DNA of 64,000 bases from Cyanidioschyzon merolae (Eukaryota). The notes below the pieces were generated by a model. The model was given only the letters and a program-made list of their open reading frames with translations. It was not told where the DNA came from and did not search any database. Location of the stretch: NCBI GenBank assembly GCA_000091205.1, contig AP006500.2. One strand, given 5' to 3'. Both the position numbers and the translations under genes were made by a program. Of this stretch, positions 1 through 64,000 are shown piece after piece. The first letter of the stretch is position 1, and every line of letters starts with the position of its first letter.

Positions 1-72
1 AACGAAAATGAGTATACAATGTGTATCCTGAGCCTACGACAGGTGTCTGATGCGATGTTAGATTCGCCATCG

Positions 73-100
73 CAGCAGCAGCTGCTGCTGCTGCTGCTGC
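73..100. repeat. Palindromic trinucleotide microsatellite (CAG)3(CTG)6
   Basis: gcagcagcagctgctgctgctgctgctgc. Confidence 0.9.
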
Positions 101-672
101 ACAAGGTAGACACCGCACCGCTCTGTAGCACCTCTGTATGGGTTTCAGCTCAAGATGAAAGCTCGACGACTCTGCAGGCACCGCGCAACTGCAGGATATC
201 GCTGTACGCTGGCGGTGCTATCGCCCCGGTGATCGCCACCGAGGCGCAGCAGCGGCTACCACCCTTGTTGGGTTATGATCGTCCTACCTAACCAGGACAC
301 TGCGAGTGTGTGATGGGTATCAGCGCCCCTTGAAGCATCTTTCGTGCCGCAGCACAGCATGAAATTCCGCCAAACATCATCAACCAAGCTTGCCTTTTAG
401 GATCATGATTCGTTCGCAAGATTCTCCCTGTGTCGAGCCTAAAGCTCCACTTCGGACACCATATGGAGACAGACTGCCTTGAGCATGTCCATATGAGTGC
501 GTCTGCTTGAGGGCGTCTGTCGTCGCCTGCCCCAGATCGCATCGGCCTTGGCGAGCCATCTGATGAACAGCCAGTTGGATAAGGAAACGTGGCAGCAACA
601 GCAGCAGCGCTCGGGTGCTTTCAACGAAACCGAAAGCGCTTCCTTAACAAGCTGCGAGTCCATATCACCTGA

Positions 673-1659
673 ATGGGTGTAAACCGACTGCACATTGCAA
701 CGCCTTGTATTGAATCGAGAGAGTTTTCGCGGTTCATCGGGAGTCAGCATGTGTGGTTGAAGCTCGAAAACCTGCAACGGAGTGGATCGTTCAAGATCCG
801 CGGCATCGGATTGCTCTGCTCCGAGTCGCTTCGCCTCCAGCACTGCACTGAGATTATTTGTTCATCTGGTGGGAACGCTGGTCTCGCAGCAGCAGCAGCG
901 GCTTCAGCTTTAGGTCTTCCTGTTCAAGTCTATGTGCCGGAGACAACGCCGGCGTACATGCGAGCACGTCTTCGCTCGGAAGGTGCAACGGTGCACGTTC
1001 ACGGCAAAGTATGGGACGAGACCAACAGAAAGGCCCTCGAAGTAGTTGAGCGATCAAGTGGTGCACTTTATGTGCACCCTTTTGATCATCCGCTGATCTG
1101 GACGGGGCACAGCACACTCGTCGATGAACTCGACCAGCGTCCAGCCGCCATCGTCTTGAGCGTTGGTGGCGGTGGTCTCCTGCTTGGAGTCGTCCAAGGT
1201 CTGCAACGTCGCGGCTGGACGGATGTGCCGGTCGTAGCTGCTGAAACCGTGGGAGCGGCAAGCTTCGCGGCCACCTTCAACGCAAACGGTGTTTTGCAGC
1301 GCATTCCCACGATCGATACTGTCGCGAAAAGTCTCGGTGCATTGCAAGTATCCGAGGCCTGTGCGGAGCTCATCCGCAGCCGAGCGCACCCGCTCTATTC
1401 ATATGTGTGTACAGACCAGGAGGCGGTTGAGGCGATGCTTGCTTTCGCGACCCTGCACCGCATGCTCGTCGAGCCGGCCTGTGGCGCCGCACTGACGCTT
1501 GTGACCTCCCCGCGGGGACGCGCTTTTTTGCATGAGCATATCGGTCAAACAGGCAATATTGTTGTTGTTGTTTGTGGCGGGAATATGATCACGCCAAGTA
1601 TGCTCATGGAACTTGCAAAGGTCACAGGTGCATCTGGGGATTCCTGGTCAGCGATGTAG
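673..1659 (+). CDS. PLP-dependent serine/threonine dehydratase (L-serine dehydratase/threonine deaminase family)
   Basis: Single 328-aa ORF. N-terminal PLP-lysine motif ...LKLENLQRSGSFKIRG... The glycine-rich loop SVGGGGLL and overall collinearity with the Ser/Thr dehydratase fold. ATG at 673. Confidence 0.8.
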   Translation: MGVNRLHIATPCIESREFSRFIGSQHVWLKLENLQRSGSFKIRGIGLLCSESLRLQHCTEIICSSGGNAGLAAAAAASALGLPVQVYVPETTPAYMRARLRSEGATVHVHGKVWDETNRKALEVVERSSGALYVHPFDHPLIWTGHSTLVDELDQRPAAIVLSVGGGGLLLGVVQGLQRRGWTDVPVVAAETVGAASFAATFNANGVLQRIPTIDTVAKSLGALQVSEACAELIRSRAHPLYSYVCTDQEAVEAMLAFATLHRMLVEPACGAALTLVTSPRGRAFLHEHIGQTGNIVVVVCGGNMITPSMLMELAKVTGASGDSWSAM

Positions 1660-2750
1660 CGTGCTTGATGACGCTTGGATCGGAGGAACCTGGAGAACAT
1701 GTTGTGTGGTTGCAGATGCCGCAAGGCGCTTCTGCGAAACGACCGATTCGGTTGCACCATGATCAAGGCGAAACGTTCGTGCGCTAACCTTGCAAATGGA
1801 TGAGCAAGCAGGTGCGGCTCTCGGGTGTCTACGTCCGCTCTGCGATTCGAATGCAGACTCAGCACGCTGCATTCATGGTAGTATGGATAGAGCCTGAGCA
1901 GAGTGCTTTCGCGACGTCTGTTGGTCGTGGAGTTCCTGCAGAGGCAGCTCGCTGCTGGCCCCGAATAGCTTTGAACCATGCTTGAGGAATGCACACTGCG
2001 TTCCGAGATGCGTATGAGCGTCTGGCAAGCGACGCTGACGTGTGTCTCGGCTGCGGTGGAACCGTGTCGACACTGCGGTGCACGTCGCTGTTCGCACATG
2101 GGCAAAGAGAGGGTGGATAACCTCGGCCTAGCATGCGTTCTCAATGACACAATAGACTACCGTGAATGGACCTTGTTGTTGCCCCTGGTGTCGTTGTGAG
2201 TGCTGCAGCATTCGAATGATGCGCTGTTCGCGAAAACGCGATGCCATTCGCATCCGGTAATGTCGCAGTCGATATGCCGGTGAGTGCATTTGTTTCCGTT
2301 CGAAAGCGGACGCGGTGGCGCCAGCGCCTTAGTGCGACGCCCGGCGCTCTCCGCAGGCAAACCGCAAGCAGTGTTCCCGCTGTCGCATCTGACGCTTGAC
2401 TGCTGATCGACGCTGCCTAGTTTTCAGTTCAGTGCGCGGGAACTCTTGGTGCATGGATTTGAACGATGATGACATGCCTCGGAATTCGACACCGTATTGG
2501 ACGCTTCCGGAAACTACCACCGGTTCGGTCAACGAGCCTCGGAACGGCTACAGCCTCCTCGGGATCGCTGCACCTCGAGATGCTTCCAAACATACCTGAT
2601 AGAGGTTGCGCATATGTTCTGGGTGCGCGTTCAGATGCGCAGCCGAGCGAGTCTGCTGACTCATGAATGAAACGAAGTAGGTCATTCGTTTTCGATTTTC
2701 CCTGCTGAAGATGATACTCTCGTGATTGCTCAGATGCGTGGCATACGGCG

Positions 2751-2774
2751 GCAGCAGCAGCAGCAGCAGCAGCG
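2751..2774. repeat. (CAG)8 microsatellite
   Basis: ggcagcagcagcagcagcagcagcagcg. Confidence 0.9.
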
Positions 2775-2879
2775 TCGAGACCTCGTTCTCTAGACTTGTG
2801 TCCAATGAAAATGGAAAAATAAACTGTTTACTCGGTTCGTGTTTGTCGATTTTCTTTTGGAAATTTTATTCGGATGCTA

Positions 2880-3200
2880 AGCTTCGACACTGAAAGTGCT
2901 GTCATACGGGCTTGTGGATTCTCACAGAACGCCAGGATGCTCGGTCGTCGTTTCCGATTGGCTGCTTTGACCTGCTGCCGCTGGAATTCGATACGTCACT
3001 GGAATGCAGATGATTCGCGACAACCTCGAACTGTTCTTCGTCCAATAAACGATATCATTATTCGATGCAAGTGTACGAGCGTCCGCTCCTCGAATTTCCT
3101 TCCTTGTGGCATGCCCATATCCTGCGTTCTTCATGTGATCGATCTCTCTCTGATTCAACCCATATCATAGGCAGAATACTTCGCAATAATGGATTGATGC
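2880..3200. repeat. Degenerate partial copy of dispersed repeat family R4 (the sequence that forms the inverted-repeat arms at 33.9-37.8 kb)
   Basis: Read by eye, 2985-3100 matches the right-arm segment 36600-36720 (ctggaattcg...gattcgcgac...aaataa..atatc.ttattcgatgca). The antisense ORF 2922-3158 repeats the arm-ORF peptide ...ASNNDI.Y..K...R.SRI...PV..RIPA... Confidence 0.45.
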
Positions 3201-5419
3201 GAAACAACTCGGTTTCGATCCTTGATGACTTGTTCGCAAGCTCATGCCGAATGTTCACTGTACCTACCATCTTAAATATGCGATTTCGTTCCAAATGCAG
3301 ATGCTGCTGTATCTGGAGCCGTTGACGAAACGGGGCTCCACAACGCCAGCATACCTTTCGTGACACACGCCTCCGGTGGATCGTGTTTCTTTTGTTTGCG
3401 TAGATACTGGTCTTGGACTCGAGGTTTCGTCATCGCAACGATTGCTTGCAGTGGACCGTTCGATTTCTCTTTTTCCACAGCTGAGAGCGTAAATGGATCG
3501 AAAGTTCTCGTCTTCTACGTATCTGGATTGTATTTCCGGTACTTGTCCTATCCGGCGCATCATCCTGTTCGGTAAATCCTTTATTGAATGCAGCAGATTT
3601 CGCTTTCGCACATAGCGGACAGCAGACACATAGTGCGGATCACCCAGAAGAAGCCCTTGGTCTAAGGGTACAGCACCGAGCGTGGAAACGGAAAGGAGCA
3701 TCGAGGAGAGTCTTCTGCACCCGACAACGGTATTTACGGAGCGAGGAAGCAAGCGTTCGGGCCTCACGGCGGGCGGCGGCCACAGGAGCAGGATGAGGAG
3801 GTGCTGTTGACGTATACGAAACACACGACCACAATCGACTTTCATTGCTGTGACAGACCCCATCGAGGCTGTATTTAGAGAAGATCAACATGATCTGCGA
3901 GGCTTCGATTGCAACCATTGCTTGTGCATGAAATGTATCGACAAGAGCTGGATGCACTGAGATAGGGACATGAACGCTGCCATCAACATCCTTCGACTGC
4001 TGAGAATGGAACTAGAAGGACAGAGGACAACGGCGTGTTCACAAGTGGAGATAAGCGAGAGGCAAAGGCTGCGATCTGCTGGTGAACATTTACCGAGAGT
4101 TTAGGATCCACGCCCGAATCGCAGGGCCGGCTTCATTTCTACTCTGACATGGGCGTAGACTACATGCCAATAGCGCTGTCCGCTGGGCGTGGCGTGTTGA
4201 ACACCGCTACTCGCGAGCGATGAACAGATTCTCAACGGCAGTTTGCTTCACGTCATAGCAGACCAGCTACACGCACTATGGTTGCTGTTCCTTCAGCAGA
4301 GCAACAAGATTTATAACGAATGCAAACGATGCTTTCGAAAGACCGAGCGGATGCAAGATTCGTCAATCGATGACGATTCTGGTGCGTTATGCCGTCCTCC
4401 ATGGATTCATGGCTTTGGATCTTCTTCACAGCGTGATTTCCTGTCGCAACAGGCGGTCTCCGGAAAACATCATGATCGTCGTGTTCTGGATACACGCCTG
4501 AAACAGGTGCCATTGTCCTCGGGCAAGGCGACTGCGCTGCATGCATTCTCGAGGAAAATGGGTATCTTGCCCGCGTCTACTTCACGAGGAGCCACAACTT
4601 CTCCAATCGGACGCCGTTTATCGATTCCCTGGACGCAAGTTGCAGCGTTCTCACCTCCCCGGATTCGATACGCAGTGCAGCGCGAGACATCAGGTCTACC
4701 AGAGGCATCGTTTGACCCTAACGACCTCTTTCCCAGAGGGCACGCTGTTCGTCGCCGTCTGGTGTGCACTGCGAATTGGCATGCACGGAGTCCGTCAACT
4801 TGCCACGAATATGCCGAATGAGGAAGCCTGAATGAACACTGCCCCAGTGATAGGCTGCATCGTCTCATGGTTGATTCGGAGCAAGCGCCGCACGTGAGTT
4901 TGCTGGAGCACTGCATTCGAAACTTCGTAAACGGATGCGCGCGGCTCTGGTCCTAAGCGGGCTGCCATCGACGCATTCTTCGATGCACAGCGGGGACGCT
5001 TTGCATTCACAAAGCCACGAATGAGCACTCGTTCACGCAGCCAGGTTCCCACTGCACAAAAAGGCGTTCCTGCATCTCTCCGAGACCGCGCCTGTGTTTC
5101 GAGAAGAGTTTCCGAAGAGACTCTCCTTGCTTGTTTTGCTTTCGATGTATCCGTGAATTTAAAGCTGCAGGTTTCCCGCCATGCGCGCACAATTTATCCC
5201 GTGAACAGGTACGAGCATCTCTGTACTTGGTGGACCATCGAAGTATTCACCTAGCTATCCTTTCGGGCGCAAGTTCTTGCCAGCCCACGTTTTTCATGAC
5301 TCATGATCGGTGCGTTCAACCACATGCCCTGGTACGCCAACCTCGATTCCAGGAGATCCTGGATCGAAGCGTCACTATCGTCACACCATCACAGAGAGAA
5401 GCGCTGTGTACCGGCCCTG

Positions 5420-6130
5420 AACAGATTCAAACGCCATGAAGCATTCTGCGTCGAGAGCACAGAAACGAAATGCTACCTAGCAACGAGATCAGAATTTCTT
5501 TCCGTCTCTACGGTTGGCATTGAAAGGGGGAATGGTTTTCCGTATTTTCGAAAGTTTACATTTTTTAGGCAGAAGATCCAGCGAGCTGGACGGGTCTGCC
5601 AGGCCAGTGCTTCATGTGCCTCTGCTGGGACAGGTGCGGTGTCGAGACCTGAGCAACTCGTCCGCAACGCAGTTCTTTCCGGATTTCGGAGCTGGTAGAA
5701 TGTGTCTGGGCGCTGCCCTGATTGCGATAGTCTGCTAGAATATCGCTTCGCGCTGCCGCAGGAATCAGGTCCGGCTGCGCAGATTGCTGGCTCCCAGTAT
5801 GATCATGAATCCCAGTCCTGTGACTAGTGAACCACACCTCGATCCGACGCTCTCTGTTGTATGGTAAATATGCTCTGTCTTCATCTCACATCTGCAACGT
5901 CGCTGCAAGGACTATGGCAGGTGCAGCAAGGCGGGTATGCGGCGCACTATAGAACATACAACACGACCAGTAAATCCGAGATCAAGTCTAGGAAAATAAA
6001 CTTGAAGGTAAGGTGCAACATCACTGACGCTTTCTCGTTTACCATTATCCATCCCGCAAACTGGAATCCCGTATCAACGGAAACGTTTTGTCAAACAAAA
6101 CAATTGAGGTCGTCTTGCCGTCGCTGATTC
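5420..6130 (+). repeat. Partial copy of the Fanzor-unit 5' module (spacer plus R2), no adjacent intact Fanzor ORF
   Basis: 5420-5700 aligns with 26640-26930 (agaaacgag.atg...aatttctttcc..tctacggt.ggc...ttcgaaagtt.ac...gcttcatg). 5700-6130 aligns with R2 at 26930-27350 and with the reverse complement of 57040-57560 (tag.atatcgcttcgcgc.gccgcag...ggtatggtaaa...tagaaca...cccatcccgc...ggaaacg.t.tgtca). Confidence 0.5.
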
Positions 6131-6286
6131 GGAATCGCAAGCGACGCAAGCGCCGACCCATTTCGCTAGAGCGCTTATCTTTGCAAGCCTTGTGCGGTCT
6201 GTTTTCAGTTGGAAGAGCGTTTGGCAGCGAACTCGTTCTATCCGTCATAGGAAGCACCGCTGCGCAGAAGACTGACCAAAGTGTGA

Positions 6287-7378
<1,092 letters not shown>

Positions 7379-7493
7379 GCAACGCCAAGTCACGTCGAGG
7401 GTCCGCGGCGACGCTATCATCCGCGAGCAGCACAAGTGCCAGACTCTTGTTGGTTTCATTTCCTCGAAAAGTTTATCGAAAGATACAGAGAAT

Positions 7494-7859
7494 TTATTCC
7501 TGCTGAAACTTTTTGGTACCCTTCTTCAGTAAGGCCTTGTGAATATGGGGAATCACGCCACCGCCAGCGATTGTTGCCTTCACCAGTTGGTCCAGCTCTT
7601 CGTCGCCCCGAATAGCCAGCTGCAAGTGCCTTGGCGCAATCCGCTTTTGCTTCAAGTCCTTCGACGCGTTTCCGCTGAGTTCCAGAATTTCTGCTGTTAG
7701 GTACTCCATGACGGCGGCTAGGTACACGGAAGCAGTAGCCCCGACGCGTTCCTGTTTATGAACGCGCTCCTTTAAGTAGCGGTGCACACGACCAACAGGG
7801 AACTGTAACCCTGCTCTTGCAGACCGAGACATGATAGATTTTCCTGGAGTTTTCGCCAT
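7494..7859 (-). CDS. Histone H2A (plant-type C-terminus)
   Basis: ...[23 protein letters not shown]...[52 protein letters not shown]...[13 protein letters not shown]. The ORF track extends to 7973. The true start is the internal ATG at 7857-7859 on the minus strand (MAKTPGKS...). Confidence 0.9.
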
Positions 7860-9863
7860 TCCGGAGGGTGTGAAGCTCTTGAGTGAAGCGCGCGACGCGC
7901 ACGGTACGTACCGCCGTCTGTAAACGAACTGCACGCGAGGCTCGAACGGACGTTCGTGCGTAGCGAGCGCCACCGTGTGGTGCGCTGCGATTCAAAATTC
8001 AACTGGGGCAGCAACCTGGGCAGCCATACGGGAGCGCGCTTCGCTGGATACAGTTTCTCATTGGGATGCCTCGGGATCGCTGAACGCCTGAGACGTTGAA
8101 GCAGACGCTTCGGATGCACGAGAGCTGTCGCTTATCTGGGCTCAAGGAATGGTGCCTACGCAGACGCTGCACTATAGTGATCCGTGTAGAGTAGTGTTTA
8201 CTTGTAGAAGAGGAGCAGCAATTCCTAGTCTTTTGGGGAAAGTTCAGGCAATGATCGGCTCTTCGTTGCCTGGACAAGCACCAGCTAGAGGCGTGCAAGT
8301 CGTGCTGCGAAGCCGGAATTCGTCTTCAGCCCCGACTGCGACGGCGTGAGCAGACAAACCTTCCGGAGACGCGTGACGGCCCATGGACGCACCGCCGCCT
8401 CGTTCAAGACGAAGCTTTGGCTTCAGATGTACCCCGTGGCTATCTTTAACGCGGAAGAAAGGCTGCGCTGTCGGGCGGTGTGGCGGCTTCAGCATGCGGT
8501 GCCGCTCGCACCGTCTGGGCAGTCCCCGGCCCGATCTTTCGTCCGACCTGAGATCTACGCCTTGAACCAGAATCCCTCGGACGTACGACTAGTTTCGAAA
8601 TCCAGGTTTGCGATGACCGCTTCGATCGCTTGGGTCCAGTGGTGGAGCTCGAGCGCGTGTGTATGTGCTCATGTCCGTTACCGACGTTTCACCGATGATC
8701 GTCCAATAGGATAGCTCGATGAAGCTGGCGACCAAAAGCAACCGCGCATACGTTGTGAAGGACATGGCAAATGCACGCAGCGCGTCTTTGCTGAACTGTT
8801 CGTGACGCTGGCAGACCGGTAGCCTTTCCTGTGACAGAACTGCGATGTTACGTGTCTTCTTGGGTAGCGAGGAAGCCTGCTACGCAAGCGCACTGCAGGG
8901 TGGCTGTTGGCGTGCGTCCTGAACCCAAGCACGCTGCTGGGATGATCAGCTCGTCGCTTGGCATCGAAGCAGACGCGCCTCGCCGACGCTATGAGATAGC
9001 ATCGCAGGTTTTGTTCTAAGAGACCCGAGCTGATGCGCCCAACTTTGCAATGACTTGCGTGCCGTGTTCCCTTACCTTTGGCCAAAGGGCGAACACTTGC
9101 GACATTCTCGCACAAGGCAGGTGTATTCAGTCTGCTGGTGGCTATCAGAGCACTAACCAGTAGCCGCAAGAGTCAAGATTCTGCAGGCTCTGCGCTTCAC
9201 GGGCGCATCTACTCGCCGCTGATTTCGCTAGACGCATGCGTCCAGCTGGAATTTGCGCAGCGCTGCGGCCGGTCGCTGTTAATCGAGGCCCTTCGGTGGA
9301 AAGCACTGCCACTCGACGGATGCTGGTGCACGCGGAAGCACCTGGCATCCAGAACACGGTTCGGCGGTGCCCGTGGCAGTGGCGGACGTGGCGGTAGCCC
9401 GTGATGATACCCCCCGCGCCCCCGGCACCTTAGAGGTAACGAGCCCAATCGCTGAACGCGAAATGCATCACAGTGCACGCTCAGGTCCCGCTGCTACAGA
9501 GCGATCGAGCTGGCACGCGAGCTATCCTGGGTAGGGGTTTGCTGATCAGCAGGGCGTCTGCTGCGGTCGACATTCGAGCCAGTCTCAACAGTGACCAACT
9601 CGCAAGTCGTAAAGCCATTCGTGAACACCCGTACGATGCAGCGTGCGAGGCCTGCATCGCCCTCATCGTGTTGCGCTGCCTATACAAACGAGCAAGGCCT
9701 TCTTCATCCACGAATGCCCAGCTCGAGGCGTCTCGAGTCATCTGTGGCATTGAGCAAGTGTCTGGTGGACCAGCGAGCGCCACGGCGACGCACTCCAGTG
9801 CCGATGAACGCTACACACTCCAGATTCGAGCCAGGAAACAGGTCCGCTGGTGTGTCTCCAGCA

Positions 9864-10791
9864 TCACCGTAGGATCGTTTCGATCATGGACTGCGCTTGG
9901 TCATAGTATCCGCCACCAAACAGGGCGCCATGATTCAGAATATGGTAAAGGTTATAAATCACACGACGTTTCTCGCGGTAACCTTTTGGCAAGGGCCAGC
10001 TAGCGTCATAGGCCTGGTAAAATGCACGAGGCAGGCGGCCAAAGAGCTCAGTCATGGCGAGATCCACTTCGCGGTCCCCATAGTAAGTTGCGGGATCAAA
10101 GATGACGACCTCATTCTGGTTCCGCAACGTCGCTACGTTGCCGGTCCACAGATCGCCATGCACCAGGGAAGGCGTCACCTGGTGCTGAATTTCATGCTCC
10201 TGTAGGACCGAGTGCACTCGTTGCAGAAGCGCATCTTCGTTACGCAAACGTCCGCCTTGGCGAGACCGTGCCAGCTTGAGCTGATAGCGAAGGCGATTCT
10301 CCACGAAAAAGTCGGCCCAGCTGTGCATCCAGGTATTGAGCTGGGGCGTCGAACCAATAGTGTTTCCGCGGTGCCACCCGTACCCGCGGCCACCGGAAGA
10401 GCAACGATGCATCGCCGCAAGCTTCTCGCCAAAGTCTCGATAGACAGCCTCGTTACCGATTCCGCCTAGCTCGAGGTATTCGAGAACGATGAACGACCGT
10501 TCTGCGGTGTTTCCATAGCAGATCGGCGCTGGTACCCGAACCGTCTCGGACTCCGCCATAGCCTGAATGCCTTCAAACTCAGCACTGAACATGGATACCG
10601 CCTGTGGCTCACTAAGTTTCACAAAGTAGCGCTCGGTAGAGTCGTTCCGATTCAAAAGCTCCGCGCTCGTCGACCAGCCGCTACCCAGTGCACTTGCGCT
10701 GCGAAGTTCGCCCTGGAAGCTTCGCTGCAACGCTGCAGCGACACTTTCAGAAACCGCTCGAGAGAGCTCGCTGGTATACAGTGATCCCATG
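9864..10791 (-). CDS. Fructosamine-3-kinase / ketosamine kinase family protein
   Basis: FN3K family hallmarks: ...ERYFVKL...AMFSAEFEGIQAMAESETVRVPAPI..., catalytic-region HGDLWTGN..., ...DPATYYGDREVDLAM.... The ORF extends to 10898. Likely start is the internal ATG at 10789-10791 (MGSLYTSEL). Confidence 0.8.
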
Positions 10792-10884
10792 GGCCAGTTA
10801 GCGTGCGGTTGGCTGTACTGGAGCAGCGTCCTTTTTCGACAGCGTACTAGTGACACACAAACAGAACTCACTACACCGACACAG

Positions 10885-12130
10885 CGAATGCCTTCCAAGC
10901 GCCAAACGCTGTATAGGCGGTGTTTAGGAGTGGCGAGCGGTGCGCCGCCCGCAACTGACTCTGCGTCTGCCCAACAACGTGCAGACGCCTCCTAGTCTTT
11001 CTAGACCGGCCACCTATGAATGGGTTCAACTTCTTCCGGTATTATTCGACCTTGAGAGGTTCCTTCACAGGGTAAGTTCGCGTCAGCTCTGCGGGTCTCT
11101 TCTGCATCACCGCATATCTCCTTCTATTGATAGCAACGTGAAGGCCTCGATGCACAAACTCCATGCATACATCACCGCTGGTTGAATTCATCAGTGCAAG
11201 GATTCCTCGACGGCGTGCCCTGTGTGCCACTACAGTCTCGGTATCGCCCGTCGGGCAAACATCTTTTCCTGACCATCTCGCCTCTTCTTGTTCCTCGTAT
11301 CACTTGCTCTTCTTCGCGCGAAGAATCGGCGAGGAGTTTTTCCGTTTTTTTTCCGGCAGCCGGCGATGCCAGCTCTCTAGGATCCCCAATTTGCGTATTG
11401 AAATTTTTCCCTTACATTTTTTCTTCTTCGAATGAGCGCACGTCGAACGCATCTGCTATGAACCACGAAAGAGCATTGAATGTCAAACACCAGGAAGTAA
11501 AACACATTCGAGGTGAAAGACGTGAACAGGTTGCATAGAGGGCGCTGGGCGCAACACCCGTGCATGAGTCGCACAACTGTACAATCGTGTATGTTTAGGA
11601 ACTATTATGTTCTACGTGCTAGGCACCGCCGCCGTCGCCAGTGTGCGCATGCCGCAACGCATACAATACCTCCGCGGGGTATGACGCTCTCGAGCAGCGC
11701 AATGCCTATCGTCGGTGCTCGCAGTGGACGCTTTCGACTGAAATGCGGCGCATCCTACGAGGGCCTGAATTCGTTTCCGCATAGGCGTATCGATCCGAGT
11801 CTACAGCGAGTCTAGCTTCTCTTCCAGGAGCGGTAGGTCGCTGGACAATGCACTCTCGACGCTGATCATGCGTGGCTCTGGTGAAAAGGTGTATGCGACC
11901 TGGGAGCCTGCCTCAGAGGGAACGGGCGATGTTCCCACTGAATTTTCTTCATCAGGATGCTGTGGACGCAGAGGAGCACGGTCTGCTTCGCAATGCTTCT
12001 GCTGGGCTCACCAGCACGAGTCACATCTTCGAGAGGGTGCTCAGTGTGCACCAGTGCCGCCCAGCTCAAACAATTGAGTTGCTCGCTATGATTTCACGGG
12101 TTCTGGGGATGTAGCCGGTTGCGGATAGCT
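10885..12130 (-). mobile_element. Internally deleted (non-autonomous) Fanzor-family element with its right end (RE), a C-terminal coding remnant, an N-terminal remnant, and degenerate spacer and R2
   Basis: 10885-11045 matches the conserved 3' non-coding region of copies A and B (gtgcagacgcctcc.agtcttt..gaccggccacc). 11045-11295, minus strand, encodes a remnant ...ETVVAHRARRRGILALMNSTSGDVCMEFVHRGLHVAINRRRYAV... homologous to the copy-A C-terminus, with RuvC-III degraded (RDFNAA to RGLHVA). 11295-11560 matches the N-terminal/NLS region of copy B 57950-58150. 11560-12100 is weaker homology to the spacer and R2. Confidence 0.55.
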
Positions 12131-12383
12131 GCCTGTCGCCCTGTGGGCAACGATCTGCCTGCAATCCTTCCGAGTCATCCAGAAGCAACTGCTGCATTGG
12201 CGCTGTATCATGTTCAACGCTACATTTGAAGCATTCATCGAAAATCTCTCGTTCCGCACCAGGAAGGCAATCGGATAGCGTTCCGTTGCACAAGCCACGC
12301 ACTATGTCGCCATTCGGTATCTACAGCCATGATGAACGTCGCCATATGCTGCTCACTGGTAGCTGCAACGCCATGCTTCCAGC

Positions 12384-13445
12384 TCAAATCTGAAGAACCG
12401 TCAACGAGGAAGGCGCTGTTACTGCCGCGATCCACTGCGGAAGCGCAGTGGACCAAGCCACGTTGTCTATGGGCCCTCGTAACTTACACGCTGCGAAGGC
12501 GCGCACCTCGGTCTTTGGCACTGCCTGAGCAAGCTCCCATAACGCTAACCGCCCATCCATATCGGCGGTTGCCAGGTAGTTCGCTGAACTCGGTGACCAG
12601 CTGATGGCGTTGACAGAGCCAGTGTTGCCACCAACATACGCCATAGGCACTGCTGGCATGCGGATATCAATAGCGACGGCGTACCGGCTTCGGCTGGGCA
12701 GCGTCAGCAAGTAGTGACTGTTCTGTTTGCTCCACGTGACTCGTAAGAGTGGGTTACCCGTTGGCGACTCATACAGCACCGTCGAATGGTCCAGCGAGCG
12801 TAAATCGAACAGACGAACGGAACCATCCGCGCCACAGGTAACGAAATGATGGGCAGTATTCTGGTCGAAAGAGACATCGTAGACTGCATTGTCGTGGGCT
12901 ATGAGTCGCGTACGCATACGACCGAGCTCGGGGTCCCATACAGCTACGGTGGTGTCCACCGAGGCTGTCGCCAGCGCGCTCCGATCAACTTCGTTCCAGT
13001 CCATGGAGGTCAAGGGTGCAATCTGCTCGGCACGCTCGTTGGGGGCCAGGGTTCGCAGAAGAAGCATATGCTCCTCTGTTACAGCCCAGAGGCGAAGCAT
13101 ATCACTTGCAGAGGCGAGTACAACGTTCTGGGTGCGTGCTAGCGAGTGTTCATACGCAGGCTCCCAGAGAAGCTTCGTGCAGGGAAAGACGATTGAGCAC
13201 TTATGTCGCGATTGGAAGCGTCGGATCGTACCCCTACTGCCTGGAACAAAGTCAAGGATCTCAATGTAGTTGTTGGGTCCTTCTTCGATGAAGCTTCCTA
13301 CGGCGAGTCGTGCGACGCCCTGAGCCGACGACGACGCACACCAGCCGACGGCGTAGAGGGGCCATTGAGAGTCCCACTCAAAGGTTACTTCAGGAAAGCG
13401 CTCTCCACCGGCACGTTTCAGCTCTTGAACAAGATCGCCGGACAT
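12384..13445 (-). CDS. WD40-repeat protein of the DCAF7/WDR68/AN11 (TTG1-like) family
   Basis: Collinear with DCAF7: ...WPLYAVGWCASSS...LAVGSFIEE..NNYIEILDF...LTSMDWNEVD...ASVDTTVAVWD...LIAHDNAVYDVSF...CGADGSVRLFDLRSLDHSTVLYES...PLLRVTWSKQ..YLAT...NVAWS. The ORF runs to 13673. Probable start is the ATG at 13443-13445 (MSGDLV); an alternative ATG lies upstream. Confidence 0.8.
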   Translation of the reverse strand: MSGDLVQELKRAGGERFPEVTFEWDSQWPLYAVGWCASSSAQGVARLAVGSFIEEGPNNYIEILDFVPGSRGTIRRFQSRHKCSIVFPCTKLLWEPAYEHSLARTQNVVLASASDMLRLWAVTEEHMLLLRTLAPNERAEQIAPLTSMDWNEVDRSALATASVDTTVAVWDPELGRMRTRLIAHDNAVYDVSFDQNTAHHFVTCGADGSVRLFDLRSLDHSTVLYESPTGNPLLRVTWSKQNSHYLLTLPSRSRYAVAIDIRMPAVPMAYVGGNTGSVNAISWSPSSANYLATADMDGRLALWELAQAVPKTEVRAFAACKLRGPIDNVAWSTALPQWIAAVTAPSSLTVLQI

Positions 13446-14374
13446 GAGAAACAGCGGTAGCACCCAAGGGTGCTGGATACGTCGACACCTGCTCCGTATT
13501 CGAACAAACGCTACTGGAGCAGTGGTATCGCCGTTGGCGCGCAGTATCCGCACCTGACGCGTGCACTGCATGCCATGCAGTTGTGCAGGTCTGTGCCGAG
13601 CATCGAGGTTTTCGGTGCCACAAACGCTGCGGCAAGCGGCATTATCATGGTGTTCAGGTGAAGATGTGCGCATTTCTTTTTACTGCAAACGATGCGTGAG
13701 GCATTCTCGATTTCACAAACACTGATATGCAAGGCGGGACATGCTCATCGACGAGAGCAGATACGACAGTATCCATCCGCCTCGCAAGGAGCCACCCGAG
13801 AACGCTATGCGGCGTCAAGACGTCGAAAACGAACACTCATGTGGCTTGTCTGAGAACGTGCCAGCGTCTTTTCCAGATGAGGGCATTGGTGCGCCTCTCC
13901 ATGAACGGATCCGAACTCGGCAGACGAGAAACGAGTTGAGCAGAACGGAGCCACAACTTTCCCCCAGTCTGGTCGGATGCTACCACCGGTAAAACGTTCT
14001 TTCGCATAGCAAGCACCTTTCGGAAATTCTTTGCGTCGGTATCGTTTTTTATAAGAAAAGAGCTGTCGTCGGTACGCTCTCCACCGAGCCGAACAACGTT
14101 CGGTACCAGGCCATGCAACTCACGTTTCTCTGCATACGAAAGGACCACACGCTCGGCTGCTTACATGGCCCTACTCAGAGTTTCCGTGAGTCAGACACCC
14201 TTCGACGCAGAGTCCCATCCCGGACCTGTTTGAGGCCTCGCAGTCGTCGAGTCGCAGGCGTTTCCGACTAGCCAGCGCGTGCTCGCGCTAGTAGGTGCGC
14301 AGCGATCCAGTGCGATCCGATGCGCTGCTGTTCTTCCGCTGCGCTGAGCGGCTTGCGAACTCCGCGCTGGGCTG

Positions 14375-16834
14375 ATGACCTATGCACTCGACCTGGGGAG
14401 CTCGTGGGACGGTTTTATCGTAATCGGTACACTTGTGGTCCAGTTCATTCTGCGTTGCGAAGCAGACCGGTCCAAGGACGAGTTTGCGAAACAAGTCGAG
14501 CTACTGAGCCTCGTCACTGCTGGTGCGGTGCTCGTTTCCGCATTCAGGCGCGCTGCTTGTGAGCCCTGCCACCGCAAGGCCGCTACACGACGTATATTGG
14601 ACAGCGCATCAAGTTCTCTGGACGCAACGGCTAGCGAGCATAAGACCAGCGGTACTGGACAGACTGCGGTGCGAGCACGGCAGCGCTTTCGTCGAGCACG
14701 AGACCAAGGGCTCCTAGTTGGACTTTTCTTGCCTTTTCTCTGTATCCTTGGTGCGTTGCGCGCTAACCTGCTGACTCCAGCCCAAGCGGTGCACTCGCTG
14801 AGCCTGGCTTTCTGTCAGGCGTGGTGCGCAGCCTGGACCTGGCACCTGGTTCCAGAGGAAACACCGGCACCAGCTGCCTCGGGAGACCGCGCTTTTTGTC
14901 GAAAACGCCGCCCTGTTGGTACCGCGCTCTTGTCAAAAGTGCCGCCTCTGGAGCTGAACTCGGATAAAGAAGGCGCCGGGCTCTGCTGGGCTTTCCTGCT
15001 GGAGCTACTCTGGCTGCATTTGGTACCTCTGGTCATTCTGAGACGGCTCAGCGGTACGTCTTGGATGCCCATCTGTACAGCGACCGTAGCGACGCTGATC
15101 GTCCGCAAGACGCTCGCAAGCGATGCCTTTGCTGGCACGTTTACGTACGGCGAAGCACTCCTGGTATCGTTCCTGGTGACAGTGGCTTGGTTTTCGCCTT
15201 TTCACATGTTCCCGACGGCACTCGGGTCTTGGCATGTAGTAGGAGTACATCAATCACACCCAGCGGTGTGGCAGGAGCACAGCTGCTTTTCAGTTGAGAA
15301 GCGCCTTGTGCCGGCAATGCACTCCGAGTTAGCCGCCGATGTCAAGCGCAGCGGCGTTGAAGCGATCCCGCTGTTTCACTTGTTCAAAGCGAGGCGCATC
15401 TCGGCAGCGTCATGTACTGAGGCTTGCGGTTGCGACGCACAGCCACCAAGGCAGCACGGGAGCCCCGGCACGCTGCAACAGTCGCGTCACATATCGCATG
15501 CTTGTCCGTATCGTCGCCTCATGCAAAGGTATCTGTTGAAGACCTCGGTAGAGCTTGCCACCGCAGGTATTTTGTTTGTGAATCACTGGCACCGATGGTT
15601 AGCGGGCTGGAACCAGGGTCATCGCGCACGCGCATCAAGTTGCGGTGCAGTGGGCATTGCTTTAAGGAGCCAGCAAGTGAGCGCTGTTCGCAACCTGCTT
15701 CGGCGGTTCGCTCGTCCGCTTGGTCTGGCCTTGCCTCTGGCACTGATCCTGCCCTTGAACTACTTGATGGCGCGTCGGACATTGAAGCGTTTATCGAGCA
15801 TGAACTCGGGCTCTTTTAGCGACTGCACAGACGCAGATGCTGCGGAGCCGTTCCGCTTGCTATGCAGCTGGATGACCCGAGACGTGTCGATTATGGTGCT
15901 CGTTCTCTACTGGGCTGTGACGCTTGCGGTAGGCATCTTCGCTCTAGGTCCGCATCGTTGGAAATGGCGACGCATCGTTGCCCGCAAGTACTACCATTTG
16001 CTGGCGCTCTTGCTTTTTATGCCGGTTATCTTGCGGCAGGATCCGCTATTATGGCAGTTTCTTTCCTTTGCTCAGACAGTAGCCTTGGCGGTGCTCATTG
16101 CCCTGGAGCTAGCCCGAATATCGGGTACGAACGCTGCGTTTCCCTTGGAGAGGCACTCGCCGTCAAAAGCTGCTTATTTGGTCGCTGGAACTTCAATGCA
16201 CCAGGTATTCGACGGTGGTCATGATGATGGTGTTTCTGCTGCAGCCAGCGGTGATCGAACAACTCCCTCCATGGATGCATCTCTGGGTGCGTCTGGTGGC
16301 ACGCAGAGTCGCCCCAGTTGCGACGTAACTCGAGGCCGCTCCTTTTACGAATCTGTTCATCAATTCATGACGACACTGGTCGACGAACGTGACCAGGGGA
16401 GCGTCATCGTCAGCCACCTCTATCTGCTTCTGGGATGTGCTGCACCTGGATGGCTTCTCCTGGGGCTCCTCGAACGATTTTCGGCATCGAATGGCTCCTG
16501 GACGAGTTTACTGACAGACTGGAGCAGTGGTCTGCTTTCGCTGGGTGTCTTCGATACTGCCGCGTGCATTCTGGGCAGTCGCTTTGGGAGACACCACTGG
16601 CCTCATAGTCGCAAGACAATCGAAGGCAGCTTGGGTGGCTTTATAGCTACCTGGCTATGTCAGTTGTTGCTGCAGCAGTGGCACGCACCGAATGTATTTC
16701 ATGTCAACTGGACAGCACTTGCGCGTTTCTCCGGTGCTGTGTTTCTCTGCACAGTATTTGAGGCACTTACCGCACAGAACGATAATCTGGTGCTACCAAT
16801 GTTCTGCTTCGCGGTTCTAGGGCTGTTCGGTTGA
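14375..16834 (+). CDS. Dolichol kinase-like polytopic membrane protein (C-terminal CTP-dependent dolichol kinase domain)
   Basis: 819-aa ORF with many hydrophobic segments. The C-terminus ...VFDTAACILGSRFGRHHWPHSRKTIEGSLGGFIATWL... resembles the DOLK/Sec59 catalytic motif (…G.R.G...WP...KT.EGS..GF…). The N-terminal extent is uncertain; the ORF may be over-extended. Confidence 0.6.
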   Translation: MTYALDLGSSWDGFIVIGTLVVQFILRCEADRSKDEFAKQVELLSLVTAGAVLVSAFRRAACEPCHRKAATRRILDSASSSLDATASEHKTSGTGQTAVRARQRFRRARDQGLLVGLFLPFLCILGALRANLLTPAQAVHSLSLAFCQAWCAAWTWHLVPEETPAPAASGDRAFCRKRRPVGTALLSKVPPLELNSDKEGAGLCWAFLLELLWLHLVPLVILRRLSGTSWMPICTATVATLIVRKTLASDAFAGTFTYGEALLVSFLVTVAWFSPFHMFPTALGSWHVVGVHQSHPAVWQEHSCFSVEKRLVPAMHSELAADVKRSGVEAIPLFHLFKARRISAASCTEACGCDAQPPRQHGSPGTLQQSRHISHACPYRRLMQRYLLKTSVELATAGILFVNHWHRWLAGWNQGHRARASSCGAVGIALRSQQVSAVRNLLRRFARPLGLALPLALILPLNYLMARRTLKRLSSMNSGSFSDCTDADAAEPFRLLCSWMTRDVSIMVLVLYWAVTLAVGIFALGPHRWKWRRIVARKYYHLLALLLFMPVILRQDPLLWQFLSFAQTVALAVLIALELARISGTNAAFPLERHSPSKAAYLVAGTSMHQVFDGGHDDGVSAAASGDRTTPSMDASLGASGGTQSRPSCDVTRGRSFYESVHQFMTTLVDERDQGSVIVSHLYLLLGCAAPGWLLLGLLERFSASNGSWTSLLTDWSSGLLSLGVFDTAACILGSRFGRHHWPHSRKTIEGSLGGFIATWLCQLLLQQWHAPNVFHVNWTALARFSGAVFLCTVFEALTAQNDNLVLPMFCFAVLGLFG

Positions 16835-18346
16835 AGTCGTGTCTCGTGTACTGGACAACGATTACGCGTTTCCCAGATGCTCTGTTTCTCTGCACAGGAT
16901 ATGAGACGCTCACTGCGTAGAGCGCCAAATCGGTGCAACCGAGGGTCTGCTTCGCACTTTTAGAACTGTTCGCGGGAAGTTATCCATCTGCGACTTGTGT
17001 CCCGGTGATCGAGTCTCGCACGATCGCTCGTGGAGACTGAGTTGGAAATCAACCCCTGGAGGCCTGCTCTGCGAAGGGCTCAGCCAAGTGCATGTTCTTT
17101 CGCCTCAGGATACGATCATAAAGCTGGGATGTTTTCGAGCATAGTCCATAAAGGATGCGTGATTCGGATGCGTCTCTGGATGGAATTGGTCTTTCGAAAG
17201 GGACCCAGTGTGATCGGCGCCTTATCGCTGCCGACAAGTTTACCGACATCGATAGGAGCCTTCAGCTCGAGTCTCGGTCGCTGCGCGTGTTTCTCCTGGT
17301 TGCGCCAGCAGAGCGCTCGTATCTCTTCAGCGTATACGCGGATGACGGCACGGGAGGTTCCAGATGTGCTTTGCTCGGAATCCATGTGCTTCTGACTCCA
17401 GTACGACGGAATCTGCATTGTTCACGGTTCCCGTTGTTCTCGACACGGTATTTCACTGTTCGTGTAGCGGGTCATCCGCGATCTCCGAATGTTCGCCTTT
17501 TTCCAAGCCAAACAAGGTCTATGGAATACCCCCGCTTCAAACATCCTGTCCCAAGGTGCAATGAAGGGTCTGATTCTCGATGAACTGCCCCCTGGAGACT
17601 TTCGGTGGGATCTTGTGCCGTCCCTGAGGCGCCAGATGCAGCAGCAGCTTCTTGCGCGAAGTTTCGTTTCCTGTATGTGCAAGCGTTCATGAATTGGTGC
17701 AACGAAATAACGTCGTGCGGGTGTGTGTAACGTCGCCAGCGAGACGACAAGCTTTGCGACGGCACATAGCCAGCTCTTAGTGCTAGATACTTTACGTGCG
17801 TCGAAGCGTTCACAGCCGCCTTGCCGTGCGCCCATTAAACTTTGGTGCGTTCATGAATACCGCACCCGAAGCGGCACCACTGCATATCGAGAAGGGCTGG
17901 ATTCATGCATCCCTTTTCAGCGCTCCGTTGGGATCATTGCAATCGATTTCGACGATTCGCTGCAACGTTGTTCACACTCTTTCAGCCTAGCGTTGTGCCT
18001 CCCATCTCGGGGGCATGCGCGTGTGTACTGTGGTCAAAAATCGTCGCATGTACGCAGCGTTGGTGTTCATCTACAGAATGAAGTGCGTCGACTCTAATGC
18101 AGACACCTTGCTTATCGGGTAACCGAATGTTGCTCTGTGGCCAGTCATGTGGAGGTGCGCACGCAAAGCTCGAATCGTGTGCAGTGAACAATGGGCACAA
18201 GAGGCACTGCATTTTTCCTGACATACGAGCGCTATCATGCGGAGTGGTTCCTTGGCTCACGAGCGCAGTGTGCACCATCAGCACTAGGGAGCATTCGGCG
18301 CGCGTTCACTTCGCTGCCGTGTCACCCGCGACCGCCAAAATGCCGG

Positions 18347-19024
18347 TCACGACAGCTCTCTATGCAGGGCATGTGTTCGAGCACGCGCCAGCTCCGCTGT
18401 CAGAGCTTCGTACTGCAGTCTTGTCGCCTGGATTTGTTGTCGAACGCGTTCGCGGGCCTGCTGGACTTTTCGCAGATCCTCTTCCTCGACCTGATGCAGG
18501 TCACCACCAAAGAGCGGCATAAGATCACCCCAACAATCCGACGGCATCCGCGCTACATCAGAGCGGTGGAGTGCGCGTTCGACTTCAGGCGCTGGCTGTG
18601 AGAAAACGAGCACATCGAGATGCTCACTCACGACGGGTTTCTCAGTTAATTCCTGCCCCACTGATGGAAAAAGCCGAAGCGGATGATACATTTCCACCGG
18701 TTTATCCGGATCAGAAATAGGAAAGAGCCGTATAATAACCTCAAACTCACCCCAGCCGTGTTCCGTGAGGCAGAACGGTGGCTCCTTCACCACGCGCACC
18801 GGGTCCGCGAAGGACTCGTGCAGCACGAACTCCACTTTTTGGATGTAGAGCGAGAGATCCTCGAGCGGGTCACGCGCACCACGCACGTAGACCGTCCAGC
18901 GGTGGGTTTTTGTCTGGGGCGCTCGCGGTCCTAGCCAAAACGCTATACTGCCGTGGACGAGGCGTTTTTCGTTCAGGGTGTTCTCTGCAGAGCCATCAGT
19001 CGTCGGAGCAGGTCCTACAAGCAT
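18347..19024 (-). CDS. YEATS-domain protein (YAF9/GAS41-like) with C-terminal coiled coil
   Basis: YEATS core ...HRWTVYVRGARDPLEDLSLYIQKVEFVLHESFADPVRVVKEPPFCLTEHGWGEFEVIIRLF... followed by a Gln/Arg/Glu-rich heptad-like tail. Confidence 0.8.
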   Translation of the reverse strand: MLVGPAPTTDGSAENTLNEKRLVHGSIAFWLGPRAPQTKTHRWTVYVRGARDPLEDLSLYIQKVEFVLHESFADPVRVVKEPPFCLTEHGWGEFEVIIRLFPISDPDKPVEMYHPLRLFPSVGQELTEKPVVSEHLDVLVFSQPAPEVERALHRSDVARMPSDCWGDLMPLFGGDLHQVEEEDLRKVQQARERVRQQIQATRLQYEALTAELARARTHALHRELS

Positions 19025-19189
19025 AGAAAATACGTTTCAGCTTTTGTAGGCACCAGGCCGCACAACATAGAGGAAAGCGTATCGCCTATACGAACCCAAA
19101 TGGCATCTTTGCTGCGACCTGACGCACGCCGCTCGGTATCCCGCAACGTGTACCTGGGCGAGATGCAGTCGCCGTTCGCGTGCAGGAGG

Positions 19190-19440
19190 AGGAGGTGGTG
19201 GTGGTTGCGGAGACAGCACGCTATACTATTCAGGTAGGTAGGTACGCTCTCGGCACACCGGGAGATCCAGAATGCGTCGAGGCCATTGCTGGATATGCCC
19301 ATCTTAGAACGAAAAGAGAAGGACAGCACGCTATACGATTCAGGCAGGTAGGTACGCTCTCGGCACACCGGGAGCTCCAGAATGCGTCGAGGCCATCGCT
19401 GGATATGCCCATCTTAGAACGAAAAGAGAAGGAGTTCTTC
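19190..19440. repeat. Tandem duplication, ~110 bp x2
   Basis: cagcacgctata..attcagg.aggtaggtacgctctcggcacaccgggag.tccagaatgcgtcgaggccat.gctggatatgcccatcttagaacgaaaagagaagga occurs twice, starting near 19214 and 19324. Confidence 0.6.
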
Positions 19441-20189
19441 TTGCGAACACCAGCGAACATGCTAAAGTTTCGGTTCAGTTCCACTATGATCAGCATAAGC
19501 CTGCGCGGGCTCTTTCCTGCGACTGCTTTCTTCCCGATTCCTTTATTTCCAGCTTAAAGTGCATCGGTCTCTCATGTGCTGCCAGCACCGTTGTCAGCAG
19601 TTCAAGGTTCTGGATCCTGGCGTTGGAGTCTCGATGACGCTATTGCCAGCTGTTGTCGACGCATTTCATGCACGGGCAAAAGTTGCGATCGATGCAGTAC
19701 GTACGATTTTTCATCTCCACCGTATAAAGCCTCGGTGCGCCGTTCGCAGCCGCTACACTTGACAATCGTCAGGTGTTGCCGTATTTCCACTGCACATCCT
19801 CTTGCTCAGCGGGCCGCATGTGGCGCGTGAACGCTTACTTCATCGCTTGGCACATGTCGTTGACGGGTCCAGAAGGCCCTCCTTGATACCTCCCTGGCTT
19901 TTCCCGCCATATGCCGCATGCGACGATCACGGGCTTCCTCTGGGCGTTCCGGTGGCGAGTACTTTGTTCGCAACACAGCCACGCGCACGCTGTACGATTC
20001 GGTAGAAGAGTTTCGGAAGGCGATTTCGTCCGTGCGAGAACGAGACCGAGGTAGAAAGTCGAGGTCAGACAACGTGACGAGATCATTCGATCCGGCTGCG
20101 CTTCGAGCTTTCAGCGGCGATACGCGACTTCCAATGGACATGATCCCTGCGATGACTGAATTCTGAGTGCGACACTCCTTTCCATGGAA

Positions 20190-20340
20190 GCAGAAGCGCC
20201 GAAAAGCCTCGGATGGCGTATCCTGTAAACGGTACCATGCTCATGTGGAATCCGGTTTGATCGATAGCGAAGAAAAACGAAGGATTCGTTTTTCGAACGG
20301 AATCGATTATTATATGACGTGATGATTTCAGCGGACATTC
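20190..20340. repeat. Small dispersed repeat R3 (second copy at 41960-42100)
   Basis: c.tcgga.ggcgta.cc…catgctc.tgt…tcga.agc…aacggaatcgattatt..gacgtga…tcag is shared between 20190-20340 and 41960-42100. Confidence 0.4.
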
Positions 20341-20559
20341 GATGTGAGTTTCTGGAGCAGTCGTCAAGCGACCACGTCGAGGTTTCTTTTCGTCAGTATA
20401 GGAGCGTGAATCGCTGCGCCTGCGACTTGCCCAGATCTTAGCGATGAAAAACTTGAAGCCTATTTGATTTGCGCATGTCACCTGTGAGGACGGAGACGCG
20501 TGGAGGATAACGCGTTCTGGTAAAATAATGAGGCAAGTTATTTTGCGAGTCCTTGTTCA

Positions 20560-21000
20560 CGAGCGATGCAGGTTATCTCGATTCGTACGACGGTACGAGT
20601 TCTAGCGGCAAGGCGTCGAAGAAGCCTCCCCGAAAATACGACCGAGAATGCTGAAACCACGCATGTATCCGTTCGTCTTTATTGATGTTTTTCGATTCCC
20701 GAAGTTGTCCATTTGAAACCAAGGATTCCTCGAACTCGTACCCTCTCTGTGCCACTACAGTCTCATTGTCGCTCCGTCAGACAAACACATTTTCTCGGCA
20801 ATCTCCTCCCCTCTTCTTCTTCTTTCCCGTCACTTGCTCTTCTTGGCTCGACGGTCGCCCAGAAGAATATTATTTTCGATTTTTCCTGCAGCCGGCCGCA
20901 CAGGGCCTCCAGGATCACTTACTTTTATGTCCATAATTTTCCCTTGGATTTTTTATCTCTTCAATTGAATACATTCTTTAGACCCTTAGGTGAGAACCTT
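20560..21000 (-). mobile_element. Second internally deleted Fanzor-family derivative; same deletion junction as 10885-12130, more degenerate
   Basis: 20740-20990 aligns base-for-base in pattern with 11220-11470 (…aaggattcctcga…ctgtgccactacagtctc…cctcttctt…cacttgctcttctt…ccggc.gccgg…ttttcccttggatttttt…), spanning the junction between the N-terminal and C-terminal regions. The 3' portion at 20560-20700 is a weak match to the RE. Confidence 0.5.
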
Positions 21001-21048
21001 TCCGGGACGAGAAGAACTTGCAGAAGAAAGCCGACATGGGCGTCGGAG

Positions 21049-21420
21049 TCATCGTATGGTGAACGCTTGCGCGATTCGCCCAGTGGAGCGATCATTATGT
21101 TTCACGATAGAAAACATTCGTTCGATGGCATTGTACCACAGAGTGTACGGAGGAATGAAAAGCAGGTCCATGTTGGATCGAACCAGCAAATGCTCGAACG
21201 TAGGGGTAATAGTGAAATACCACGCAGTCCAATAGAAGGACATCGTCAGACGTCAGGGAAAAGTCTTCTAGGACTCGATAAAGTGGGGTTGTTGTGTGAG
21301 CCTTCTCTACGAGAGAAACTTAGGCCGCCAAATAAATCCACTGCAGTTAGAATAGATGATGTCGTCCCTTTTTCGAGTTCGATTGTACGTACATCGTGCT
21401 CCCTGCTCCGCGAGTACACA
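21049..21420 (-). pseudogene. Degenerate Tc1/mariner(IS630)-like DDE transposase fragment
   Basis: Minus-strand ORF 21049-21243 encodes ...FEHLLVRSNMDLLFIPPYTLWYNAIERMFSIVKHN..., resembling the Tc1/mariner C-terminal signature (…H.S…FLE.NNIELL.WPP.SPDLNPIEN.W…K). Another frame upstream reads ...DDIIYSNCSGFIWRPK..., resembling the first D/E block (V.WSDES.F). No intact ORF remains. Confidence 0.35.
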
Positions 21421-24270
21421 TTTCCGCTCCGACCGTTTCGTCCGAAGGAATTCTCATCGACGGGAAAAACAAACCCACGTCCATCTGCTTCATACCGATC
21501 GCTGAGTTCCGGGAACGTTGTTGTACTTGCGATTTCGGTGGAAGATGGATGCACGTGAACTATGACTTTTTTCGCGGCGGTATCCCAGTGTTTTCATAAC
21601 CATACGAGCAAGCTGATACGAATCAGAGACGCACTTGGCGACTGCGATCGACGCATTGTTTTCCTACTAATGACAGCAATGAATCTTTGGGTATATCGGT
21701 TTTTGGCGCGGGGCGCGTACAACTTTTTCTTTCTTTCAGTGCTCGCCAGTCAGCAGAGTACTGTGGTATGACTGATCTGAAGGAGGAATGCAGTCATCCT
21801 TGCACTGTTCAGTAGAGGATATAGATTCAAAAGGCAATTCCCCGACGATCTCTGCTGTACAACGCATAGTGACGTCGATCGCTTGTTCCTCACTGTGGAA
21901 ACAGCATTCAATTCCATGCAGCGAAGATCCTGTACTATTGAGCTGAATGTCCAGAGGTACCGGATGTCGTGCGCCCCAAAAGAGTCAGCGATTCGGACGT
22001 CACCGCCGCCACTGATGACGGCTCATGCCCTCCGGCACAGGCGCAGATCTCGCAGATCTCGGCAGGGACCCCTGCCTGGACGCCCGTGAGAGTGGATCAC
22101 TTGTACCGAGGCGCGCGGTGATAAATTTCCATCATCATCGCTGAGCATGTGCCGGATGAAGATTCATCACGGACGAGTGACTGATACTGCACATCGATCC
22201 TGCGCGAGTATAGTCAGACGATTCTGTACAGAAAGCAGTATATAAATGCTTGCGCGACGCCGCACCGAATGATGCTCGAGTACCTATGTCCACTTCGTAC
22301 ACTTAAATCCGTGTTTTCGGTTGGCGTTCAGGCACAGGCGCGCCGTCTTTCGACGCGCGATCCGTGTCGGGCGGTGGTACTCCAACGTCGCCGAGTCCGG
22401 GAACAGAGGCGGCGCGAATCGAATCGTGCGTTTCGCTATCCCTGTCGCCGAACTAGTACGTATCGCGATCGCAGCCGGACGCATTTTTGTAGATTGTGCC
22501 GTCTACTAGTGGGGCAAGACGCTTCCTTGAACACACCTGCGGCACTGCTACGTTCCAGAAGCTGAACTGATCCTGCTGCTCGGCTAGGATGCAAGCTCGA
22601 GACGGTACCTTCTGGTGCACGCCTATCGTTCCATGCAAAAGATCGGTCAGCATGCAGCGTCCTGGATCAGCGACCTCGGCGGTGGCGGTACAGTTTTCCG
22701 CATGGAGCTAATGTTCAGCACCCGTTCCAGACCAGTCATCCTCTCAATAGCACCTTTCCGTCTCAACCGTTCCTAATGTGAACTCGCTGGCGTTCCAGCA
22801 CTATGCTACAACCGATCATAGCGCTATGCAGCGCCGGGCTGGAGCAATGGAAACGGCAGACGATGAGCGCCTGACTCGCAATCGACTAGTATCCGATAGT
22901 GGTATTGCCCCGCTTATTGGTGTCGCTGCAGTTCTCCGTCGGTGCGTGCGGGCAGGTGGCATCGTCAGAGCATCGTTGAGCCTTGATCGGACCACCCTAT
23001 TCGGATGGTGACACAGGTTTCCGTCTGGAACCAAACAGCATCGCACGCCAAAATCTTAGGTCTGCAGTCCTGTCCAGGCGCTGAAGTACAGTTATCTGAA
23101 TAAGCCAGTCAGTCGGCGCTCATCTTGCGTGGTCGTCTTCCTAAGCGAGTTGGGTTGCGCGATGAGCAGGACTCTGGGCAAACGAACGCTAAACTGGAGT
23201 CCCGGCATTTGTATACATCTGGCTGGCAGCTGCTGAACAACAAATCATCACTAGCTCAGATGATCTATCGTCCACTGTTGGAAAGACTCGTTTATCCAAT
23301 ATCTCGGATATTCGTGCTTCTGCATAGGCGCACAAGTCGCTAGACTCATCGAAGCATCGCTGTGAGAAAAACGTGCTGTGGCCCGCTTCGTTGTCGTGAA
23401 CACAGGTGATCCGCATCCATAGAGGTGCGCACTTCCCGTAAATGCAGACCGCTCGTGAAGCCATTACGGATTCTGTGTCTTGGTCCAGGAGAGGGGAACG
23501 CTTCGCTCTCACGCTCAACATTAGTCAACAGGCTCAGTACAATGCCGTACTAGGCGTCGCTCGCGCGGTTTTCGACTCTCCCGACTGCCAGCCAGAGCGG
23601 CATGACGCCTCGTGTCGTCAGTGGTCATCGATAGCCTACTGCAATGCAACCGTAGCCCTCAAGTCTCGCCTTTCCAAGACACGGAATCCGGTGGTATGCC
23701 CCTTTCCTGCCGCACTCCGCTGGTCGCTCCTGCCTTGCATGTGAGACTGAAACGACGCAAAGATCCACAAAACCCAGACGCCGCAGCCACAAATAACAAC
23801 ATCCCACCTCGTGAAACGATTTCCAGTAGTCCACCCGTTCCAGCACTGAGAAAGGCAGAACATATCCATATTACCTCATGGAGGCCTCCATTTGCGGTTT
23901 GTGCTCTCTAGTACGCTTCGTTGGCATATTCGCTCCTTCTGGGTCCGTTGGTGTGTGCGGAGGTCCCTCTATCCACCTGTCAAGGAGCGTTGATCGTATG
24001 CAAGCGCTTCTCATGGGGCTTTAGCGGTACTCGGGGCAACTCGAATACTCAGCGTGTGCAGGGCGCTGGTCGACGCAGCAACTGCTCCCGTGCCTCACCC
24101 AGACATAGCCATACACGTATGACCAGCTTTAGTCTAGTGCGCTGCAACAGACTTCCGACATTTCGCCCCCAAGCAGCAAGTGGGGCCTTGAGGAGCCCTG
24201 TAAGCGTGTGGTCGCAGCTTCAGTACAGCAGAGGACCATCTCGACTTGCTCTATTTTAGCCACGGGTTCC

Positions 24271-24600
24271 CTACGAGTGCTGCGCAGAGTCAGCGGATCT
24301 GACGGGAACGCCAGGAAACTCTCGCTTGAGATGTTTCCATTCGGGCCGATCCGTGCTTTTCGACTCCGCCATATCGTGCGCAACGAGCAGATAGATGCCG
24401 TACGGAACCAAGACTCCAAAGAGCAACGCGGTACGAATGTTCCGCGGGGTGAAACGGAACCGCTCCTCTAGAGTCTCCCGTCCAGCAACCCAGGCTTCCA
24501 CGTAAGGATTCTTCTTCACTTGCATAGCACCCATTCTTGGCCGATGTCTGCTTGAAAACGCGACTCTGAGCTTATCAAGAGCAAGAATAACCTCGGACAA
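24271..24600 (-). CDS. Small single-TM protein resembling NADH dehydrogenase [ubiquinone] 1 beta subcomplex subunit 4 (NDUFB4/B15)
   Basis: ...MGAMQVKKNPYVEAWVAGRETLEERFRFTPRNIRTALLFGVLVPYGIYLLVAHDM... resembles NDUFB4 (NPAL.RWAYART...F.PTPKNSLMGALCGFGPL.FIYYIIK). The likely start is an internal ATG (MGAMQ), not the alternative-start codon used by the ORF track. Confidence 0.4.
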   Translation of the reverse strand: MSEVILALDKLRVAFSSRHRPRMGAMQVKKNPYVEAWVAGRETLEERFRFTPRNIRTALLFGVLVPYGIYLLVAHDMAESKSTDRPEWKHLKREFPGVPVRSADSAQHS

Positions 24601-24614
24601 ATCGGGTACACGAA

Positions 24615-27350
24615 CGTCTTACAAGATAAACGCTGCTGCGGCCAGAAGTGTACAGTAGTGGCGAGAAACGCGCCCTAGACAAGACCTCTCCAAGTGACGT
24701 GCAGACGCCTCCCAGACTTTTTGGACCGGCCACCAACTACTGATTCCATTTTTTTCTCATATTAGTCCACTTTGAGAGGTTCTCCCACAAAATTCTCTCG
24801 TGTTCAGCTCTGGAGGTCTCGTCTCCAACACCGCACATCTCCTTATATTGACAGCGGCATTAAAGTCTCTGTTCACGAATTCCATACGTTTCTTGCCATC
24901 ATTGGTTGTACTTACTAATGCAAGTATTCCTCGAACTTTCGCTCCCCTTTCCATTCGCTCTACCGTCAGCGCCCCGTACGTTTTCATATCCTCAGGGATC
25001 CGCTGGCACTTTTCCATCTCCACTCTCTGAAGTGTATATCCCAACTCATGGTGTTTATAGAATGTTCGAAACTTATCTTTTGGTATCGTAACGAAACGTC
25101 GTGCCCACTCCTTGTACGTTCTTGTCGTTGGGGCTGGGGTACACCCTTTTTGGGTCACCCAGCGCCCTGCTCCGTACGCTACTACCAGCCTGTGACTCTT
25201 GTCGTCCTCCAAGGCGCTCAACTCATTAAAGAACTTGGCGAATGCACGCTGCTTCCCACTGTATAGATTCATACGCAGACGAGCCCAGCGGGGCTTTGAA
25301 TATTCTTTCCACATCTCCTCGTCATGAGCAGCCTGGGTTTCCATGAATTCCCGAAAGGCTCGAAAAACCGCCCCGCGGTTTGTCACTTTGCTGAACTCCT
25401 CACGGATATCGAACTCCGGGCTGATTTCTTTCAATGGGCCATGAAGGACGCTGGAGTTGATAGTCACAAAATGTGACTTGACGTTGCATAACGGAACGAC
25501 ATTGAAGCGCTTCCCCATTAGGGCAGCCTTCCGTCTCTCCCACTCCTCATTTTCTTCCTCATCCCGCATCATCTCCGCCTTGCGTTTGAGTTCTCGGTCC
25601 AAAAACACGAAATACGGCAGGATGAGGCGAAAGTATCTTTCCTTATATTTTTTCAACTCTGATATCTTTTCTGCTGGATTAGCCAGCCCAAGTACAAGAC
25701 GATCCTCTTGAAAAAGCGCACGGATTACAGAAGCTTCACTCGTATTCTCGTTTGACACTTTCTTGTCGACAAATTCGATCTCATCTTCATGCTGGCCATT
25801 GTTTTTGATACCATTGATAATCGCCCATATTGCTTTGCGAGAGAAGACCGGGTACAGCGCAAACACGGCGCGTATCATGAAACGTTCGAGGTTCATCGTC
25901 GAATGGTTCTTCAGGTTCGTGATGTACTTCATCGCCCCGTATGTGCAAATACGCGAGTCACCCTTGTATCGAGTACCCTCGAGGCTGTAAAACGGACGTT
26001 TTTCGTGAAGAGCGTGAACCCGCTCATTTTCCCTGCGCGTTTCCCCTGTGCCAAACATCAGCTGGCGAGTAGAGGTCTTGTCGAAAAACTCGTCTGGAAT
26101 CTCGACTGTTTCCATGTGCGTCACGTTGCGATACATCTCCCTCGCCAAATGCATCAGTCCTGACGACGCCTTAACAATGCTCTTGGAGCACGAGTCGACA
26201 CGGTTGCGGATGGCGTCTCGCAACTTTTCCTTGTACGAATCCTTCACACGTTTAAGAAGACAGGCTTTCGCCACCATCTCGTCGTACTGTTGCCTTTCGT
26301 ACAGCTTGTTCGTCTTCTCTTGTACCTCTGGACTCTGTACTGATTGTCGTCTTTTTCTGGCAGCTGGCGACACTGCGCCTCCAGGATCCTCTACTTCCTT
26401 TTCTATACGTTTCCTTTTTGTATTTGTTTTTTTTTTCTTGAAAAAGAGCGCATTTTTGAACGCTTCTTCTACAAACCAGCAAAAATAACTTGACCCCAGT
26501 CTGTTGAGGGTTAAAACGCAATCGAACTGAAAACGATGCTTTGCTACGACTACAACGCAAACACATCTTTTTCGGTGGAGCAAAACTCTATATATCAGGA
26601 TCGCGTTTCCCTTCCACAGCGACATTTACGTCGTGCCTCGTGAGTGCCAGTTCTCGAGGTGCGCGTATCGACCGCGCCATGGATAAAAGAATAGAAACGA
26701 GTCATGAAGTAGCAGCTCGATAACAATTTCTTTCCCCTCTACGGTAGGCGTTAGATGGGGAAAGTTTCTAAGCTTTCGAAAGTTCACCTTAGAGGCGGAA
26801 AAGCGCGCGAGCGGGACGAATTTCCCAGTCTCATGCTTCATGCTCCCTCCAGTGCCCAGCGCTGTAGCGAGATATAAGCAGCTTGTCCGAAACGCAGTTT
26901 ATTCTTGGACTCTGAACGGGTAGCCTGCGTCTGGTCGTCGCGCTGGTCCCAGTGGACTCCTAGCGTATCGCTTCGCGCAGCCGCAGCCGGTAGGTCTGTC
27001 CGCGCCGTTTCCAGGTTCCCAGAATGATAACGAATCCCGACCCCGTATCAGATGAACCCTGCCTCGATCCGGCACCCTCTGTGGTATGGTAAAGCCTTTC
27101 TGTCTCCGTGCTGCATCCGTTCCAGCGGTAGAAGCGCCACGGCGAGTGCTCAAAGCAGGTAATCGGCGCATGATAGAACATTCGAAACGACCGGTGCACC
27201 CGAAAGAATACACCAGTAATGGAACTTGGAGGTAGTTGCCTTATGATGGACAATTACATGAATCCTAATACCCGTCCCGCAATCTGGTATCCCTTATCAA
27301 TGAAGACGTTTCTTCATCGAAAAAAGATCAGCGGTACTGCTTCGAGCAGC
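24615..27350 (-). mobile_element. Fanzor/TnpB-like element, copy A: RE, 622-aa ORF, ~380-bp conserved spacer and ~0.45-kb 5' module R2
   Basis: Conserved along its whole length with 57040-60300 in inverted orientation. The 3' non-coding block 24615-24757 matches 60095-60300 and 10885-11045. The spacer 26550-26930 and R2 26930-27350 match the reverse complement of 57040-57940. Confidence 0.6.
24757..26625 (-). CDS. Fanzor/TnpB-like (OrfB_IS605-type RuvC) protein, intact 622-aa ORF, copy A
   Basis: C-terminal RuvC-III signature ...KKRMEFVNRDFNAAVNIRRCAV... (RDxNAAxNI, about 24847-24885). N-terminal lysine-rich NLS-like tract FFKKKKTNTKRKRIEKE. Collinear with the frameshifted paralog at 57950-60095. 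Relative to that paralog it lacks, in frame, the ~130-aa segment carrying the RuvC-I-like strand. The true start is uncertain because the ORF extends ~75 nt past the conserved 5' boundary of the element. Confidence 0.7.
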   Translation of the reverse strand: MSLWKGNAILIYRVLLHRKRCVCVVVVAKHRFQFDCVLTLNRLGSSYFCWFVEEAFKNALFFKKKKTNTKRKRIEKEVEDPGGAVSPAARKRRQSVQSPEVQEKTNKLYERQQYDEMVAKACLLKRVKDSYKEKLRDAIRNRVDSCSKSIVKASSGLMHLAREMYRNVTHMETVEIPDEFFDKTSTRQLMFGTGETRRENERVHALHEKRPFYSLEGTRYKGDSRICTYGAMKYITNLKNHSTMNLERFMIRAVFALYPVFSRKAIWAIINGIKNNGQHEDEIEFVDKKVSNENTSEASVIRALFQEDRLVLGLANPAEKISELKKYKERYFRLILPYFVFLDRELKRKAEMMRDEEENEEWERRKAALMGKRFNVVPLCNVKSHFVTINSSVLHGPLKEISPEFDIREEFSKVTNRGAVFRAFREFMETQAAHDEEMWKEYSKPRWARLRMNLYSGKQRAFAKFFNELSALEDDKSHRLVVAYGAGRWVTQKGCTPAPTTRTYKEWARRFVTIPKDKFRTFYKHHELGYTLQRVEMEKCQRIPEDMKTYGALTVERMERGAKVRGILALVSTTNDGKKRMEFVNRDFNAAVNIRRCAVLETRPPELNTREFCGRTSQSGLI

Positions 27351-29348
27351 AGTGCACGGCGGCGGCGCCGCCGAATGCCTGCGATGCACTCGGATATCTT
27401 GCTCAGGACGATAGCCTGGCCTCAAGACAGAACAGGAAAACAGTGCACTAGACAGTGCTGTTTTGTTTTGTGCTGTGTTTTGGACGAGCCCCTCAGGGAA
27501 CAGCGAGGGAGTTGCCCGCACGCCATGGGTAGTCCGCAGCTGGGGCACGCCTGCGCACCACACCAGGGCCTTCATAAGGGAACTCGGCAGCGAACCACGG
27601 AAAAGAGGCACATTGCTCCTGCCCAATTAGGACAGTTTGACACTGAGAGCGAGGTCGCTTTCTCGGGATATGGTAATGCTGCAGTGGTCAACCGTGGAAC
27701 CCACCCGCGAAGTTTTTCAGCGCGTACCAGCTTCGTCTGGTTTACTGAGCCCTGTGCTTTGACCAAAGTGCACGGCAAACACCCGTGCATAGGCATCCAG
27801 GAGAGTTCCTTCAGCGCTCCTGTTCTCTATCCGATCCATGGAGCTTCACGGATTCTTGTTCAGAGGCATTCCCCGCATCCGGTAAAGCGTGCGCTCCCGC
27901 GCTCGCGCTCTCGCTCCTGGAAAGCCTCGCTGTTCGAGCGTTTCTTCGGCCGGAAACGGTCATCGCGCCAAACTTGGCCCCACTTGATCAAAGAACAAGC
28001 ACCAACGGGGACAGTACCAGCTTCAGGTGCCTCATTCGCACAGAATGGAGCGGACACCACAGTTATTCCGCGAGCACGCGCTCGACATTCCCGTCACGAA
28101 CCGACAAGGGTAGCGTCGCCGACTCCCAGTAGTCGTGACATCACAGATGTTGACCGAAGCAACGCGGAAACTTGCATCGCGATACGCCATGTACACAAGG
28201 TTTTTCCCGACTCACATGCACCAGGAGGACAATTTTACGCCCTTTGTGATATTTTGCTCGATATCGAGGACGGCTCGCTAGTGGCTTTGGTTGGCCCCAG
28301 CGGTAGCGGCAAGTCGACACTGCTTCGTTGTATTGCGGGGCTTGAGAATCCGACCTCGGGGCGTATCTTCCTCCATGGGCGAGATACCGAGGAGATGAGT
28401 GTTCAGGAACGACGGATTGGCTTTGTATTCCAGCATTATGCATTGTGGAAGCACATGACCGTGTGGAAGAACATTGCATTTGGATTGGAGATTCGCAAGA
28501 CGCCTCGCTCAGAAATAGAACGGCGCGTCTTGGAGCTTCTGAAGCTCATGGGTCTTGAGGGACTCGGTGACCGCTACCCACATCAACTGAGCGGCGGACA
28601 GCGCCAACGGGTTGCGCTGGCTCGAGCCCTAGCTCCCGAACCGCGCGTCCTCCTCCTCGATGAGCCGTTTGGTGCGTTGGATACGCGAGTGCGGCGGAGT
28701 CTGCGTGCATGGCTTCGGCGCTTGCACGATGAGGTCGGCACAACGACGATCTTCGTGACGCATGATCAACAGGAGGCTTTAGAGATAGCCAGCTCCGTGG
28801 TGGTCATGAACAAGGGCCAGATCGAGCAGGTCGGCACACCGCTTGAGATCTATGAGCATCCAGCGTCGCCGTTTGTCATGAGCTTCATGGGCGATGTGAG
28901 CGTCGTGAGTCGTGATGCGCTCCCCGCAGAGCAGGCAAACGGGCGCACCTTCACGAATGCTACTCGAGCGCGCTCCGTGGAGACATCCAAAAAAGACTCC
29001 ATTTGGTCGGACCCCGAGCGTCCGCCGACAATACCGCGCGAGTCTGAGACAACGACCAATGTCCGTAAGAGCGATAACGCCGCCCAGTACTTGATGCTGC
29101 GTCCTCATGACGTTCACTTGCATCGCAGCCCCGATAGCACCACGGCTCCGGCTCGTGTTGTCGACGTGTTTTTCTTAGGTTGGAGTGTGCGTGTTGATGT
29201 CGAGCTCCAAGACGGCCAAATTCTTCAATCCATCATGCTCACAACGCGCTACAAAGAGCTGGGCGATTTGTATCCCGGCGACCTCGTGCATGTTAAGTTC
29301 TTCGGGGAACGCTCCTTCGAGGTGGACGAGGCCGAGTATAACATCTGA
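27219..29348 (+). CDS. CysA-type sulfate/thiosulfate ABC transporter ATP-binding protein with long N-terminal extension
   Basis: C-terminal ~400 aa: Walker [11 protein letters not shown]-loop, signature [15 protein letters not shown], Walker [13 protein letters not shown]-loop FVTHDQQEA, CysA/ModC-like C-terminal regulatory domain (...[13 protein letters not shown]...). The first ~330 aa are low-complexity. The first ~40 aa are encoded inside repeat R2, so the N-terminus may be over-extended. Confidence 0.75.
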
Positions 29349-30873
29349 AAGATAGACCAGGGACTCCACCACTGCGCAAAACTTTTCCGTACCAAAATTT
29401 CGGGGCATAGGCGAGACGGTCTGAGATGCACTCTTCTGCGCGCCCAGGGTAGAGCGTCGCGAAGCTACTGCCTCGCCAGCGCTTGTACGTTATTCGGACC
29501 CAGGGCGACGAGCATTCTGATGCAGGGGCGGTGTTCTCCCCGAAATCATGTTGCTCGGCGGCGGCAAGGTATCATGTTCTTGAGCATCTTCCTCAGCTCG
29601 TCGGATTTGGATCGGATAGCGTTCTTTCACATCGCCTGCTCGGCATTCTGTTTGCGGATGCAAATAAGCTTCCGCCCCAGCGTCTACCGCCCGATTCGAG
29701 GCGTGCGCATTCGATACGTGCAGGCAAACGTCGCTTCGCGGCGCTCGCACAGGCGACGACGACAGCAGAGGCCTCGTATGACCTAAAGTGTTGGTTACCG
29801 CTCGCAAAGATTCCTTGATACAGCGCGCGAGACGAAAGTTACGTCCGGTTCGGCGAAACATGATCGAGGAACTTGCTGCAAAGTCAGCACTAGCACCTGA
29901 AATACGTCAGCAACATGTCAAGAAAGAATCCATCAAGCAGCAACGCTGACCTCAACAAGGAACGCCGCATGCCGCACGTCTCAACCCAGGCGACTTTTAG
30001 CATCCGTCGACTTGCGAACGGCTTGCTTGGAGAACGTGACCCCAGCAGTTCACCAGTGAGCAGCAGTCGAGCGCTGCACTCGGGAGTAGGTTCGCTATCA
30101 GCAGCGGAGACAGGCAAACACTTCGTCGAGGGCAATTTGGCGTGCTCGCCCCGTTAAAGGTCCAACGCGTTTCGTCAAGGGCCAGCAAACAACGATTTCT
30201 CGGTCGCAACAGACTATAGACTCGAGGCTGCGGGGCGCCCTGACCCCTGCACCGCTGCTGGGACGGCACGCGGCAGGTACCCGTGAACCCGCACCGTCCG
30301 TCGCGACTCCAGCCAAGCGTCGCTCGAGTGGCCCCTGTTTCACCAAGGGCTTTGCGCTGTGTGGTTACGGGCCGGTATATCGTGAATCGCGGGTGTCTAG
30401 ATGACGCAAGCAGCACGTCTGCAGCAATGATGCTGCGCCTCTTGGCATCGTTGCCAATCCGGTCCATAACACCTCACGAAGCGTCCGCGTTCGACTCGCG
30501 AACCGTGTTCTTGGGAGCTTGCAGCGTCCATGATGACACATAAACCCTTACCGAACCATCTTATGGAGGAACTGGGTCTACGTCCTAAACGCTCAACGCT
30601 CTTTCCTATTCAAAACCAGTACGCAAAGAAACACACCTGCCCGTTCAGGGGAACCTCGCTCGCACGGCAGTCAGAGCCGCAAGCGCTGCATCCGTTCGGG
30701 CTGCGGCGGCGTTCTTGAATCGTTGGGGTCTACGGTGAGCCGTTTGACAGCGCATAAACGCAACCCCGCTTCGACTCTTTTGTGCGCACCTTTTGTCGAG
30801 ACGCTCCGTGGAGACGACTTTCACAACTTGAGGCACTTGGAGACTTTTCCTGCATCGCTGAGCGCGCATCGTC

Positions 30874-32997
30874 TTGAGTCACCGAGTCCAGCAGGACGCG
30901 CTGGTCCCAGCACTGCAGCACGGACACTTGGACGTTGACGCTATGCCGCTGACTGACCCCGGTACGAATGGACTGCACCTCATTAGCGCGTTGCGGGTTG
31001 CACCCGTGCCTGTTTGGCTCCAGCTGTGTGTGCTGTCATTTGCAGCGTACCACACGCTGGTGTTGCTCGGGATGTTGCTGACGGGGCGCGGCTGCTCGAC
31101 CTTACGGTACCGACGGGTGTTTCAGTTTTGGATCGTTTACGGCTTCAGTAAGTTGTGCACCGGAGCAATTCGTGAGCTCTTTCGAATCTTGTGGCTCGTG
31201 ACGACCTGGGGCTCGAACACCGCTCACTTGTCGGGAAGTGACCTGCTCGTTCGTCGCCTGGTCCGAGCGCATTCCTGGCTCGAAGCGCTTATTCTGATGT
31301 TTCTCGTTTTCCCGCTGCACCGCGGGTTAGCAGATACATTGGCACCTTTGCTCTTTTTTGGCGGCACTTACCAAGTTGAACCCGCGCGTCGAGCGAACAG
31401 TGGAGCGGAAACACGCGCATCGCCGCTTTCCGCGCATACGTCCGCAACGAACAGCCCCGGTGCACGGTCGCATAGCGTTGGCAACGTTGAAGGAACCTCC
31501 TTTCGAAATCGAAGCTGGTTTCCGCGTGCAAGTCGCCTTCGTCACCGATCGGGGTACTGGGCGTCAGCCGCATCGCCGCTCTTCGAGTGCGCGGCCTTGG
31601 TGTACCAAAACTTGTTACTACCAAACCTGGAAACCTGGGAACCAGAAATAGACCTTTTTCTAGGGCGTGTGCAGGCACAGCTACGCCAGTCACGGCTTGC
31701 GTTCAAAGAGTTGCTCTGTTTCGCTTTGGCGTGGATGCTCGCCCGTAGCGGCAACGCAGCAGAGGCCGCCATGCTCGGGAACGCTGCCCTGCACGGAGCC
31801 CAGATCGGCCTTGCGGAGCGGCTAGCGCGCGTTCGCCGTGTCGCTGCTGCGTGGCTCGAACGGGATCACCATCTCGAGGCGCTGTATCGAGGTGAATATC
31901 GAGATCGACGCGGACACGTGTACGCACGGCATGCCGTTGAAGGGATGCATGTCACCGGTGCCGCTGCTGCTGCTGCTGCTGCTGATGGTACTGATGCTGC
32001 TGCTGTGCGTGAGCGGTGCACGCATGCTGATACGCGGGAAGTGCACGGAGGCGATGCCCGCTCGAGGCAGCGCTTGTCGTCTGCTGAGCGCGCTACACGG
32101 GTTCATGCTGGGGACTCCGAGGCGAATGTCCGTGATGGAGCCATATATCGGGGAACTTCGAAGCAATGGACACCTGGTTCACCGGCTGGAGCGTCTGGTC
32201 GCGTTGTTGAGCGTTTCGAACTTGGCAAGGAGCCCGACAGCGATCATGTGTTGGACACTGAGCCAGAGCACGCACAGTCAAGTGCAGTTGTTGACGCACG
32301 TTCCAGAGCGGTGCATGTTATGTCTGTGACGGAATTAGAATCCATGAAAGAAGCTCGGTTTCCTCGTTTGCTTGCACCGAAAATGGAACCAGAGCGATTT
32401 CCATATGCGTGGTGCTCCGCAGACGAAGCAGCCATCAGGCAAATGTACGCAGCGGATGAGATCGTGCGCATGCCGCGCTCGTGCCGATACGGAGCCGCTC
32501 TGGGGCCGTCATCATCGGTACTGCTGCCGTCGCAGGCACCACGGTCGGCGGTGGGGGTTCAGCGCTCGCGTGCGAGCGGCTGGTGGCAGACCCTCGTCAC
32601 CGCATTCCATGCGGGTGTCCGCAACTCCACAACGCACACGAATCGTGATGATGATGATGATGGTGATGACGGTGCTTGTGCATTCGCGGGTCAGGTGGAT
32701 GACGGGACGCAGTGTCCACCACCGGCCTCGAAAGCGGGTGAAGCGGGCGCGCCGGCATTACGAGGTCTTTCTGAGACTGATTTTGGCCAAATCAGCTCAG
32801 AAGGAGCTCATCCAAATGCAGCGCTCCATGGCTCCATGCTTCTACACAGACCAGGGGCGTACAAAGCGACTTTCCTCAATGAGTCCAGATCCTGTTATCT
32901 GCAATCTCGGACGCGAACGTATGAACGCATCCGAGCGCTGCGGAGACAGCTGCAAATGCAGCGTCAGCAGCGAACAGCTGATGCCATCAGCACCTAG
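30874..32997 (+). CDS. Hypothetical protein with N-terminal hydrophobic segments and (GCT)n/(GAT)n-encoded low-complexity tracts
   Basis: Long 707-aa ORF with several predicted TM-like stretches (…VPVWLQLCVLSFAAYHTLVLLGMLL…, …LILMFLVFPL…). I recognise no family; it could be partly spurious. Confidence 0.3.
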   Translation: MSHRVQQDALVPALQHGHLDVDAMPLTDPGTNGLHLISALRVAPVPVWLQLCVLSFAAYHTLVLLGMLLTGRGCSTLRYRRVFQFWIVYGFSKLCTGAIRELFRILWLVTTWGSNTAHLSGSDLLVRRLVRAHSWLEALILMFLVFPLHRGLADTLAPLLFFGGTYQVEPARRANSGAETRASPLSAHTSATNSPGARSHSVGNVEGTSFRNRSWFPRASRLRHRSGYWASAASPLFECAALVYQNLLLPNLETWEPEIDLFLGRVQAQLRQSRLAFKELLCFALAWMLARSGNAAEAAMLGNAALHGAQIGLAERLARVRRVAAAWLERDHHLEALYRGEYRDRRGHVYARHAVEGMHVTGAAAAAAAADGTDAAAVRERCTHADTREVHGGDARSRQRLSSAERATRVHAGDSEANVRDGAIYRGTSKQWTPGSPAGASGRVVERFELGKEPDSDHVLDTEPEHAQSSAVVDARSRAVHVMSVTELESMKEARFPRLLAPKMEPERFPYAWCSADEAAIRQMYAADEIVRMPRSCRYGAALGPSSSVLLPSQAPRSAVGVQRSRASGWWQTLVTAFHAGVRNSTTHTNRDDDDDGDDGACAFAGQVDDGTQCPPPASKAGEAGAPALRGLSETDFGQISSEGAHPNAALHGSMLLHRPGAYKATFLNESRSCYLQSRTRTYERIRALRRQLQMQRQQRTADAIST
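31961..32005. repeat. (GCT)n microsatellite inside ORF 30874-32997 (poly-Ala/Leu coding)
   Basis: ccgctgctgctgctgctgctgctgatggtactgatgctgctgctg; a (GAT)n run follows at 32645-32674. Confidence 0.85.
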
Positions 32998-33907
32998 AGC
33001 GTTCGACATCGCTATGTGCGTTGAGATACTTGACCTGGGACTCGCACACATGGGCACGCGTGAGCGACTCCGCGTGTCCCATAGAGATATGTATCCAAGC
33101 CGCCTCGATCCTCGAGAGGATCATCTGGTTTGCGACTCGTGTTCCTTGCCGTTCCCTTTGAGTATATACCCGCTATTCACATGTTATGCTTCGTATGCTG
33201 CGCTACAATGTTTCCCCTTTGGGTGTTCGTGGCTGCATCGATTTTCGCCATAGCGCGCCAGGGCGCAGGTGGGCGCGCGGGCTCGTTCGGAACGTCAACG
33301 AGATGCGTTTCCCAGCTTCGCGTCGCCGACAGCAGCAGTGTCCGAGCGAACGGCGCAGCTGTTACAGCATTAGCTTTGGCGTCAGTTGCTCGCTCAAGTT
33401 CATGTTTTTGAATCACTGAGTCCCCGTATGGGAGCGCCACGGGCGGCTGTCCGCATCCTGAGGACTTGCACGAGGCAACGTGCCTGCCGAGCGTCACCGA
33501 GTCTGCGTCCGTCTGGAGCATACCTAGGGCATCTGTATCCCAGAGATGGGCGTATCTCGTCGGGACCGTCAGCCGCCGGTGGTATCCGAACGATCCACTG
33601 GATGGCAACGCGAGGAGTGCGTCTCGACGACACGCAACGCTTGACGGTAGCTGCACTGCCGCACTCGGTCTCTTTCGTTGTGTGCAGCGCCCCGATTCTA
33701 CTCGGCATTGAGAACATACGCTAATCTAACGATGGCATTAGCTGGCAATGGTCATACCAAACGATGCACCCGTGCGCGGTTTCGTAGAAGCGGCCGCAAG
33801 CGAGCGATTACCGTGATGCGCTCCCGGTTCACATCGAGCGTCACATGCCTGGTAATGCGCCTGGTACCGATGATGCGTATCCGAATCGTTTCAGCGTCGG
33901 GGTCTAG

Positions 33908-35505
33908 ATTGGTGTCAGCATAAAATGGAGCAGGTCCACGAATACTGGCTAGCTCTCTAAAAAATGGGCCTCTTCTCCTGGCCGTCAGCGCCAGCCACTG
34001 TGGGATTTTTCCGTGACTGCTTCTTGTTTTATGTTTCTTGTATCTGAAATGAAAAACCGCGGTCTGTCCTTTTACTCTAGATCGGTTGTCACTAGTCGAT
34101 GGATATTGAGGAACACGTCCAAGCGCCGATGTGGCCGATTCAAGCTGTTATCGACGAATATCATAGACACTCGATCGTTGTGAGCTACGCTTCACTCGCC
34201 ATTTTCATGTTATTTATACAGAGCCCCAGTGCGTCCTTCGCGGCGGTGGCGCTTAACTCTTTTCAGATGTTCCTATACGCGCACCAAACATCCGCGGGCT
34301 TCTCCTCCTTCTTCTTCGAGCACCGCCACGTGACACGGGAACGCTTGCTTCGTCCCTAACCACACGAACTTGACGGGTAGCGTGGGGTTCCTTCGATGTC
34401 TCACTCCGTTTCCGCGCCTCAGTGCTGTACCCTAGGATGACGGGCGTCGTCGTCGGCAATCTCCTCGGCGAGTGTGCTGTTCGCAGGACACGAAAGCGTA
34501 GGCTGCCCCATTCGGCTGCGGATTTGTGGAACGCGATATTGACCATGACGAAACAGTGTCTGGAAGGAAACCCGGGCCTGACGAAGCACTCGAGAGATCC
34601 AGTTCCATCTACGCTCCGTTCGTGCAGCGGATTTGTGGAACGCGATACTGACCATGACGAAACAGTGTCTGGAAGGAAACCCGGGCCTGACGAAGCACTC
34701 GAGAGATCCAGTTCCATCTACGCTCCGTTCGTGCAGCGGATTTGTGGAACGCGATATTGACCATGACGAAACAGTGCCTGGAAGGAAACCCAGGCCTGAC
34801 GAAGCACTCGAGAGATCCAGTTCCATCTACGCTCCGTTCGTGCAGCGCGGTGAAGCAGCCTCCGATAGAAGCGATCGCTGCGATAACGCAAGTCCGAGTC
34901 CAAGACACTTCTCCATGCAAACCGAAGACACGCGGGCCTCTACGAGCATACCCCGTGCAGCGTCGCACGCTGTTGTTGGCTCGCGCTCCACCGATAGCGT
35001 CAAAACGGGTAGGAATTGTTGTTCGGTCGATTTCAGCTAATGGAGGCGACAAGGTCAGTGAGCTTACGTTATGAGCTTGTACATACGACGTTCAGGGACA
35101 GCATCGACTTTTTCGTTTCCACGTCAATCCACCAGCGCCAACGCCTGCACCAACGAGTTGCTTTGAACGAGAACGATCGAAAACTTGAGCAGTGTCTGTG
35201 CTGCGAGCCTGCTATACGTCGGGCAAGGACAGGTGCGGCGGCTTGTACGCATGCATCGAATAACGATATCCGTTATTTGAGGAAGCCTTGTCTGAGGGCG
35301 TCGCGAATCGTCTCGACCCCAGTGCCGTCACGAATTCCAGCAACGACGAATTGAACGGGAGACACTGCAACAGAGACCGACCGAGACTCCTACAACTGCG
35401 TATCGGTTCGTATGCTCTTATTGCTGAACTTCAAATGTTGAGGCCGTGCTTCTAAAAAATCTTCGGAAAACTATCGAATGGTTAGAATGGAGCGAGCGGC
35501 TCAAT
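33908..35505. repeat. Left arm of large inverted repeat (R4 family element) with internal 109-bp tandem sub-repeats
   Basis: Near-identical reverse complement of 36425-37812. Arm ORFs 35016-35354(+) and 36589-36927(-) differ at 2 of 112 aa; 34099-34359(+) and 37366-37626(-) are almost identical. The outer ends match (ggtctagattggtgtcagcataaaatggagcaggtccacgaatactggctagctc…). Confidence 0.85.
34506..34860. repeat. 109-bp tandem repeat, ~3.3 copies, inside the left IR arm
   Basis: Unit cgtgcagcggatttgtggaacgcgata.tgaccatgacgaaacagtg.ctggaaggaaacc.gggcctgacgaagcactcgagagatccagttccatctacgctccgtt. Identical ORF starts at 34633 and 34742 (period 109). The right arm carries about two fewer copies, which accounts for the ~210-bp difference in arm length. 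Confidence 0.7.
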
Positions 35506-35529
35506 GCTCTCTATTACGCCGAAACGACT

Positions 35530-36201
35530 CTAAAAGACGCACGTATTAGCTGCTGCTGTACCATCGGCCGAGGCAAAGCGCGTCCGAAGTTGTTCCCATA
35601 CTGCCGCTCTTTCCGATGAGACATCACCAACCGGACTGAGAAACATACTCAGTACCACCTCCTCGCCTGCCTTCTCGTGCCCGAGCAAGCGAATGATGTA
35701 TGTCGGTGTCGAGGGATCACCCCGACTGACGCCCTGTTCAAAACGCGCCGCACGAACGCCGCTGAGAAGAATGTGTAGATCCATGTTGATCGATAAGTCG
35801 ACGACGTTGGCGTAGAGGCCTCGGCGTGGCACCTCAGCGTAGAAGAGTTTCTCGAGGGTTGCGGTCGACTCAAGCACAACCGCCGCGTTCGTCGCGATAA
35901 AACGCAATTCGCCTAACTCCTTGCATGCTTCCAAAAACTCCACAAGACGAGGAAACTTTCCTGCAGCTTGGTCAACCGTCAACCGTCCGGGAGCTTGCGT
36001 TGCCATGCGCACAACGCTTCCCGTGCGCGCACGCCTTCGAACAGGGCGTGCGGCAGCCAGCGACGCGCTGTTCCAGGGCAGCAAACGCGTCCCATGAACG
36101 AGATCACGGTACACTGCCGCACAATGTAGTGCAGTATGTGTGCACCCACTAGATCTTGTGCGTTCTTCAAGCCTCAGCCTATTCAAGCCAGTGACAAACA
36201 T
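35530..36201 (-). CDS. ChuX/HutX-like heme-binding domain protein (tentative) with ~65-aa N-terminal extension
   Basis: 223-aa ORF filling almost the whole 919-bp spacer between the IR arms. The core ...LVEFLEACKELGELRFIATNAAVVLESTATLEKLFYAEVPRRGLYANVVDLSINMDLHILLSGVRAARFEQ...TYIIRLLGHEKAGEEVVLSMFL... has the conservation pattern of bacterial ChuX/HutX heme-utilisation proteins. This is recalled from memory and not searched. Confidence 0.35.
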   Translation of the reverse strand: MFVTGLNRLRLEERTRSSGCTHTALHCAAVYRDLVHGTRLLPWNSASLAAARPVRRRARTGSVVRMATQAPGRLTVDQAAGKFPRLVEFLEACKELGELRFIATNAAVVLESTATLEKLFYAEVPRRGLYANVVDLSINMDLHILLSGVRAARFEQGVSRGDPSTPTYIIRLLGHEKAGEEVVLSMFLSPVGDVSSERAAVWEQLRTRFASADGTAAANTCVF

Positions 36202-36424
36202 CGCTGGAGTTGATCGCAGTCCAAATGGAGATCAGCGAGTGCTGCAATCGATGTCAGCGCCGCTCGCGTTCCATCTTCGCAGGAGCCGTAGAGGAAATCG
36301 TACATGAATGTATATCTAGGGACAGTAATGGACATGAGCGCCTTCGCCCGATGCCGAGTCTCCAGCAGGGCCGGAGGGTCCGTGACGCACCGTCACTGTG
36401 ACGCGCACGTGGAACGCTAGACAC

Positions 36425-37812
36425 ACTCAGATGGAAGATGCAGCCGCTCGCTCCATTCTAACCATTCGATAGTTTTCCGAAGATTTTTTAGAAGCACGGC
36501 CTCAACATTTGAAGTTCAGCAATAAGAGCATACGAACCGATACGCAGTTGTAGGAGTCTCGGTCGGTCTCTGTTGCAGTGTCTCCCGTTCAATTCGTCGT
36601 TGCTGGAATTCGTGACGGCACTGGGGTCGAGACGATTCGCGACGCCCTCAGACAAGGCTTCCTCAAATAACGGATATCGTTATTCGATGCATGCGTACAA
36701 GCCGCCGCACCTGTCCTTGCCCGACGTATAGCAGGCTCGCAGCACAGACACTGCTCAAGTTTTCGATCGTTCTCGTTCAAAGCAACTCGTTGGTGCAGGC
36801 GTTGGCGCTGGTGGATTGACGTGGAAACGAAAAAGTCGATGCTGTCCCTGAACGTCATATGTACAAGCTCATGACGTAAGCTCACTGACCTAGTCGCCTC
36901 CATTAGCTGAAATCGACCGAACAACAATTCCTACGCGTTTTGACGCTATCGGTGGAGCGCGAGCCAGCAACAGCGTGCGACGCTGCACGGGGTATGCTCG
37001 TAGAGGCCCGCGTGTCTTCGGTTTGCATGGAGAAGTGTCTTGGACTCGGACTTGCGTTCTCGCAGCGATCGCTTCTATCGGAGGCTGCTTCACCGCGCTG
37101 CACGAACGGAGCGTAGATGGAACTGGATCTCTCGAGTGCTTCGTCAGGCCCGGGTTTCCTTCCAGACACTGTTTCGTCATGGTCAATATCGCGTTCTACA
37201 AATCCGCAGCCGAATGGGGCAGCCTACGCTTTCGTGTCCTGCGAACAGCACACTCGCCGAGGAGATTGCCGACGACGACGCCCGTCATCCTAGGGTACAG
37301 CACTGAGGCGCGGAAACGGAGTGAGACATCGAAGGAACCCCACGCTACCCGTCAAGGGCGTGTGGTTAGGGACGAAGCAAGCGTTCCCGTGTCACGTGGC
37401 GGTGCTCGAAGAAGAAGGAGGAGAAGCCCGCGGATGTTTGGTGCGCGTATAGGAACATCTGAAAAGAGTTAAGCGCCACCGCCGCGAAGGACGCACTGCG
37501 GCTCTGTATAAATAACATGAAAATGGCGAGTGAAGCGTAGCTCACAACGATCGAGTGTCTATGATATTCGTCGATAACAGCTTGAATCGGCCACATCGGC
37601 GCTTGGACGTGTTCCCCAATATCCATCGACTAGTGACAACCGATCTAGAGTAAAAGGACAGACCGCGGTTTTTCATTTCAGATACAAGAAACATAAAACA
37701 AGAAGCAGTCACGGAAAAATCCCACAGTGGCTGGCGCTGACGGCCAGGAGAAGAGGCCCATTTTTTAGAGAGCTAGCCAGTATTCGTGGACCTGCTCCAT
37801 TTTATGCTGACA
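36425..37812. repeat. Right arm of large inverted repeat (R4 family element)
   Basis: Reverse complement of 33908-35505. The inner end at 36425 (gccgctcgctccattctaaccattcgatag) mirrors 35470-35505. Confidence 0.85.
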
Positions 37813-38049
37813 CCGGTGTAACACGAGACACTTGCCACTGTCGCGCTTCTATCCGCGTGCATGTACGTATGCTCGAGTTACCCGCCCCGTTGCCGGCGAC
37901 GTAATGAACAAGCTCACTTGGCGCACACCTAAAGACTCCCAAGCATCACGCTTTGACAGGCTCTATTATACCACACTCTTTGAAAGAAACAGCGCCACAC
38001 ACAGTATCGACGAGATATCTCGTTGCTATGACCTGCGCGGCGAATACAG

Positions 38050-40782
38050 TCACAAATGCGGATGCTCTGATGCAGCATTGCGACGCTTGTCTCGCGATTG
38101 TTGAGTCGCTTCGGGAACTTGGGTCAACGATACGGGCGCCTCGTACATACTCTGCGCAGCGCCGGTTGGCAGGAGTCCTGCTGACTCCGCTGCGAGCGCA
38201 TCGAGCGACTCTGCCTCTGACGAAGGCTGAAGCGCACCTGACGCTGCTGCGATGAGTTCCTGAAACAACGCATCCAGGCTGTTTTCAGCCAGCATGCGGG
38301 GTCGTAGTTGTTCGACGCGCTCCGAGGACACCAGTCCGGCAGTGAGCAGTGCATCGAAGACAGACATATGTAACGTCGAGTCCACTGGGGCATCGGGCGA
38401 CGTCTGCTCAGGCGAAGAGATCGCAATAAGTGGCTCGCTGGCGTCCTCGTGCTTGTCAGCGGGTGCTGCAGCCACTGGAGCTGTCGTCGTTGCTGATGCC
38501 GTTGTTTCACCGAAAAACAGAGCTAACGAGTCCGCTGCGGGTACCGGATTCGTTGCCACTGGCGCTTGCAGCTCGGTGCTTGTGTCTTGGTGCTTTTCAG
38601 CAGCCTGGTGCTTCGATGCCTCGGTTGACGGTACCAAAGGCAGCGACACATGTAAAAGGTTCGCATTTTCCGGCAGACATGAGGAAAACGTCGCTCCCGC
38701 GGAAGTGCACGCACTCCATGCGCAGAGCAGACAGCCGTTCGTCCATGCACTGGGCACAGCGAATGCTACCGCATCTCGGTTTCTCAGTGCATCTATGGCG
38801 TCTGTGCGAACGTCATCCACTATTGAGGAGGTTCTCAGTGGGGCACACTGCGGATGTGCTGCGGCGGCTTCCGCAGTACCTGCTCGAGGCGTTGGGTCGG
38901 TGTCAATGAGGGTCGTACTCTGCGCTACGCGCGCTTCCATGGTATCCATTACGCTCTCTGGACGAACCGAAATCTTATCGAGCGATTGTGCGCACTCCAC
39001 CGCGTAGCTCAGAACATCTACATCGTCATCTTCGAGGCCAGCGACCAGCAGGCTATTGAGTGCGCGCCAAGCTCGATCCGTGGATGTCCTTCGCGCCGCG
39101 AGCGTTCGAGCAAGACGTAGCAACTCGAGGCGCACTGGTGCAGCCAAGAGCAATCGATGCTGCTGCTGTTGCTGCTGCTGCTGCATCCATCTTCGCAGCA
39201 CCTCGTCGGCGACAGTCCCAATATGATCGATCATCGTGCCTACGATCCAGAGAAAACGACTTTGTGTCGGCGAGTCGGACTCGATCCATGCCGCATTGAG
39301 CACAATCTCTTTTAAGAGATTTTCTGCTTGACTTATGCGTTCCCGAGGCGTCGTCCGTAGCGCTCCCACTGTCATGCGCAGCAGCAGAAGGCCAACAGCA
39401 CCATAGACTGACGGCGATACGACGCTTCGGCTGCGCCAAATGTCGATGAGTTGCGGAATAGCGGCAGCACTGCTTACCGGATGCACTGCTGCCATTAAAG
39501 CCAACGCACGTGCTGCCATAATAGCAAGCTCTTCGCCACGGCACTTCAACAGCGGCACTAGCCGATCCATAATCGTGATGCACAGCGTCTCCTCGAATTC
39601 GACAAGTTTCACCAGGATGCCCAGCTGATGGCGATACACTGCCGGTTCATCAGTGCCGATCGTCGGCACAAACAGGGGCGCGTACCTTGTCAAACACGCT
39701 GGTTCACGCCACGCGAGCACGTGCAGCATTCGCAGGGCCAACACTTTCAGGCCGCTCTCGTGATCCAGCGCGTAGCGAAGCAGCGTTCGCACCACCGTCT
39801 CCGTGACGTCGTTATCGCTGGAGCGCCTCAAATGGTACAGCGTTAGCGCACCGCTCACAGCGACCGCTGCCGACAGGGACTCTACAGCTTTCCTGGCGAG
39901 TCGGTCGACGGCTTGCACAAAGCGGGTAAGCTCTTCACCGCAGAGTGTCTCTGTCATTCGCTCGGGCCGCGTTGTAGTACGCAGTAGGACGTAGCGCAGC
40001 AGCTGATGCAGTGCTATCGGGAGCAGGTTCCCCGGAATCGTCTGGTACTCTTCATCTAGTCGCTCGACCAGCGACACGGGAATGTTGAGCATTGCATCTC
40101 GATCTAGCATGCCCAGTGCTGCAGCAGTTGCAACCAGTACGGGTGCTTCCCGGTCATTTAACAACAACTGCCACAGAGGTGCCGTCAACGCCGAAGCAAT
40201 CTGCTCAACAGGCAGCTGGTGGAGGCTTTGCGCAGGCTCCGCACCGTCGGGCTCGTTCCACGTTAGCACTGGTGGGATACTCAGGGCTGCGGTGAGTCGC
40301 ACTTGCGGATGACGGTCCCGCACACCGCGGTGAATCGCCAACCACATAACCTGGCGTAGAGCGGGAACACGTAGCGAAGTCAGTAGGCGGAGCGCCTGAC
40401 TCCGCACCCAAGGGTCATTGTGCTGCAGGTCCTTAAACAACGCGTTAACCGCCAAGAGGACCAAATGCGGTTCGTCGTCCGCATGCTGCTGCAGGAATAT
40501 GCACACCAGTCGTTTCAGTTCATAGTCTGCTTGCAGCAGATTGCTCACCACGGCGGGTAGCAACTTGGCTACGGGCTGGCCCTGAACGCTGAGCGCTAGC
40601 ACTCTCTTCAGCGCTTCCCTGCGAACCTGTGCGTTGCCCTGTTCAAGCTGGAGTCGTAAAAGTGCCCAGTCTGTGTTCGCATCGTCCAAGTACGAGGCGT
40701 CTGTCCAGTTGCCCGCTAACTGAGACGCCAGCGTTGTCATCGCCGAGGCGGTACAGCCGCGAACTCTCCCCTGGAGCACCAC
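38050..40782 (-). CDS. Adaptor-protein complex large subunit (adaptin N-terminal HEAT/ARM domain protein)
   Basis: N-terminus ...REALKRVLALSVQGQPVAKLLPAVVSNLLQADYELKRLVCIFLQQHADDEPHLVLLAVNALFKDLQHNDPWVRSQALRLLTSLRVPAL...HPQVRLTAALSI... is collinear with the adaptin N-terminal region (compare AP beta/delta/epsilon). A long C-terminal Ala/Ser-rich appendage follows. Which AP complex cannot be resolved. Confidence 0.65.
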   Translation of the reverse strand: MVLQGRVRGCTASAMTTLASQLAGNWTDASYLDDANTDWALLRLQLEQGNAQVRREALKRVLALSVQGQPVAKLLPAVVSNLLQADYELKRLVCIFLQQHADDEPHLVLLAVNALFKDLQHNDPWVRSQALRLLTSLRVPALRQVMWLAIHRGVRDRHPQVRLTAALSIPPVLTWNEPDGAEPAQSLHQLPVEQIASALTAPLWQLLLNDREAPVLVATAAALGMLDRDAMLNIPVSLVERLDEEYQTIPGNLLPIALHQLLRYVLLRTTTRPERMTETLCGEELTRFVQAVDRLARKAVESLSAAVAVSGALTLYHLRRSSDNDVTETVVRTLLRYALDHESGLKVLALRMLHVLAWREPACLTRYAPLFVPTIGTDEPAVYRHQLGILVKLVEFEETLCITIMDRLVPLLKCRGEELAIMAARALALMAAVHPVSSAAAIPQLIDIWRSRSVVSPSVYGAVGLLLLRMTVGALRTTPRERISQAENLLKEIVLNAAWIESDSPTQSRFLWIVGTMIDHIGTVADEVLRRWMQQQQQQQQHRLLLAAPVRLELLRLARTLAARRTSTDRAWRALNSLLVAGLEDDDVDVLSYAVECAQSLDKISVRPESVMDTMEARVAQSTTLIDTDPTPRAGTAEAAAAHPQCAPLRTSSIVDDVRTDAIDALRNRDAVAFAVPSAWTNGCLLCAWSACTSAGATFSSCLPENANLLHVSLPLVPSTEASKHQAAEKHQDTSTELQAPVATNPVPAADSLALFFGETTASATTTAPVAAAPADKHEDASEPLIAISSPEQTSPDAPVDSTLHMSVFDALLTAGLVSSERVEQLRPRMLAENSLDALFQELIAAASGALQPSSEAESLDALAAESAGLLPTGAAQSMYEAPVSLTQVPEATQQSRDKRRNAASEHPHL
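39159..39184. repeat. (GCT/GTT)n microsatellite inside adaptin gene (poly-Gln on coding strand)
   Basis: gctgctgctgttgctgctgctgctgc; encodes the QQQQQQQQ tract of the 910-aa protein. Confidence 0.85.
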
Positions 40783-42239
40783 ACAGCCGCGTTAGAGGAC
40801 GAGTATTGGCCGTTGCAGTGTACGGCCTGGGCAACAGTGACCTACAGTGCAGAAAGAATCTTGTCCGAAGACGCAGCGAGAAAATCTAGAAACGTACTGG
40901 TCTGAGCTTGCTGAGAAACAAACGCAACTCGAACGAGATGCGTCCAGTAGCACTCGCGCTACCAGTTTTCGGGCAACGGAACGCTGCACCTCCGGAGCCG
41001 CTTCCAGGTTCTACCAGCAACACCAACACCTTGTAAATTTAGACCTGTGCTCGTCCGCAGCGTCAAGGCACGAATCCCCGACTGCCAGGCTTGGGTCCCC
41101 GGTGTTACGGCACGGAGGCGAGGTCGTCCACCGGTGTCTCCTGGGAAATCCTGTCTCACGCTAGCCCATACGCCCTTGTCAGTGTAAAAACGGGAACAAG
41201 TCGACGAATACCGGCGCAGACACTCATGGATGTGTCGCTTATCGATGTCATCAACACGTGTGTGCGCAAGCTTTTTCTGTGAATGCCTCCTTTTCCTCCC
41301 ATACATCTCCGGCTTTCAACACGGTAGTATGCTTTCTTTCCCATGTTTACGGTTGTCAGCAGTCGAGGAATGTTGATGGCATCTTTAAACTACCGATTTC
41401 TCCGTTTCCGGTGAAGGTCTGCGTATTTCATGTACAGGCCAAAATTGCGATCTATATTTCGCTTACCACATTCATCTTCGTTGTACACAGCCTCGGTGGG
41501 CTTTTCTGGCGATGACTATTTGCTATACACAGGCACGCTGATCTATCCATCCAGCTGAGGCGCTCCTTGGAACGCTGCCCCCATAGCGTATGAAGCCAAG
41601 CTTCATCGCCCGGTACACACTCTTGATGGGTTCAGAGAACTATTCTGGACGCCCTATTCGTTTTCCATGCCAGACGCGGCACCTCACCACCAGAGGCTTC
41701 CTCATGGGATTATCCTGTCGGCGAGTGCGCTGCCAGCTGCACATGCCAGAACAGGCTGTTCCGTTCGATCGAGCACTTGTGGAACGAGATTTTCTTCTTG
41801 ACAAATCAAGTACTGGAAGAAAAATTCCAGCAGGGCATCGTTTTGATCGATATCACTCCGTCTACGCCCTCTGGGTGCAAAGCGGTGACGCACGCGCCAC
41901 TGTTCATCGATCGCTGCGATGCCTCAAGACCGAGTCCAGGACCCGTGTTCATGCAAAAAAGAGAAACGAGCATCTCTCGGAGCGTACCCAGCGCCAGGTG
42001 ACATGCTCCTGTCGATTGCTGTTTCGTCGAGAGCTAAAAAGAGAAGTGGATTCCCCTCTCAACGGAATCGATTATTTGACGTGACAAGTTCAGAGAGCTC
42101 TTGGTATGAGCTCGTGAACCAGCCGTCATGGTTGCTTTGGGACAGAAAAATTTCAAGATTTGAAGAATACGTGATCTAGGCATTCAACTGGTTCATAAAG
42201 ACGAAGCGTGCAGTCTTCCATGTATGCATTGGATGGATG

Positions 42240-42450
42240 ATATCGGTTATTGTCACGAACCCGTGTTCCAGGGCGTCGTGAATCCTCTTGATCCCGGTGA
42301 CGTAACGAATTCCAGTGGGAAACCGCCAGAGAAGCCATTCCTGGAAACACAACCAGCAATCCTTGATCCCCTAGTGATGCACTGCGAATATCGCTGCTGA
42401 TCATCTAAAAACATACTTCGGAAGACTAGTTCGAAATGCAAGAACAAAGC
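42240..42450. repeat. Fragment of R4 (inner ~210 bp of the IR-arm element)
   Basis: Matches 35270-35505 (…gggcgtcg.gaatc.tct.ga.ccc.gtg.cgt.acgaattccag… …tctaaaaaa..cttcgga.aactat/gttcgaa… agcgagc…tca..gctc). Confidence 0.45.
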
Positions 42451-42600
42451 GAGCAGTTCAGAGCTCCATTTTATGTTCATACGGGTGCTGCGATCTGCCG
42501 TCGCTGCTCCTTGTTTGCTGCGAGTCATATCCTACCTGCATTTCTGTTTGCGTTCATCAACGTACTTCCAGCGTCCAAGTGACGGGGTTGCGTCTGCCTC

Positions 42601-43449
42601 GTGATAGGGCTAGAGTGCTTGCCTCTGGCAAGCCCGTTCATGGGATCGGCAGCACCTTTGTCGCGGATCGCGAGACTCCTCGAACGGGACGCAGCTACGC
42701 TGGCGTGGAGCGAACTTCACGAAGCGCACCAGGTACTGCTGCGCTGCACGCTGCGCTCGACTGACGGACAGGCACTCTGGTTGCTGTCGCAGTTCTATGA
42801 ACGCGGGTTTCACGTGCAGTGGCAGCTGCGCCGCAAGACTCGGCCTCGTGGAGGTGGTCTCATCGCTCGCTGGTGGTCCTCAGCGCGATATCGGTGGCAC
42901 TCGCTGTTCACGGAGCCGGTGCTCGCGCTTGATCGCTTCCTCGCCGACAGATACCGCTATGCAGCGGCTCGTGCTGACGTGCTTCCGGCCCAACTAGCCC
43001 TGGTAGAGGAGCTTCGGCGCAACGGTGACGATGCGGATCACGAGCTCGCCTATGCGCTCCTGAAGCGCATGGTACGGTTGATGGCAGGACAGCGCTCAGC
43101 GGGCATGAACGCTGCTGTGCTCCCGAAAATAGGTCTTGTCTGTCTAACCCGTGGTGCGTTCAATGACGCGCTAACGTTCCTGGAGCAATGGTATGAAAAT
43201 GCAGCTCCTCGTGAGGGACACGCAGACACCATAGCGGTGCTGGGCGTGCTCTACGCTCGCCGGTGGCTGCACGCAACTGAAGCAGCGCGTACGGATCACG
43301 ACCTAATGCAAGCGCAACGATATCTGACAGAGGCTGCGGAGAACGGAAGCGTACTGGCGCAGTCATGGATTGTCGCACTGGAAGAGCACTGGAAACATCC
43401 CAGGTCTGGAGAGGAGCGAACGGCCTCCATCCAAGCGGTACACATCTGA
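42601..43449 (+). CDS. Hypothetical protein with Sel1/TPR-like repeats
   Basis: ...GHADTIAVLGVLYARRWLHATEAARTDHDLMQAQRYLTEAAENGSVLAQSWIVAL... resembles Sel1-like repeats. Otherwise unrecognised. Confidence 0.3.
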   Translation: MIGLECLPLASPFMGSAAPLSRIARLLERDAATLAWSELHEAHQVLLRCTLRSTDGQALWLLSQFYERGFHVQWQLRRKTRPRGGGLIARWWSSARYRWHSLFTEPVLALDRFLADRYRYAAARADVLPAQLALVEELRRNGDDADHELAYALLKRMVRLMAGQRSAGMNAAVLPKIGLVCLTRGAFNDALTFLEQWYENAAPREGHADTIAVLGVLYARRWLHATEAARTDHDLMQAQRYLTEAAENGSVLAQSWIVALEEHWKHPRSGEERTASIQAVHI

Positions 43450-44163
43450 ATCCAGGGAAGCTAGACGAAGGCGTCGCTCACCTGAGCGACGGGATTTGGC
43501 ACTTTGGACTGCTGCTGCCTTTCGTCAAGAGCTACGTTCCTGGGCAGTGGCGATCAAGGTCGGTTTCCAAGGACGCTTGGTTGACCCAAACATCCCACAT
43601 GCGACAGCGCGTCACCGTAGGGCGTTTTTCATCGGGATCGGTCGCAACTCGATCATGTCCCTGGTAACTCGTGGGCGATAGAGACGAAGGTTTCGTGCAA
43701 ACGATCTGGTCTCGAGTTAGGCGCTTATGTGTGGTATCATGAATAAAGAAAGAAGGGCTTGCCGTCTCGGCGCTGCGGCGTCCGGCAAGTGATCTCCTGT
43801 TCTCACTTTAAAGGACGGGGAGTGCACCAAGTGCCGTATGGCCTCTGTTCCAATGACCTAGATGGAATCTGTTACTGACTTGAGCGTGAACCAAGCGAAC
43901 ACGGAGTGCTATGGCACACACGGAGCACATACGCCTGGGTAATGAAGACGCAAACAGATAAGTGTTCCGGGTTTGTGCTCATGCGGAACTGCCAAAGCAT
44001 TCCCGAGTGGTCCACAAATCGGCGAGAGGATACGCGCCGGACAAGAAGCGCATGCGCTGTGTCATCAGGAAGTGTCTAGTTCCTGGTTGCAACTGAACTA
44101 AAAAGCGGGATGCATCTCGCGCAACAACACGTCTTCTTTTCCTCTTTGGACCTATTTGGGATG

Positions 44164-45786
44164 TTATTTGGGGCGAGCTCGCACGTCCTCCAGCAGAAGC
44201 ATCGCATAGTCGCGAAATCGATCTTTTTCGGCGCCGAAGCTACGATAGAGCCCAATGAGGCGCTCATCCTGTCGCAAAGCCATCTGTACAAGCTGCGTTT
44301 CCTTCCAAGGTGCAAGTTTCAAGGCTGCAATCGCACCTAGCACGGACCAGGCAACGCCTCTCGAATCCGTACTCGTGCTCGGCGGTAGGGAAGCAGGGGT
44401 GTCTGCCAACTGCGCTTTCGTCGCCAAGTATGTCGAAGACGCGACGTCCGCTCTCGTCATATCTCGCGAGGCGTATCTTCCCCGCATCGACTCCATGCTT
44501 TGTTCTGTATCCAACGGGGGCACCAGTGGCGGCAGGCGCACATCCCTCGACATAGACCCCGCGGAAACGTTTGTTTGCACGGCCGCCAGATGCGTTGCAG
44601 CGTGCGTCACGAACGACCTCATTACATTTGCGGTTGTCTGCTGTTTCTCGTCGATGCTCGACGTCCAACCAGGCGCAGCGTTTCCCGGTTGCTGGGCCGC
44701 ATTTGAGCCCGTGAACGCGCTTTCCAAGGGACTCAGTTTCGCAGCGTCTTCCACCGGAGCCTGGATGGTCTGTACGACTTCGTGGTTCAGCACCGCGGAC
44801 TCGTTTCTTTCTTTGGTCGCTGCAGACGCGAGTCCGCAATGCTCGCTTCCAATGTCTGCGCCAGCTATCGGACCAGGCCGGGGTGGATGCGGTTCGCTCA
44901 TGCCGTCACCGCAACCGGGGAAGCGCTCATCTGTTCCTCTGATGCCCGCTATTCCTGGCGATGTCCGTCTAGGCTCCTGTGTCGTGCTTTCCTCTCGTAG
45001 TGCCTTCATTGTCGGCGGCCGAGTCCAGCCCTGGGACCATCCCGTTGGTATGGAACTGGCATGTTCTCCTAGTGAGGATGCGAGACCCAGCTCCTGTCGC
45101 ATCCGCTCCTCGACTTTGATGCGCAGTACACAAGCGGGGCAGAACCATTCTCCGCTTGGAATCGATGGCAACCCGATGCACTGCAAGTGATACCCCATGG
45201 GACACTCGTCGCAGCAGACAATATCGCCACCCAGACCGCAAATCGAGCACACATCGTCCGGCGCCCAGCCGTGCGCAATAGCCGCTATCGCGTGGTTCGA
45301 TAACGGGGTTCGGCACCGCCGGTATCGTTCCGGTATCGTCACTCGATTCAGATCTATCACCACACCGTGGCTGAGAGAGTGCAGCGACATCCGTTGTCGC
45401 CGCCATTCACTCGTTGAACCTGGCCTGCTCTCGAGCGACGCAACTGTAGGCAACGCCACACGCGCTTCAGTCTTCGCAGCGCCACGACGCCTACGCTGGC
45501 CGTTCCGCGGTACCACTTCTACATCCGCAGCTTCAGTTCCCAACCGCCGTCGCTTTATATTTTCGTTGTCGCGTACATTTCGCTTTGAAGGCAGCGGTTG
45601 TGCGAGCGAAGGTGGAACAGCCGGCCCCGCGCACGCAGCACGCAAACTGCTCCCGACTGTCGATAAACTTTGCGCACCACTTGCCACCAAAGGAACACGT
45701 CCACCTGATGCATGTGTATTCGCCCCACGAACGATCTCTTCTTCAGTCTCTGTGGAAGAAGTTTCAGTGCGTGAGTCTTCGCTCAT
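44164..45786 (-). CDS. PHD-finger protein
   Basis: Canonical C4HC3 PHD: ...DDVCSICGLGGDIVCCDECPMGYHLQCIGLPSIPSGEWFCPACV.... The ORF track extends to 46251 and overlaps the convergent FKBP ORF. The start was trimmed to the internal ATG at 45784-45786 (MSEDSRTETSS…), which is an inference. Confidence 0.55.
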   Translation of the reverse strand: MSEDSRTETSSTETEEEIVRGANTHASGGRVPLVASGAQSLSTVGSSLRAACAGPAVPPSLAQPLPSKRNVRDNENIKRRRLGTEAADVEVVPRNGQRRRRGAAKTEARVALPTVASLESRPGSTSEWRRQRMSLHSLSHGVVIDLNRVTIPERYRRCRTPLSNHAIAAIAHGWAPDDVCSICGLGGDIVCCDECPMGYHLQCIGLPSIPSGEWFCPACVLRIKVEERMRQELGLASSLGEHASSIPTGWSQGWTRPPTMKALREESTTQEPRRTSPGIAGIRGTDERFPGCGDGMSEPHPPRPGPIAGADIGSEHCGLASAATKERNESAVLNHEVVQTIQAPVEDAAKLSPLESAFTGSNAAQQPGNAAPGWTSSIDEKQQTTANVMRSFVTHAATHLAAVQTNVSAGSMSRDVRLPPLVPPLDTEQSMESMRGRYASRDMTRADVASSTYLATKAQLADTPASLPPSTSTDSRGVAWSVLGAIAALKLAPWKETQLVQMALRQDERLIGLYRSFGAEKDRFRDYAMLLLEDVRARPK

Positions 45787-46020
45787 ATCCCCTGGAGTCC
45801 ATGCGCGTCTCCGCGTACGGCGAAACGTGGTTAGGCGCGAAAGACGCTGCGTGCAACGCAGTGGTGGCCCGGATCTGTCACGGGTCACGGAGCCGGCACT
45901 TTGGAACGCCCATATCTGTACAAAATGGACGCATTGCGTGAGACGCACGACACCGTGCGTGCGTGCGCGTGCGTACGCCGGAGCTGCGCATCCTCCTCCA
46001 GCCACGGTGATGTTGAGCAC

Positions 46021-46884
46021 ATGGGGGCGTGTACCACGCGAGGTGCACTGAGCAGTACCTTTGTTTGCCGAAAACTGTGTTTTATTGCCGGTACCGGCTG
46101 TTGTGGCAGTGCATTTCATCGAATTGTGTCTGATGAACGAGTTGTGCAGTTTTGTAGGCCAAGACGCCGTGTGCTCGCTGCCGCCGGGCCGTGTTGGCGA
46201 GCGGCTCTCTCCGAGGAACCCCCGGTGAGTCGCCGAACGTTGCTGCGGCACGGTGCTTGTGCACTTGTGACGCTTGTGGTGGCGCAGGTGCTCTCGGCAC
46301 GAGTTACACTAGCAGCGGCTGCTGCAGCCGAGACGACGCATGCAAGTGGCTCGGCTACGGAGCAGCAGGCAGCTGGTGCCCCGCTGGGCAAGGTGACTGC
46401 CACTGGGCTCCGGTACTATGACTTTGTCGAGGGCGACGGCACCTCGCCCGACTGGGGCGATCTCTGCGTTGTCGAGTTTGTGCTGTACAGTGTCCCGAGG
46501 CCACGCGCCGCGCCGGGATCTTCAGCGGCGCCAGCAATAAGGTTGCGACCGTGGTACTCTACCGGAGGCCGTGGATACTTGATCAAACACGGTGATGGTC
46601 GGACGATTGCTGGAATCGAAGAAGCGATTCACACTATGCGAGAGCATGGACGACGTCGAGTCATTGTGCCTCCTCGTCTTGCCTACGTGCACGCTGACCT
46701 CGGACCAGTACCGGACCGGACTTGGACACGCTTGCGCTTGGCGAAGAAATTGGAGGAGGGCGAGCTATTGGTTTTCGACCTGGAGCTTCGAAAAGTCATG
46801 AAGGATCCCAAAGATCGCGGATATTATAAGGACATCATTGTCCGCGATGGTATGCAACTGCCATCCCTAGCCGATAACGAATAA
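46021..46884 (+). CDS. FKBP-type peptidyl-prolyl cis-trans isomerase with twin-arginine (thylakoid-lumen-type) signal
   Basis: RR-motif plus hydrophobic core ...SRRTLLRHGACALVTLVVAQVLSARVTLAAAAAAE.... C-terminal FKBP domain ...GDLCVVEFVLYSV...WYSTGGRGYLIKHGDGRTIAGIEEAIHTMREHGRRRVIVPPRLAY.... The start was trimmed to the ATG at 46021 to remove overlap with the PHD gene. Confidence 0.7.
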   Translation: MGACTTRGALSSTFVCRKLCFIAGTGCCGSAFHRIVSDERVVQFCRPRRRVLAAAGPCWRAALSEEPPVSRRTLLRHGACALVTLVVAQVLSARVTLAAAAAAETTHASGSATEQQAAGAPLGKVTATGLRYYDFVEGDGTSPDWGDLCVVEFVLYSVPRPRAAPGSSAAPAIRLRPWYSTGGRGYLIKHGDGRTIAGIEEAIHTMREHGRRRVIVPPRLAYVHADLGPVPDRTWTRLRLAKKLEEGELLVFDLELRKVMKDPKDRGYYKDIIVRDGMQLPSLADNE

Positions 46885-47081
46885 GCATCGCGCTGGGTAA
46901 CGCATGTCGGAACGCGATATCGAGAGGCACCTCACCGATGTTTCGGCCCTGTATGTCAACAGTGCTAACGAGATCCTCAGTTAGCGAGCGACAATTTCCA
47001 GCTTGGTCGTGTCCGGCATCGCGCGCTTGCCCGTCTGGCGCGTTCGTGCACGCAAGAATGTTCCGGCAAATGCTGATAAGC

Positions 47082-47101
47082 ACAGCACAGCACAGCACAG
47101 C
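47082..47101. repeat. (CAGCA)4 pentanucleotide repeat
   Basis: cacagcacagcacagcacagcc. Confidence 0.8.
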
Positions 47102-47400
47102 CTTATCGCGATGATCGGGCGAAATGCGGTAGCACTGGACAAACCGCTGATTGAAAACGAGTTGGGCGTCTCGCTAACACACGCAGCATCGCTGGCGTAG
47201 TCGATCGTACCTCGCAATGATCGTTGGCATCGCGAGGTTACCTGTCGAAATCACGGCTTCATACGAGCCACAGCACGACTCGGGGCATGATGACGCAGGG
47301 GTATCGATTTCGACCTATACTTCAAAAGCCACCTGCATGAGGCGCGCTCGATCAGCTGGCAAGCTGGTGTACACTGCGCCATTCGGTCAGGAACACCCGC

Positions 47401-48198
47401 CTAGAGACTCGGATGTTCTGGGACCTTTCTAGTCGAGTAAGCGTCGTTTTCGCAGTTAGGAAGACCGCCGAACTGCCGTCTTCGTTCGTGGAATGCCTCT
47501 AATGCCCGGAAAAAGTCACGAGACGTAAATTCTGGCCACAGGATATCGGTTGTATAGATTTCCGCGTAAGCAGCCTGCCAGAGCATAAAGTTGCTGAGCC
47601 GTTGCTCGCCGCCAGTGCGAATGATCAAGTCCGGATCGGGAACGTCGATTCCCCAGCACTGCGCCAGGTAGGTCTCAAACACGGATTCGTTGACACTGTC
47701 GGGGTCGAGCACGCCTCTTTCTACATCGCGAGCGACGCAACGTACAGCCTGTAGGATATCTTGTCGACCACTATAGTTGAGCGCTACCTGGAGACACAGA
47801 GCTCGATTCGACCGCGTGCGCTCTTCTGCATCGTGCATTCGTTCGCGAAGCGAGTCTGGAAGTGCACTACGGTCGCCGACAAAGCTCACACGCACACTAC
47901 GCGATTGCAGCTTTTCGAGCTCTGTATCCACAACATGTTGAAAAAGCGAGAGCAAACTCGATATTTCAGCAGCAGGACGTCGCCAGTTCTCGGTGCTGAA
48001 TGCAAATACTGTTAAGAATGGAATATGCAGCCAGAGGCAGTCCTCGACGATTCGACGCAATGTCTGGGTGCCGTACTCGTGACCCGCGGAACGACTTCCG
48101 CGGACGCGGAGCCCCCAGCGCCCATTCCCATCCATAATGATGCCTATATGAGTCGGTAACTTGAGCTTCTCAACCAAATGATCACGTATGCGTTCCAT
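47401..48198 (-). CDS. cis-Prenyltransferase (undecaprenyl/dehydrodolichyl diphosphate synthase family)
   Basis: ...HIGIIMDGNGRWGLRVRGSRSAGHEYG...LTVFAFSTENWRRP..E...LM........RVSFVGD...L...........T......L..A.NY.GR.DI..A........RTGGEQRLSNFMLWQAAYAEIYTTDILWPEF.... The ORF extends to 48780, which would give a ~195-aa N-terminal extension (possible transit peptide). The conservative start is the ATG at 48196-48198 (MERIRDHL…). Confidence 0.8.
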   Translation of the reverse strand: MERIRDHLVEKLKLPTHIGIIMDGNGRWGLRVRGSRSAGHEYGTQTLRRIVEDCLWLHIPFLTVFAFSTENWRRPAAEISSLLSLFQHVVDTELEKLQSRSVRVSFVGDRSALPDSLRERMHDAEERTRSNRALCLQVALNYSGRQDILQAVRCVARDVERGVLDPDSVNESVFETYLAQCWGIDVPDPDLIIRTGGEQRLSNFMLWQAAYAEIYTTDILWPEFTSRDFFRALEAFHERRRQFGGLPNCENDAYSTRKVPEHPSL

Positions 48199-49329
48199 GT
48201 CTGTTTGACCGGCTACCTTGGGAGGCTCCTTCGTTGGATAGTCAGCGGCCACGGGACCAGTTGTGATACAATCTGAAGACGTTGCATGCTCCGAATTCTC
48301 CAGTTTTTGACATAACCTTAGCTGGAAACATCCACGATGCAGCCTGTTTCGGAGCTGGCGGTTGCTTGGACTCCGCGGAAGCAGGAGACAGTTGTGAAGC
48401 GTCCCGTTTTGACGAAGGTTGCGCGCTCCCCAGCGGACGCCAGCAGCGGAAAATGAGCGCCGATTTTCGGTGAAAGCGCCACTAGGTCGTCTGTGTCGAC
48501 AGGGGACCTTGGCGTCGTCGTGGAAAATACACCAAGTCCACGAAGACACACCAGCGGCCGGTGGTGGACCCGCGTAGGTCAGCAGACGCTCGTGGCGCAG
48601 CGAGCAACGTCCACGCAACCGCTGAGGTTCAGACGCTCGCGGAATTGTTTCCATCAAAAACACCGGCCACATGACGTCTTGCGTGCGCTCTGCAATGTCA
48701 GGGAAGACGAGGTGCGCTCTGTCGCACCGCGTAGCTAACGCTTCGTCTTCCGGCAACGCGCACGGCAGCCGTGAAGGCACGCCCGCACAGCGTCTTTGGC
48801 ACAGCCTCAGAGCGCCAAAACCTCAAGAACTTCCCTCTATAGCCAGTACAAGTGTCCGAGTCCGTACAGTGCGCTGCTGTGCGAAGCGCACAGCTCGTCC
48901 AGTCTCAGCAGTTCAAAAAAGCGCGTTGTTTACGAGCACGCGTTCAGCGTATGTGGAGCGCCTTGCGCGGCACCGTTTACCACCGGCAGCTGCGTTGTGT
49001 ACGTTTCTGGCGGAAACGATTGCAAAGCTGGTAACGACACTTGTTTCACTTTATCAGACGTTCTGTTAGCGGGCGCAGTACGTAGAGCGCTTGCTCACAA
49101 CGTTACCAGCTGCCGATACGAGATCCCAATGCGGTGGCAGTGCGAGTTGCAGAGCGCACCCGTACGCTTGCTTGTGGTGTCGCGTGCTCGCTCAGGAGGC
49201 AAGACGACACAATCGGCATCTGATACTGGACGACGTTTACTTCGATGGTATTGGGCACTTGGCGTAAGCTGACACAGAAATGGATGCTACCTAGTCGTTG
49301 GCTGAAATGCCTGATCTGCCTTTCACGGA

Positions 49330-49500
49330 GCTTTTTTTGGGAGGCATGCTTGAGGATTTCCATCGGAACCCCTGAGCGCTCATGGGAAAGCGAGCATAAC
49401 GCGTTGGGTAAACGAGTTTGAGATAGTATCTCTACCCTTTACAGAGCATTTCTGGGAGGCATGGTTGAAGATTTCCATCGCAATACCCGAGAGCTCATGG
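49330..49500. repeat. Imperfect direct repeat, ~120 bp x2
   Basis: gggaggcatg.ttga.gatttccatcg.aa..cc..agcgctcatggg.aagcg at ~49335 and ~49455. Each copy encodes on the minus strand a short ORF beginning MEI(L/F)(K/N)HASQK. Confidence 0.5.
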
Positions 49501-49537
49501 GCAAGCGCGCTTCTCGTTTTATTCCGACGAAAAGACG

Positions 49538-49560
49538 GGTGTGTGTGTGTGTGTGTCTGT
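49538..49560. repeat. (GT)n dinucleotide microsatellite
   Basis: gtgtgtgtgtgtgtgtgtctgtgtctc. Confidence 0.85.
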
Positions 49561-51169
49561 GTCTCTTGGAACGTCAAGTCATCCGGAGGGACTAGTTGAT
49601 CTGGTTTCGTGCTTGCTGGCTGTGCGGGCATATGCAGGAGGCCGCAATTGATGCATCAACCCCACAGCATGAGAAAAACACTCCTGGATGCAACAGCGGA
49701 AGTGACCATTCTTACTCGTAGGCAAGCGCGCAGAGATGTCGTTCAGGGATTTCGGATCGTCGACGCTGACTGCGAATCCCCGATGAAGCGATTGATATCC
49801 GCGTCCATCATTGCGCATCGCACTGTGAGGCGTCACCAATCACCACCTTTGCTTCTCTTCACGTATACTAGTCCGCCAGTTCGTGTGATGCTGTGTGGTG
49901 CCGACTGCCTACCCTGAGCGCCGACGAGGACGTACACGGTGCCGCAGCGGATGCTGCACGGAGGCAAAGCGGCTTCGCCATACCCGTGAGAACGTCGGCT
50001 CTAAATGTGGTTTATTTGACGCGTCGTCAGGTATCTCCCTCATGTCGTGCCCTGACAGTCACTGTATGCGGACCTGACTTTACATCAAGATGCGTTGCAG
50101 AAAAGAAGCTGTCAGGAGGAATCCTGAAAACCCCGAGTCTTCGCTTCCCTGTATTGGGAGGCATGCAATGCGGTCTTGCGACTCGGGGGCCATTGCGCTG
50201 CACTCAGCAGCCAGGAGATGCACGAAACGCCGGGCGCGCATGTTCATGCAGTTCGCGGCTCTTTTTCGCCTAGAAAGACGAATAAGAGTTTGGTGCCAGA
50301 TAGCGCGCATTTTGGTCCAACCAGTGGGCCTCCAATTGTCAGTTCTGCACCCAAAATAAGCGAACGCTCATGAGCATCTATAGTGACATCCACGAGGTGT
50401 GATTGCTCGAACAGCCAGCTTCGTTCCTGTGTCCGAACGCGAACACTGCAAAAGCGAGTCTCGCCGAGCATTGGGAGTTACGTCTCCCCTGCAGAAGCAG
50501 TATGATTCCCTGCGAGCATGTAATTTTTCGATGCAACACAAGGCCCGGACGTGCTAGACTTCACCGATTCGCTCTTTAGCGAGCCAGACGGTTCCCATGG
50601 GAACCTCTGACCACCCCAATGACTCCCGCCAAACGTTTCATGTCTCTACTCGGTGGTTCTTCTAATGGGATGCGAGGCCAACGTTGAAGATCCTGTTCTT
50701 TCGAAATCGGCATTTGCATTCTTTGCCTTGAACCGTTCGTTAGAGATGTCGAGAAAAGAGTCAGTCCCAGAAACCAACTGGTATATATCCACTCCAAAGC
50801 CATACTTGAGGAAAATCTGCCTCCACTAGACCCAAACGCTTTTTCGATACCTTGGGATGCACGCCATCATCCGGTTGAGCCGGGGGCGCGTGCTGGGCCT
50901 CTTGGCCCTTGTACGACGCGCTGCAGTCTGCTGCAATGACTTCCAACGGGGGTGTATAGGATTTACATCCGAGAGCTTCCGTGCTGGGTGCTCTGCCGAG
51001 CATCCCGACACGATTCGCATCGACCTGTTGACTGGGGTCTGCATTCGCGAAGCGAGTGCGAGGCTCATGCCCCACCATTCGACGCCCCAGGTGACCGCCT
51101 TGATGATGCACATCCTAATTGACCCGATGCAGACTCCCAGCGACATCCCTATGGGTCCGATAAGAACCT

Positions 51170-51455
51170 GCATGCACGAGCTGAGCGTTTCTTGATCTTG
51201 GCAATCTCCTCTCCTATATATACACACTTTCATCCAGTGTGCATGCACGAGCTGAGCGTTTCTTGATCTTGGCAATCTGCTCTCCTATATATACACACTT
51301 TCATCCAGTGTGCATGCACGAGCTGAGCGATTCTTGATCTTGGCAATCTGCTCTCCTATATATACACACTTTCATCCAGTGTGCATGCACGAGCTGAGCG
51401 TTTCTTGATCTTGGCAATCTTCTCTCCTATATATACACACTTTCATCCAGCATCG
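51170..51455. repeat. 71-bp tandem repeat x4 with TATA-like core, immediately upstream of the oxidoreductase gene
   Basis: Unit gcatgcacgagctgagcg.ttcttgatcttggcaatct.ctctcctatatatacacactttcatccagtgt. Copies start at 51170, 51241, 51312 and 51383, giving an exact period of 71 with 1-2 substitutions per copy. Confidence 0.85.
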
Positions 51456-51462
51456 ACGTGAG

Positions 51463-52728
51463 TTGTACCAGGGCGCGGCGGGATTCGGCGTTGCCTCGCG
51501 AGCATCGCACTATCCGAAGATCGGCACTCGAGCTGCGCGTCCGAGGTGCTCCACAGCAGCTTCTAAGGTTCTGGCACAGCCTACGATGCGTATGGAACAG
51601 CCAGCAGCGTTTCTGAGTGGCAAACTACAACCCTTGTGCCTAGATCGCAAGTTCCAGTTGCGCGTGAGCGGGTCACGGCAACAGTTTCGGGGCCGCCGCC
51701 GACCCATTCTCGTCGCCCGGGTCGGGATCGGCGTCATCGGTGCAGGCCGCATAGGACAGGTACATGCAGCAACGATAGCTCGTCTGATGAATGCAGAGCT
51801 ACGAGGTATTGCTGATCCAATTGAAGCAGCTGGGCGTAAGGTGGCCGAGAGTTTCCAGACAGCGTACTTTCCAGACTATCGTACGCTGCTAGAGGACCCC
51901 GATGTACAGGGTGTCGTCATCGGCTCGCCAACGCCGTTTCACGCGGAACAAATGATAGCTGCAGCCGAAGCCGGCAAGCATATATTTTGTGAAAAGCCTA
52001 TCAGCAACGATCTCGCGACGATCGACCGTTGTTTAGAGGTGGTACGCACCAGCGGCGTCAAACTCCTGGTGGGGTTCCAGCGGCGCTTCGATAGTAACTT
52101 TAGCTACGTACGTGACCAGATTGAGCGTGGCACCATTGGGCAAGTGCGTATGTTTCACATCCATTCAAGAGATCCGGCGCCACCTCCGGCGGAATACTTG
52201 GCGAAAAGCGGAGGTATTTTCCTCGACATGTGTTCCCATGATTACGATATGGCGCGTTTTGTGACGGGCCAGGAAATCGAGGAGGTTTACGTGGTTGGCA
52301 AGGCCTTCGATCCCGAGGCACAGGCCGCAAATGATCTCGACACCCACATAACGGTACTGCGGATGTCGGGCGGGGTCATGGGCACCATCGACAACTCTCG
52401 TCGTTGCGCATACGGCTACGACCAGCGTATCGAGGTGTTTGGCTCCGACGGTTCGTTAATCGGTCAAAACAAGAGCAAGCACTCCGTAGTAGCCGCCGGT
52501 CAAGATGGGTATCATCATGGACGACCTTTTGATTTCTTTATGGATCGCTATCTGGAGGCGTACGGGAACATCATGACCGCATTTGTGCAGATGATCGAGC
52601 GCGGCACAGACCCCCCTGTCTCGGGGTTAGACGGTCGCGCGCCGGTGCTCGCTGCGCTGGCCGCAGCCCGAAGTGTCAAGGAGAATCGACCAGTGAAACT
52701 CAGCGAAGTCGATATACGCATGCGCTAG
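51463..52728 (+). CDS. Gfo/Idh/MocA-family NAD(P)-dependent oxidoreductase (myo-inositol 2-dehydrogenase-like)
   Basis: Rossmann N-terminus ...IGVIGAGRIGQVHAATIARL...GIADP..E.AGRKVAE.......Y...LLEDPDVQGVVIGSPTPFHAEQMIAAAEAGKHIFCEKPIS... Typical IolG/Gfo C-terminal alpha/beta domain. The ~75-aa N-terminal extension may be a targeting peptide, or the true start may be internal. Confidence 0.8.
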   Translation: MYQGAAGFGVASRASHYPKIGTRAARPRCSTAASKVLAQPTMRMEQPAAFLSGKLQPLCLDRKFQLRVSGSRQQFRGRRRPILVARVGIGVIGAGRIGQVHAATIARLMNAELRGIADPIEAAGRKVAESFQTAYFPDYRTLLEDPDVQGVVIGSPTPFHAEQMIAAAEAGKHIFCEKPISNDLATIDRCLEVVRTSGVKLLVGFQRRFDSNFSYVRDQIERGTIGQVRMFHIHSRDPAPPPAEYLAKSGGIFLDMCSHDYDMARFVTGQEIEEVYVVGKAFDPEAQAANDLDTHITVLRMSGGVMGTIDNSRRCAYGYDQRIEVFGSDGSLIGQNKSKHSVVAAGQDGYHHGRPFDFFMDRYLEAYGNIMTAFVQMIERGTDPPVSGLDGRAPVLAALAAARSVKENRPVKLSEVDIRMR

Positions 52729-55700
52729 GAATGAATGCAATCGCCCCTAAACCAGTATCAGGTTCAGAACTGGAACGCCGAACTGTTCGCTCTGTTGCTT
52801 CCTTGCAGTGCATTCCGAAATTTTGCTTGGACGTACAGACTCGACATTCGATGGGCAGCAATGGGAGCCTTTGGGCGCACACACAGTTTTAGGATTCTTC
52901 GTCGTCATTTCCGAGTGGCACCTTCGACGCTTTGCTGCTGCCATTGGTTGCACGTGACCTTTACCAAGGTGACTCGCCACGTTATTCACCAAGAATTCGT
53001 CATATAACCCGTATCACTATCCAGTTCAATCGCACAAATTTCGACACTTCTCCTTTCGAAAAGTTGGGTATGCTCCAATCAAATACTCCTGAACCTTTAG
53101 GTGTCTATCTTACAGAGCAGCTCGTGGGCGCTGCCATTCGCACCGCTGGATTGATGGGGAAAAACACCCGAACGTCTTCCTTTTGACGCCTTGTGCACAT
53201 GTACATGCTGAAAGTTCACCGAAATTCTCATATTAGATACTTGATTCGTTTCGAAGGCCAAATTATTTTTTGCGGCAAGTAACGAAGCTGCATTCGGCAG
53301 CAACATGATATCTCTCACGGGATATGCTCCCAGAGGCTCCCGTCTATTTTGTTTGCAGGTAAAAGGGTCTTGGATTCAGAACTGATTCATCGCTGTGAAT
53401 GCTTCCAGCGGAGCATGCTTTATCGCTTGGCATGGAGCAGACGTCGAGGGATCGAAATTACGCAAGCGAACCTTCACCCTGGACTCCCTTCCGTTTCCTG
53501 GTTCATCGTGGGCAACATCACATTCCGGGGATTCTATCGAATGAAATGTTGTCCGCTTGTGTTTGCAGCGAACAGAGTACTCGCTGACGGGGTCGCCCCG
53601 AAGGAGCCCATAGCTGTAGGTTACGGTAGCGAGCGCGCAATCGGGTAAGAGAGTCTGTGAAAGCCCTCTGCATCCGTCCAGGGCATCTACGGGGCGATGA
53701 GGCAACCATTACGCGCCACAGGACGGCCCTAGGAGGAGGTCATTTGGTTTGCATATGGGAAGATTCGACCTCAACCATACGTGACCGCTGCAGAGGGCGC
53801 ACAGCAGCTGGATAAAATGAAACTGAAAGTGGCACGCGAAGGGTACACTCCAACTACCGCCTGTGCATGAAATGCGGCACTAGGAGCCGGAAGCTGCGAA
53901 ACTGAGACTTGAAGGCGCCAATCAGCCTCCTTTGACTGTTGAGAACAGGGCTGGGGCGAACGGAGAGACCGGCGTATTGAAAGCGGGAGATACGAGAGAG
54001 TAAATGAAGCAGTCGCTAAACAAACGCGCAAAGCTTGTTGTTGATGTCAGTGGAACGAGAACCGAACTTGAGCGTGGATGCCCCTGTTAGATGACCTCTC
54101 CTGTTTAGTTATACCGCGATGCCAAACAAAGACACGCCGAAACTTTGGTGACGAGAAATCCCGTAAGAAGACTGCGAATGTTTTGATGGAGTATTGGTAC
54201 GATGGCACATACTAATGTCTCTCGGGGACGCCATTGGATCCAAACTTTGGGGATCCTAGGCTCATCTAAGACGCCACTATCAGAGTAGGTCGTGCGGAAC
54301 GTGGTCGCGGTGCAAAGTACGAGCGCCATACGGCATGTACTCTGGGGAGCGTAGAGCGACGCGGTTCGAGCTCATGGACACGAGGGGTCTTCGAGATGAT
54401 TGTGCCATCATGTCATCTAACAAGATCCACAGTATATGCAGATTTGCGGATCATTACGCTTTCTGCTGGAATCCTGCGGCATTTCAGACCGCATACGGGT
54501 ATTCATATCCGTGAACAAGCTGCAAAGTCGATGAAAGTGGTTGCCGCAATGGGACTCCCAGCTCATAGACGCTCCTCGATCCGAGAGAAATGCCCATATA
54601 TCTCGTAGTTCGATACCCGATTGGCTGTTGGCGCAAATACGAGGTTGCTCACGTACCGTCTAGCGTTCGATCGTGCGTCCTCATGAGGATTTTATGCTGG
54701 GAAAGCCAGCACAAGCACCGCTCAGGCGAACCAGCCTGAGTTGGGCGCTCTATCCTCCGTCATTTTCATTTCTATTCAATTTGAGTGGATTCGCGGAGGC
54801 CTGCCAACAGACCTCTCAAGCTGCAAGCGGGCACGTTACACGTTGTGCGCCTCCACCACTGAGTCTCTCGGACACAGGCACTGTTGCGTTATTCAGGTAT
54901 GTGGGCATCGATACAAGCTTCGCAATACAGCGGCATGGACGTGCAACTGCGCCAAACGACGGCGCGGTAGCATTCCGCAAGCCCTGTTCAGCAGAGCGAC
55001 CAGCGCTAGGCTGTTCGCGCATGAGACCTGGCGCTTTCCTAAACCCCGAGACCTTCATGAACGTCATCCGTGGACAAGACGAGGTGCGCATCAATCGAAT
55101 AAATGTCGAGCCAGACGTATCCTGCGCCCGCAAAAACTGGATACACGGGCATCAATGCCTGGAAGGCTCCATGTGCGAGACTCCCGCTATTTGACGTCCG
55201 GTATCTCCGCTACCTCCGATTCTACGACGAATGCTGCGCGGTCAGTCTACAGGAAGTTTTTAACTCGGGCCCCGGATCCGATATAGACTGGACGCGAACC
55301 ATGTCAAATGCCTCGCCTGGAAAATGCCTGAGTGTCACCTTCGTCAAGTACCACGGACCGAGCGAGGCGCGTTTGCAAATGGTGAACTGGTTGCGAGTCC
55401 TTAACAGCTCCACCGATGACTAGCTAATCTGTCAACACTGGATACGCCTCAACCGCGCTCTTCGTTCCGAATTCTGATGAGCTTCGGCATACGTCAAGGC
55501 GATCAGGCAAAGCGTCTTCATCGGCTAAGGAACTGTACTCCAGAGCGGGGGCTCGCAATCGCTCGTTGCCCAACAGTCCAGCACGCGAACCTCAGAGGAT
55601 CAGCATTCCATGTAGAATTCAGAATGCTGGAGGCGGCGCGTAGATGAAGACTAGGCTAGATATAAGCACTCACATCCACAAACAGATGGAAACGTTTGCG

Positions 55701-55760
55701 CTGTGCAGAATACGATAGCATCGAACGCACAGAGAACAGTCGTGCAGTGCTCGTAGACGC

Positions 55761-57038
55761 TCAGTCTTCGATTCGTGCTTTCCGATCCATCCATTCCTCG
55801 AGCTTCTCTCTCGGACTTTGACGATTTTCTAGGACGTCGATGACGCCTAACAGAATCGGAAACTTCAACGCTCGTCTCATGGGGTTCAAGTGCGGAAACT
55901 GCCTTTCAATGAGACTCGCAACTGCCTTTGCCGTCGGCACGCCTTCAGCGACCTGACTCGAAGTCTCTAAAATATGAGCAAGGGTTTCACCCTGACCCAG
56001 GCGGTAGCCAACCGTTCTGTTCCGACTGCTCGTGCCGAAGCAGGTCATAAACGTATCGCCTACGCCACTGAGGCCGGCCACAGTCACCGGACGAGCACCA
56101 AAACTCCGCGCAAGGCGCCGCATCTCCGAGCAGCCGCGAGTCACCAGCGCAGCTGTCGCGTTCATACCGAGACCAAGTCCCTCGCAGATGCCGGCAGCAA
56201 GGGCGATAACGTTCTTCACAGCGCCACAAATTTCAACGCCAACAACGTCGCTCGAGCGAAATACTTTCAGTGCTGGTGAGCTAATAGCGGCTGCAATACT
56301 CGCACATGCAGCAGCGTCATGCGAGGCCAGGACGACGGCTGCCGGAAGATCGGCCAACATCTCATGGGCGAAAGAGGGTCCCGAGAGAAACATGCATGGC
56401 ACCGGACGCTCTTTACCGAATACGTCGTCGAAAATCTCGTACATAAAGTTGCCTGTGCTAACCTCAATACCCTTGCTTGTGGACAGAATCGGTGTTCCGG
56501 GCGCCAAATTCGGGCGAACGCTCTCCACGAGAAAAGCTCTGCTCGCTTGGACCGGCACAGCATGAACACATAACCAGCAGCCTTTCAGAGCATCTTCGGG
56601 GTCCGTGGTCGCTCGAACAAGCTTTGGAAACCGGAAGCCTGGAACTAACGCAGTGTAGCGAGGGTTTGTGCGCTCCTTGTTGATCGTCTCTGCGACCTCC
56701 GCTCGACGAACAAGCAGCACAACCTGGTGACCATTGTTAGCCAAGGCAAACGCCATAGCGCTCCCAAAAGAGCCGCCGCCACAGATCGCTACGTGTCGAG
56801 CTTCCTCTTGGCTCTGCCCAGACAATCGTGCGTGCGTAGGTGGAACCTTCCGCCTCACAGACCGCCGCCCATAACTGGGGTCAGCAGAAGGGCGTCGCCA
56901 CAGCGTCACAGAAAAGGCGGTTTCCGTTCGAGCGGATCCTGCGCCCTCGAAGCCCCTAGCCAATGAGATGGCACAAGTGAACGCACTCGAAACAGACCTC
57001 GTGCTCTGTAGCCGCGGCACAGTTTGCTCAGGCTGCAT
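55761..57038 (-). CDS. NAD+-dependent glycerol-3-phosphate dehydrogenase with ~90-aa N-terminal extension
   Basis: ...VAICGGGSFGSAMAFALANNGHQVVLLVRR...I...RTNPRY... ...LSGPSFAHEM... ...DVVGVEICGAVKNVIALAAGI..GLGLGMNATAALVTRGCSEM.... Collinear with GPD1/GpsA. The start codon abuts the outer end of R2, the 5' module of Fanzor copy B. Confidence 0.85.
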   Translation of the reverse strand: MQPEQTVPRLQSTRSVSSAFTCAISLARGFEGAGSARTETAFSVTLWRRPSADPSYGRRSVRRKVPPTHARLSGQSQEEARHVAICGGGSFGSAMAFALANNGHQVVLLVRRAEVAETINKERTNPRYTALVPGFRFPKLVRATTDPEDALKGCWLCVHAVPVQASRAFLVESVRPNLAPGTPILSTSKGIEVSTGNFMYEIFDDVFGKERPVPCMFLSGPSFAHEMLADLPAAVVLASHDAAACASIAAAISSPALKVFRSSDVVGVEICGAVKNVIALAAGICEGLGLGMNATAALVTRGCSEMRRLARSFGARPVTVAGLSGVGDTFMTCFGTSSRNRTVGYRLGQGETLAHILETSSQVAEGVPTAKAVASLIERQFPHLNPMRRALKFPILLGVIDVLENRQSPREKLEEWMDRKARIED

Positions 57039-57039
57039 G

Positions 57040-60000
57040 AGCTACTATCCTGCATCGGAACGAAGGACGCTCACCCGCGGTAGTGTCGCGCTTCTGATCC
57101 GCGCAGGCGCGTAAGCCGGCAGGAGTCGTTGCTGCATCGAGTTTTTTTCGATGACAGAGCGTTTCCATTGACCATGAATCCCCAATAGCGGGATGGGTAC
57201 TACGATTCATGTAATTCTCCATCATGACGCAACCTATCTCCAAGTTCCATTACCCATATTTCCTCTCAGGTATACTGGTCTTTTCCTTTGTTCTATCGTA
57301 TGCCAAGTGCCTGCAGTGAGCACCCACCGCAGCGCCTAAACCGCTTGTGCGGATGCTACACGGAGACAGAGTAGCTTTGTCATACCACTGAGGGCGTCGG
57401 CTCGAGGAATGCTACACCTGACACGGGATCAGGGCTACTTATCATTCTGGGAGTCTGGAAGCTGCGCAGGCAGGCGTACTGCCTGCGGCAGCGCAGAGCG
57501 ATATTCTTCGAGGACACCACGACCAGCGCGACGCCCAGACGCAGCATACCGCTCTGAGTCCCAGAATAAACTGCATTGCGGACGAGTTGCTCAGATCTCT
57601 CTGCATGACCAGGCTCCGAGAGGTCTATGAAGCACGAGCCTGGGAGAATCGTCCGACTCGCGGGACATTCCGCCCAGAAGGTAAACTTTCGTCAATATGG
57701 AAATCTTTGCTCCCCATGAATTTTTATCATTGACAGGGAAGGCAATTGTTATCTCGCTGCCAGTCAGTAGTGAGTCTCTGCTCTTCGTTCTATAGAGTAC
57801 AGTCGATAGGCGCACCCAGGAGATCTGCCAGGCACGAGGTACGACGTGGATATCGCCATTGAAGAGAAACGCGATCCTGATCATTAGCATGTTGTATACC
57901 GTACAAGGTGTATTTGCGTTGAAGTCGTAGCAACGTTTAGTCTTCAGTTCAGTTGTGTTCCAACCCCAAAGCAAGTATATACGAGCGATTTTTCGTGGTT
58001 TATAGCAGAAGCGTTCAAAGTGTGTTCTTTTTCGAAAATAAAAAAGGAAAGTTCTGGACGAAGAAGTGGAGGATCCTGGAGGCACGGTGTCGCCAGGTGG
58101 CGAAAAGAACGAAAAATAGTGCCGAGCAAAGATGAACAGGAGAAGAAGAAGAAGAAGCGAGAGCCAGACCTCAACGGCTGCAAGAAAGGCGACAGCATGA
58201 CGAGATGATAGTGAACGCCTGCCTTCTTGGATGTATCAAGGATCCGTACGAGCAGAAGATGCGAGAGACCACCAGAAGCCGTGTCGATTCCTACTCCAGG
58301 AGCGTGCGTAACACTTCTTTTTGGACTGAAGCATACGGTGAAGGAGATATACGATGACCTTACCGACACGAAAACAGTCGAGGTTCCGGAAGCGTTTTTT
58401 TTAACAAGACCCTCAGCCGCCACTTGATGCTTGGCACAGGGGGACGTCGAGGGAAAATGAGCGCATGTGCGTCCTCCATGAAAAATACCCCTACTAGGGT
58501 CTCAAAGGTACTCGTTACAGGGGTGACTCGCGTATTTTCGAATACAGGGCAAAAAAGTATCTCACGAACCTGAACAACCATATGATCATGAAGCTCGAAC
58601 GTTTCATGACACGCTCCATCGTTGCGCGCTACCCGGGCCTCTCTCGCAAAGGGATACGGGCCATCATCAATGGCGTCAGGAACGATAGTAAGAATGAACA
58701 GGAGATCGAATTCCTCGACGAGAAGACATCACACAGGAGAACGAATGAAGCTTCTGCAATCCGTACGGCAATTCAAGAGCACCGTCCGGTCTCGGAGCTG
58801 GTCAATCCAGCAGGAAATGTATCAGGTATGGAAAAAGAAAAGCAAAGATGTTATCCCCTAATCCTGCGCTATTTCGTGTGTTTGGACCGCGAACTCGATC
58901 CCAAGGCCAATATGGAGCTGGGTGTGGAACAAAATGTAGAGTCAGAGAAACGGAAGGGTATCCTAACGGGTAAGCGCTTTAGCGTTGTTGCGTTATGCAT
59001 CACCAAGTTCCATTTTGTAACAATCGACTCCAGAGTCCTCAACGGCATCATGAAGGAGGTCTGTCTGGAGTTCGATGTAAGGAAGATAGAGTTCACCAGT
59101 GAAAACCGGGAGACGTACTGGAAGAATATCTTCAATTTCAAACGTCTCAATACGTGCAAGCAAAAGGTATTCACTGGCATCATCGAAACCGATGGAGTAG
59201 CCATGTGTGTACACTCTCGGCGCTTGAAGGCAGATCGTCCAGTTCCGTCCTCGACTGCGCCCGTGGCGAAGCATGAAGAAAACAAGGAGGCTGGCCTTAC
59301 AACGCAGGAGGTACAGGAGAACGATTTTGTTGTTGGCACGGACCCTGGGAACACGAATATCGTAACCATCGCAGTACCCAAGCGTGCGGAAGATGATATC
59401 GACGGCAACTTACGTCAGAAGGACATCCGTCTTTGAAAGCTCACGACAGCTACATCTTACCGAGAATCAGGAAAACTGAATGCAAGGAAAAGAAATGAGA
59501 CGTGGAATGCAGGAGTGAAAGAGCACAAGGCAGCGATCAGCCAGGTGACGAGCCGAGGAGCGGACTTTGAAGCTTTTCGAGAGTTCATGAAAGTCCGCGC
59601 TGCTCTTGACGAGCCGCTGTCGAAAGAATCTACAAAGCCCCGGTGGGCTCGTCTGCTTAGAATCTTGTACTTTGGGAAGCAGCACGCATTTGCCAACTTC
59701 TTCAATGAGTTGAGCGCTCTCAAAGAGGACAAAATTCAGAGACTCGTGGTGGTATACGGAGCAGGGCATTGGATGACACGGAAAGGTAGCACACCAGCTC
59801 CATCGACACGAGCGTATAAGGAGTGCACACTGTGCTTCGTCATGATGTCGATAGATGGGTTCCGAACGTCGTATACATCCACCATGAGCTAGGGTGTGTA
59901 CTTGAGAGTGTCGAGATGGAAAAGTGCCAGCAGAGCACTGAGGATGTAGCAAACTACGGAGCGCTGACAGAGCACCTAACGGCATGGAGGGTGCGAGTTC

Positions 60001-60300
60001 GAGGTCTACTTCCGTTGGTGAGTACAACCAATGCCAAGAAACATATGAAATTCGTGAACCGAGACTTCAATGCCGCCAACAGTATAAGCAGATAGGCGGT
60101 GCTGGAGAAGAGGCCCCCAGAGTTGACCAGAGCCAACTTTCTGGGGCAACCTCTGCAGATGGCGCTGTACGAGAAGAAGCTGAAGCCAGTAGTAAATGGC
60201 CGGTCCAAAAACCCTGGGAGAATTCTGCACGCTGGCGTATATACATCAACGCTATCGGCTTGATGTGTGTGCGTTCGTTTGCTCGTTTTGCTGGCGGGAT
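57040..60300 (+). mobile_element. Fanzor/TnpB-like element, copy B: R2, spacer, full-length but disrupted ORF and RE
   Basis: 57040-57560 is R2 in reverse complement relative to 26930-27350. 57560-57940 is the spacer, the reverse complement of 26550-26930. 57950-60095 is coding. 60095-60300 is the conserved 3' block (…ccagag.tga.c…aacctct…cagtag…tggccggtccaaaaa.cctgggag…tctgcac…). Confidence 0.6.
57950..60095 (+). pseudogene. Fanzor/TnpB-like gene, copy B; retains RuvC-I-like and RuvC-III motifs; disrupted by stop and frameshifts
   Basis: Frame pieces 58582-59436, 59437-59892 and 59823-60095. RuvC-I-like ...[19 protein letters not shown]... at 59333-59356. In-frame TGA at 59434-59436. Frameshift near 59870. 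RuvC-III ...KKHMKFVNRDFNAANSI.... The N-terminal NLS-like region 57950-58210 (…QEKKKKKRE…) is itself split across two frames. About 60% amino-acid identity to copy A over alignable parts, estimated by eye. Confidence 0.65.
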
Positions 60301-60804
60301 TGATGGCGTCGATCCCGAGTCCAGATGGAGAGCTGGCGGGAATGCTGCTGCGCTCTTTTCGCTGCAGTGCGTTGCGAGGCATTCTGTAACGAGAGGCAGG
60401 TTTCCAGGGGCAGCACAGAGCAGCAACACAGGATACGTTCAAAGGCGTGCTTGGCGTGCTTCCGAGCGGCACCTTCGGGGGTTTATTTCGGAGCTTCGCC
60501 TTCGAGCGCTCTCCATAAGCGAAATACCAACGGTTTCAGTGATGGGCGGGCAACGATGCGTACAGGTGAGAAACGCTCCAGATGCCACGACCACCGCGCG
60601 ATCGTTGCGCCAGGAAACGACATAATTTTGAGAAGAAGCATATACAGGCCCAATCCTAATGATAAGCGATTTCATGTAGTCGACGCATCGAATATATGTA
60701 GCCGCTAGGCACCGACGCATCCTCGTTGACATGCGGAGCGCAGCGTTCTCCTGTCCAATGCCCAGTCATGCCCCGTACAGGTATTCATTTCTTGACCGCA
60801 TCAT

Positions 60805-61563
60805 TCATTCCTCAGCGGACGCCGATGACGCCGGTCGAGAGCGAGGCCGAAAGCGCAGCGGTGCAGCGCTACGCTTTCGGCGACTCGAGCCCGAGGTGGC
60901 TTTCACGATGTTCGCGTCGGCGGCCGTGCAGATAAGACGCAAACGATCAGCGTAAACGTAGGCCTCGGTAGTCGCGTCTCCAGCGGAGCGTGCATGACTG
61001 GTCACAGCGGGAACAGCGCGTCCGTCCAGGCAGTCCGGCCGAGGCGGTAAATGGGAAGCAAGTCGCGGGCCCTCGAGTTTCAGGCTCCCGCTCGCGGGAA
61101 CTGCCGGTTCAACGCGTATACTGGCATCCGTGGCGCCACCTAGGTCACTGGTCCGTGGCAGTCGCTCCACAGCAGCGTAGGTTTCCGGTTTGCGCTCGAG
61201 TCGAAGCAGTGCATGTCGGACGAGAAAAGTCCACACGTTATCTCGCAAGTTGTAGTGTGCGAGGCGTCCCCTGAGCACGGAACGCTGGCGGACTTTCCGT
61301 CGTAGATAGCGAGCAACTGCTTGGTCAAACTGGGTCCACACCAAAGCAGCCTCTGACTCCTGCAAGTGTCCCGCGCTCAATAACTCGTCGAGGGTGTCCT
61401 CAAGAGTCAGGCCAATTGTTGAGGCCCGGTAGTGAGCGTAAAACACCCCCGGCTGGTTAGCGGCGGTGTTTGCATCTTGTTTCCCTCCCCGAATGCTTTC
61501 CGTTGTAGCTTGGCCCGCATCTGGCTCTGCTTTTGCAGTACGCTGCGGTGTTGCGTCGCTCAT
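60805..61563 (-). CDS. Transcription factor IIA small (gamma) subunit-like protein with N- and C-terminal extensions
   Basis: ...FYAHYRASTIGLTLEDTLDELLSAGHLQESEAALVWTQFDQAVARYLRRKV..QRSVLRGRLAHYNLRDNVWTFLVRHALLRLE... matches the TFIIA-gamma/Toa2 pattern (YELYRRSTIG..L.D.LD.LI..G.I....A..VL..FD........V......G.L..Y...D.VWTF.V). The ORF may be over-extended at both ends. Confidence 0.55.
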   Translation of the reverse strand: MSDATPQRTAKAEPDAGQATTESIRGGKQDANTAANQPGVFYAHYRASTIGLTLEDTLDELLSAGHLQESEAALVWTQFDQAVARYLRRKVRQRSVLRGRLAHYNLRDNVWTFLVRHALLRLERKPETYAAVERLPRTSDLGGATDASIRVEPAVPASGSLKLEGPRLASHLPPRPDCLDGRAVPAVTSHARSAGDATTEAYVYADRLRLICTAADANIVKATSGSSRRKRSAAPLRFRPRSRPASSASAEE

Positions 61564-63098
61564 CGCACGACCAGGATATTCCCCTACGGAGCACGCCTCG
61601 GCTGGCGGCTTAGGTACTGATCTTCACCGTACTGTACGTCCTACCTCAAGAGTTATCGCTCCTATTTTGTTTCACCTTGATCCAAGTAGGTTAGCAGTTT
61701 AAAGACTGGTTGCTGCCCAGCCGGTCCAGCAAGGCGCTCACGAGACGCAAACACGGAACGTTTCGCGCTCGCGCGGCGTTTGCAACGCCGGATACACGCG
61801 CTAGCCAGGGCGATCCATGACTACTCCCACCTCTATCACTTCTCCTACATCAATAACTACTTTCTGGGGTCCTAGAACGGAACGGAATGGTGGTCCCTTC
61901 CCTGGATGCCGATGATCATCACGCAATGGGCACTTCCACCCCAGTCTCATCGATCCAACACTATTCAAGTAAGTTATTGCGATCGTCCCGTGCCTTCGGC
62001 ACCGTCGTGAAGCTGCCGACGATCGCAGCACCACGGGACTCGGTTTATGCCGGCGATCAGGCTCCGCTGCAGTTCATGGACCGGCTGCGCTGCTGCATCA
62101 TGTGCATCGCTCAGTCTAGTTAAAAGCGTAAGCAAGCTCGACCAAAAATCGTTTGATCTCTGTGTATCCCCGATGAGGCTTTTGATGCTGGATGCGGGGT
62201 GACCTATCGTCTCCCGGTCCACGAGGAAAGACTCGGCATCCTGGCACGGCATATTGGCAACGACACCGGCTCCCGTGGCGTATTGCGAGCATCGGGTGCA
62301 TTCCAGAGAACCCGGCCATCGTGCTGCCTGCACCAAGCTGCTAACACTGAAGGGCCAGCATATGATCCTCCTCTTTCCTGTACGCGATGCACAGGGCACT
62401 CTGGGTGCCCAGGCCTATATGGGGCGCTTGCCATGACGCTGGGCGTGTCGCCGCCAATGCCGCACGAAGACAAGATGCATGCACGACGTGTTCTATGCTG
62501 TGCGACTGAAGCGTCTGCCCAGGTTTCGACGAATGCGGAATCGGTGATGGCAATCAGGGAAGAGCACACAACTCCGCTTCGAATCTTGCACCGTACTATC
62601 AGCACAAGGTCAGTAGTTCCGATGGGTATGTGGGTGCGTTTCAGAGACTCTCCGAGTACCAACTCTATTACGTCGATTTGCGCTACCACTACGGGCGTCA
62701 GTTCGATGTGCGTGAGTATCATTCGATGGGTGCGCTGGCGTCGACATAATCGCGCCCGTATCCGGCGCAGCTCGTGCACGACTCCATAGCGCTTTCTTAG
62801 CGCTTTTGTGGCGATACGTTCGGGCAGCAAGGATTCACTCATCAAAGCGGTGCGTTTGCCACAGACTTGGGTGAGCGTTCGGAGCTGCGAGCTCGTGCTG
62901 TCAGCGTGCTATTCCCCGATGCATCCAGTAGTATAGACGCCGTCCTCTCGAAGAAAAGCCAAAAAGCGATCAGCAACCATCCAGCAGACTTTCTCTTCAT
63001 GGAGTCTGTCTCTTTCCCGCTCATGGACGCCCCAAGTACGCAATCGACTCAGCAAATTTGCACCATCAAAAGTCGCCTCTGAAGCGCTTTTCGTGTCC

Positions 63099-63140
63099 TC
63101 ACGCACGCACGCACGCACGCACGCATGCATGCATGCGTGT
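63099..63140. repeat. Compound tetranucleotide microsatellite (CACG)6(CATG)3
   Basis: cacgcacgcacgcacgcacgcacgcatgcatgcatgcgtgtg; followed by (CAG)4(CGG)n at 63280-63309 and (GCC)8 at 63367-63390. Confidence 0.9.
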
Positions 63141-64000
63141 GTTCCAGTGCCGCAACCGCATCGCAACGCCAGCAATGAACGCGCAGGTACAGCAATGTCC
63201 AGAATCGATCCGTGTCGCCGCTCCGTGGCCCGACTGAAGATGCCGGCGGCGAGTGCCGGCATCATCAATGCCCGACGAAGCAGCAGCAGCAGCGGCGGCG
63301 GTGGCGGCATCGATAGCGCGCCCGACAGCTGCGCACCGCTGCCGCCGAGCGCAGAATCGAAGGATTGCCGCCGCCGCCGCCGCCGCCGCCGTCAAATCCA
63401 GCGCCTACGAACCTGTAGCTACTGTTCTTATAGTTGTTTTCGGGGTATCCCTCACATACAGAACAAACTCGCAGGGTTTCGCAGGGCCCTATAGATACTG
63501 TGGTGCAGATCAACAAACCTTGCGCTTACGAACCTTGAGAACCGACGGAAATTACTACGAACGAACGCAGAGACGTACAGCGTACCACGACTTGATCAGC
63601 GACGGTACCAACCTGTATACACTCCAGCGCTCTCTTTTGAGCGTGCAAGTCGTGCACACGCAAACTTCATCGGGCACCGATCCCTAATACTCTGCATTTT
63701 GGGTGCTTTGTTCTTCAATGGGTCAGCCGACACACATCAAATGGTTCAACGGAAACGACTACACCGCTCCGTCCTTTGATTACGCAAGCAACGGCTCACA
63801 GAGCGGGCCGAAGACCTGGCACGGAAACGATCACTCGCTTGAAGGCCAGGCTCCATCGTTTCACGCAGCGCCGGTTGGCTGGTCAGCGACGATACCGCAA
63901 GCGCCGGGGGCTCGTTACCCAGACGCATCAAACTCATATGGAAACGGAGACTGGGGCCACAGCACTGCGCCGTATCGCGGGCGCACTGCAACCCAGGACG

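Follow-up and report, generated by a model that had tools for sequence, protein, structure and literature searches.

The locus described here lies in the nuclear DNA of Cyanidioschyzon merolae 10D, within a stretch of 64,000 nucleotides that was analysed as a whole and is called the window below, and consists of two long inverted arms around a spacer with a single gene (Table 1). Aligned with the reverse complement of the other, either arm is 99.2% identical over 1373 aligned nt, with 11 substitutions and one 218-nt indel, an insertion on the left-arm side that corresponds to two extra units of a 109-nt tandem array, and both boundaries of the inverted repeat are sharp in this alignment. The initial annotation, made from the sequence alone, was right that a near-perfect inverted repeat is present and that the open reading frames embedded in the arms differ at 2 of 112 residues; its coordinates were off by 3-17 nt, its figure of roughly 98% identity was too low, and the spacer that it gave as 919 bp measures 940 nt. 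It had also raised the possibility of an assembly artefact, which can be set aside because the same arm junctions recur in at least 11 independent metagenome contigs.

The spacer holds one open reading frame of 223 amino acids, together with 29 nt past its stop codon and 240 nt upstream of its ATG, and the product has a weak ChuX/HutX haem-utilisation domain. The gene is kept at the same syntenic position in Cyanidiococcus: in Cyanidiococcus yangmingshanensis (L012) and in another relative (L013) gene order and orientation are identical, and at the orthologous locus of these two neither the inverted repeat nor R4, the repeat family to which the arms belong, was found. The gene of C. merolae thus occupies its ancestral position and orientation. 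Scans of the window against Rfam and for tRNA genes returned no match.

Table 1. Features of the inverted-repeat locus and R4 copies elsewhere in the window, in window positions
Feature	Position	Strand	Remarks
Left arm of inverted repeat (interior of R4-L, read as homogenised)	33911-35501	+	1591 nt
Right arm of inverted repeat (interior of R4-R, read as homogenised)	36442-37814	-	1373 nt
Spacer between arms	35502-36441		940 nt
Host-derived part of spacer, between R4-L and R4-R	about 35531-36419
Spacer gene, 223 aa	35530-36201	-	annotated 'hypothetical protein, conserved' (BAM82634.1)
R4-L, inferred full extent	33907-35530	+	TA at 33905-33906 and 35531-35532
R4-R, inferred full extent	36420-37818	-	TA at 36418-36419 and 37819-37820
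Tandem array of 109-nt internal R4 segment	34515-34847	+	3 units, 97-98% alike
112-aa ORF, left arm	35016-35354	+	2 residues differ from right-arm ORF
112-aa ORF, right arm	36589-36927	-	2 residues differ from left-arm ORF
Decayed IS630-like transposase remnant, left arm	34006-35339	-	reads away from spacer
Decayed IS630-like transposase remnant, right arm	36604-37719	+	stops and frameshifts; reads away from spacer
Old R4 copy	2802-4151	-	~57% identical to arms
Old R4 copy	19399-20737	+	~56% identical to arms
Old R4 copy	41171-42479	+	~58% identical to arms
Old R4 copy	52762-54123	-	~57% identical to arms

The R4 family and its transposase remnants

Each arm is a full-length member of R4, a non-coding dispersed family of about 1.4 kb of which the window holds six copies, the arms included. 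The copies were located by nhmmer with one arm as query, at E values of 1e-35 to 1e-52, and an arm is 56-58% identical to each of the four other full-length copies, a distance equal to that among those copies themselves. That the arm sequence is a dispersed repeat had been recognised from two fragments (2880-3200 and 42240-42450); these belong to the full-length copies at 2802-4151 and 41171-42479, two further copies extend the claim, and with six copies in the window R4 is not a single-copy duplication confined to this locus. An exact-match 35-mer scan of the JGI metagenomes returned only this locus, with no near-identical copy of an arm in another context and no second copy of the arm-spacer-arm structure.

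Because codon (3-nt) periodicity is absent from the family and its tblastn matches are spread equally over all frames, the present-day copies of R4 are regarded as non-coding, and a transposase remnant is visible only in the family consensus, not by a coding test of present copies. On its reverse strand the consensus carries the motifs DETGF, GYAPRGSR and MDKIAFRKS, and it matches Pfam DDE_3 (E=4.5e-4, 20.5 bits, under the cut-off of 28.6) and the NCBIfam IS630 transposase (E=6e-4, collinear over aa 10-215), all transposase profile matches being below curated cut-offs. A tblastn search with the consensus matched 150 plasmid records, all on the DDE region, and among the matches listed every annotated plasmid record is an IS630-type transposase, the best listed having E=3e-3. 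The remnants thus found, which the initial annotation had suggested looking for, comprise an N-terminal helix-turn-helix and a DDE_3-type catalytic core, a weak but consistent match, with 6-16 stops per frame even in the consensus. With the consensus as query, a PDB sequence search gave no match and a protein homology search gave a single ORF, which belongs to another decayed copy (P0054), and no intact relative; stitched single copies gave no IS630 match and one weak match to guided_TnpB. The motif CxxC...CxxC...DRDxNAAINI in the C-terminal remnant is closer to TnpB/Cas12f than to IS630. Judged by these sequence matches, R4 is a DNA transposon of about 1.4 kb of the IS630/Tc1-mariner-like type, whose copies appear to be ancient and inactive.

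C. merolae serves as the model of a eukaryotic genome that is minimal and poor in repeats; the published values are 0.7% for transposons and 5% for 'WSV' repeats. The decayed R4 family, which ordinary BLASTN barely detects, makes up about 13% of the window, and a second repeat family makes up a further ~13%, which suggests that the repeat content of this genome may be underestimated, at least locally.

Element ends and the origin of the two arms

The identity of the arms stops short of the ends of the elements that contain them, by 4 nt on the outer side and by 22-29 nt on the inner side. The inner 29 nt of R4-L (35502-35530), which adjoin the TAG stop codon of the spacer gene, lie outside the inverted repeat yet are family-like, and R4-R likewise has a terminal 22 nt (36420-36441) and 4 nt (37815-37818) outside it. 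Compared over 24 nt with the terminal segments of the four other copies, the inner flank of the left arm matches at 43/96 positions (P=0.0016-0.003) and that of the right arm at 37/96 (P=0.02-0.03), while the two inner termini match each other at only 8/24. The outer flank of the right arm is also family-like (P=0.027); the outer 4-10 nt flank of the left arm does not differ significantly from chance in its likeness to the family termini (P=0.28), and the family-likeness of the left-arm termini (P about 0.002) is one of only some 24-30 nt. Likeness between the arms thus ranges from 99.2% in the interior to 33% at the element termini, as against ~57% to other family members.

Within R4-L the inner terminus pairs with the element's own outer end as a terminal inverted repeat at 20/28 positions (score 24; shuffle mean 13.2, sd 2.7, z about 4). 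Terminal inverted repeats are not significant in the other copies, nor when outer ends are compared, as a family-level profile, with the reverse complements of inner ends, so the exact ends of the elements are inferred. Five of six copies, both arms among them, have a TA dinucleotide at one common offset beyond the outer boundary, and TA also stands at 4/5 of the inner termini, in a register derived from decayed copies.

We consider it reasonably probable that the palindrome consists of two ancient, inactive R4 copies, inserted independently, whose interiors have been homogenised by arm-to-arm gene conversion; this reading follows from an identity that stops inside the element ends and from termini that are family-like yet mutually different. 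The two copies would have inserted in opposite orientations, one directly after the stop codon of the resident ChuX/HutX-like gene and the other 218 nt upstream of its start codon. With the arms about 0.9 kb apart in a genome that repairs its DNA mainly by homologous recombination, a process that is highly efficient in C. merolae (PMC11376382), repeated conversion between them, a form of concerted evolution, could have kept the interiors near-identical while the other copies drifted to ~57%. The extreme termini would have escaped conversion and diverged, since conversion tracts cannot enter the non-homologous flanks, and the repeat would consequently stop 4 nt before the outer and 22-29 nt before the inner element ends. 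Conversion may have been continuous since insertion, although with a very old insertion more edge erosion than 4-29 nt might be expected. Proximity alone is no guarantee of conversion, because the copy at 41171-42479 and R4-R form a second inverted pair, 3.35 kb apart around an adaptin gene, that is not homogenised.

The low divergence of the arms, only 0.8%, and their sharp boundaries could also reflect a recent inverted partial duplication, in which R4-R would be the sole old resident and its interior would have been copied, inverted, to an R4-free site just downstream of the gene when replication or repair went wrong (template switch or ectopic gap repair). Such an event would leave family-like flanks on both sides of the right arm and none on the outer side of the left, as the P values above allow, and a 10-nt palindrome, ACACC/GGTGT, does lie at the right outer junction. 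The inner flank of the left arm, however, is R4-like and pairs with the outer terminus, which is unexpected at a naive site, and TA stands at the family offset outside this arm; in an element of 1.4 kb, moreover, chance would have had to place the boundaries of the copy no more than 4 and ~25 nt from the ends, and the left-arm junction sequences, read directly, offer no useful microhomology. We regard this duplication as unlikely, though worth keeping in view.

Two inverted copies of one transposon stand around a single gene, as in Tn10 or Tn5, and one arm contains tandem sub-repeats. An active mobile unit with these features would be of the Foldback type or a composite transposon in which two recent R4 insertions can move the gene between them, and the initial annotation had put forward both a Foldback-type element and a composite transposon. 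The arms are indeed two copies of a dispersed mobile-element family, and this part of the composite reading stands. A captured gene is contradicted by the same neighbours and orientation in the repeat-free Cyanidiococcus and L013, and by transposase remnants full of stop codons and frameshifts; recent insertion fits poorly with arm identity that ends short of termini differing between the arms. No direct repeat is shared by the outer flanks, ...GGTCTAGATT and GGTGTAACAC..., which have only the TA that accompanies R4 copies, and a search for junction microhomology and for a target-site duplication around the whole structure gave nothing useful. The 109-nt sub-repeats, ascribed to both arms, are an array in the left arm only: the right arm and every old R4 copy contain the segment once, and metagenome relatives have 1, 2 or 3 units of it, the pattern of a polymorphic minisatellite. 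Given also that the exact-match scan found the arm at this locus alone, an active mobile unit is largely refuted and in our estimate very improbable. Under the conversion reading the triplication would be a young minisatellite expansion, still uncopied to the right arm. The 109-nt unit, the 110-nt and 71-nt tandems of the window and the 112-nt tandem of L013 have no mutual similarity beyond that of shuffled sequences.

Possible arm exchange and spacer orientation among relatives

At three sites (arm positions 163, 509 and 1442) both arms of strain 10D carry an allele that is absent from the arms of all six relatives compared, and at five sites a polymorphism found on one arm in some strains is found on the other arm in others, an argument for exchange that is weakened in so far as the arms of the relatives were assembled from short reads and the two may have been merged. 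A crossover between the arms, rather than a conversion, would invert the gene-bearing spacer, and such an inversion should be nearly neutral because the gene keeps the same 1.4 kb on either side. The initial annotation had called the structure recombinogenic and expected inversion; this holds in principle, both orientations being found in metagenome contigs, while inversion itself is unproven. Among the 11 bridged contigs the spacer is oriented as in the window in 5 and flipped in 6, an ambiguous count in short-read assemblies, since reads cannot span the 1.4-kb arms and arbitrary assembler paths predict the same ratio. Phasing of arm SNPs in these contigs would not prove inversion either: a contig made chimeric by the assembler and one with a true crossover would look alike.

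C. merolae is usually regarded as asexual. As a tentative suggestion, possible but on the doubtful side, we propose a nuclear 'flip-flop' in which frequent homologous recombination keeps the arms identical, over a period in which the other R4 copies decayed to ~57% identity, and maintains the two orientations of the spacer gene side by side and about equally often in natural populations of C. merolae. If so, the locus would be to the nucleus what the inverted repeat is to the plastid, and would offer a natural measure of the rates of mitotic recombination and conversion; inversion, if real, would also supply a marker, easily scored by PCR, of mitotic recombination and of population structure among the red algae of hot springs.

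All 11 bridged contigs, which come from related strains, contain the inverted repeat, both orientations are seen among them, and the gene would keep identical flanks in either, which might be taken to mean that selection keeps the arms identical for a function, as a source of hairpin or antisense RNA or as an invertible switch of the ChuX-like gene. The same identical 1.4-kb flanks would make a poor switch, since inversion should leave the regulatory context unchanged; the sister genus has the gene without the repeat, and there is no Rfam family match. Argonaute and Dicer are reported to be absent from C. merolae (PMC11376382), so that the small interfering RNA source put forward in the initial annotation is unlikely in an alga without RNAi. 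A selected palindrome is in our view improbable, with no sign of a part in regulation or RNA silencing.

Comparison with known systems

The palindrome represents no new type of element; its parts can be set beside several known systems. R4 resembles IS630/Tc1/mariner transposons in its length of ~1.4 kb and its helix-turn-helix and DDE_3-type core, and possibly in the TA at its inferred ends and in putative terminal inverted repeats of ~28 nt; it differs in that all copies are decayed, that its matches lie below curated cut-offs and that its C-terminal motif is TnpB/Cas12f-like. With the Foldback (FB) elements of Drosophila the locus shares long inverted arms around a short middle and, in one arm, tandem sub-repeats. 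Both arms of FB are largely sub-repeat arrays, however, and FB elements are numerous in their genomes and flanked by a target-site duplication, whereas here the sub-repeat is ancestrally single-copy, there is no duplication and the scan of the JGI metagenomes returned the structure at this locus only. As in Tn10 and Tn5, a lone gene, here of bacterial type (ChuX/HutX), stands between two inverted copies of one element, here IS630-like, but an intact transposase, conserved outer ends and foreign cargo are all absent: the R4 elements are long dead with diverged ends, the gene is at its ancestral position, and neither the synteny comparison nor the metagenome scan gave any sign that the R4-gene-R4 unit ever moved.

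The plastid inverted repeat with its flip-flop offers a closer likeness, being a near-identical repeat homogenised by recombination whose single-copy segment is expected in two orientations; the present locus is nuclear, has far smaller arms of transposon origin, and its putative isomers are 5 against 6 short-read contigs, an ambiguous count. The palindromes P1-P8 of the human and primate Y chromosome have inverted arms more than 99% identical, maintained by intrachromosomal gene conversion long after the arms arose (PMC8600007), and like the locus described here they enclose a unique spacer and show lineage-specific changes common to both arms. Their arms are 9 kb to 1.45 Mb long as against ~1.4 kb here, and each is a gene-bearing duplication that arose once, whereas here the arms appear to be independent insertions of a dead transposon with the sole gene in the spacer, which would make this palindrome a clean case, found in nature, of transposon copies evolving in concert.

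The inverted repeat and the R4 family

The inverted repeat described in the initial annotation was recovered, with arms 99.2% identical in global alignment (11 substitutions in 1373 aligned nt and one 218-nt gap). The gap represents two additional 109-nt units in the left arm, so that the sub-repeats attributed to both arms are tandem only in the left (three units), the right having one unit. Both boundaries are sharp, passing from 100% to about random identity within one base, no direct repeat was found around the whole structure, and junctions identical in many independent assemblies rule out an assembly artefact. The 940-nt spacer holds a single ORF of 223 aa. By exact protein look-ups the window belongs to a 1,253,087-bp nuclear chromosome of C. 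merolae 10D; genes in the window lack introns and alternate in strand, with a GC content of ~55%.

Features of the window and how each was assigned
Feature	Coordinates	Strand	Details
Left arm	33911-35501		inverted-repeat alignment
Right arm	36442-37814		inverted-repeat alignment
109-nt unit array	34515-34847		left arm
R4-L, inferred full element	33907-35530	+	holds left arm
R4-R, inferred full element	36420-37818	-	holds right arm
R4 copy	2802-4151	-	nhmmer
R4 copy	19399-20737	+	nhmmer
R4 copy	41171-42479	+	nhmmer
R4 copy	52762-54123	-	nhmmer
C-terminal motif remnants (examples)	3865-4077, 37339-37719, 53681-54004	+	
Spacer gene	35530-36201	-	BAM82634.1, exact protein look-up
Neighbour genes (among others)			cysA-type ABC ATPase BAM82632.1, YEATS protein BAM82630.1; exact protein look-ups
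Second decayed repeat family	24607-27332	+	copies ~2.7-3.1 kb, 72-75% identical
Second decayed repeat family	57136-60241	-	copies ~2.7-3.1 kb, 72-75% identical
Second-family fragments	120-514, 5453-6107, 10880-11594, 20716-21100, 49724-50278		

BLASTN with the arm returned only fragments of 70-78% identity elsewhere in the window, and nhmmer with one arm as query found four more full-length homologues (E 1e-35 to 1e-52), confirming that the arm sequence is a dispersed repeat, R4; a seventh copy lies on an unrelated Cyanidioschyzon-like metagenome contig. Pairwise identity is 56-58% with few indels in all pairs, including arm against old copy, and R4 is, as judged from sequence, a star-like family. 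Present copies show neither codon periodicity nor a preferred reading frame and are thus not coding. The transposase remnant sought in the R4 consensus was found on its reverse strand, where DETGF...GYAPRGSR...MDKIAFRKS and an N-terminal helix-turn-helix-like stretch can be read. The consensus matches Pfam DDE_3 (E=4.5e-4) and, in collinear order across aa 10-215, the IS630 transposase of NCBIfam (E=6e-4). These scores are mutually consistent and all lie under curated cut-offs, which is no surprise in a consensus built from wrecks. With tblastn the consensus matched 150 plasmid records; among the matches listed the best had E=3e-3, all fell on the DDE region, and annotation, where present, was IS630-type. 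Most copies have TA dinucleotides at their inferred ends and R4-L has a 20/28 terminal inverted repeat, the family-level test for such repeats across R4 not being significant. Tentatively, R4 would be a decayed ~1.4-kb DNA transposon of IS630/Tc1-mariner type, which fits the remark that C. merolae class II elements resemble bacterial transposases (Nozaki et al. 2007, PMC1955436). A conserved C-terminal remnant, CxxC...CMKC...DRD(L/M)NAAINIL (ILRLL-extended), weakly matches guided_TnpB of NCBIfam (E=0.0035) and the Cas12f1-like TNB of Pfam (E=0.004), while the remnant body is IS630-like. The likeness may be due to chance, or R4 may descend by deletion from an element that had a TnpB/Fanzor gene besides its transposase.

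A resident gene between the arms

The spacer protein has a weak match to the bacterial-type ChuX/HutX-like haem-utilisation domain in Pfam, preceded by a poorly conserved extension of ~70 aa that is possibly a targeting peptide; homologues (down to 47% identity) were found only in Cyanidiococcus and in metagenome/Logan assemblies. In Cyanidiococcus yangmingshanensis (L012) and in a second, Cyanidioschyzon/Cyanidiococcus-like relative (L013), the orthologous region shows the gene order and orientation seen when the window is read from its opposite strand: prenyltransferase, FKBP, PHD protein, ~285-aa protein, adaptin, ChuX-like, ~650-aa protein and ABC ATPase, the first two seen in L012 only, since L013 starts at the PHD gene. 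Intergenic spacers there measure 0.9-1.3 kb, and neither region has an inverted repeat or an R4 match, so that the 10D orientation of the ChuX-like gene is ancestral. Judged by this synteny, the gene is a resident and not cargo, and the R4 copies either belong to the C. merolae lineage alone or have disappeared from the relatives. At its inner terminus, as inferred, R4-L adjoins or overlaps the TAG stop codon (35530-35532), whose TA was apparently the insertion target; the protein's C-terminus (...CVF) is conserved, unchanged from Cyanidiococcus.

Probable homogenisation of the arms and orientation of the spacer

On the outer side family homology runs past the inverted-repeat boundary for ~4 nt and a TA, and on the inner side for 22-29 nt. 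Beyond the inner boundary, 24 nt of either arm are similar to the ends of four independent copies (left 43/96, P=0.0016; right 37/96, P=0.02), yet only 8/24 positions agree between the arms, which indicates that both arms end in old R4 termini of their own that have diverged, and that the interiors alone are alike. Recent transposition would have given identical termini, and fits poorly. We consider a recent partial inverted duplication, the main rival, unlikely, since the left flank would not be R4-like had a new copy entered a naive site. Identity ending inside the element termini is what conversion tracts that stop at the end of homology would leave, and we favour, as the probable explanation, arm-to-arm gene conversion that would homogenise the interiors of two R4 copies while their termini escape. 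Three alleles are common to both 10D arms and absent from the arms of six relatives, and five polymorphisms occur on either arm in different strains; homologous DNA is recombined very efficiently in C. merolae (PMC11376382). The first 35 nt of the arm, searched for exact matches in JGI metagenomes, gave this locus only, so that an active, near-identical R4 lineage is not visible there.

The spacer inversion expected in the initial annotation is suggested by 11 independent metagenome contigs that bridge a whole arm from flank to spacer end, five in the 10D arrangement and six flipped, with all four junction combinations present, as flip-flop recombination predicts. These contigs look like short-read assemblies (the ENA contig has a MEGAHIT-style name), which cannot span 1.4 kb, all stop at or soon after reaching the second arm, and arbitrary assembler paths through a collapsed repeat would also give a 1:1 ratio. 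A possible orientation polymorphism of the spacer is of interest.

Repeat load and known systems

Together, R4 (~8.4 kb) and a second decayed family (~8.5 kb) account for some 26% of the 64-kb window, against published genome figures of 0.7% transposons and 5% WSV repeats, and most of this sequence was missed by ordinary BLASTN and detected with nhmmer; such a local load of hard-to-detect decayed repeats is worth noting in a genome known for almost none. The second family carries a 622-aa ORF (24757-26625, minus) with no Pfam match and no counterpart in the protein collection searched; in size and behaviour it would fit the 3.2-kb 'WSV486-like' interspersed repeat of 253 copies (Nozaki et al. 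2007, PMC1955436).

R4-R and the R4 copy beginning at 41171 form a second inverted pair, 3.35 kb apart with the adaptin gene between them and only ~57% identical, so homogenisation is not universal among inverted R4 pairs. Minisatellites with units of ~110 nt are a recurrent feature of these genomes. At 19212-19431 a 110-nt tandem duplication (two units, 96% identical) repeats ~80 nt of flank together with the opening ~30 nt of the R4 copy at 19.4 kb; its unit is unrelated in sequence to the 109-nt one of the arms. A 112-nt tandem repeat of three units (L013:11010-11293), which has no homology to the 109-nt unit either, lies in the intergenic region between the ~650-aa and ABC ATPase genes. 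A 71-nt tandem repeat (51169-51521, ~4 units, three of them 98-99% identical) reaches the start of an ORF at 51463-52728 (+).

Of the initial interpretation, the dispersed family stands, the Foldback and composite-transposon readings do not, and a role as an siRNA or hairpin locus is unlikely. The sub-repeats are tandem in one arm and vary from one to three units among strains, and the structure has neither a target-site duplication nor, in the JGI metagenome scan, a second copy, unlike a Foldback element; Argonaute and Dicer are absent from this alga (PMC11376382), and an Rfam scan of the window gave no matches. The architecture is like that of a Tn10-type composite transposon, but the locus fails its functional tests, having a dead transposase, diverged ends and a gene still in its ancestral place. 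The plastid inverted repeat is the closest parallel for the expected isomerisation; for the proposed mechanism the closest are the primate Y-chromosome palindromes, kept uniform by arm-to-arm conversion.

Follow-up and report, generated by a model that had tools for sequence, protein, structure and literature searches.

A plastid-lineage protein of the HemS/ChuX superfamily encoded between two inverted, probably transposon-derived repeats in Cyanidioschyzon merolae

When a gene lies exactly between two inverted and almost identical repeat arms, the question arises whether the repeats brought the gene along or came to surround it where it already was. The red alga Cyanidioschyzon merolae offers such a case in a stretch of 64,000 nt, which was analysed as a whole and is called the window in the following. 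An initial annotation had described a 223-aa open reading frame enclosed by two repeat arms, had compared its product to bacterial ChuX/HutX heme-utilisation proteins, and had suggested that the gene may have been acquired horizontally and may be the passenger of a composite element. Both the reading frame and the enclosing arms were recovered exactly as described (Table 1). The product is identical to BAM82634.1/XP_005538670.1 of C. merolae 10D, annotated as 'hypothetical protein, conserved'; a neighbouring 709-aa ABC protein is identical to BAM82632.1, and BAM82634.1 and BAM82632.1 are located on the same 1,253,087-bp chromosome. With regard to the origin of the gene we come to a different view. 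We consider it probable that this is a nuclear gene acquired by endosymbiotic transfer from the cyanobacterium that gave rise to plastids, that its product is imported into the plastid as a carrier of heme or another tetrapyrrole, and that the gene was a resident of the locus later bracketed by transposon relics.

Table 1. Features of the window discussed in the text (position 1 is the first nucleotide of the window)
Feature	Coordinates	Strand	Remarks
CDS, ChuX/HemS-fold protein	35530..36201	-	223 aa, ATG start; BAM82634.1
N-terminal extension (aa 1-65), putative plastid transit peptide, Met-Phe start	36007..36201	-	not in cyanobacterial homologs; pLDDT about 50-60
Conserved ChuX/HemS-fold core (aa 85-210)	35572..35949	-	3fm2_A E 2e-15; pLDDT >90; TM 0.82
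His143 codon, candidate ligand-pocket residue	35773..35775	-	invariant in family alignment
Unique spacer between arms	35502..36441	.	940 bp; CDS plus 240 nt upstream (ATG to right arm) and 28 nt downstream (stop codon to left arm)
Left arm, full unit of ~1.35-kb decayed dispersed repeat	33911..35501	+	1591 nt; three 109-nt tandem units
109-nt tandem units in left arm	34515..34847	+	right arm: one unit, 37096-37210
Right arm, second full unit, inverted	36442..37814	-	1373 nt
Diverged copy A of repeat family	2765..4160	-	about 55% identical to arms; nhmmer E 1e-34 to 1e-41
Diverged copy B of repeat family	19412..20738	+	nhmmer
Diverged copy E of repeat family, upstream of adaptin gene	41176..42458	+	nhmmer
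Diverged copy F of repeat family	52781..54117	-	nhmmer
Adaptin_N gene, upstream neighbour, synteny anchor	38050..40782	-	Pfam E 3.7e-39; also neighbour in L001 and L002
~700-aa ORF, convergent downstream neighbour, synteny anchor	30874..32997	+	counterparts of 647 and 653 aa in L001 and L002

Family, fold and relatives of the protein

By domain models alone the family of the protein is narrowly missed: the Pfam model ChuX_HutX (PF06228) aligns to aa 85-153 only and reaches 23.3 bits (E 6.5e-5), just short of its gathering threshold of 25 bits, the Pfam HemS model matches less well still, and none of the NCBIfam models matched. Relatives from cyanobacteria exceed the PF06228 threshold (40 bits), and precomputed PF06228 matches exist for several of the orthologs. 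Among solved structures, the best sequence match in a phmmer search is PDB 3fm2 (E 2e-15 over aa 85-210), and a profile of 33 family members recovered from the PDB not only 3fm2 (6.1e-51) but also HutX (1.7e-6), HemS (3e-5) and ChuS (1.4e-4). An AlphaFold model built on the alignment of these 33 sequences has pLDDT values above 90 for aa 71-223 and of about 50-60 for aa 1-70. Its top match in Foldseek is again 3fm2 (TM 0.82 normalised to the target, rmsd 1.5 Å, 127 columns, 36% identity), followed by ChuX, HutX, PhuS, HemS and ChuS with E-values of 4e-5 to 1e-3; for ChuX (6u9j, 2ovi) and HutX (5exv) the probability is 1.00 at E 4e-5 to 2e-4. The modelled core displays the alpha/beta fold of HemS/ChuX, i.e. 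an antiparallel sheet with peripheral helices. The C. merolae protein is thus a member of the HemS/ChuX superfamily, where it belongs to a separate clade of cyanobacteria and plastids typified by 3fm2, and the assignment to ChuX/HutX in the initial annotation was right at the level of the superfamily.

Within this superfamily the protein resembles its relatives to different degrees. 3fm2 (Ava_4353 from Anabaena variabilis) is a structural-genomics entry described as a 'putative heme-binding protein, distantly related to HemS'; it has the same single-domain fold, the same invariant Arg, Glu and His positions and many cyanobacterial homologs in its clade, whereas it lacks an N-terminal extension and is encoded on a bacterial chromosome, and a match to it identifies the clade but not the activity. 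ChuX of E. coli O157:H7 and HutX of Vibrio cholerae, cytoplasmic heme-binding and heme-transfer proteins of PF06228, are likewise small single-domain proteins with this fold. However, the C. merolae protein is only 15-20% identical to them; it is eukaryotic, nuclear-encoded and equipped with a presequence, and its gene stands outside any operon for heme uptake or heme degradation. HemS, ChuS, PhuS and ShuS (PF05171) are two-domain heme chaperones or degraders with a tandem duplication, in contrast to the single domain found here, which corresponds to one of their halves: in the profile alignment the C. merolae core covers HemS residues 37-162 (HemS/ChuS E 3e-5 to 1.4e-4) and carries a His at the position of HemS Arg102.

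The distribution of the clade bears directly on the origin of the gene. An exhaustive HMMER scan of 1.84 billion cluster representatives yielded only 51 representatives of the family. Apart from cyanobacteria, the members that could be named are from Cyanidiococcus, Cyanidium, Galdieria partita and Rhodosorus among the red algae, from Volvox, Pleodorina, Mesostigma, Chlorokybus and Spirogloea among the green and streptophyte algae, from the liverwort Riccia, the fern ally Psilotum and the gymnosperm Taxus among the land plants, and from the heterokont Vaucheria. On the bacterial side, with one genome per species, at least 544 matches were confirmed by tblastn, and the best 80 of these at least 544 are all cyanobacterial. 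Among the matches listed, homologs are restricted to cyanobacteria and plastid-bearing eukaryotes. Identity to the C. merolae protein declines in the order of organismal relatedness, with 68-78% for the cyanidiophyte orthologs. Matching this order, a rough neighbour-joining tree, calculated without support values, follows the host lineages and places the C. merolae protein within the cyanidiophytes and next within the red-lineage sequences, with the green lineage apart. Together with the N-terminal extensions, which only the eukaryotic members carry, this distribution and the identities ordered by relatedness argue for endosymbiotic gene transfer followed by vertical descent. The acquisition from bacteria considered in the initial annotation is at odds with a family common to cyanobacteria and all major plastid-bearing lineages, and the rough tree puts the protein among its cyanidiophyte and red-lineage relatives.

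Chromosomal setting and the repeat arms

Evidence on whether the gene is cargo comes from the corresponding loci of related algae. In Cyanidiococcus yangmingshanensis (L001) and in a second cyanidiophyte (L002), an ortholog occupies the syntenic position and the locus corresponds gene for gene to the window, in the common order Prenyltransferase, FKBP, PHD, a gene of unknown family, Adaptin_N, the ChuX-like gene, a convergent gene of ~650 aa and ABC_tran+TOBE_2. The C. merolae counterpart of the convergent gene has no Pfam family. Neither of the two loci contains inverted repeats of 30 nt or more around the ortholog, nor any copy of the repeat family that forms the arms. This shows that the gene was at its chromosomal position before Cyanidioschyzon and Cyanidiococcus split and is older than the repeats there. 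Since synteny is conserved where the arms are absent, the gene is a bystander bracketed by repeats and not their cargo. Syntenic orthologs without flanking repeats had been specified beforehand in the initial annotation as the observation that speaks against a horizontally acquired passenger, and they contradict this proposal. The comparison of base composition and codon usage, likewise suggested there, points in the same direction, as the gene looks like its host: its GC3 is 0.558 (0.544-0.633 in the neighbours) and its codon-adaptation index 0.744 (0.756-0.782 in the neighbours).

What made the passenger reading attractive was the exact placement of the gene between two inverted arms that are 99% identical and derive from a transposon-like family, along with the fact that the characterised members of the protein family are bacterial. 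In bacterial composite transposons (IS-cargo-IS), too, two inverted copies derived from a mobile element flank a single gene. However, the C. merolae arms are decayed and contain neither a transposase nor any other intact open reading frame; their ORFs belong to no Pfam family, with a match to DDE_3 at E 0.056, which is not significant, as the sole direct hit. Outside the outer arm ends there is no direct repeat, i.e. no target-site duplication is seen, the other four repeat copies of the window contain no such gene, and the supposed cargo sits at the same site in relatives without arms. Considering in addition the spread of the family over cyanobacteria and plastid-bearing eukaryotes and the host-like GC3 and codon usage of the gene, we regard it as extremely improbable that the gene was recently acquired from bacteria and that the two arms make up a composite transposon with which it travels. 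Under the preferred reading of a resident gene, two full units of the decayed ~1.35-kb repeat would have come to lie in inverted orientation in the two intergenic regions of the gene, in the C. merolae lineage.

The arms themselves differ by 11 substitutions and one indel of 218 nt, the latter corresponding to two 109-nt tandem units by which the left arm exceeds the right, and their inner 415 nt are identical in strain 10D. An inverted repeat of this kind is far above chance expectation. Four further copies of the same repeat were detected in the window; all of them are intergenic, they are about 55% identical in pairwise comparisons (nhmmer E 1e-34 to 1e-52), and the homology among all copies begins and ends at the arm boundaries. 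Because the arm ends coincide with the unit ends of a dispersed repeat, a random inverted duplication of some arbitrary segment was rejected as the source of the arms. An artefact of the 10D assembly was rejected as well, given that both junctions between arm and spacer are found in independent environmental contigs (L006, L010, L106).

As to the nature of the repeat, its copies show no codon periodicity, and tblastx matches occur in all frames. The majority consensus, in turn, reveals two weak protein remnants below threshold on the same strand, DDE_3 first and TNB downstream of it. The DDE_3 remnant has an IS630/Tc1-type core ('AIDETGF...YAPRGSR...VIAAI') and scores 19.9-22.3 bits at a cut-off of 28.6 (Pfam E 1e-4 to 7e-4); the second is a zinc ribbon of the TnpB/Fanzor type that ends in 'HRDLNAAINI' and scores 20.9-25.2 bits with Cas12f1-like_TNB at a cut-off of 26.3 (E 2e-5 to 4e-4). 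In NCBIfam, the consensus matched IS630 with E 4e-4; its match to TnpB had E 0.067. No intact relative of the ancestral protein was present in the PDB by sequence or profile, and a search of 5.8 billion proteins returned only another decayed copy (P0084/L107). Rfam and tRNA scans, performed for 30-44 kb and for the whole window, gave nothing, so the arms contain no known RNA gene. A metagenome scan with one 27-mer from the inner end of the arm retrieved two contigs only, both of them from this locus, a result that is silent on other young copies of the repeat. We conclude that the arms are decayed, probably transposon-derived relics which were added around a resident gene.

Despite the age and decay of the repeat family as a whole, its two arm copies are 99% identical and have their defects in common. 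Most likely, two old inverted insertions were homogenised by gene conversion, a recent copy of one arm from the other being the alternative. A comparable element has been described from C. merolae, namely CMe-1A, a Fanzor1 element without terminal inverted repeats (TIRs), of which about 150 diverged copies are about 80% identical to their consensus (Bao & Jurka 2013, PMC3627910). The arms, too, belong to an old, diverged and TIR-less dispersed family of this alga with a TnpB/Fanzor-type zinc ribbon, so that the two families may be related; however, the arm unit measures about 1.35 kb rather than about 3 kb and additionally carries the remnant resembling IS630/DDE_3.

Two inverted arms of such similarity also raise the possibility that the segment between them changes its orientation. 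In environmental contigs resembling C. merolae, the spacer indeed appears in both orientations: five contigs have the arrangement of 10D (L003, L004, L005, L094, L103), and in five others it is inverted, such that the 3' end of the gene is followed by an arm and the adaptin gene (L007, L012, L093, L095, L104). The protein haplotype P0009 occurs in both arrangements, and the arm SNP alleles form a mosaic between strains. All of this would be accounted for by a natural flip-flop cassette in which homologous recombination between the arms inverts the gene and both isomers exist in wild populations. However, short-read assemblers cannot phase across arms with 415 identical inner nucleotides, phasing was not decisive on the inverted contigs, and clear chimeras with joins close to the ATG (L103, L104, L105) occur in these datasets. 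The two orientations could therefore reflect either a real flip-flop or an assembly artefact, and we lean against natural inversion while taking it seriously.

N-terminal extension and candidate function

The basic N-terminal extension of ~65 residues described in the initial annotation is present, and the comparison with homologs lends substance to its suspected role as a targeting peptide. Residues 1-65 include 12 Arg, 11 Ser/Thr and 3 Asp/Glu, which makes the segment basic, hydroxylated and poor in acidic residues. The cyanobacterial homologs have no such extension and comprise ~135 aa, whereas extensions are found in nearly all eukaryotic members and in eukaryotes only. A start with Met-Phe is common to all three cyanidiophyte orthologs; an N-terminal Phe is typical of transit peptides of red algae (rhodophytes) and glaucophytes. 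In one MMETSP homolog, a signal peptide is followed by 'ASAFMAP', and ASAFAP is the plastid-targeting motif of heterokonts. Judged by these sequence features, aa 1-65 are most likely a plastid transit peptide, and the presequence with its Met-Phe start would direct import into the plastid and leave a mature core of ~150 aa.

Two other readings of the extension have to be weighed, namely translation from Met66, which would give a cytosolic protein of 158 aa, and a mitochondrial presequence. The motif 'MATQ(A/S)PGR' starting at Met66 ('MATQAPGR' in C. merolae) is conserved in three cyanidiophytes while the sequence upstream of it is not, and the extension is missing from one Cyanidiococcus annotation (P0004, 149 aa) as well as from a metagenomic Cyanidium call (P0027, 161 aa). 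Moreover, Arg-rich presequences are compatible with mitochondrial import as well. However, the frame upstream of Met66 is open for 65-67 codons in C. merolae and Cyanidiococcus, with an extended open stretch also in the second cyanidiophyte; the three orthologs all start with Met-Phe, nearly all algal and plant homologs are extended, one of them with the bipartite signal of heterokont plastids, and the matches listed confine the family to cyanobacteria and plastid-bearing lineages. We therefore judge both a start at Met66 and mitochondrial targeting to be quite unlikely, and plastid import is assumed in what follows.

Regarding the function of the mature protein, three residues stand out. R100, E111 and H143 are invariant in the alignment of 33 sequences and again in a second alignment, and in the profile alignment H143 falls opposite a His of V. 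cholerae HutX and opposite Arg102, a pocket residue of HemS. By analogy with ChuX, HutX and HemS, the protein probably binds heme; the mature form may accommodate its ligand, either heme or a different tetrapyrrole, in a pocket lined by His143, Arg100 and Glu111. In bacteria, HutX and ChuX/ChuS hand heme to heme-degrading enzymes (PMC10404700, PMC12670364). The plastid protein might correspondingly serve as a carrier or buffer and deliver its ligand to enzymes of the plastid, e.g. heme oxygenase. Literature searches on ChuX in chloroplasts, on 3FM2 and on the accessions of the protein retrieved nothing relevant.

The fold may also have been kept for a purpose other than heme handling, e.g. for binding a different small molecule or for structural or regulatory tasks in cyanobacteria and plastids. 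This would be in line with the gene context in Nostocales, where the ChuX-like gene lies between the genes for PhoH and DUF6816, with genes for SRP54 and a KH-domain protein nearby and no genes for heme uptake or degradation in the neighbourhoods examined, and with the NCBI name of a cyanobacterial homolog, which says only 'heme-like substrate-binding protein'. In C. merolae, the neighbours are the adaptin gene and the ORF without a Pfam family rather than a heme gene cluster. One environmental haplotype resembling C. merolae (L003-L006), furthermore, carries Gln (CAA) at position 143 in place of the otherwise invariant His; either His143 may be dispensable or this allele may be defective. However, every characterised protein of this fold that was recovered (ChuX, HutX, HemS, PhuS, ChuS) binds heme (reviewed in PMC10404700), and the invariant His coincides with a His of HutX and a pocket residue of HemS. 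A role unrelated to heme thus appears rather unlikely to us, and a carrier of heme or another tetrapyrrole remains the function we prefer.

At its most far-reaching, the analysis would combine two claims: that the protein is an uncharacterised heme/tetrapyrrole carrier of plastids and cyanobacteria, conserved in cyanobacteria, red and green algae, bryophytes, ferns and gymnosperms alike, and that its gene resides in a cassette which the arms can flip and which exists in both orientations in nature. We put forward this combination only tentatively and would not expect both parts to hold. If it is true, the carrier would become a candidate for the transfer of heme from one plastid enzyme to another, a step that is poorly understood.

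Had a composite element captured a bacterial gene in a eukaryote, this would have been a notable finding; the earlier reading to this effect is refuted. What has been gained is that a 'hypothetical protein' of a model red alga, so far without a name, can be placed in the HemS/ChuX superfamily as a member from the plastid lineage, in a clade with a solved structure, 3fm2. As gene targeting is easy in C. merolae, the alga provides a tractable entry to the question of a ChuX-like tetrapyrrole carrier in plastids. The locus is, in addition, a clean natural case of a resident gene between two near-identical inverted transposon relics, and it could serve to quantify inversion and gene conversion in a nuclear genome that is very poor in repeats.

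Haplotypes and neighbours of the ChuX-like gene

The histidine at position 143 is invariant in all of the 33 aligned members of the ChuX-like family; in the environmental protein haplotype P0011, codon 143 reads CAA instead of CAC (window 35773-35775), giving His143Gln, and this haplotype is carried by four contigs (L003-L006) from several samples. In both Nostocales genomes inspected, the gene order is PhoH gene, ChuX-like gene, DUF6816 gene, with the DUF6816 gene on the same strand as the ChuX-like gene.

Structural differences among environmental contigs

Many contigs from a single JGI/Logan sample series (L007, L008, L009, L094, L096, L100 and L101) end exactly at the start codon of the ChuX-like gene (window 36201/36202), while others run past it into unrelated sequence (L103 1-115, L104 1-355 and L105 1-88), which in L104 is foreign AT-rich DNA and in L105 a fragment of the 3′ part of the same ChuX-like gene. 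For the samples concerned, this points either to a structural breakpoint at the ATG or to assemblies that are chimeric. The environmental contigs carry the gene-bearing spacer (window 35502-36441) in two orientations with respect to the adaptin gene, one in L007, L012, L093, L095 and L104, the other in L003-L005, L094 and L103; these could reflect a true flip-flop inversion between the repeat arms, or could be an artefact of short reads or chimeras. Past the upstream region of the 707-aa gene, L103 carries a 670-aa WD40/BING4CT gene (5303-7328) in place of the ABC transporter gene of strain 10D; L103 represents either a strain with differing synteny or a further chimera.

Repeats in and around the locus

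The trinucleotide runs in the adaptin gene and the 707-aa ORF are ordinary low-complexity coding repeats. At the second cyanidiophyte locus, L002, three tandem repeats of 112 nt lie between genes, downstream of a 653-aa gene (11010-11293). They resemble the 109-nt units within the C. merolae arms in period, and an nhmmer search of L002 with a C. merolae arm as query gave no match.

Both arms belong to a noncoding dispersed repeat of ~1.35 kb, present in six copies in the 64-kb window, every one of them intergenic.

Coordinates of repeats and of the Nostocales gene neighbourhoods
Feature	Location	Remarks
CTG/CAG-type trinucleotide run	window 39146-39184	within adaptin gene; encodes poly-Gln stretch QQQQQQQ
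CTG/CAG-type trinucleotide run	window 31947-32003	within 707-aa ORF
Dispersed ~1.35-kb repeat	window 2765-4160	
Dispersed ~1.35-kb repeat	window 19412-20738	
Dispersed ~1.35-kb repeat	window 33911-35501	left arm
Dispersed ~1.35-kb repeat	window 36442-37814	right arm
Dispersed ~1.35-kb repeat	window 41176-42458	
Dispersed ~1.35-kb repeat	window 52781-54117	
Nostocales neighbourhood of ChuX-like gene	L078 6345-7187	
Nostocales neighbourhood of ChuX-like gene	L065 6459-7259	

The family consensus holds, on one and the same strand, a weak IS630/DDE_3-like remnant and a weak TnpB/Fanzor-like remnant (Zn ribbon and 'HRDLNAAINI'), both scoring below curated cut-offs. A Fanzor1 element, CMe-1A, has been reported from C. 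merolae (PMC3627910), and the ~1.35-kb repeat family may be related to it.

Follow-up and report, generated by a model that had tools for sequence, protein, structure and literature searches.

A strain-polymorphic 71-bp minisatellite with a candidate TATA box upstream of the probable inositol 2-dehydrogenase gene CMR475C of Cyanidioschyzon merolae

Introduction

In front of an oxidoreductase gene of the red alga Cyanidioschyzon merolae, a 71-bp sequence with a TATA core is repeated head to tail. The question raised by this locus is whether the array multiplies a promoter module of the gene, forms part of a transcribed leader, or is a minisatellite without consequence for expression. As a model, C. 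merolae is genetically tractable, and its genome is very compact and poor in repeats. The locus supplies this model with a short, testable candidate for a core promoter, 71 bp long and containing a perfect TATA box, and with a natural copy-number series, the latter being a route to learn whether promoter-module dosage tunes red-algal expression. The array is also a hypervariable single-locus marker, with which strains sharing identical coding sequences can be typed in hot-spring metagenomes. If neutral, it would be merely a further example of intergenic long-unit tandem duplication.

In the literature on C. merolae we found no map of transcription start sites (TSS), no promoter dissection, no study of interstitial minisatellites and no report of this array. 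No endogenous promoter of the alga had a mapped TATA box or TSS as of 2025, and a heterologous TATA/Inr core promoter (human IL-2) works in it (PMC12770821).

Results

Identity of the gene and position of its start codon

The window, i.e., the whole 64-kb stretch of DNA analyzed, has sparse long ORFs and a GC content of about 55%, and seven of its proteins are identical to GenBank proteins of C. merolae strain 10D. The coordinates of the features of the locus are summarized in Table 1. The gene downstream of the array was named CMR475C from the consecutive locus-tag numbering that joins BAM82633 (CMR468C) and BAM82636 (CMR471C), and by the same numbering its upstream neighbor BAM82639 (undecaprenyl-PP synthase; 47401-48672, minus strand) is CMR474C. 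Between them there is an intergenic region of 2.8 kb with no further annotated gene. CMR475C is located on chromosome 18 and is named in PMC1892068 solely as part of a chr18/chr4 segmental repeat.

The initial annotation had placed the array about 10 bp upstream of the oxidoreductase ORF, a distance counted to a TTG at 51463 which was rejected as a start, since it came from a bacterial-code ORF listing applied to a eukaryotic gene. The true start is the annotated ATG at 51586, with which the N-termini of the closest orthologues (environmental relatives with 83% and 86% identity, and Cyanidium caldarium) align. The gap between array and gene is thus 133 nt, and the array runs from -417 to -134 relative to the ATG, i.e., within the 5′ upstream region of the gene, as had been proposed and as is found in promoter VNTRs. 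An extension of the enzyme from the TTG was ruled out by the eukaryotic nature of the gene, the annotated ATG, the absence of any ATG in 51388-51585 and the agreement of the orthologues. The suggestion that an annotated N-terminal extension may be untranslated was therefore right only in that 51463-51585 lies outside the protein; no such extension is annotated in BAM82640.1, in agreement with the orthologue N-termini. The CMR475C protein has an N-terminal presequence of about 45 aa ahead of the Rossmann GxGxxG motif, and the orthologues likewise.

Two environmental contigs carry other sequences in front of the gene. From 51570 on, L001 (JGI) matches the window with 99.4% identity, and its CDS is 99.7% identical to that of 10D; it joins unrelated sequence 17 nt upstream of the ATG, where an in-frame upstream ATG leads to a 417-aa call; its first 121 nt had no match in the window, at other loci or in prokaryotic genomes. 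In the P0201 contig (402 aa), yet another sequence takes over about 34 nt upstream of the ATG; it supplies an in-frame ATG and residues 1-11 of the protein. An AG/G at 51566-51568 of the window adjoins the L001 breakpoint. These junctions may correspond to the boundary of the chr4 copy of CMR475C implied by PMC1892068 (2007), to promoter-replacement alleles or to chimeras.

Structure of the array

Tandem Repeats Finder (TRF) reported a repeat at 51169-51450 with a period of 71, 4.0 copies, 98% matches, 0% indels and a score of 543. The consensus unit, TGCATGCACGAGCTGAGCGTTTCTTGATCTTGGCAATCTGCTCTCCTATATATACACACTTTCATCCAGTG, was matched at 51169, 51240, 51311 and 51382 with 1, 0, 1 and 3 mismatches, respectively. 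The head-to-tail arrangement and the unit length place the array among minisatellites (units of ~10-100 bp). The left edge is sharp, with unique DNA up to 51168 (...GATAAGAACC) followed directly by TGCATGC. At the right edge, the strict periodicity reaches 51450 and the two terminal bases of unit 4 are CA, not TG, after which this unit passes into unique sequence. The description made in the initial annotation, four 71-bp copies that start abruptly after unique sequence and share a sequence core, was in these respects accurate: there are no indels and at most three mismatches per unit, the boundary is at 51168, and the core, TATATATA, is in every unit. The units differ in the bases at unit positions 20 and 40, and C40 marks the first unit across all 4-copy alleles.

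Table 1. Coordinates of the array, its parts and the downstream gene in the window.
Feature	Position	Strand	Description	Basis
Array	51169..51452	+	Four 71-bp units	TRF, pattern search + shuffles, sequence
Unit 1	51169..51239	+	C at unit position 40; adjoins the unique left flank ...GATAAGAACC	
Unit 2	51240..51310	+	Equal to the consensus; T20, G40	
Unit 3	51311..51381	+	A20, G40	
Unit 4	51382..51452	+	Proximal; T40, CA end	
Proximal TATATATA	51428..51435	+	Candidate TATA box, 158 nt upstream of the ATG	
Other three TATATATA	51215-51222, 51286-51293, 51357-51364	+		
uORF ATGCACGAGCTGAGCGTTTCTTGA	51385..51408	+	Seven codons, MHELSVS*; once per unit	
Inverted repeat ATACACACT/AGTGTGCAT	51220..51244	+	9-nt arms, 7-nt spacer; spans a unit junction	
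Putative 5′ leader	51453..51585	+	Unique 133-nt stretch from array to start codon, no ATG	
CDS of CMR475C / BAM82640.1	51586..52728	+	Probable inositol 2-dehydrogenase (Gfo/Idh/MocA), 380 aa	Exact protein match, Pfam, orthologue alignment, locus-tag numbering

Contents of the repeat unit

The palindromic octamer TATATATA occupies unit positions 47-54, and the four copies in the array, one per unit, are the only ones in the 64 kb. In each unit it conforms in sense orientation to the TATAWAW consensus, which occurs just 11 times outside the array in the 64 kb with both strands counted, and whose probability in a random 71-mer is about 1%. CA dinucleotides lie 24-32 nt downstream of TATATATA. Downstream of the last uORF start there is an ATG-free run of 198 nt (51388-51585); at the ATG frequency of the window, the probability of finding no ATG is 0.13 for 131 nt and 0.04 for 198 nt.

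Each unit also starts with the palindrome TGCATGCA and contains a seven-codon uORF, the other copies of which begin at 51172 and 51243 (MHELSVS) and at 51314 (MHELSDS). The uORF would be relevant only where transcription begins upstream of it. The inverted repeat ATACACACT/AGTGTGCAT recurs at 51291-51315 and 51362-51386, i.e., at the internal junctions only, being absent after the last unit; any role of it in slippage or recombination is speculative. A structured ncRNA or tRNA identity of the unit was rejected, as Rfam gave no hits at the gathering threshold or at E ≤ 1, ARAGORN gave none, and the fold was unremarkable: the predicted RNA of array plus leader was not more stable than shuffled sequences (z = +1.2).

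Occurrence of the unit elsewhere and at orthologous loci

A pattern search found the consensus unit nowhere else in the 64-kb window, with 0 matches also in 100 dinucleotide-preserving shuffles, and a self-comparison of the window gave no repeat involving 50.0-51.6 kb besides the array itself. A scan of the JGI metagenome collection with a unit-derived 30-mer gave five stretches, all at the CMR475C locus and in one flanking context only. The possibility, raised initially, that the unit is a common genome-wide minisatellite thus finds no echo in the window or in that collection, where no second locus of the kind expected for a dispersed satellite was found.

As to the sister lineages (L002, L003 and L004), local alignment of a unit dimer to the 900 nt upstream of each orthologue gave scores no better than those of shuffles. 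An ancestral single copy in these lineages was therefore rejected, and no homologue of the unit was found there. In L003 and L004, no TATAWAW occurs in the roughly 400 nt before the ATG; L004 has only TATAAAG at about -414. Together with the TATA variants TCAATATA, TATATATG and TCAATATG of natural strains, this means that no conservation of the TATA motif of the kind left by purifying selection was found.

Array alleles of natural strains

Alleles were collected from environmental contigs by the 30-mer scan of the JGI metagenome collection and from the contigs encoding members of the protein cluster. All are short-read metagenome assemblies. The same array with its flanks was present in independent assemblies from at least 8 samples. 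The comparison covers about 8 alleles (Table 2).

Table 2. Array alleles of strain 10D and of environmental contigs (units listed from distal to proximal, separated by semicolons; TCAATATA, TATATATG and TCAATATG are mutated TATA motifs).
Allele	State	Copies	Units
10D window	Fully flanked	4	C40; G40; A20,G40; T40,CA end
L005/L006, L009	Fully flanked	4	As 10D except unit 3 = A20,T40,TCAATATA
L016 (ENA)	Fully flanked	2	G40; T40,CA
L011	Fully flanked	2	G40; A20,T40,TATATATG,CA
L013	Fully flanked	2	G40; A20,C40,TCAATATG,CA
L014	Cut by contig end	at least 3.4	
L015	Cut by contig end	at least 2.2	
L007+L008	Cut by contig end	at least 4	
L010, L012, L017	Cut by contig end, incomplete		

The variation in copy number between isolates that had been suggested as a check does exist in nature: strains have 2, at least 3.4 or 4 copies. 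Both the copy-number polymorphism and the reshuffling of variant units that characterize VNTRs were thus seen, as far as short-read metagenome assemblies allow: the variants (T/A at 20, C/G/T at 40, and those of the TATA motif) occupy different unit positions in different strains. The CDS of all array-bearing contigs is 99.0-99.7% identical to that of 10D, and L013, L014 and L015 have 0 CDS differences and yet three different arrays. Such shuffling of unit variants, with arrays that differ next to identical coding sequences, indicates a hypervariable single-locus minisatellite, and to judge from these alleles the array is reshuffled faster than point substitutions accumulate. Position-specific variants are common to strains, so the array predates their divergence.

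The array upstream of CMR475C is, then, a minisatellite (VNTR) that occupies a single locus and is polymorphic between strains. It originated by tandem duplication of a 71-bp upstream piece within the C. merolae species complex, and its units are still being rearranged by slippage, unequal recombination and inter-unit conversion.

Concerning the TATA motif, every one of the about 8 alleles retains at least one intact TATATATA, and the proximal copy is degenerate in L013 (TCAATATG), in L017 and in L011 (TATATATG). No allele with 0 or 1 copy between these flanks was found among the about 8. There are about 5 variable sites in the 133-nt leader vs. about 6 per 71-bp unit. In L011, the change to TATATATG creates at 322-324 (window 51433-51435; also in P0195) a new ATG upstream of the main ORF and in its frame, from which a 431-aa reading frame continues uninterrupted in L011 and P0195. 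This ATG of the last unit would add 51 residues to the enzyme if transcription starts upstream of it.

Some candidates for information on transcription were discarded. L017 was rejected as a transcript: it lacks a poly(A), and its start within the last unit is typical of contigs that break at a repeat. L001 was rejected as a source of a TSS, given its foreign 5′ end. In the lookup for transcript 5′ ends, the exact 380-aa and 421-aa products were not on record. A gene on the opposite strand that might use the palindromic TATA, the 105-aa ORF at 50761-51078(-), was also rejected, since it was called only by prokaryotic gene callers and is unannotated in 10D. This ORF, directly left of the array, appears as a 'hypothetical protein' on several environmental contigs. 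Its conservation is 100% in three strains, a fourth has 3 nonsynonymous to 1 synonymous changes, and it probably does not represent a gene.

Discussion

A putative promoter function and its alternatives

The presence of TATATATA in every unit, with the proximal one at -158 and an ATG-free leader behind it, fits the duplication of a TATA core-promoter segment. The sense orientation, the 198 nt without ATG and the about 1% chance of such a motif in a random 71-mer speak in favor of a TATA promoter, as does the activity of the human IL-2 TATA/Inr core promoter in C. merolae (PMC12770821). On these grounds, we put forward, with an evenly divided judgment, the composite interpretation that the array is a minisatellite with a duplicated TATA core promoter, in which the proximal copy would work and the extra copies would modulate expression. 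The duplicated 71-bp piece would contain the TATA box of CMR475C, and the proximal TATATATA (51428, 158 nt before the ATG) would act as core promoter. From the canonical TATA-to-TSS spacing, the TSS would be expected at about 51452-51465, and the resulting leader would be ATG-free and about 125-135 nt long. The upstream copies would be redundant copies of a core promoter or of an upstream element, and they would contribute additional binding sites for factors and/or additional initiation sites, the transcripts from which would contain one, two or three of the 7-codon uORFs. On this view, strains with different copy numbers (2 to at least 4), or with substitutions that inactivate a TATA, would differ in expression quantitatively rather than by an on/off switch.

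Some observations count against this interpretation. A sense TATAWAW is missing from the 500 nt before the ATG in about 19 of the window's 21 other candidate genes, which suggests that C. merolae promoters are mostly TATA-less. The L003 and L004 orthologues have no TATAWAW in the last 400 nt or so before their ATG either, and the unit has no detectable homologue upstream of L002-L004. Besides, the occurrence of TCAATATG in the proximal position in some strains argues against a strict dependence on the proximal TATA. It could also be that (TA)4 is itself fragile or slippage-prone and so favors duplication, which would explain its presence without a promoter role.

This leads to the reading of the array as a neutral minisatellite, born by an accident of slippage or unequal exchange in the roomy 2.8-kb intergenic region, with a TATA-less promoter between array and ATG or elsewhere, TATATATA being incidental or a slippage-prone seed and copy number drifting without effect. 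We consider it a rather unlikely but serious account. Long-unit tandem duplications are common in the window (143 × 1.9, 110 × 2, 109 × 3.1 and 71 × 4), and the 109-bp unit is expanded in one arm only of an inverted repeat whose arms are 98-99% identical. Almost none of the other upstream regions has a TATA box, the orthologous promoters have none near the ATG, variants that destroy the TATA motif are tolerated even in the proximal unit, and the array is not more conserved than its flanks, if the about 5 sites in the 133-nt leader are compared with the about 6 per 71-bp unit. What a neutral origin does not account for easily is a TATAWAW that would be met in only about 1% of random 71-mers, its sense orientation at a plausible spacing from a leader that lacks an ATG, and the retention of at least one intact TATATATA in each of about 8 alleles, none of them with 0 or 1 copy. 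Transcription could, alternatively, start upstream of 51169, leaving the array in a long 5′ UTR in which the uORFs (MHELSVS*) damp or regulate translation according to copy number. Each unit has indeed an ATG with an in-frame TGA after 7 codons, and the last unit with TATATATG (L011, P0195) opens its 431-aa frame, a change that matters only if the region is transcribed. However, the 400 nt upstream of the array have no promoter-like feature and no TATA except one TATAWAW at 50782, the uORF peptide appears unconstrained (the V/D polymorphism resulting from T20A), and neither the fold (z = +1.2 vs. shuffles) nor Rfam, without a match, points to an RNA structure; we deem this account improbable.

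Long terminal repeats (LTRs) have TATA boxes, and some are repetitive internally. The unit lacks a homologue at the orthologous loci of the sister lineages, and the array might be the remnant of a mobile element (e.g., an LTR U3 with its TATA box) or a dispersed satellite that landed upstream of the gene. This is very improbable and has been largely refuted by the absence of the unit from any other position of the window, by the single flanking context in the metagenome scan, and by the fact that neither terminal repeats nor ORFs of transposon type were noticed in its surroundings. As to an artifact, in which assemblers would have made the repeat or its copy-number differences, tandem-repeat copy number is inherently fragile in short-read assemblies, and seven contigs break inside the array (L007, L008, L010, L012, L014, L015 and L017). 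Against it, both the finished 10D chromosome and independent JGI and ENA assemblies contain the array, with position-specific unit variants. It is unlikely, from the unit variants, that the 2-copy alleles are collapsed 4-copy arrays: their flank-adjacent unit has G40, not the C40 of 10D, and the 2-copy L016 (k141_..., 29 kb) needs a 141-mer, made of 30 nt of left flank plus the G40 and T40 units, which is absent from the 10D array. Moreover, there are three independent 2-copy assemblies with three different proximal units. An artifact is thus scarcely credible.

Returning to the duplicated core promoter, a bolder version of it, which we regard as unlikely, is that the strains form a natural allelic series of whole TATA-initiator core-promoter modules (2, 3 or more, and 4 copies, some units having lost their TATA box) that sets the transcription of inositol 2-dehydrogenase and the leader/uORF content differently between hot-spring populations. 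If that were true, the array would be a copy-number 'rheostat' built from whole core promoters, not from factor-binding microrepeats, and would give the first endogenous core promoter defined in C. merolae; in the strains with TATATATG, upstream initiation would yield the enzyme with its 51-aa N-terminal extension.

Comparison with known systems

The array is of a familiar kind: by structure and polymorphism it belongs with promoter VNTRs, and its effect on expression is putative. The human INS-VNTR and MAOA-uVNTR are promoter VNTRs that modulate transcription, and the promoter repeats of yeast are said, in work by Vinces and colleagues from 2009, to confer 'transcriptional evolvability'. Like these, the C. 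merolae array is head-to-tail, lies within a few hundred bp of the start codon, varies in copy number between isolates, and changes its copy number faster than point substitutions occur. Unlike them, it has a long (71 bp), non-degenerate unit with a perfect TATA octamer, so that what is repeated would be candidate core-promoter modules rather than nucleosome-disfavoring or factor-binding microrepeats.

Fungal CYP51 genes offer another comparison. In Penicillium digitatum, a 126-bp enhancer is present five times upstream of PdCYP51A (PMC8471628; Hamamoto 2000, PMC92165), and Aspergillus fumigatus cyp51A has the promoter duplications TR34 and TR46 (PMC5146965, PMC4954732). In these cases, as in C. 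merolae, the multiplied piece is unique DNA upstream of one metabolic gene, some tens of bp to about 100 bp long, and its copies vary between isolates. However, the 1-copy ancestral allele is common in the fungi, while none was found among the about 8 C. merolae alleles, a small sample, and the unit is unrecognizable in L002-L004. The fungal unit is a demonstrated enhancer or SrbA-binding region and its amplification is tied to overexpression under azole selection, whereas the C. merolae unit has no defined factor site and the array no such link.

With respect to TATA/initiator core promoters, TATATATA agrees in being a sense TATAWAW with downstream CA and an ATG-free leader, and it differs from a canonical TATA promoter in that the motif is rare in the region, is not conserved in orthologues and is degenerate proximally in some strains. 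Similarly, each unit resembles uORF-bearing 5′ leaders in having a short ATG...TGA frame upstream of the main ORF, although the peptide is not conserved (V/D).

Other repeats and minor observations in the window

Other repeats of the window are worth recording. In the same intergenic region as the array, about 1.6 kb upstream of it, the two copies of an 81-bp direct repeat (49315-49395 / 49431-49510) are 80% identical, and a (GT)12 microsatellite comes after them (49539-49562). A 110-bp × 2 duplication with 96% identity (19212-19433) lies 190-410 nt upstream of the ATG at 19024 (minus) of the YEATS-domain gene BAM82630; this is the second case, besides the array, of a long unit duplicated in front of a gene, and it has no TATA motif. 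A 143-bp × 1.9 tandem repeat (16707-16980, 75%) overlaps the 3′ end of the dolichol kinase gene (14375-16834).

An inverted repeat with arms of about 1.4-1.6 kb that are 98-99% identical (33911-35501 / 36442-37814) flanks CMR469C (BAM82634, 35530-36201, minus), which has a weak, sub-threshold ChuX/HutX-like Pfam match. Its left arm contains a 109-bp array of 3.1 copies (34511-34847), and the right arm about 1 copy (37096-37220); the 109-bp array is a second recent tandem expansion in the window.

An inverted segmental duplication of about 2.6 kb with 67-75% identity joins 24698-27325 and 57143-60231, and the segments 5477-6088, 26710-27311 and 57229-57763 are also related. The duplication covers a 622-aa ATG ORF (24757-26625, minus) with no Pfam domain, the exact sequence of which was absent from the protein collection that has the neighboring 10D proteins; it may represent an unannotated or differently annotated repeated gene family. 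Finally, the WD-repeat (TTG1-like) gene at 12384-13673 (minus) has an uninterrupted 429-aa ATG ORF, which occurs in the protein collection from environmental sources only, and its product BAM82628 has 353 aa in the 10D annotation; the true start may lie further upstream than the annotated one.
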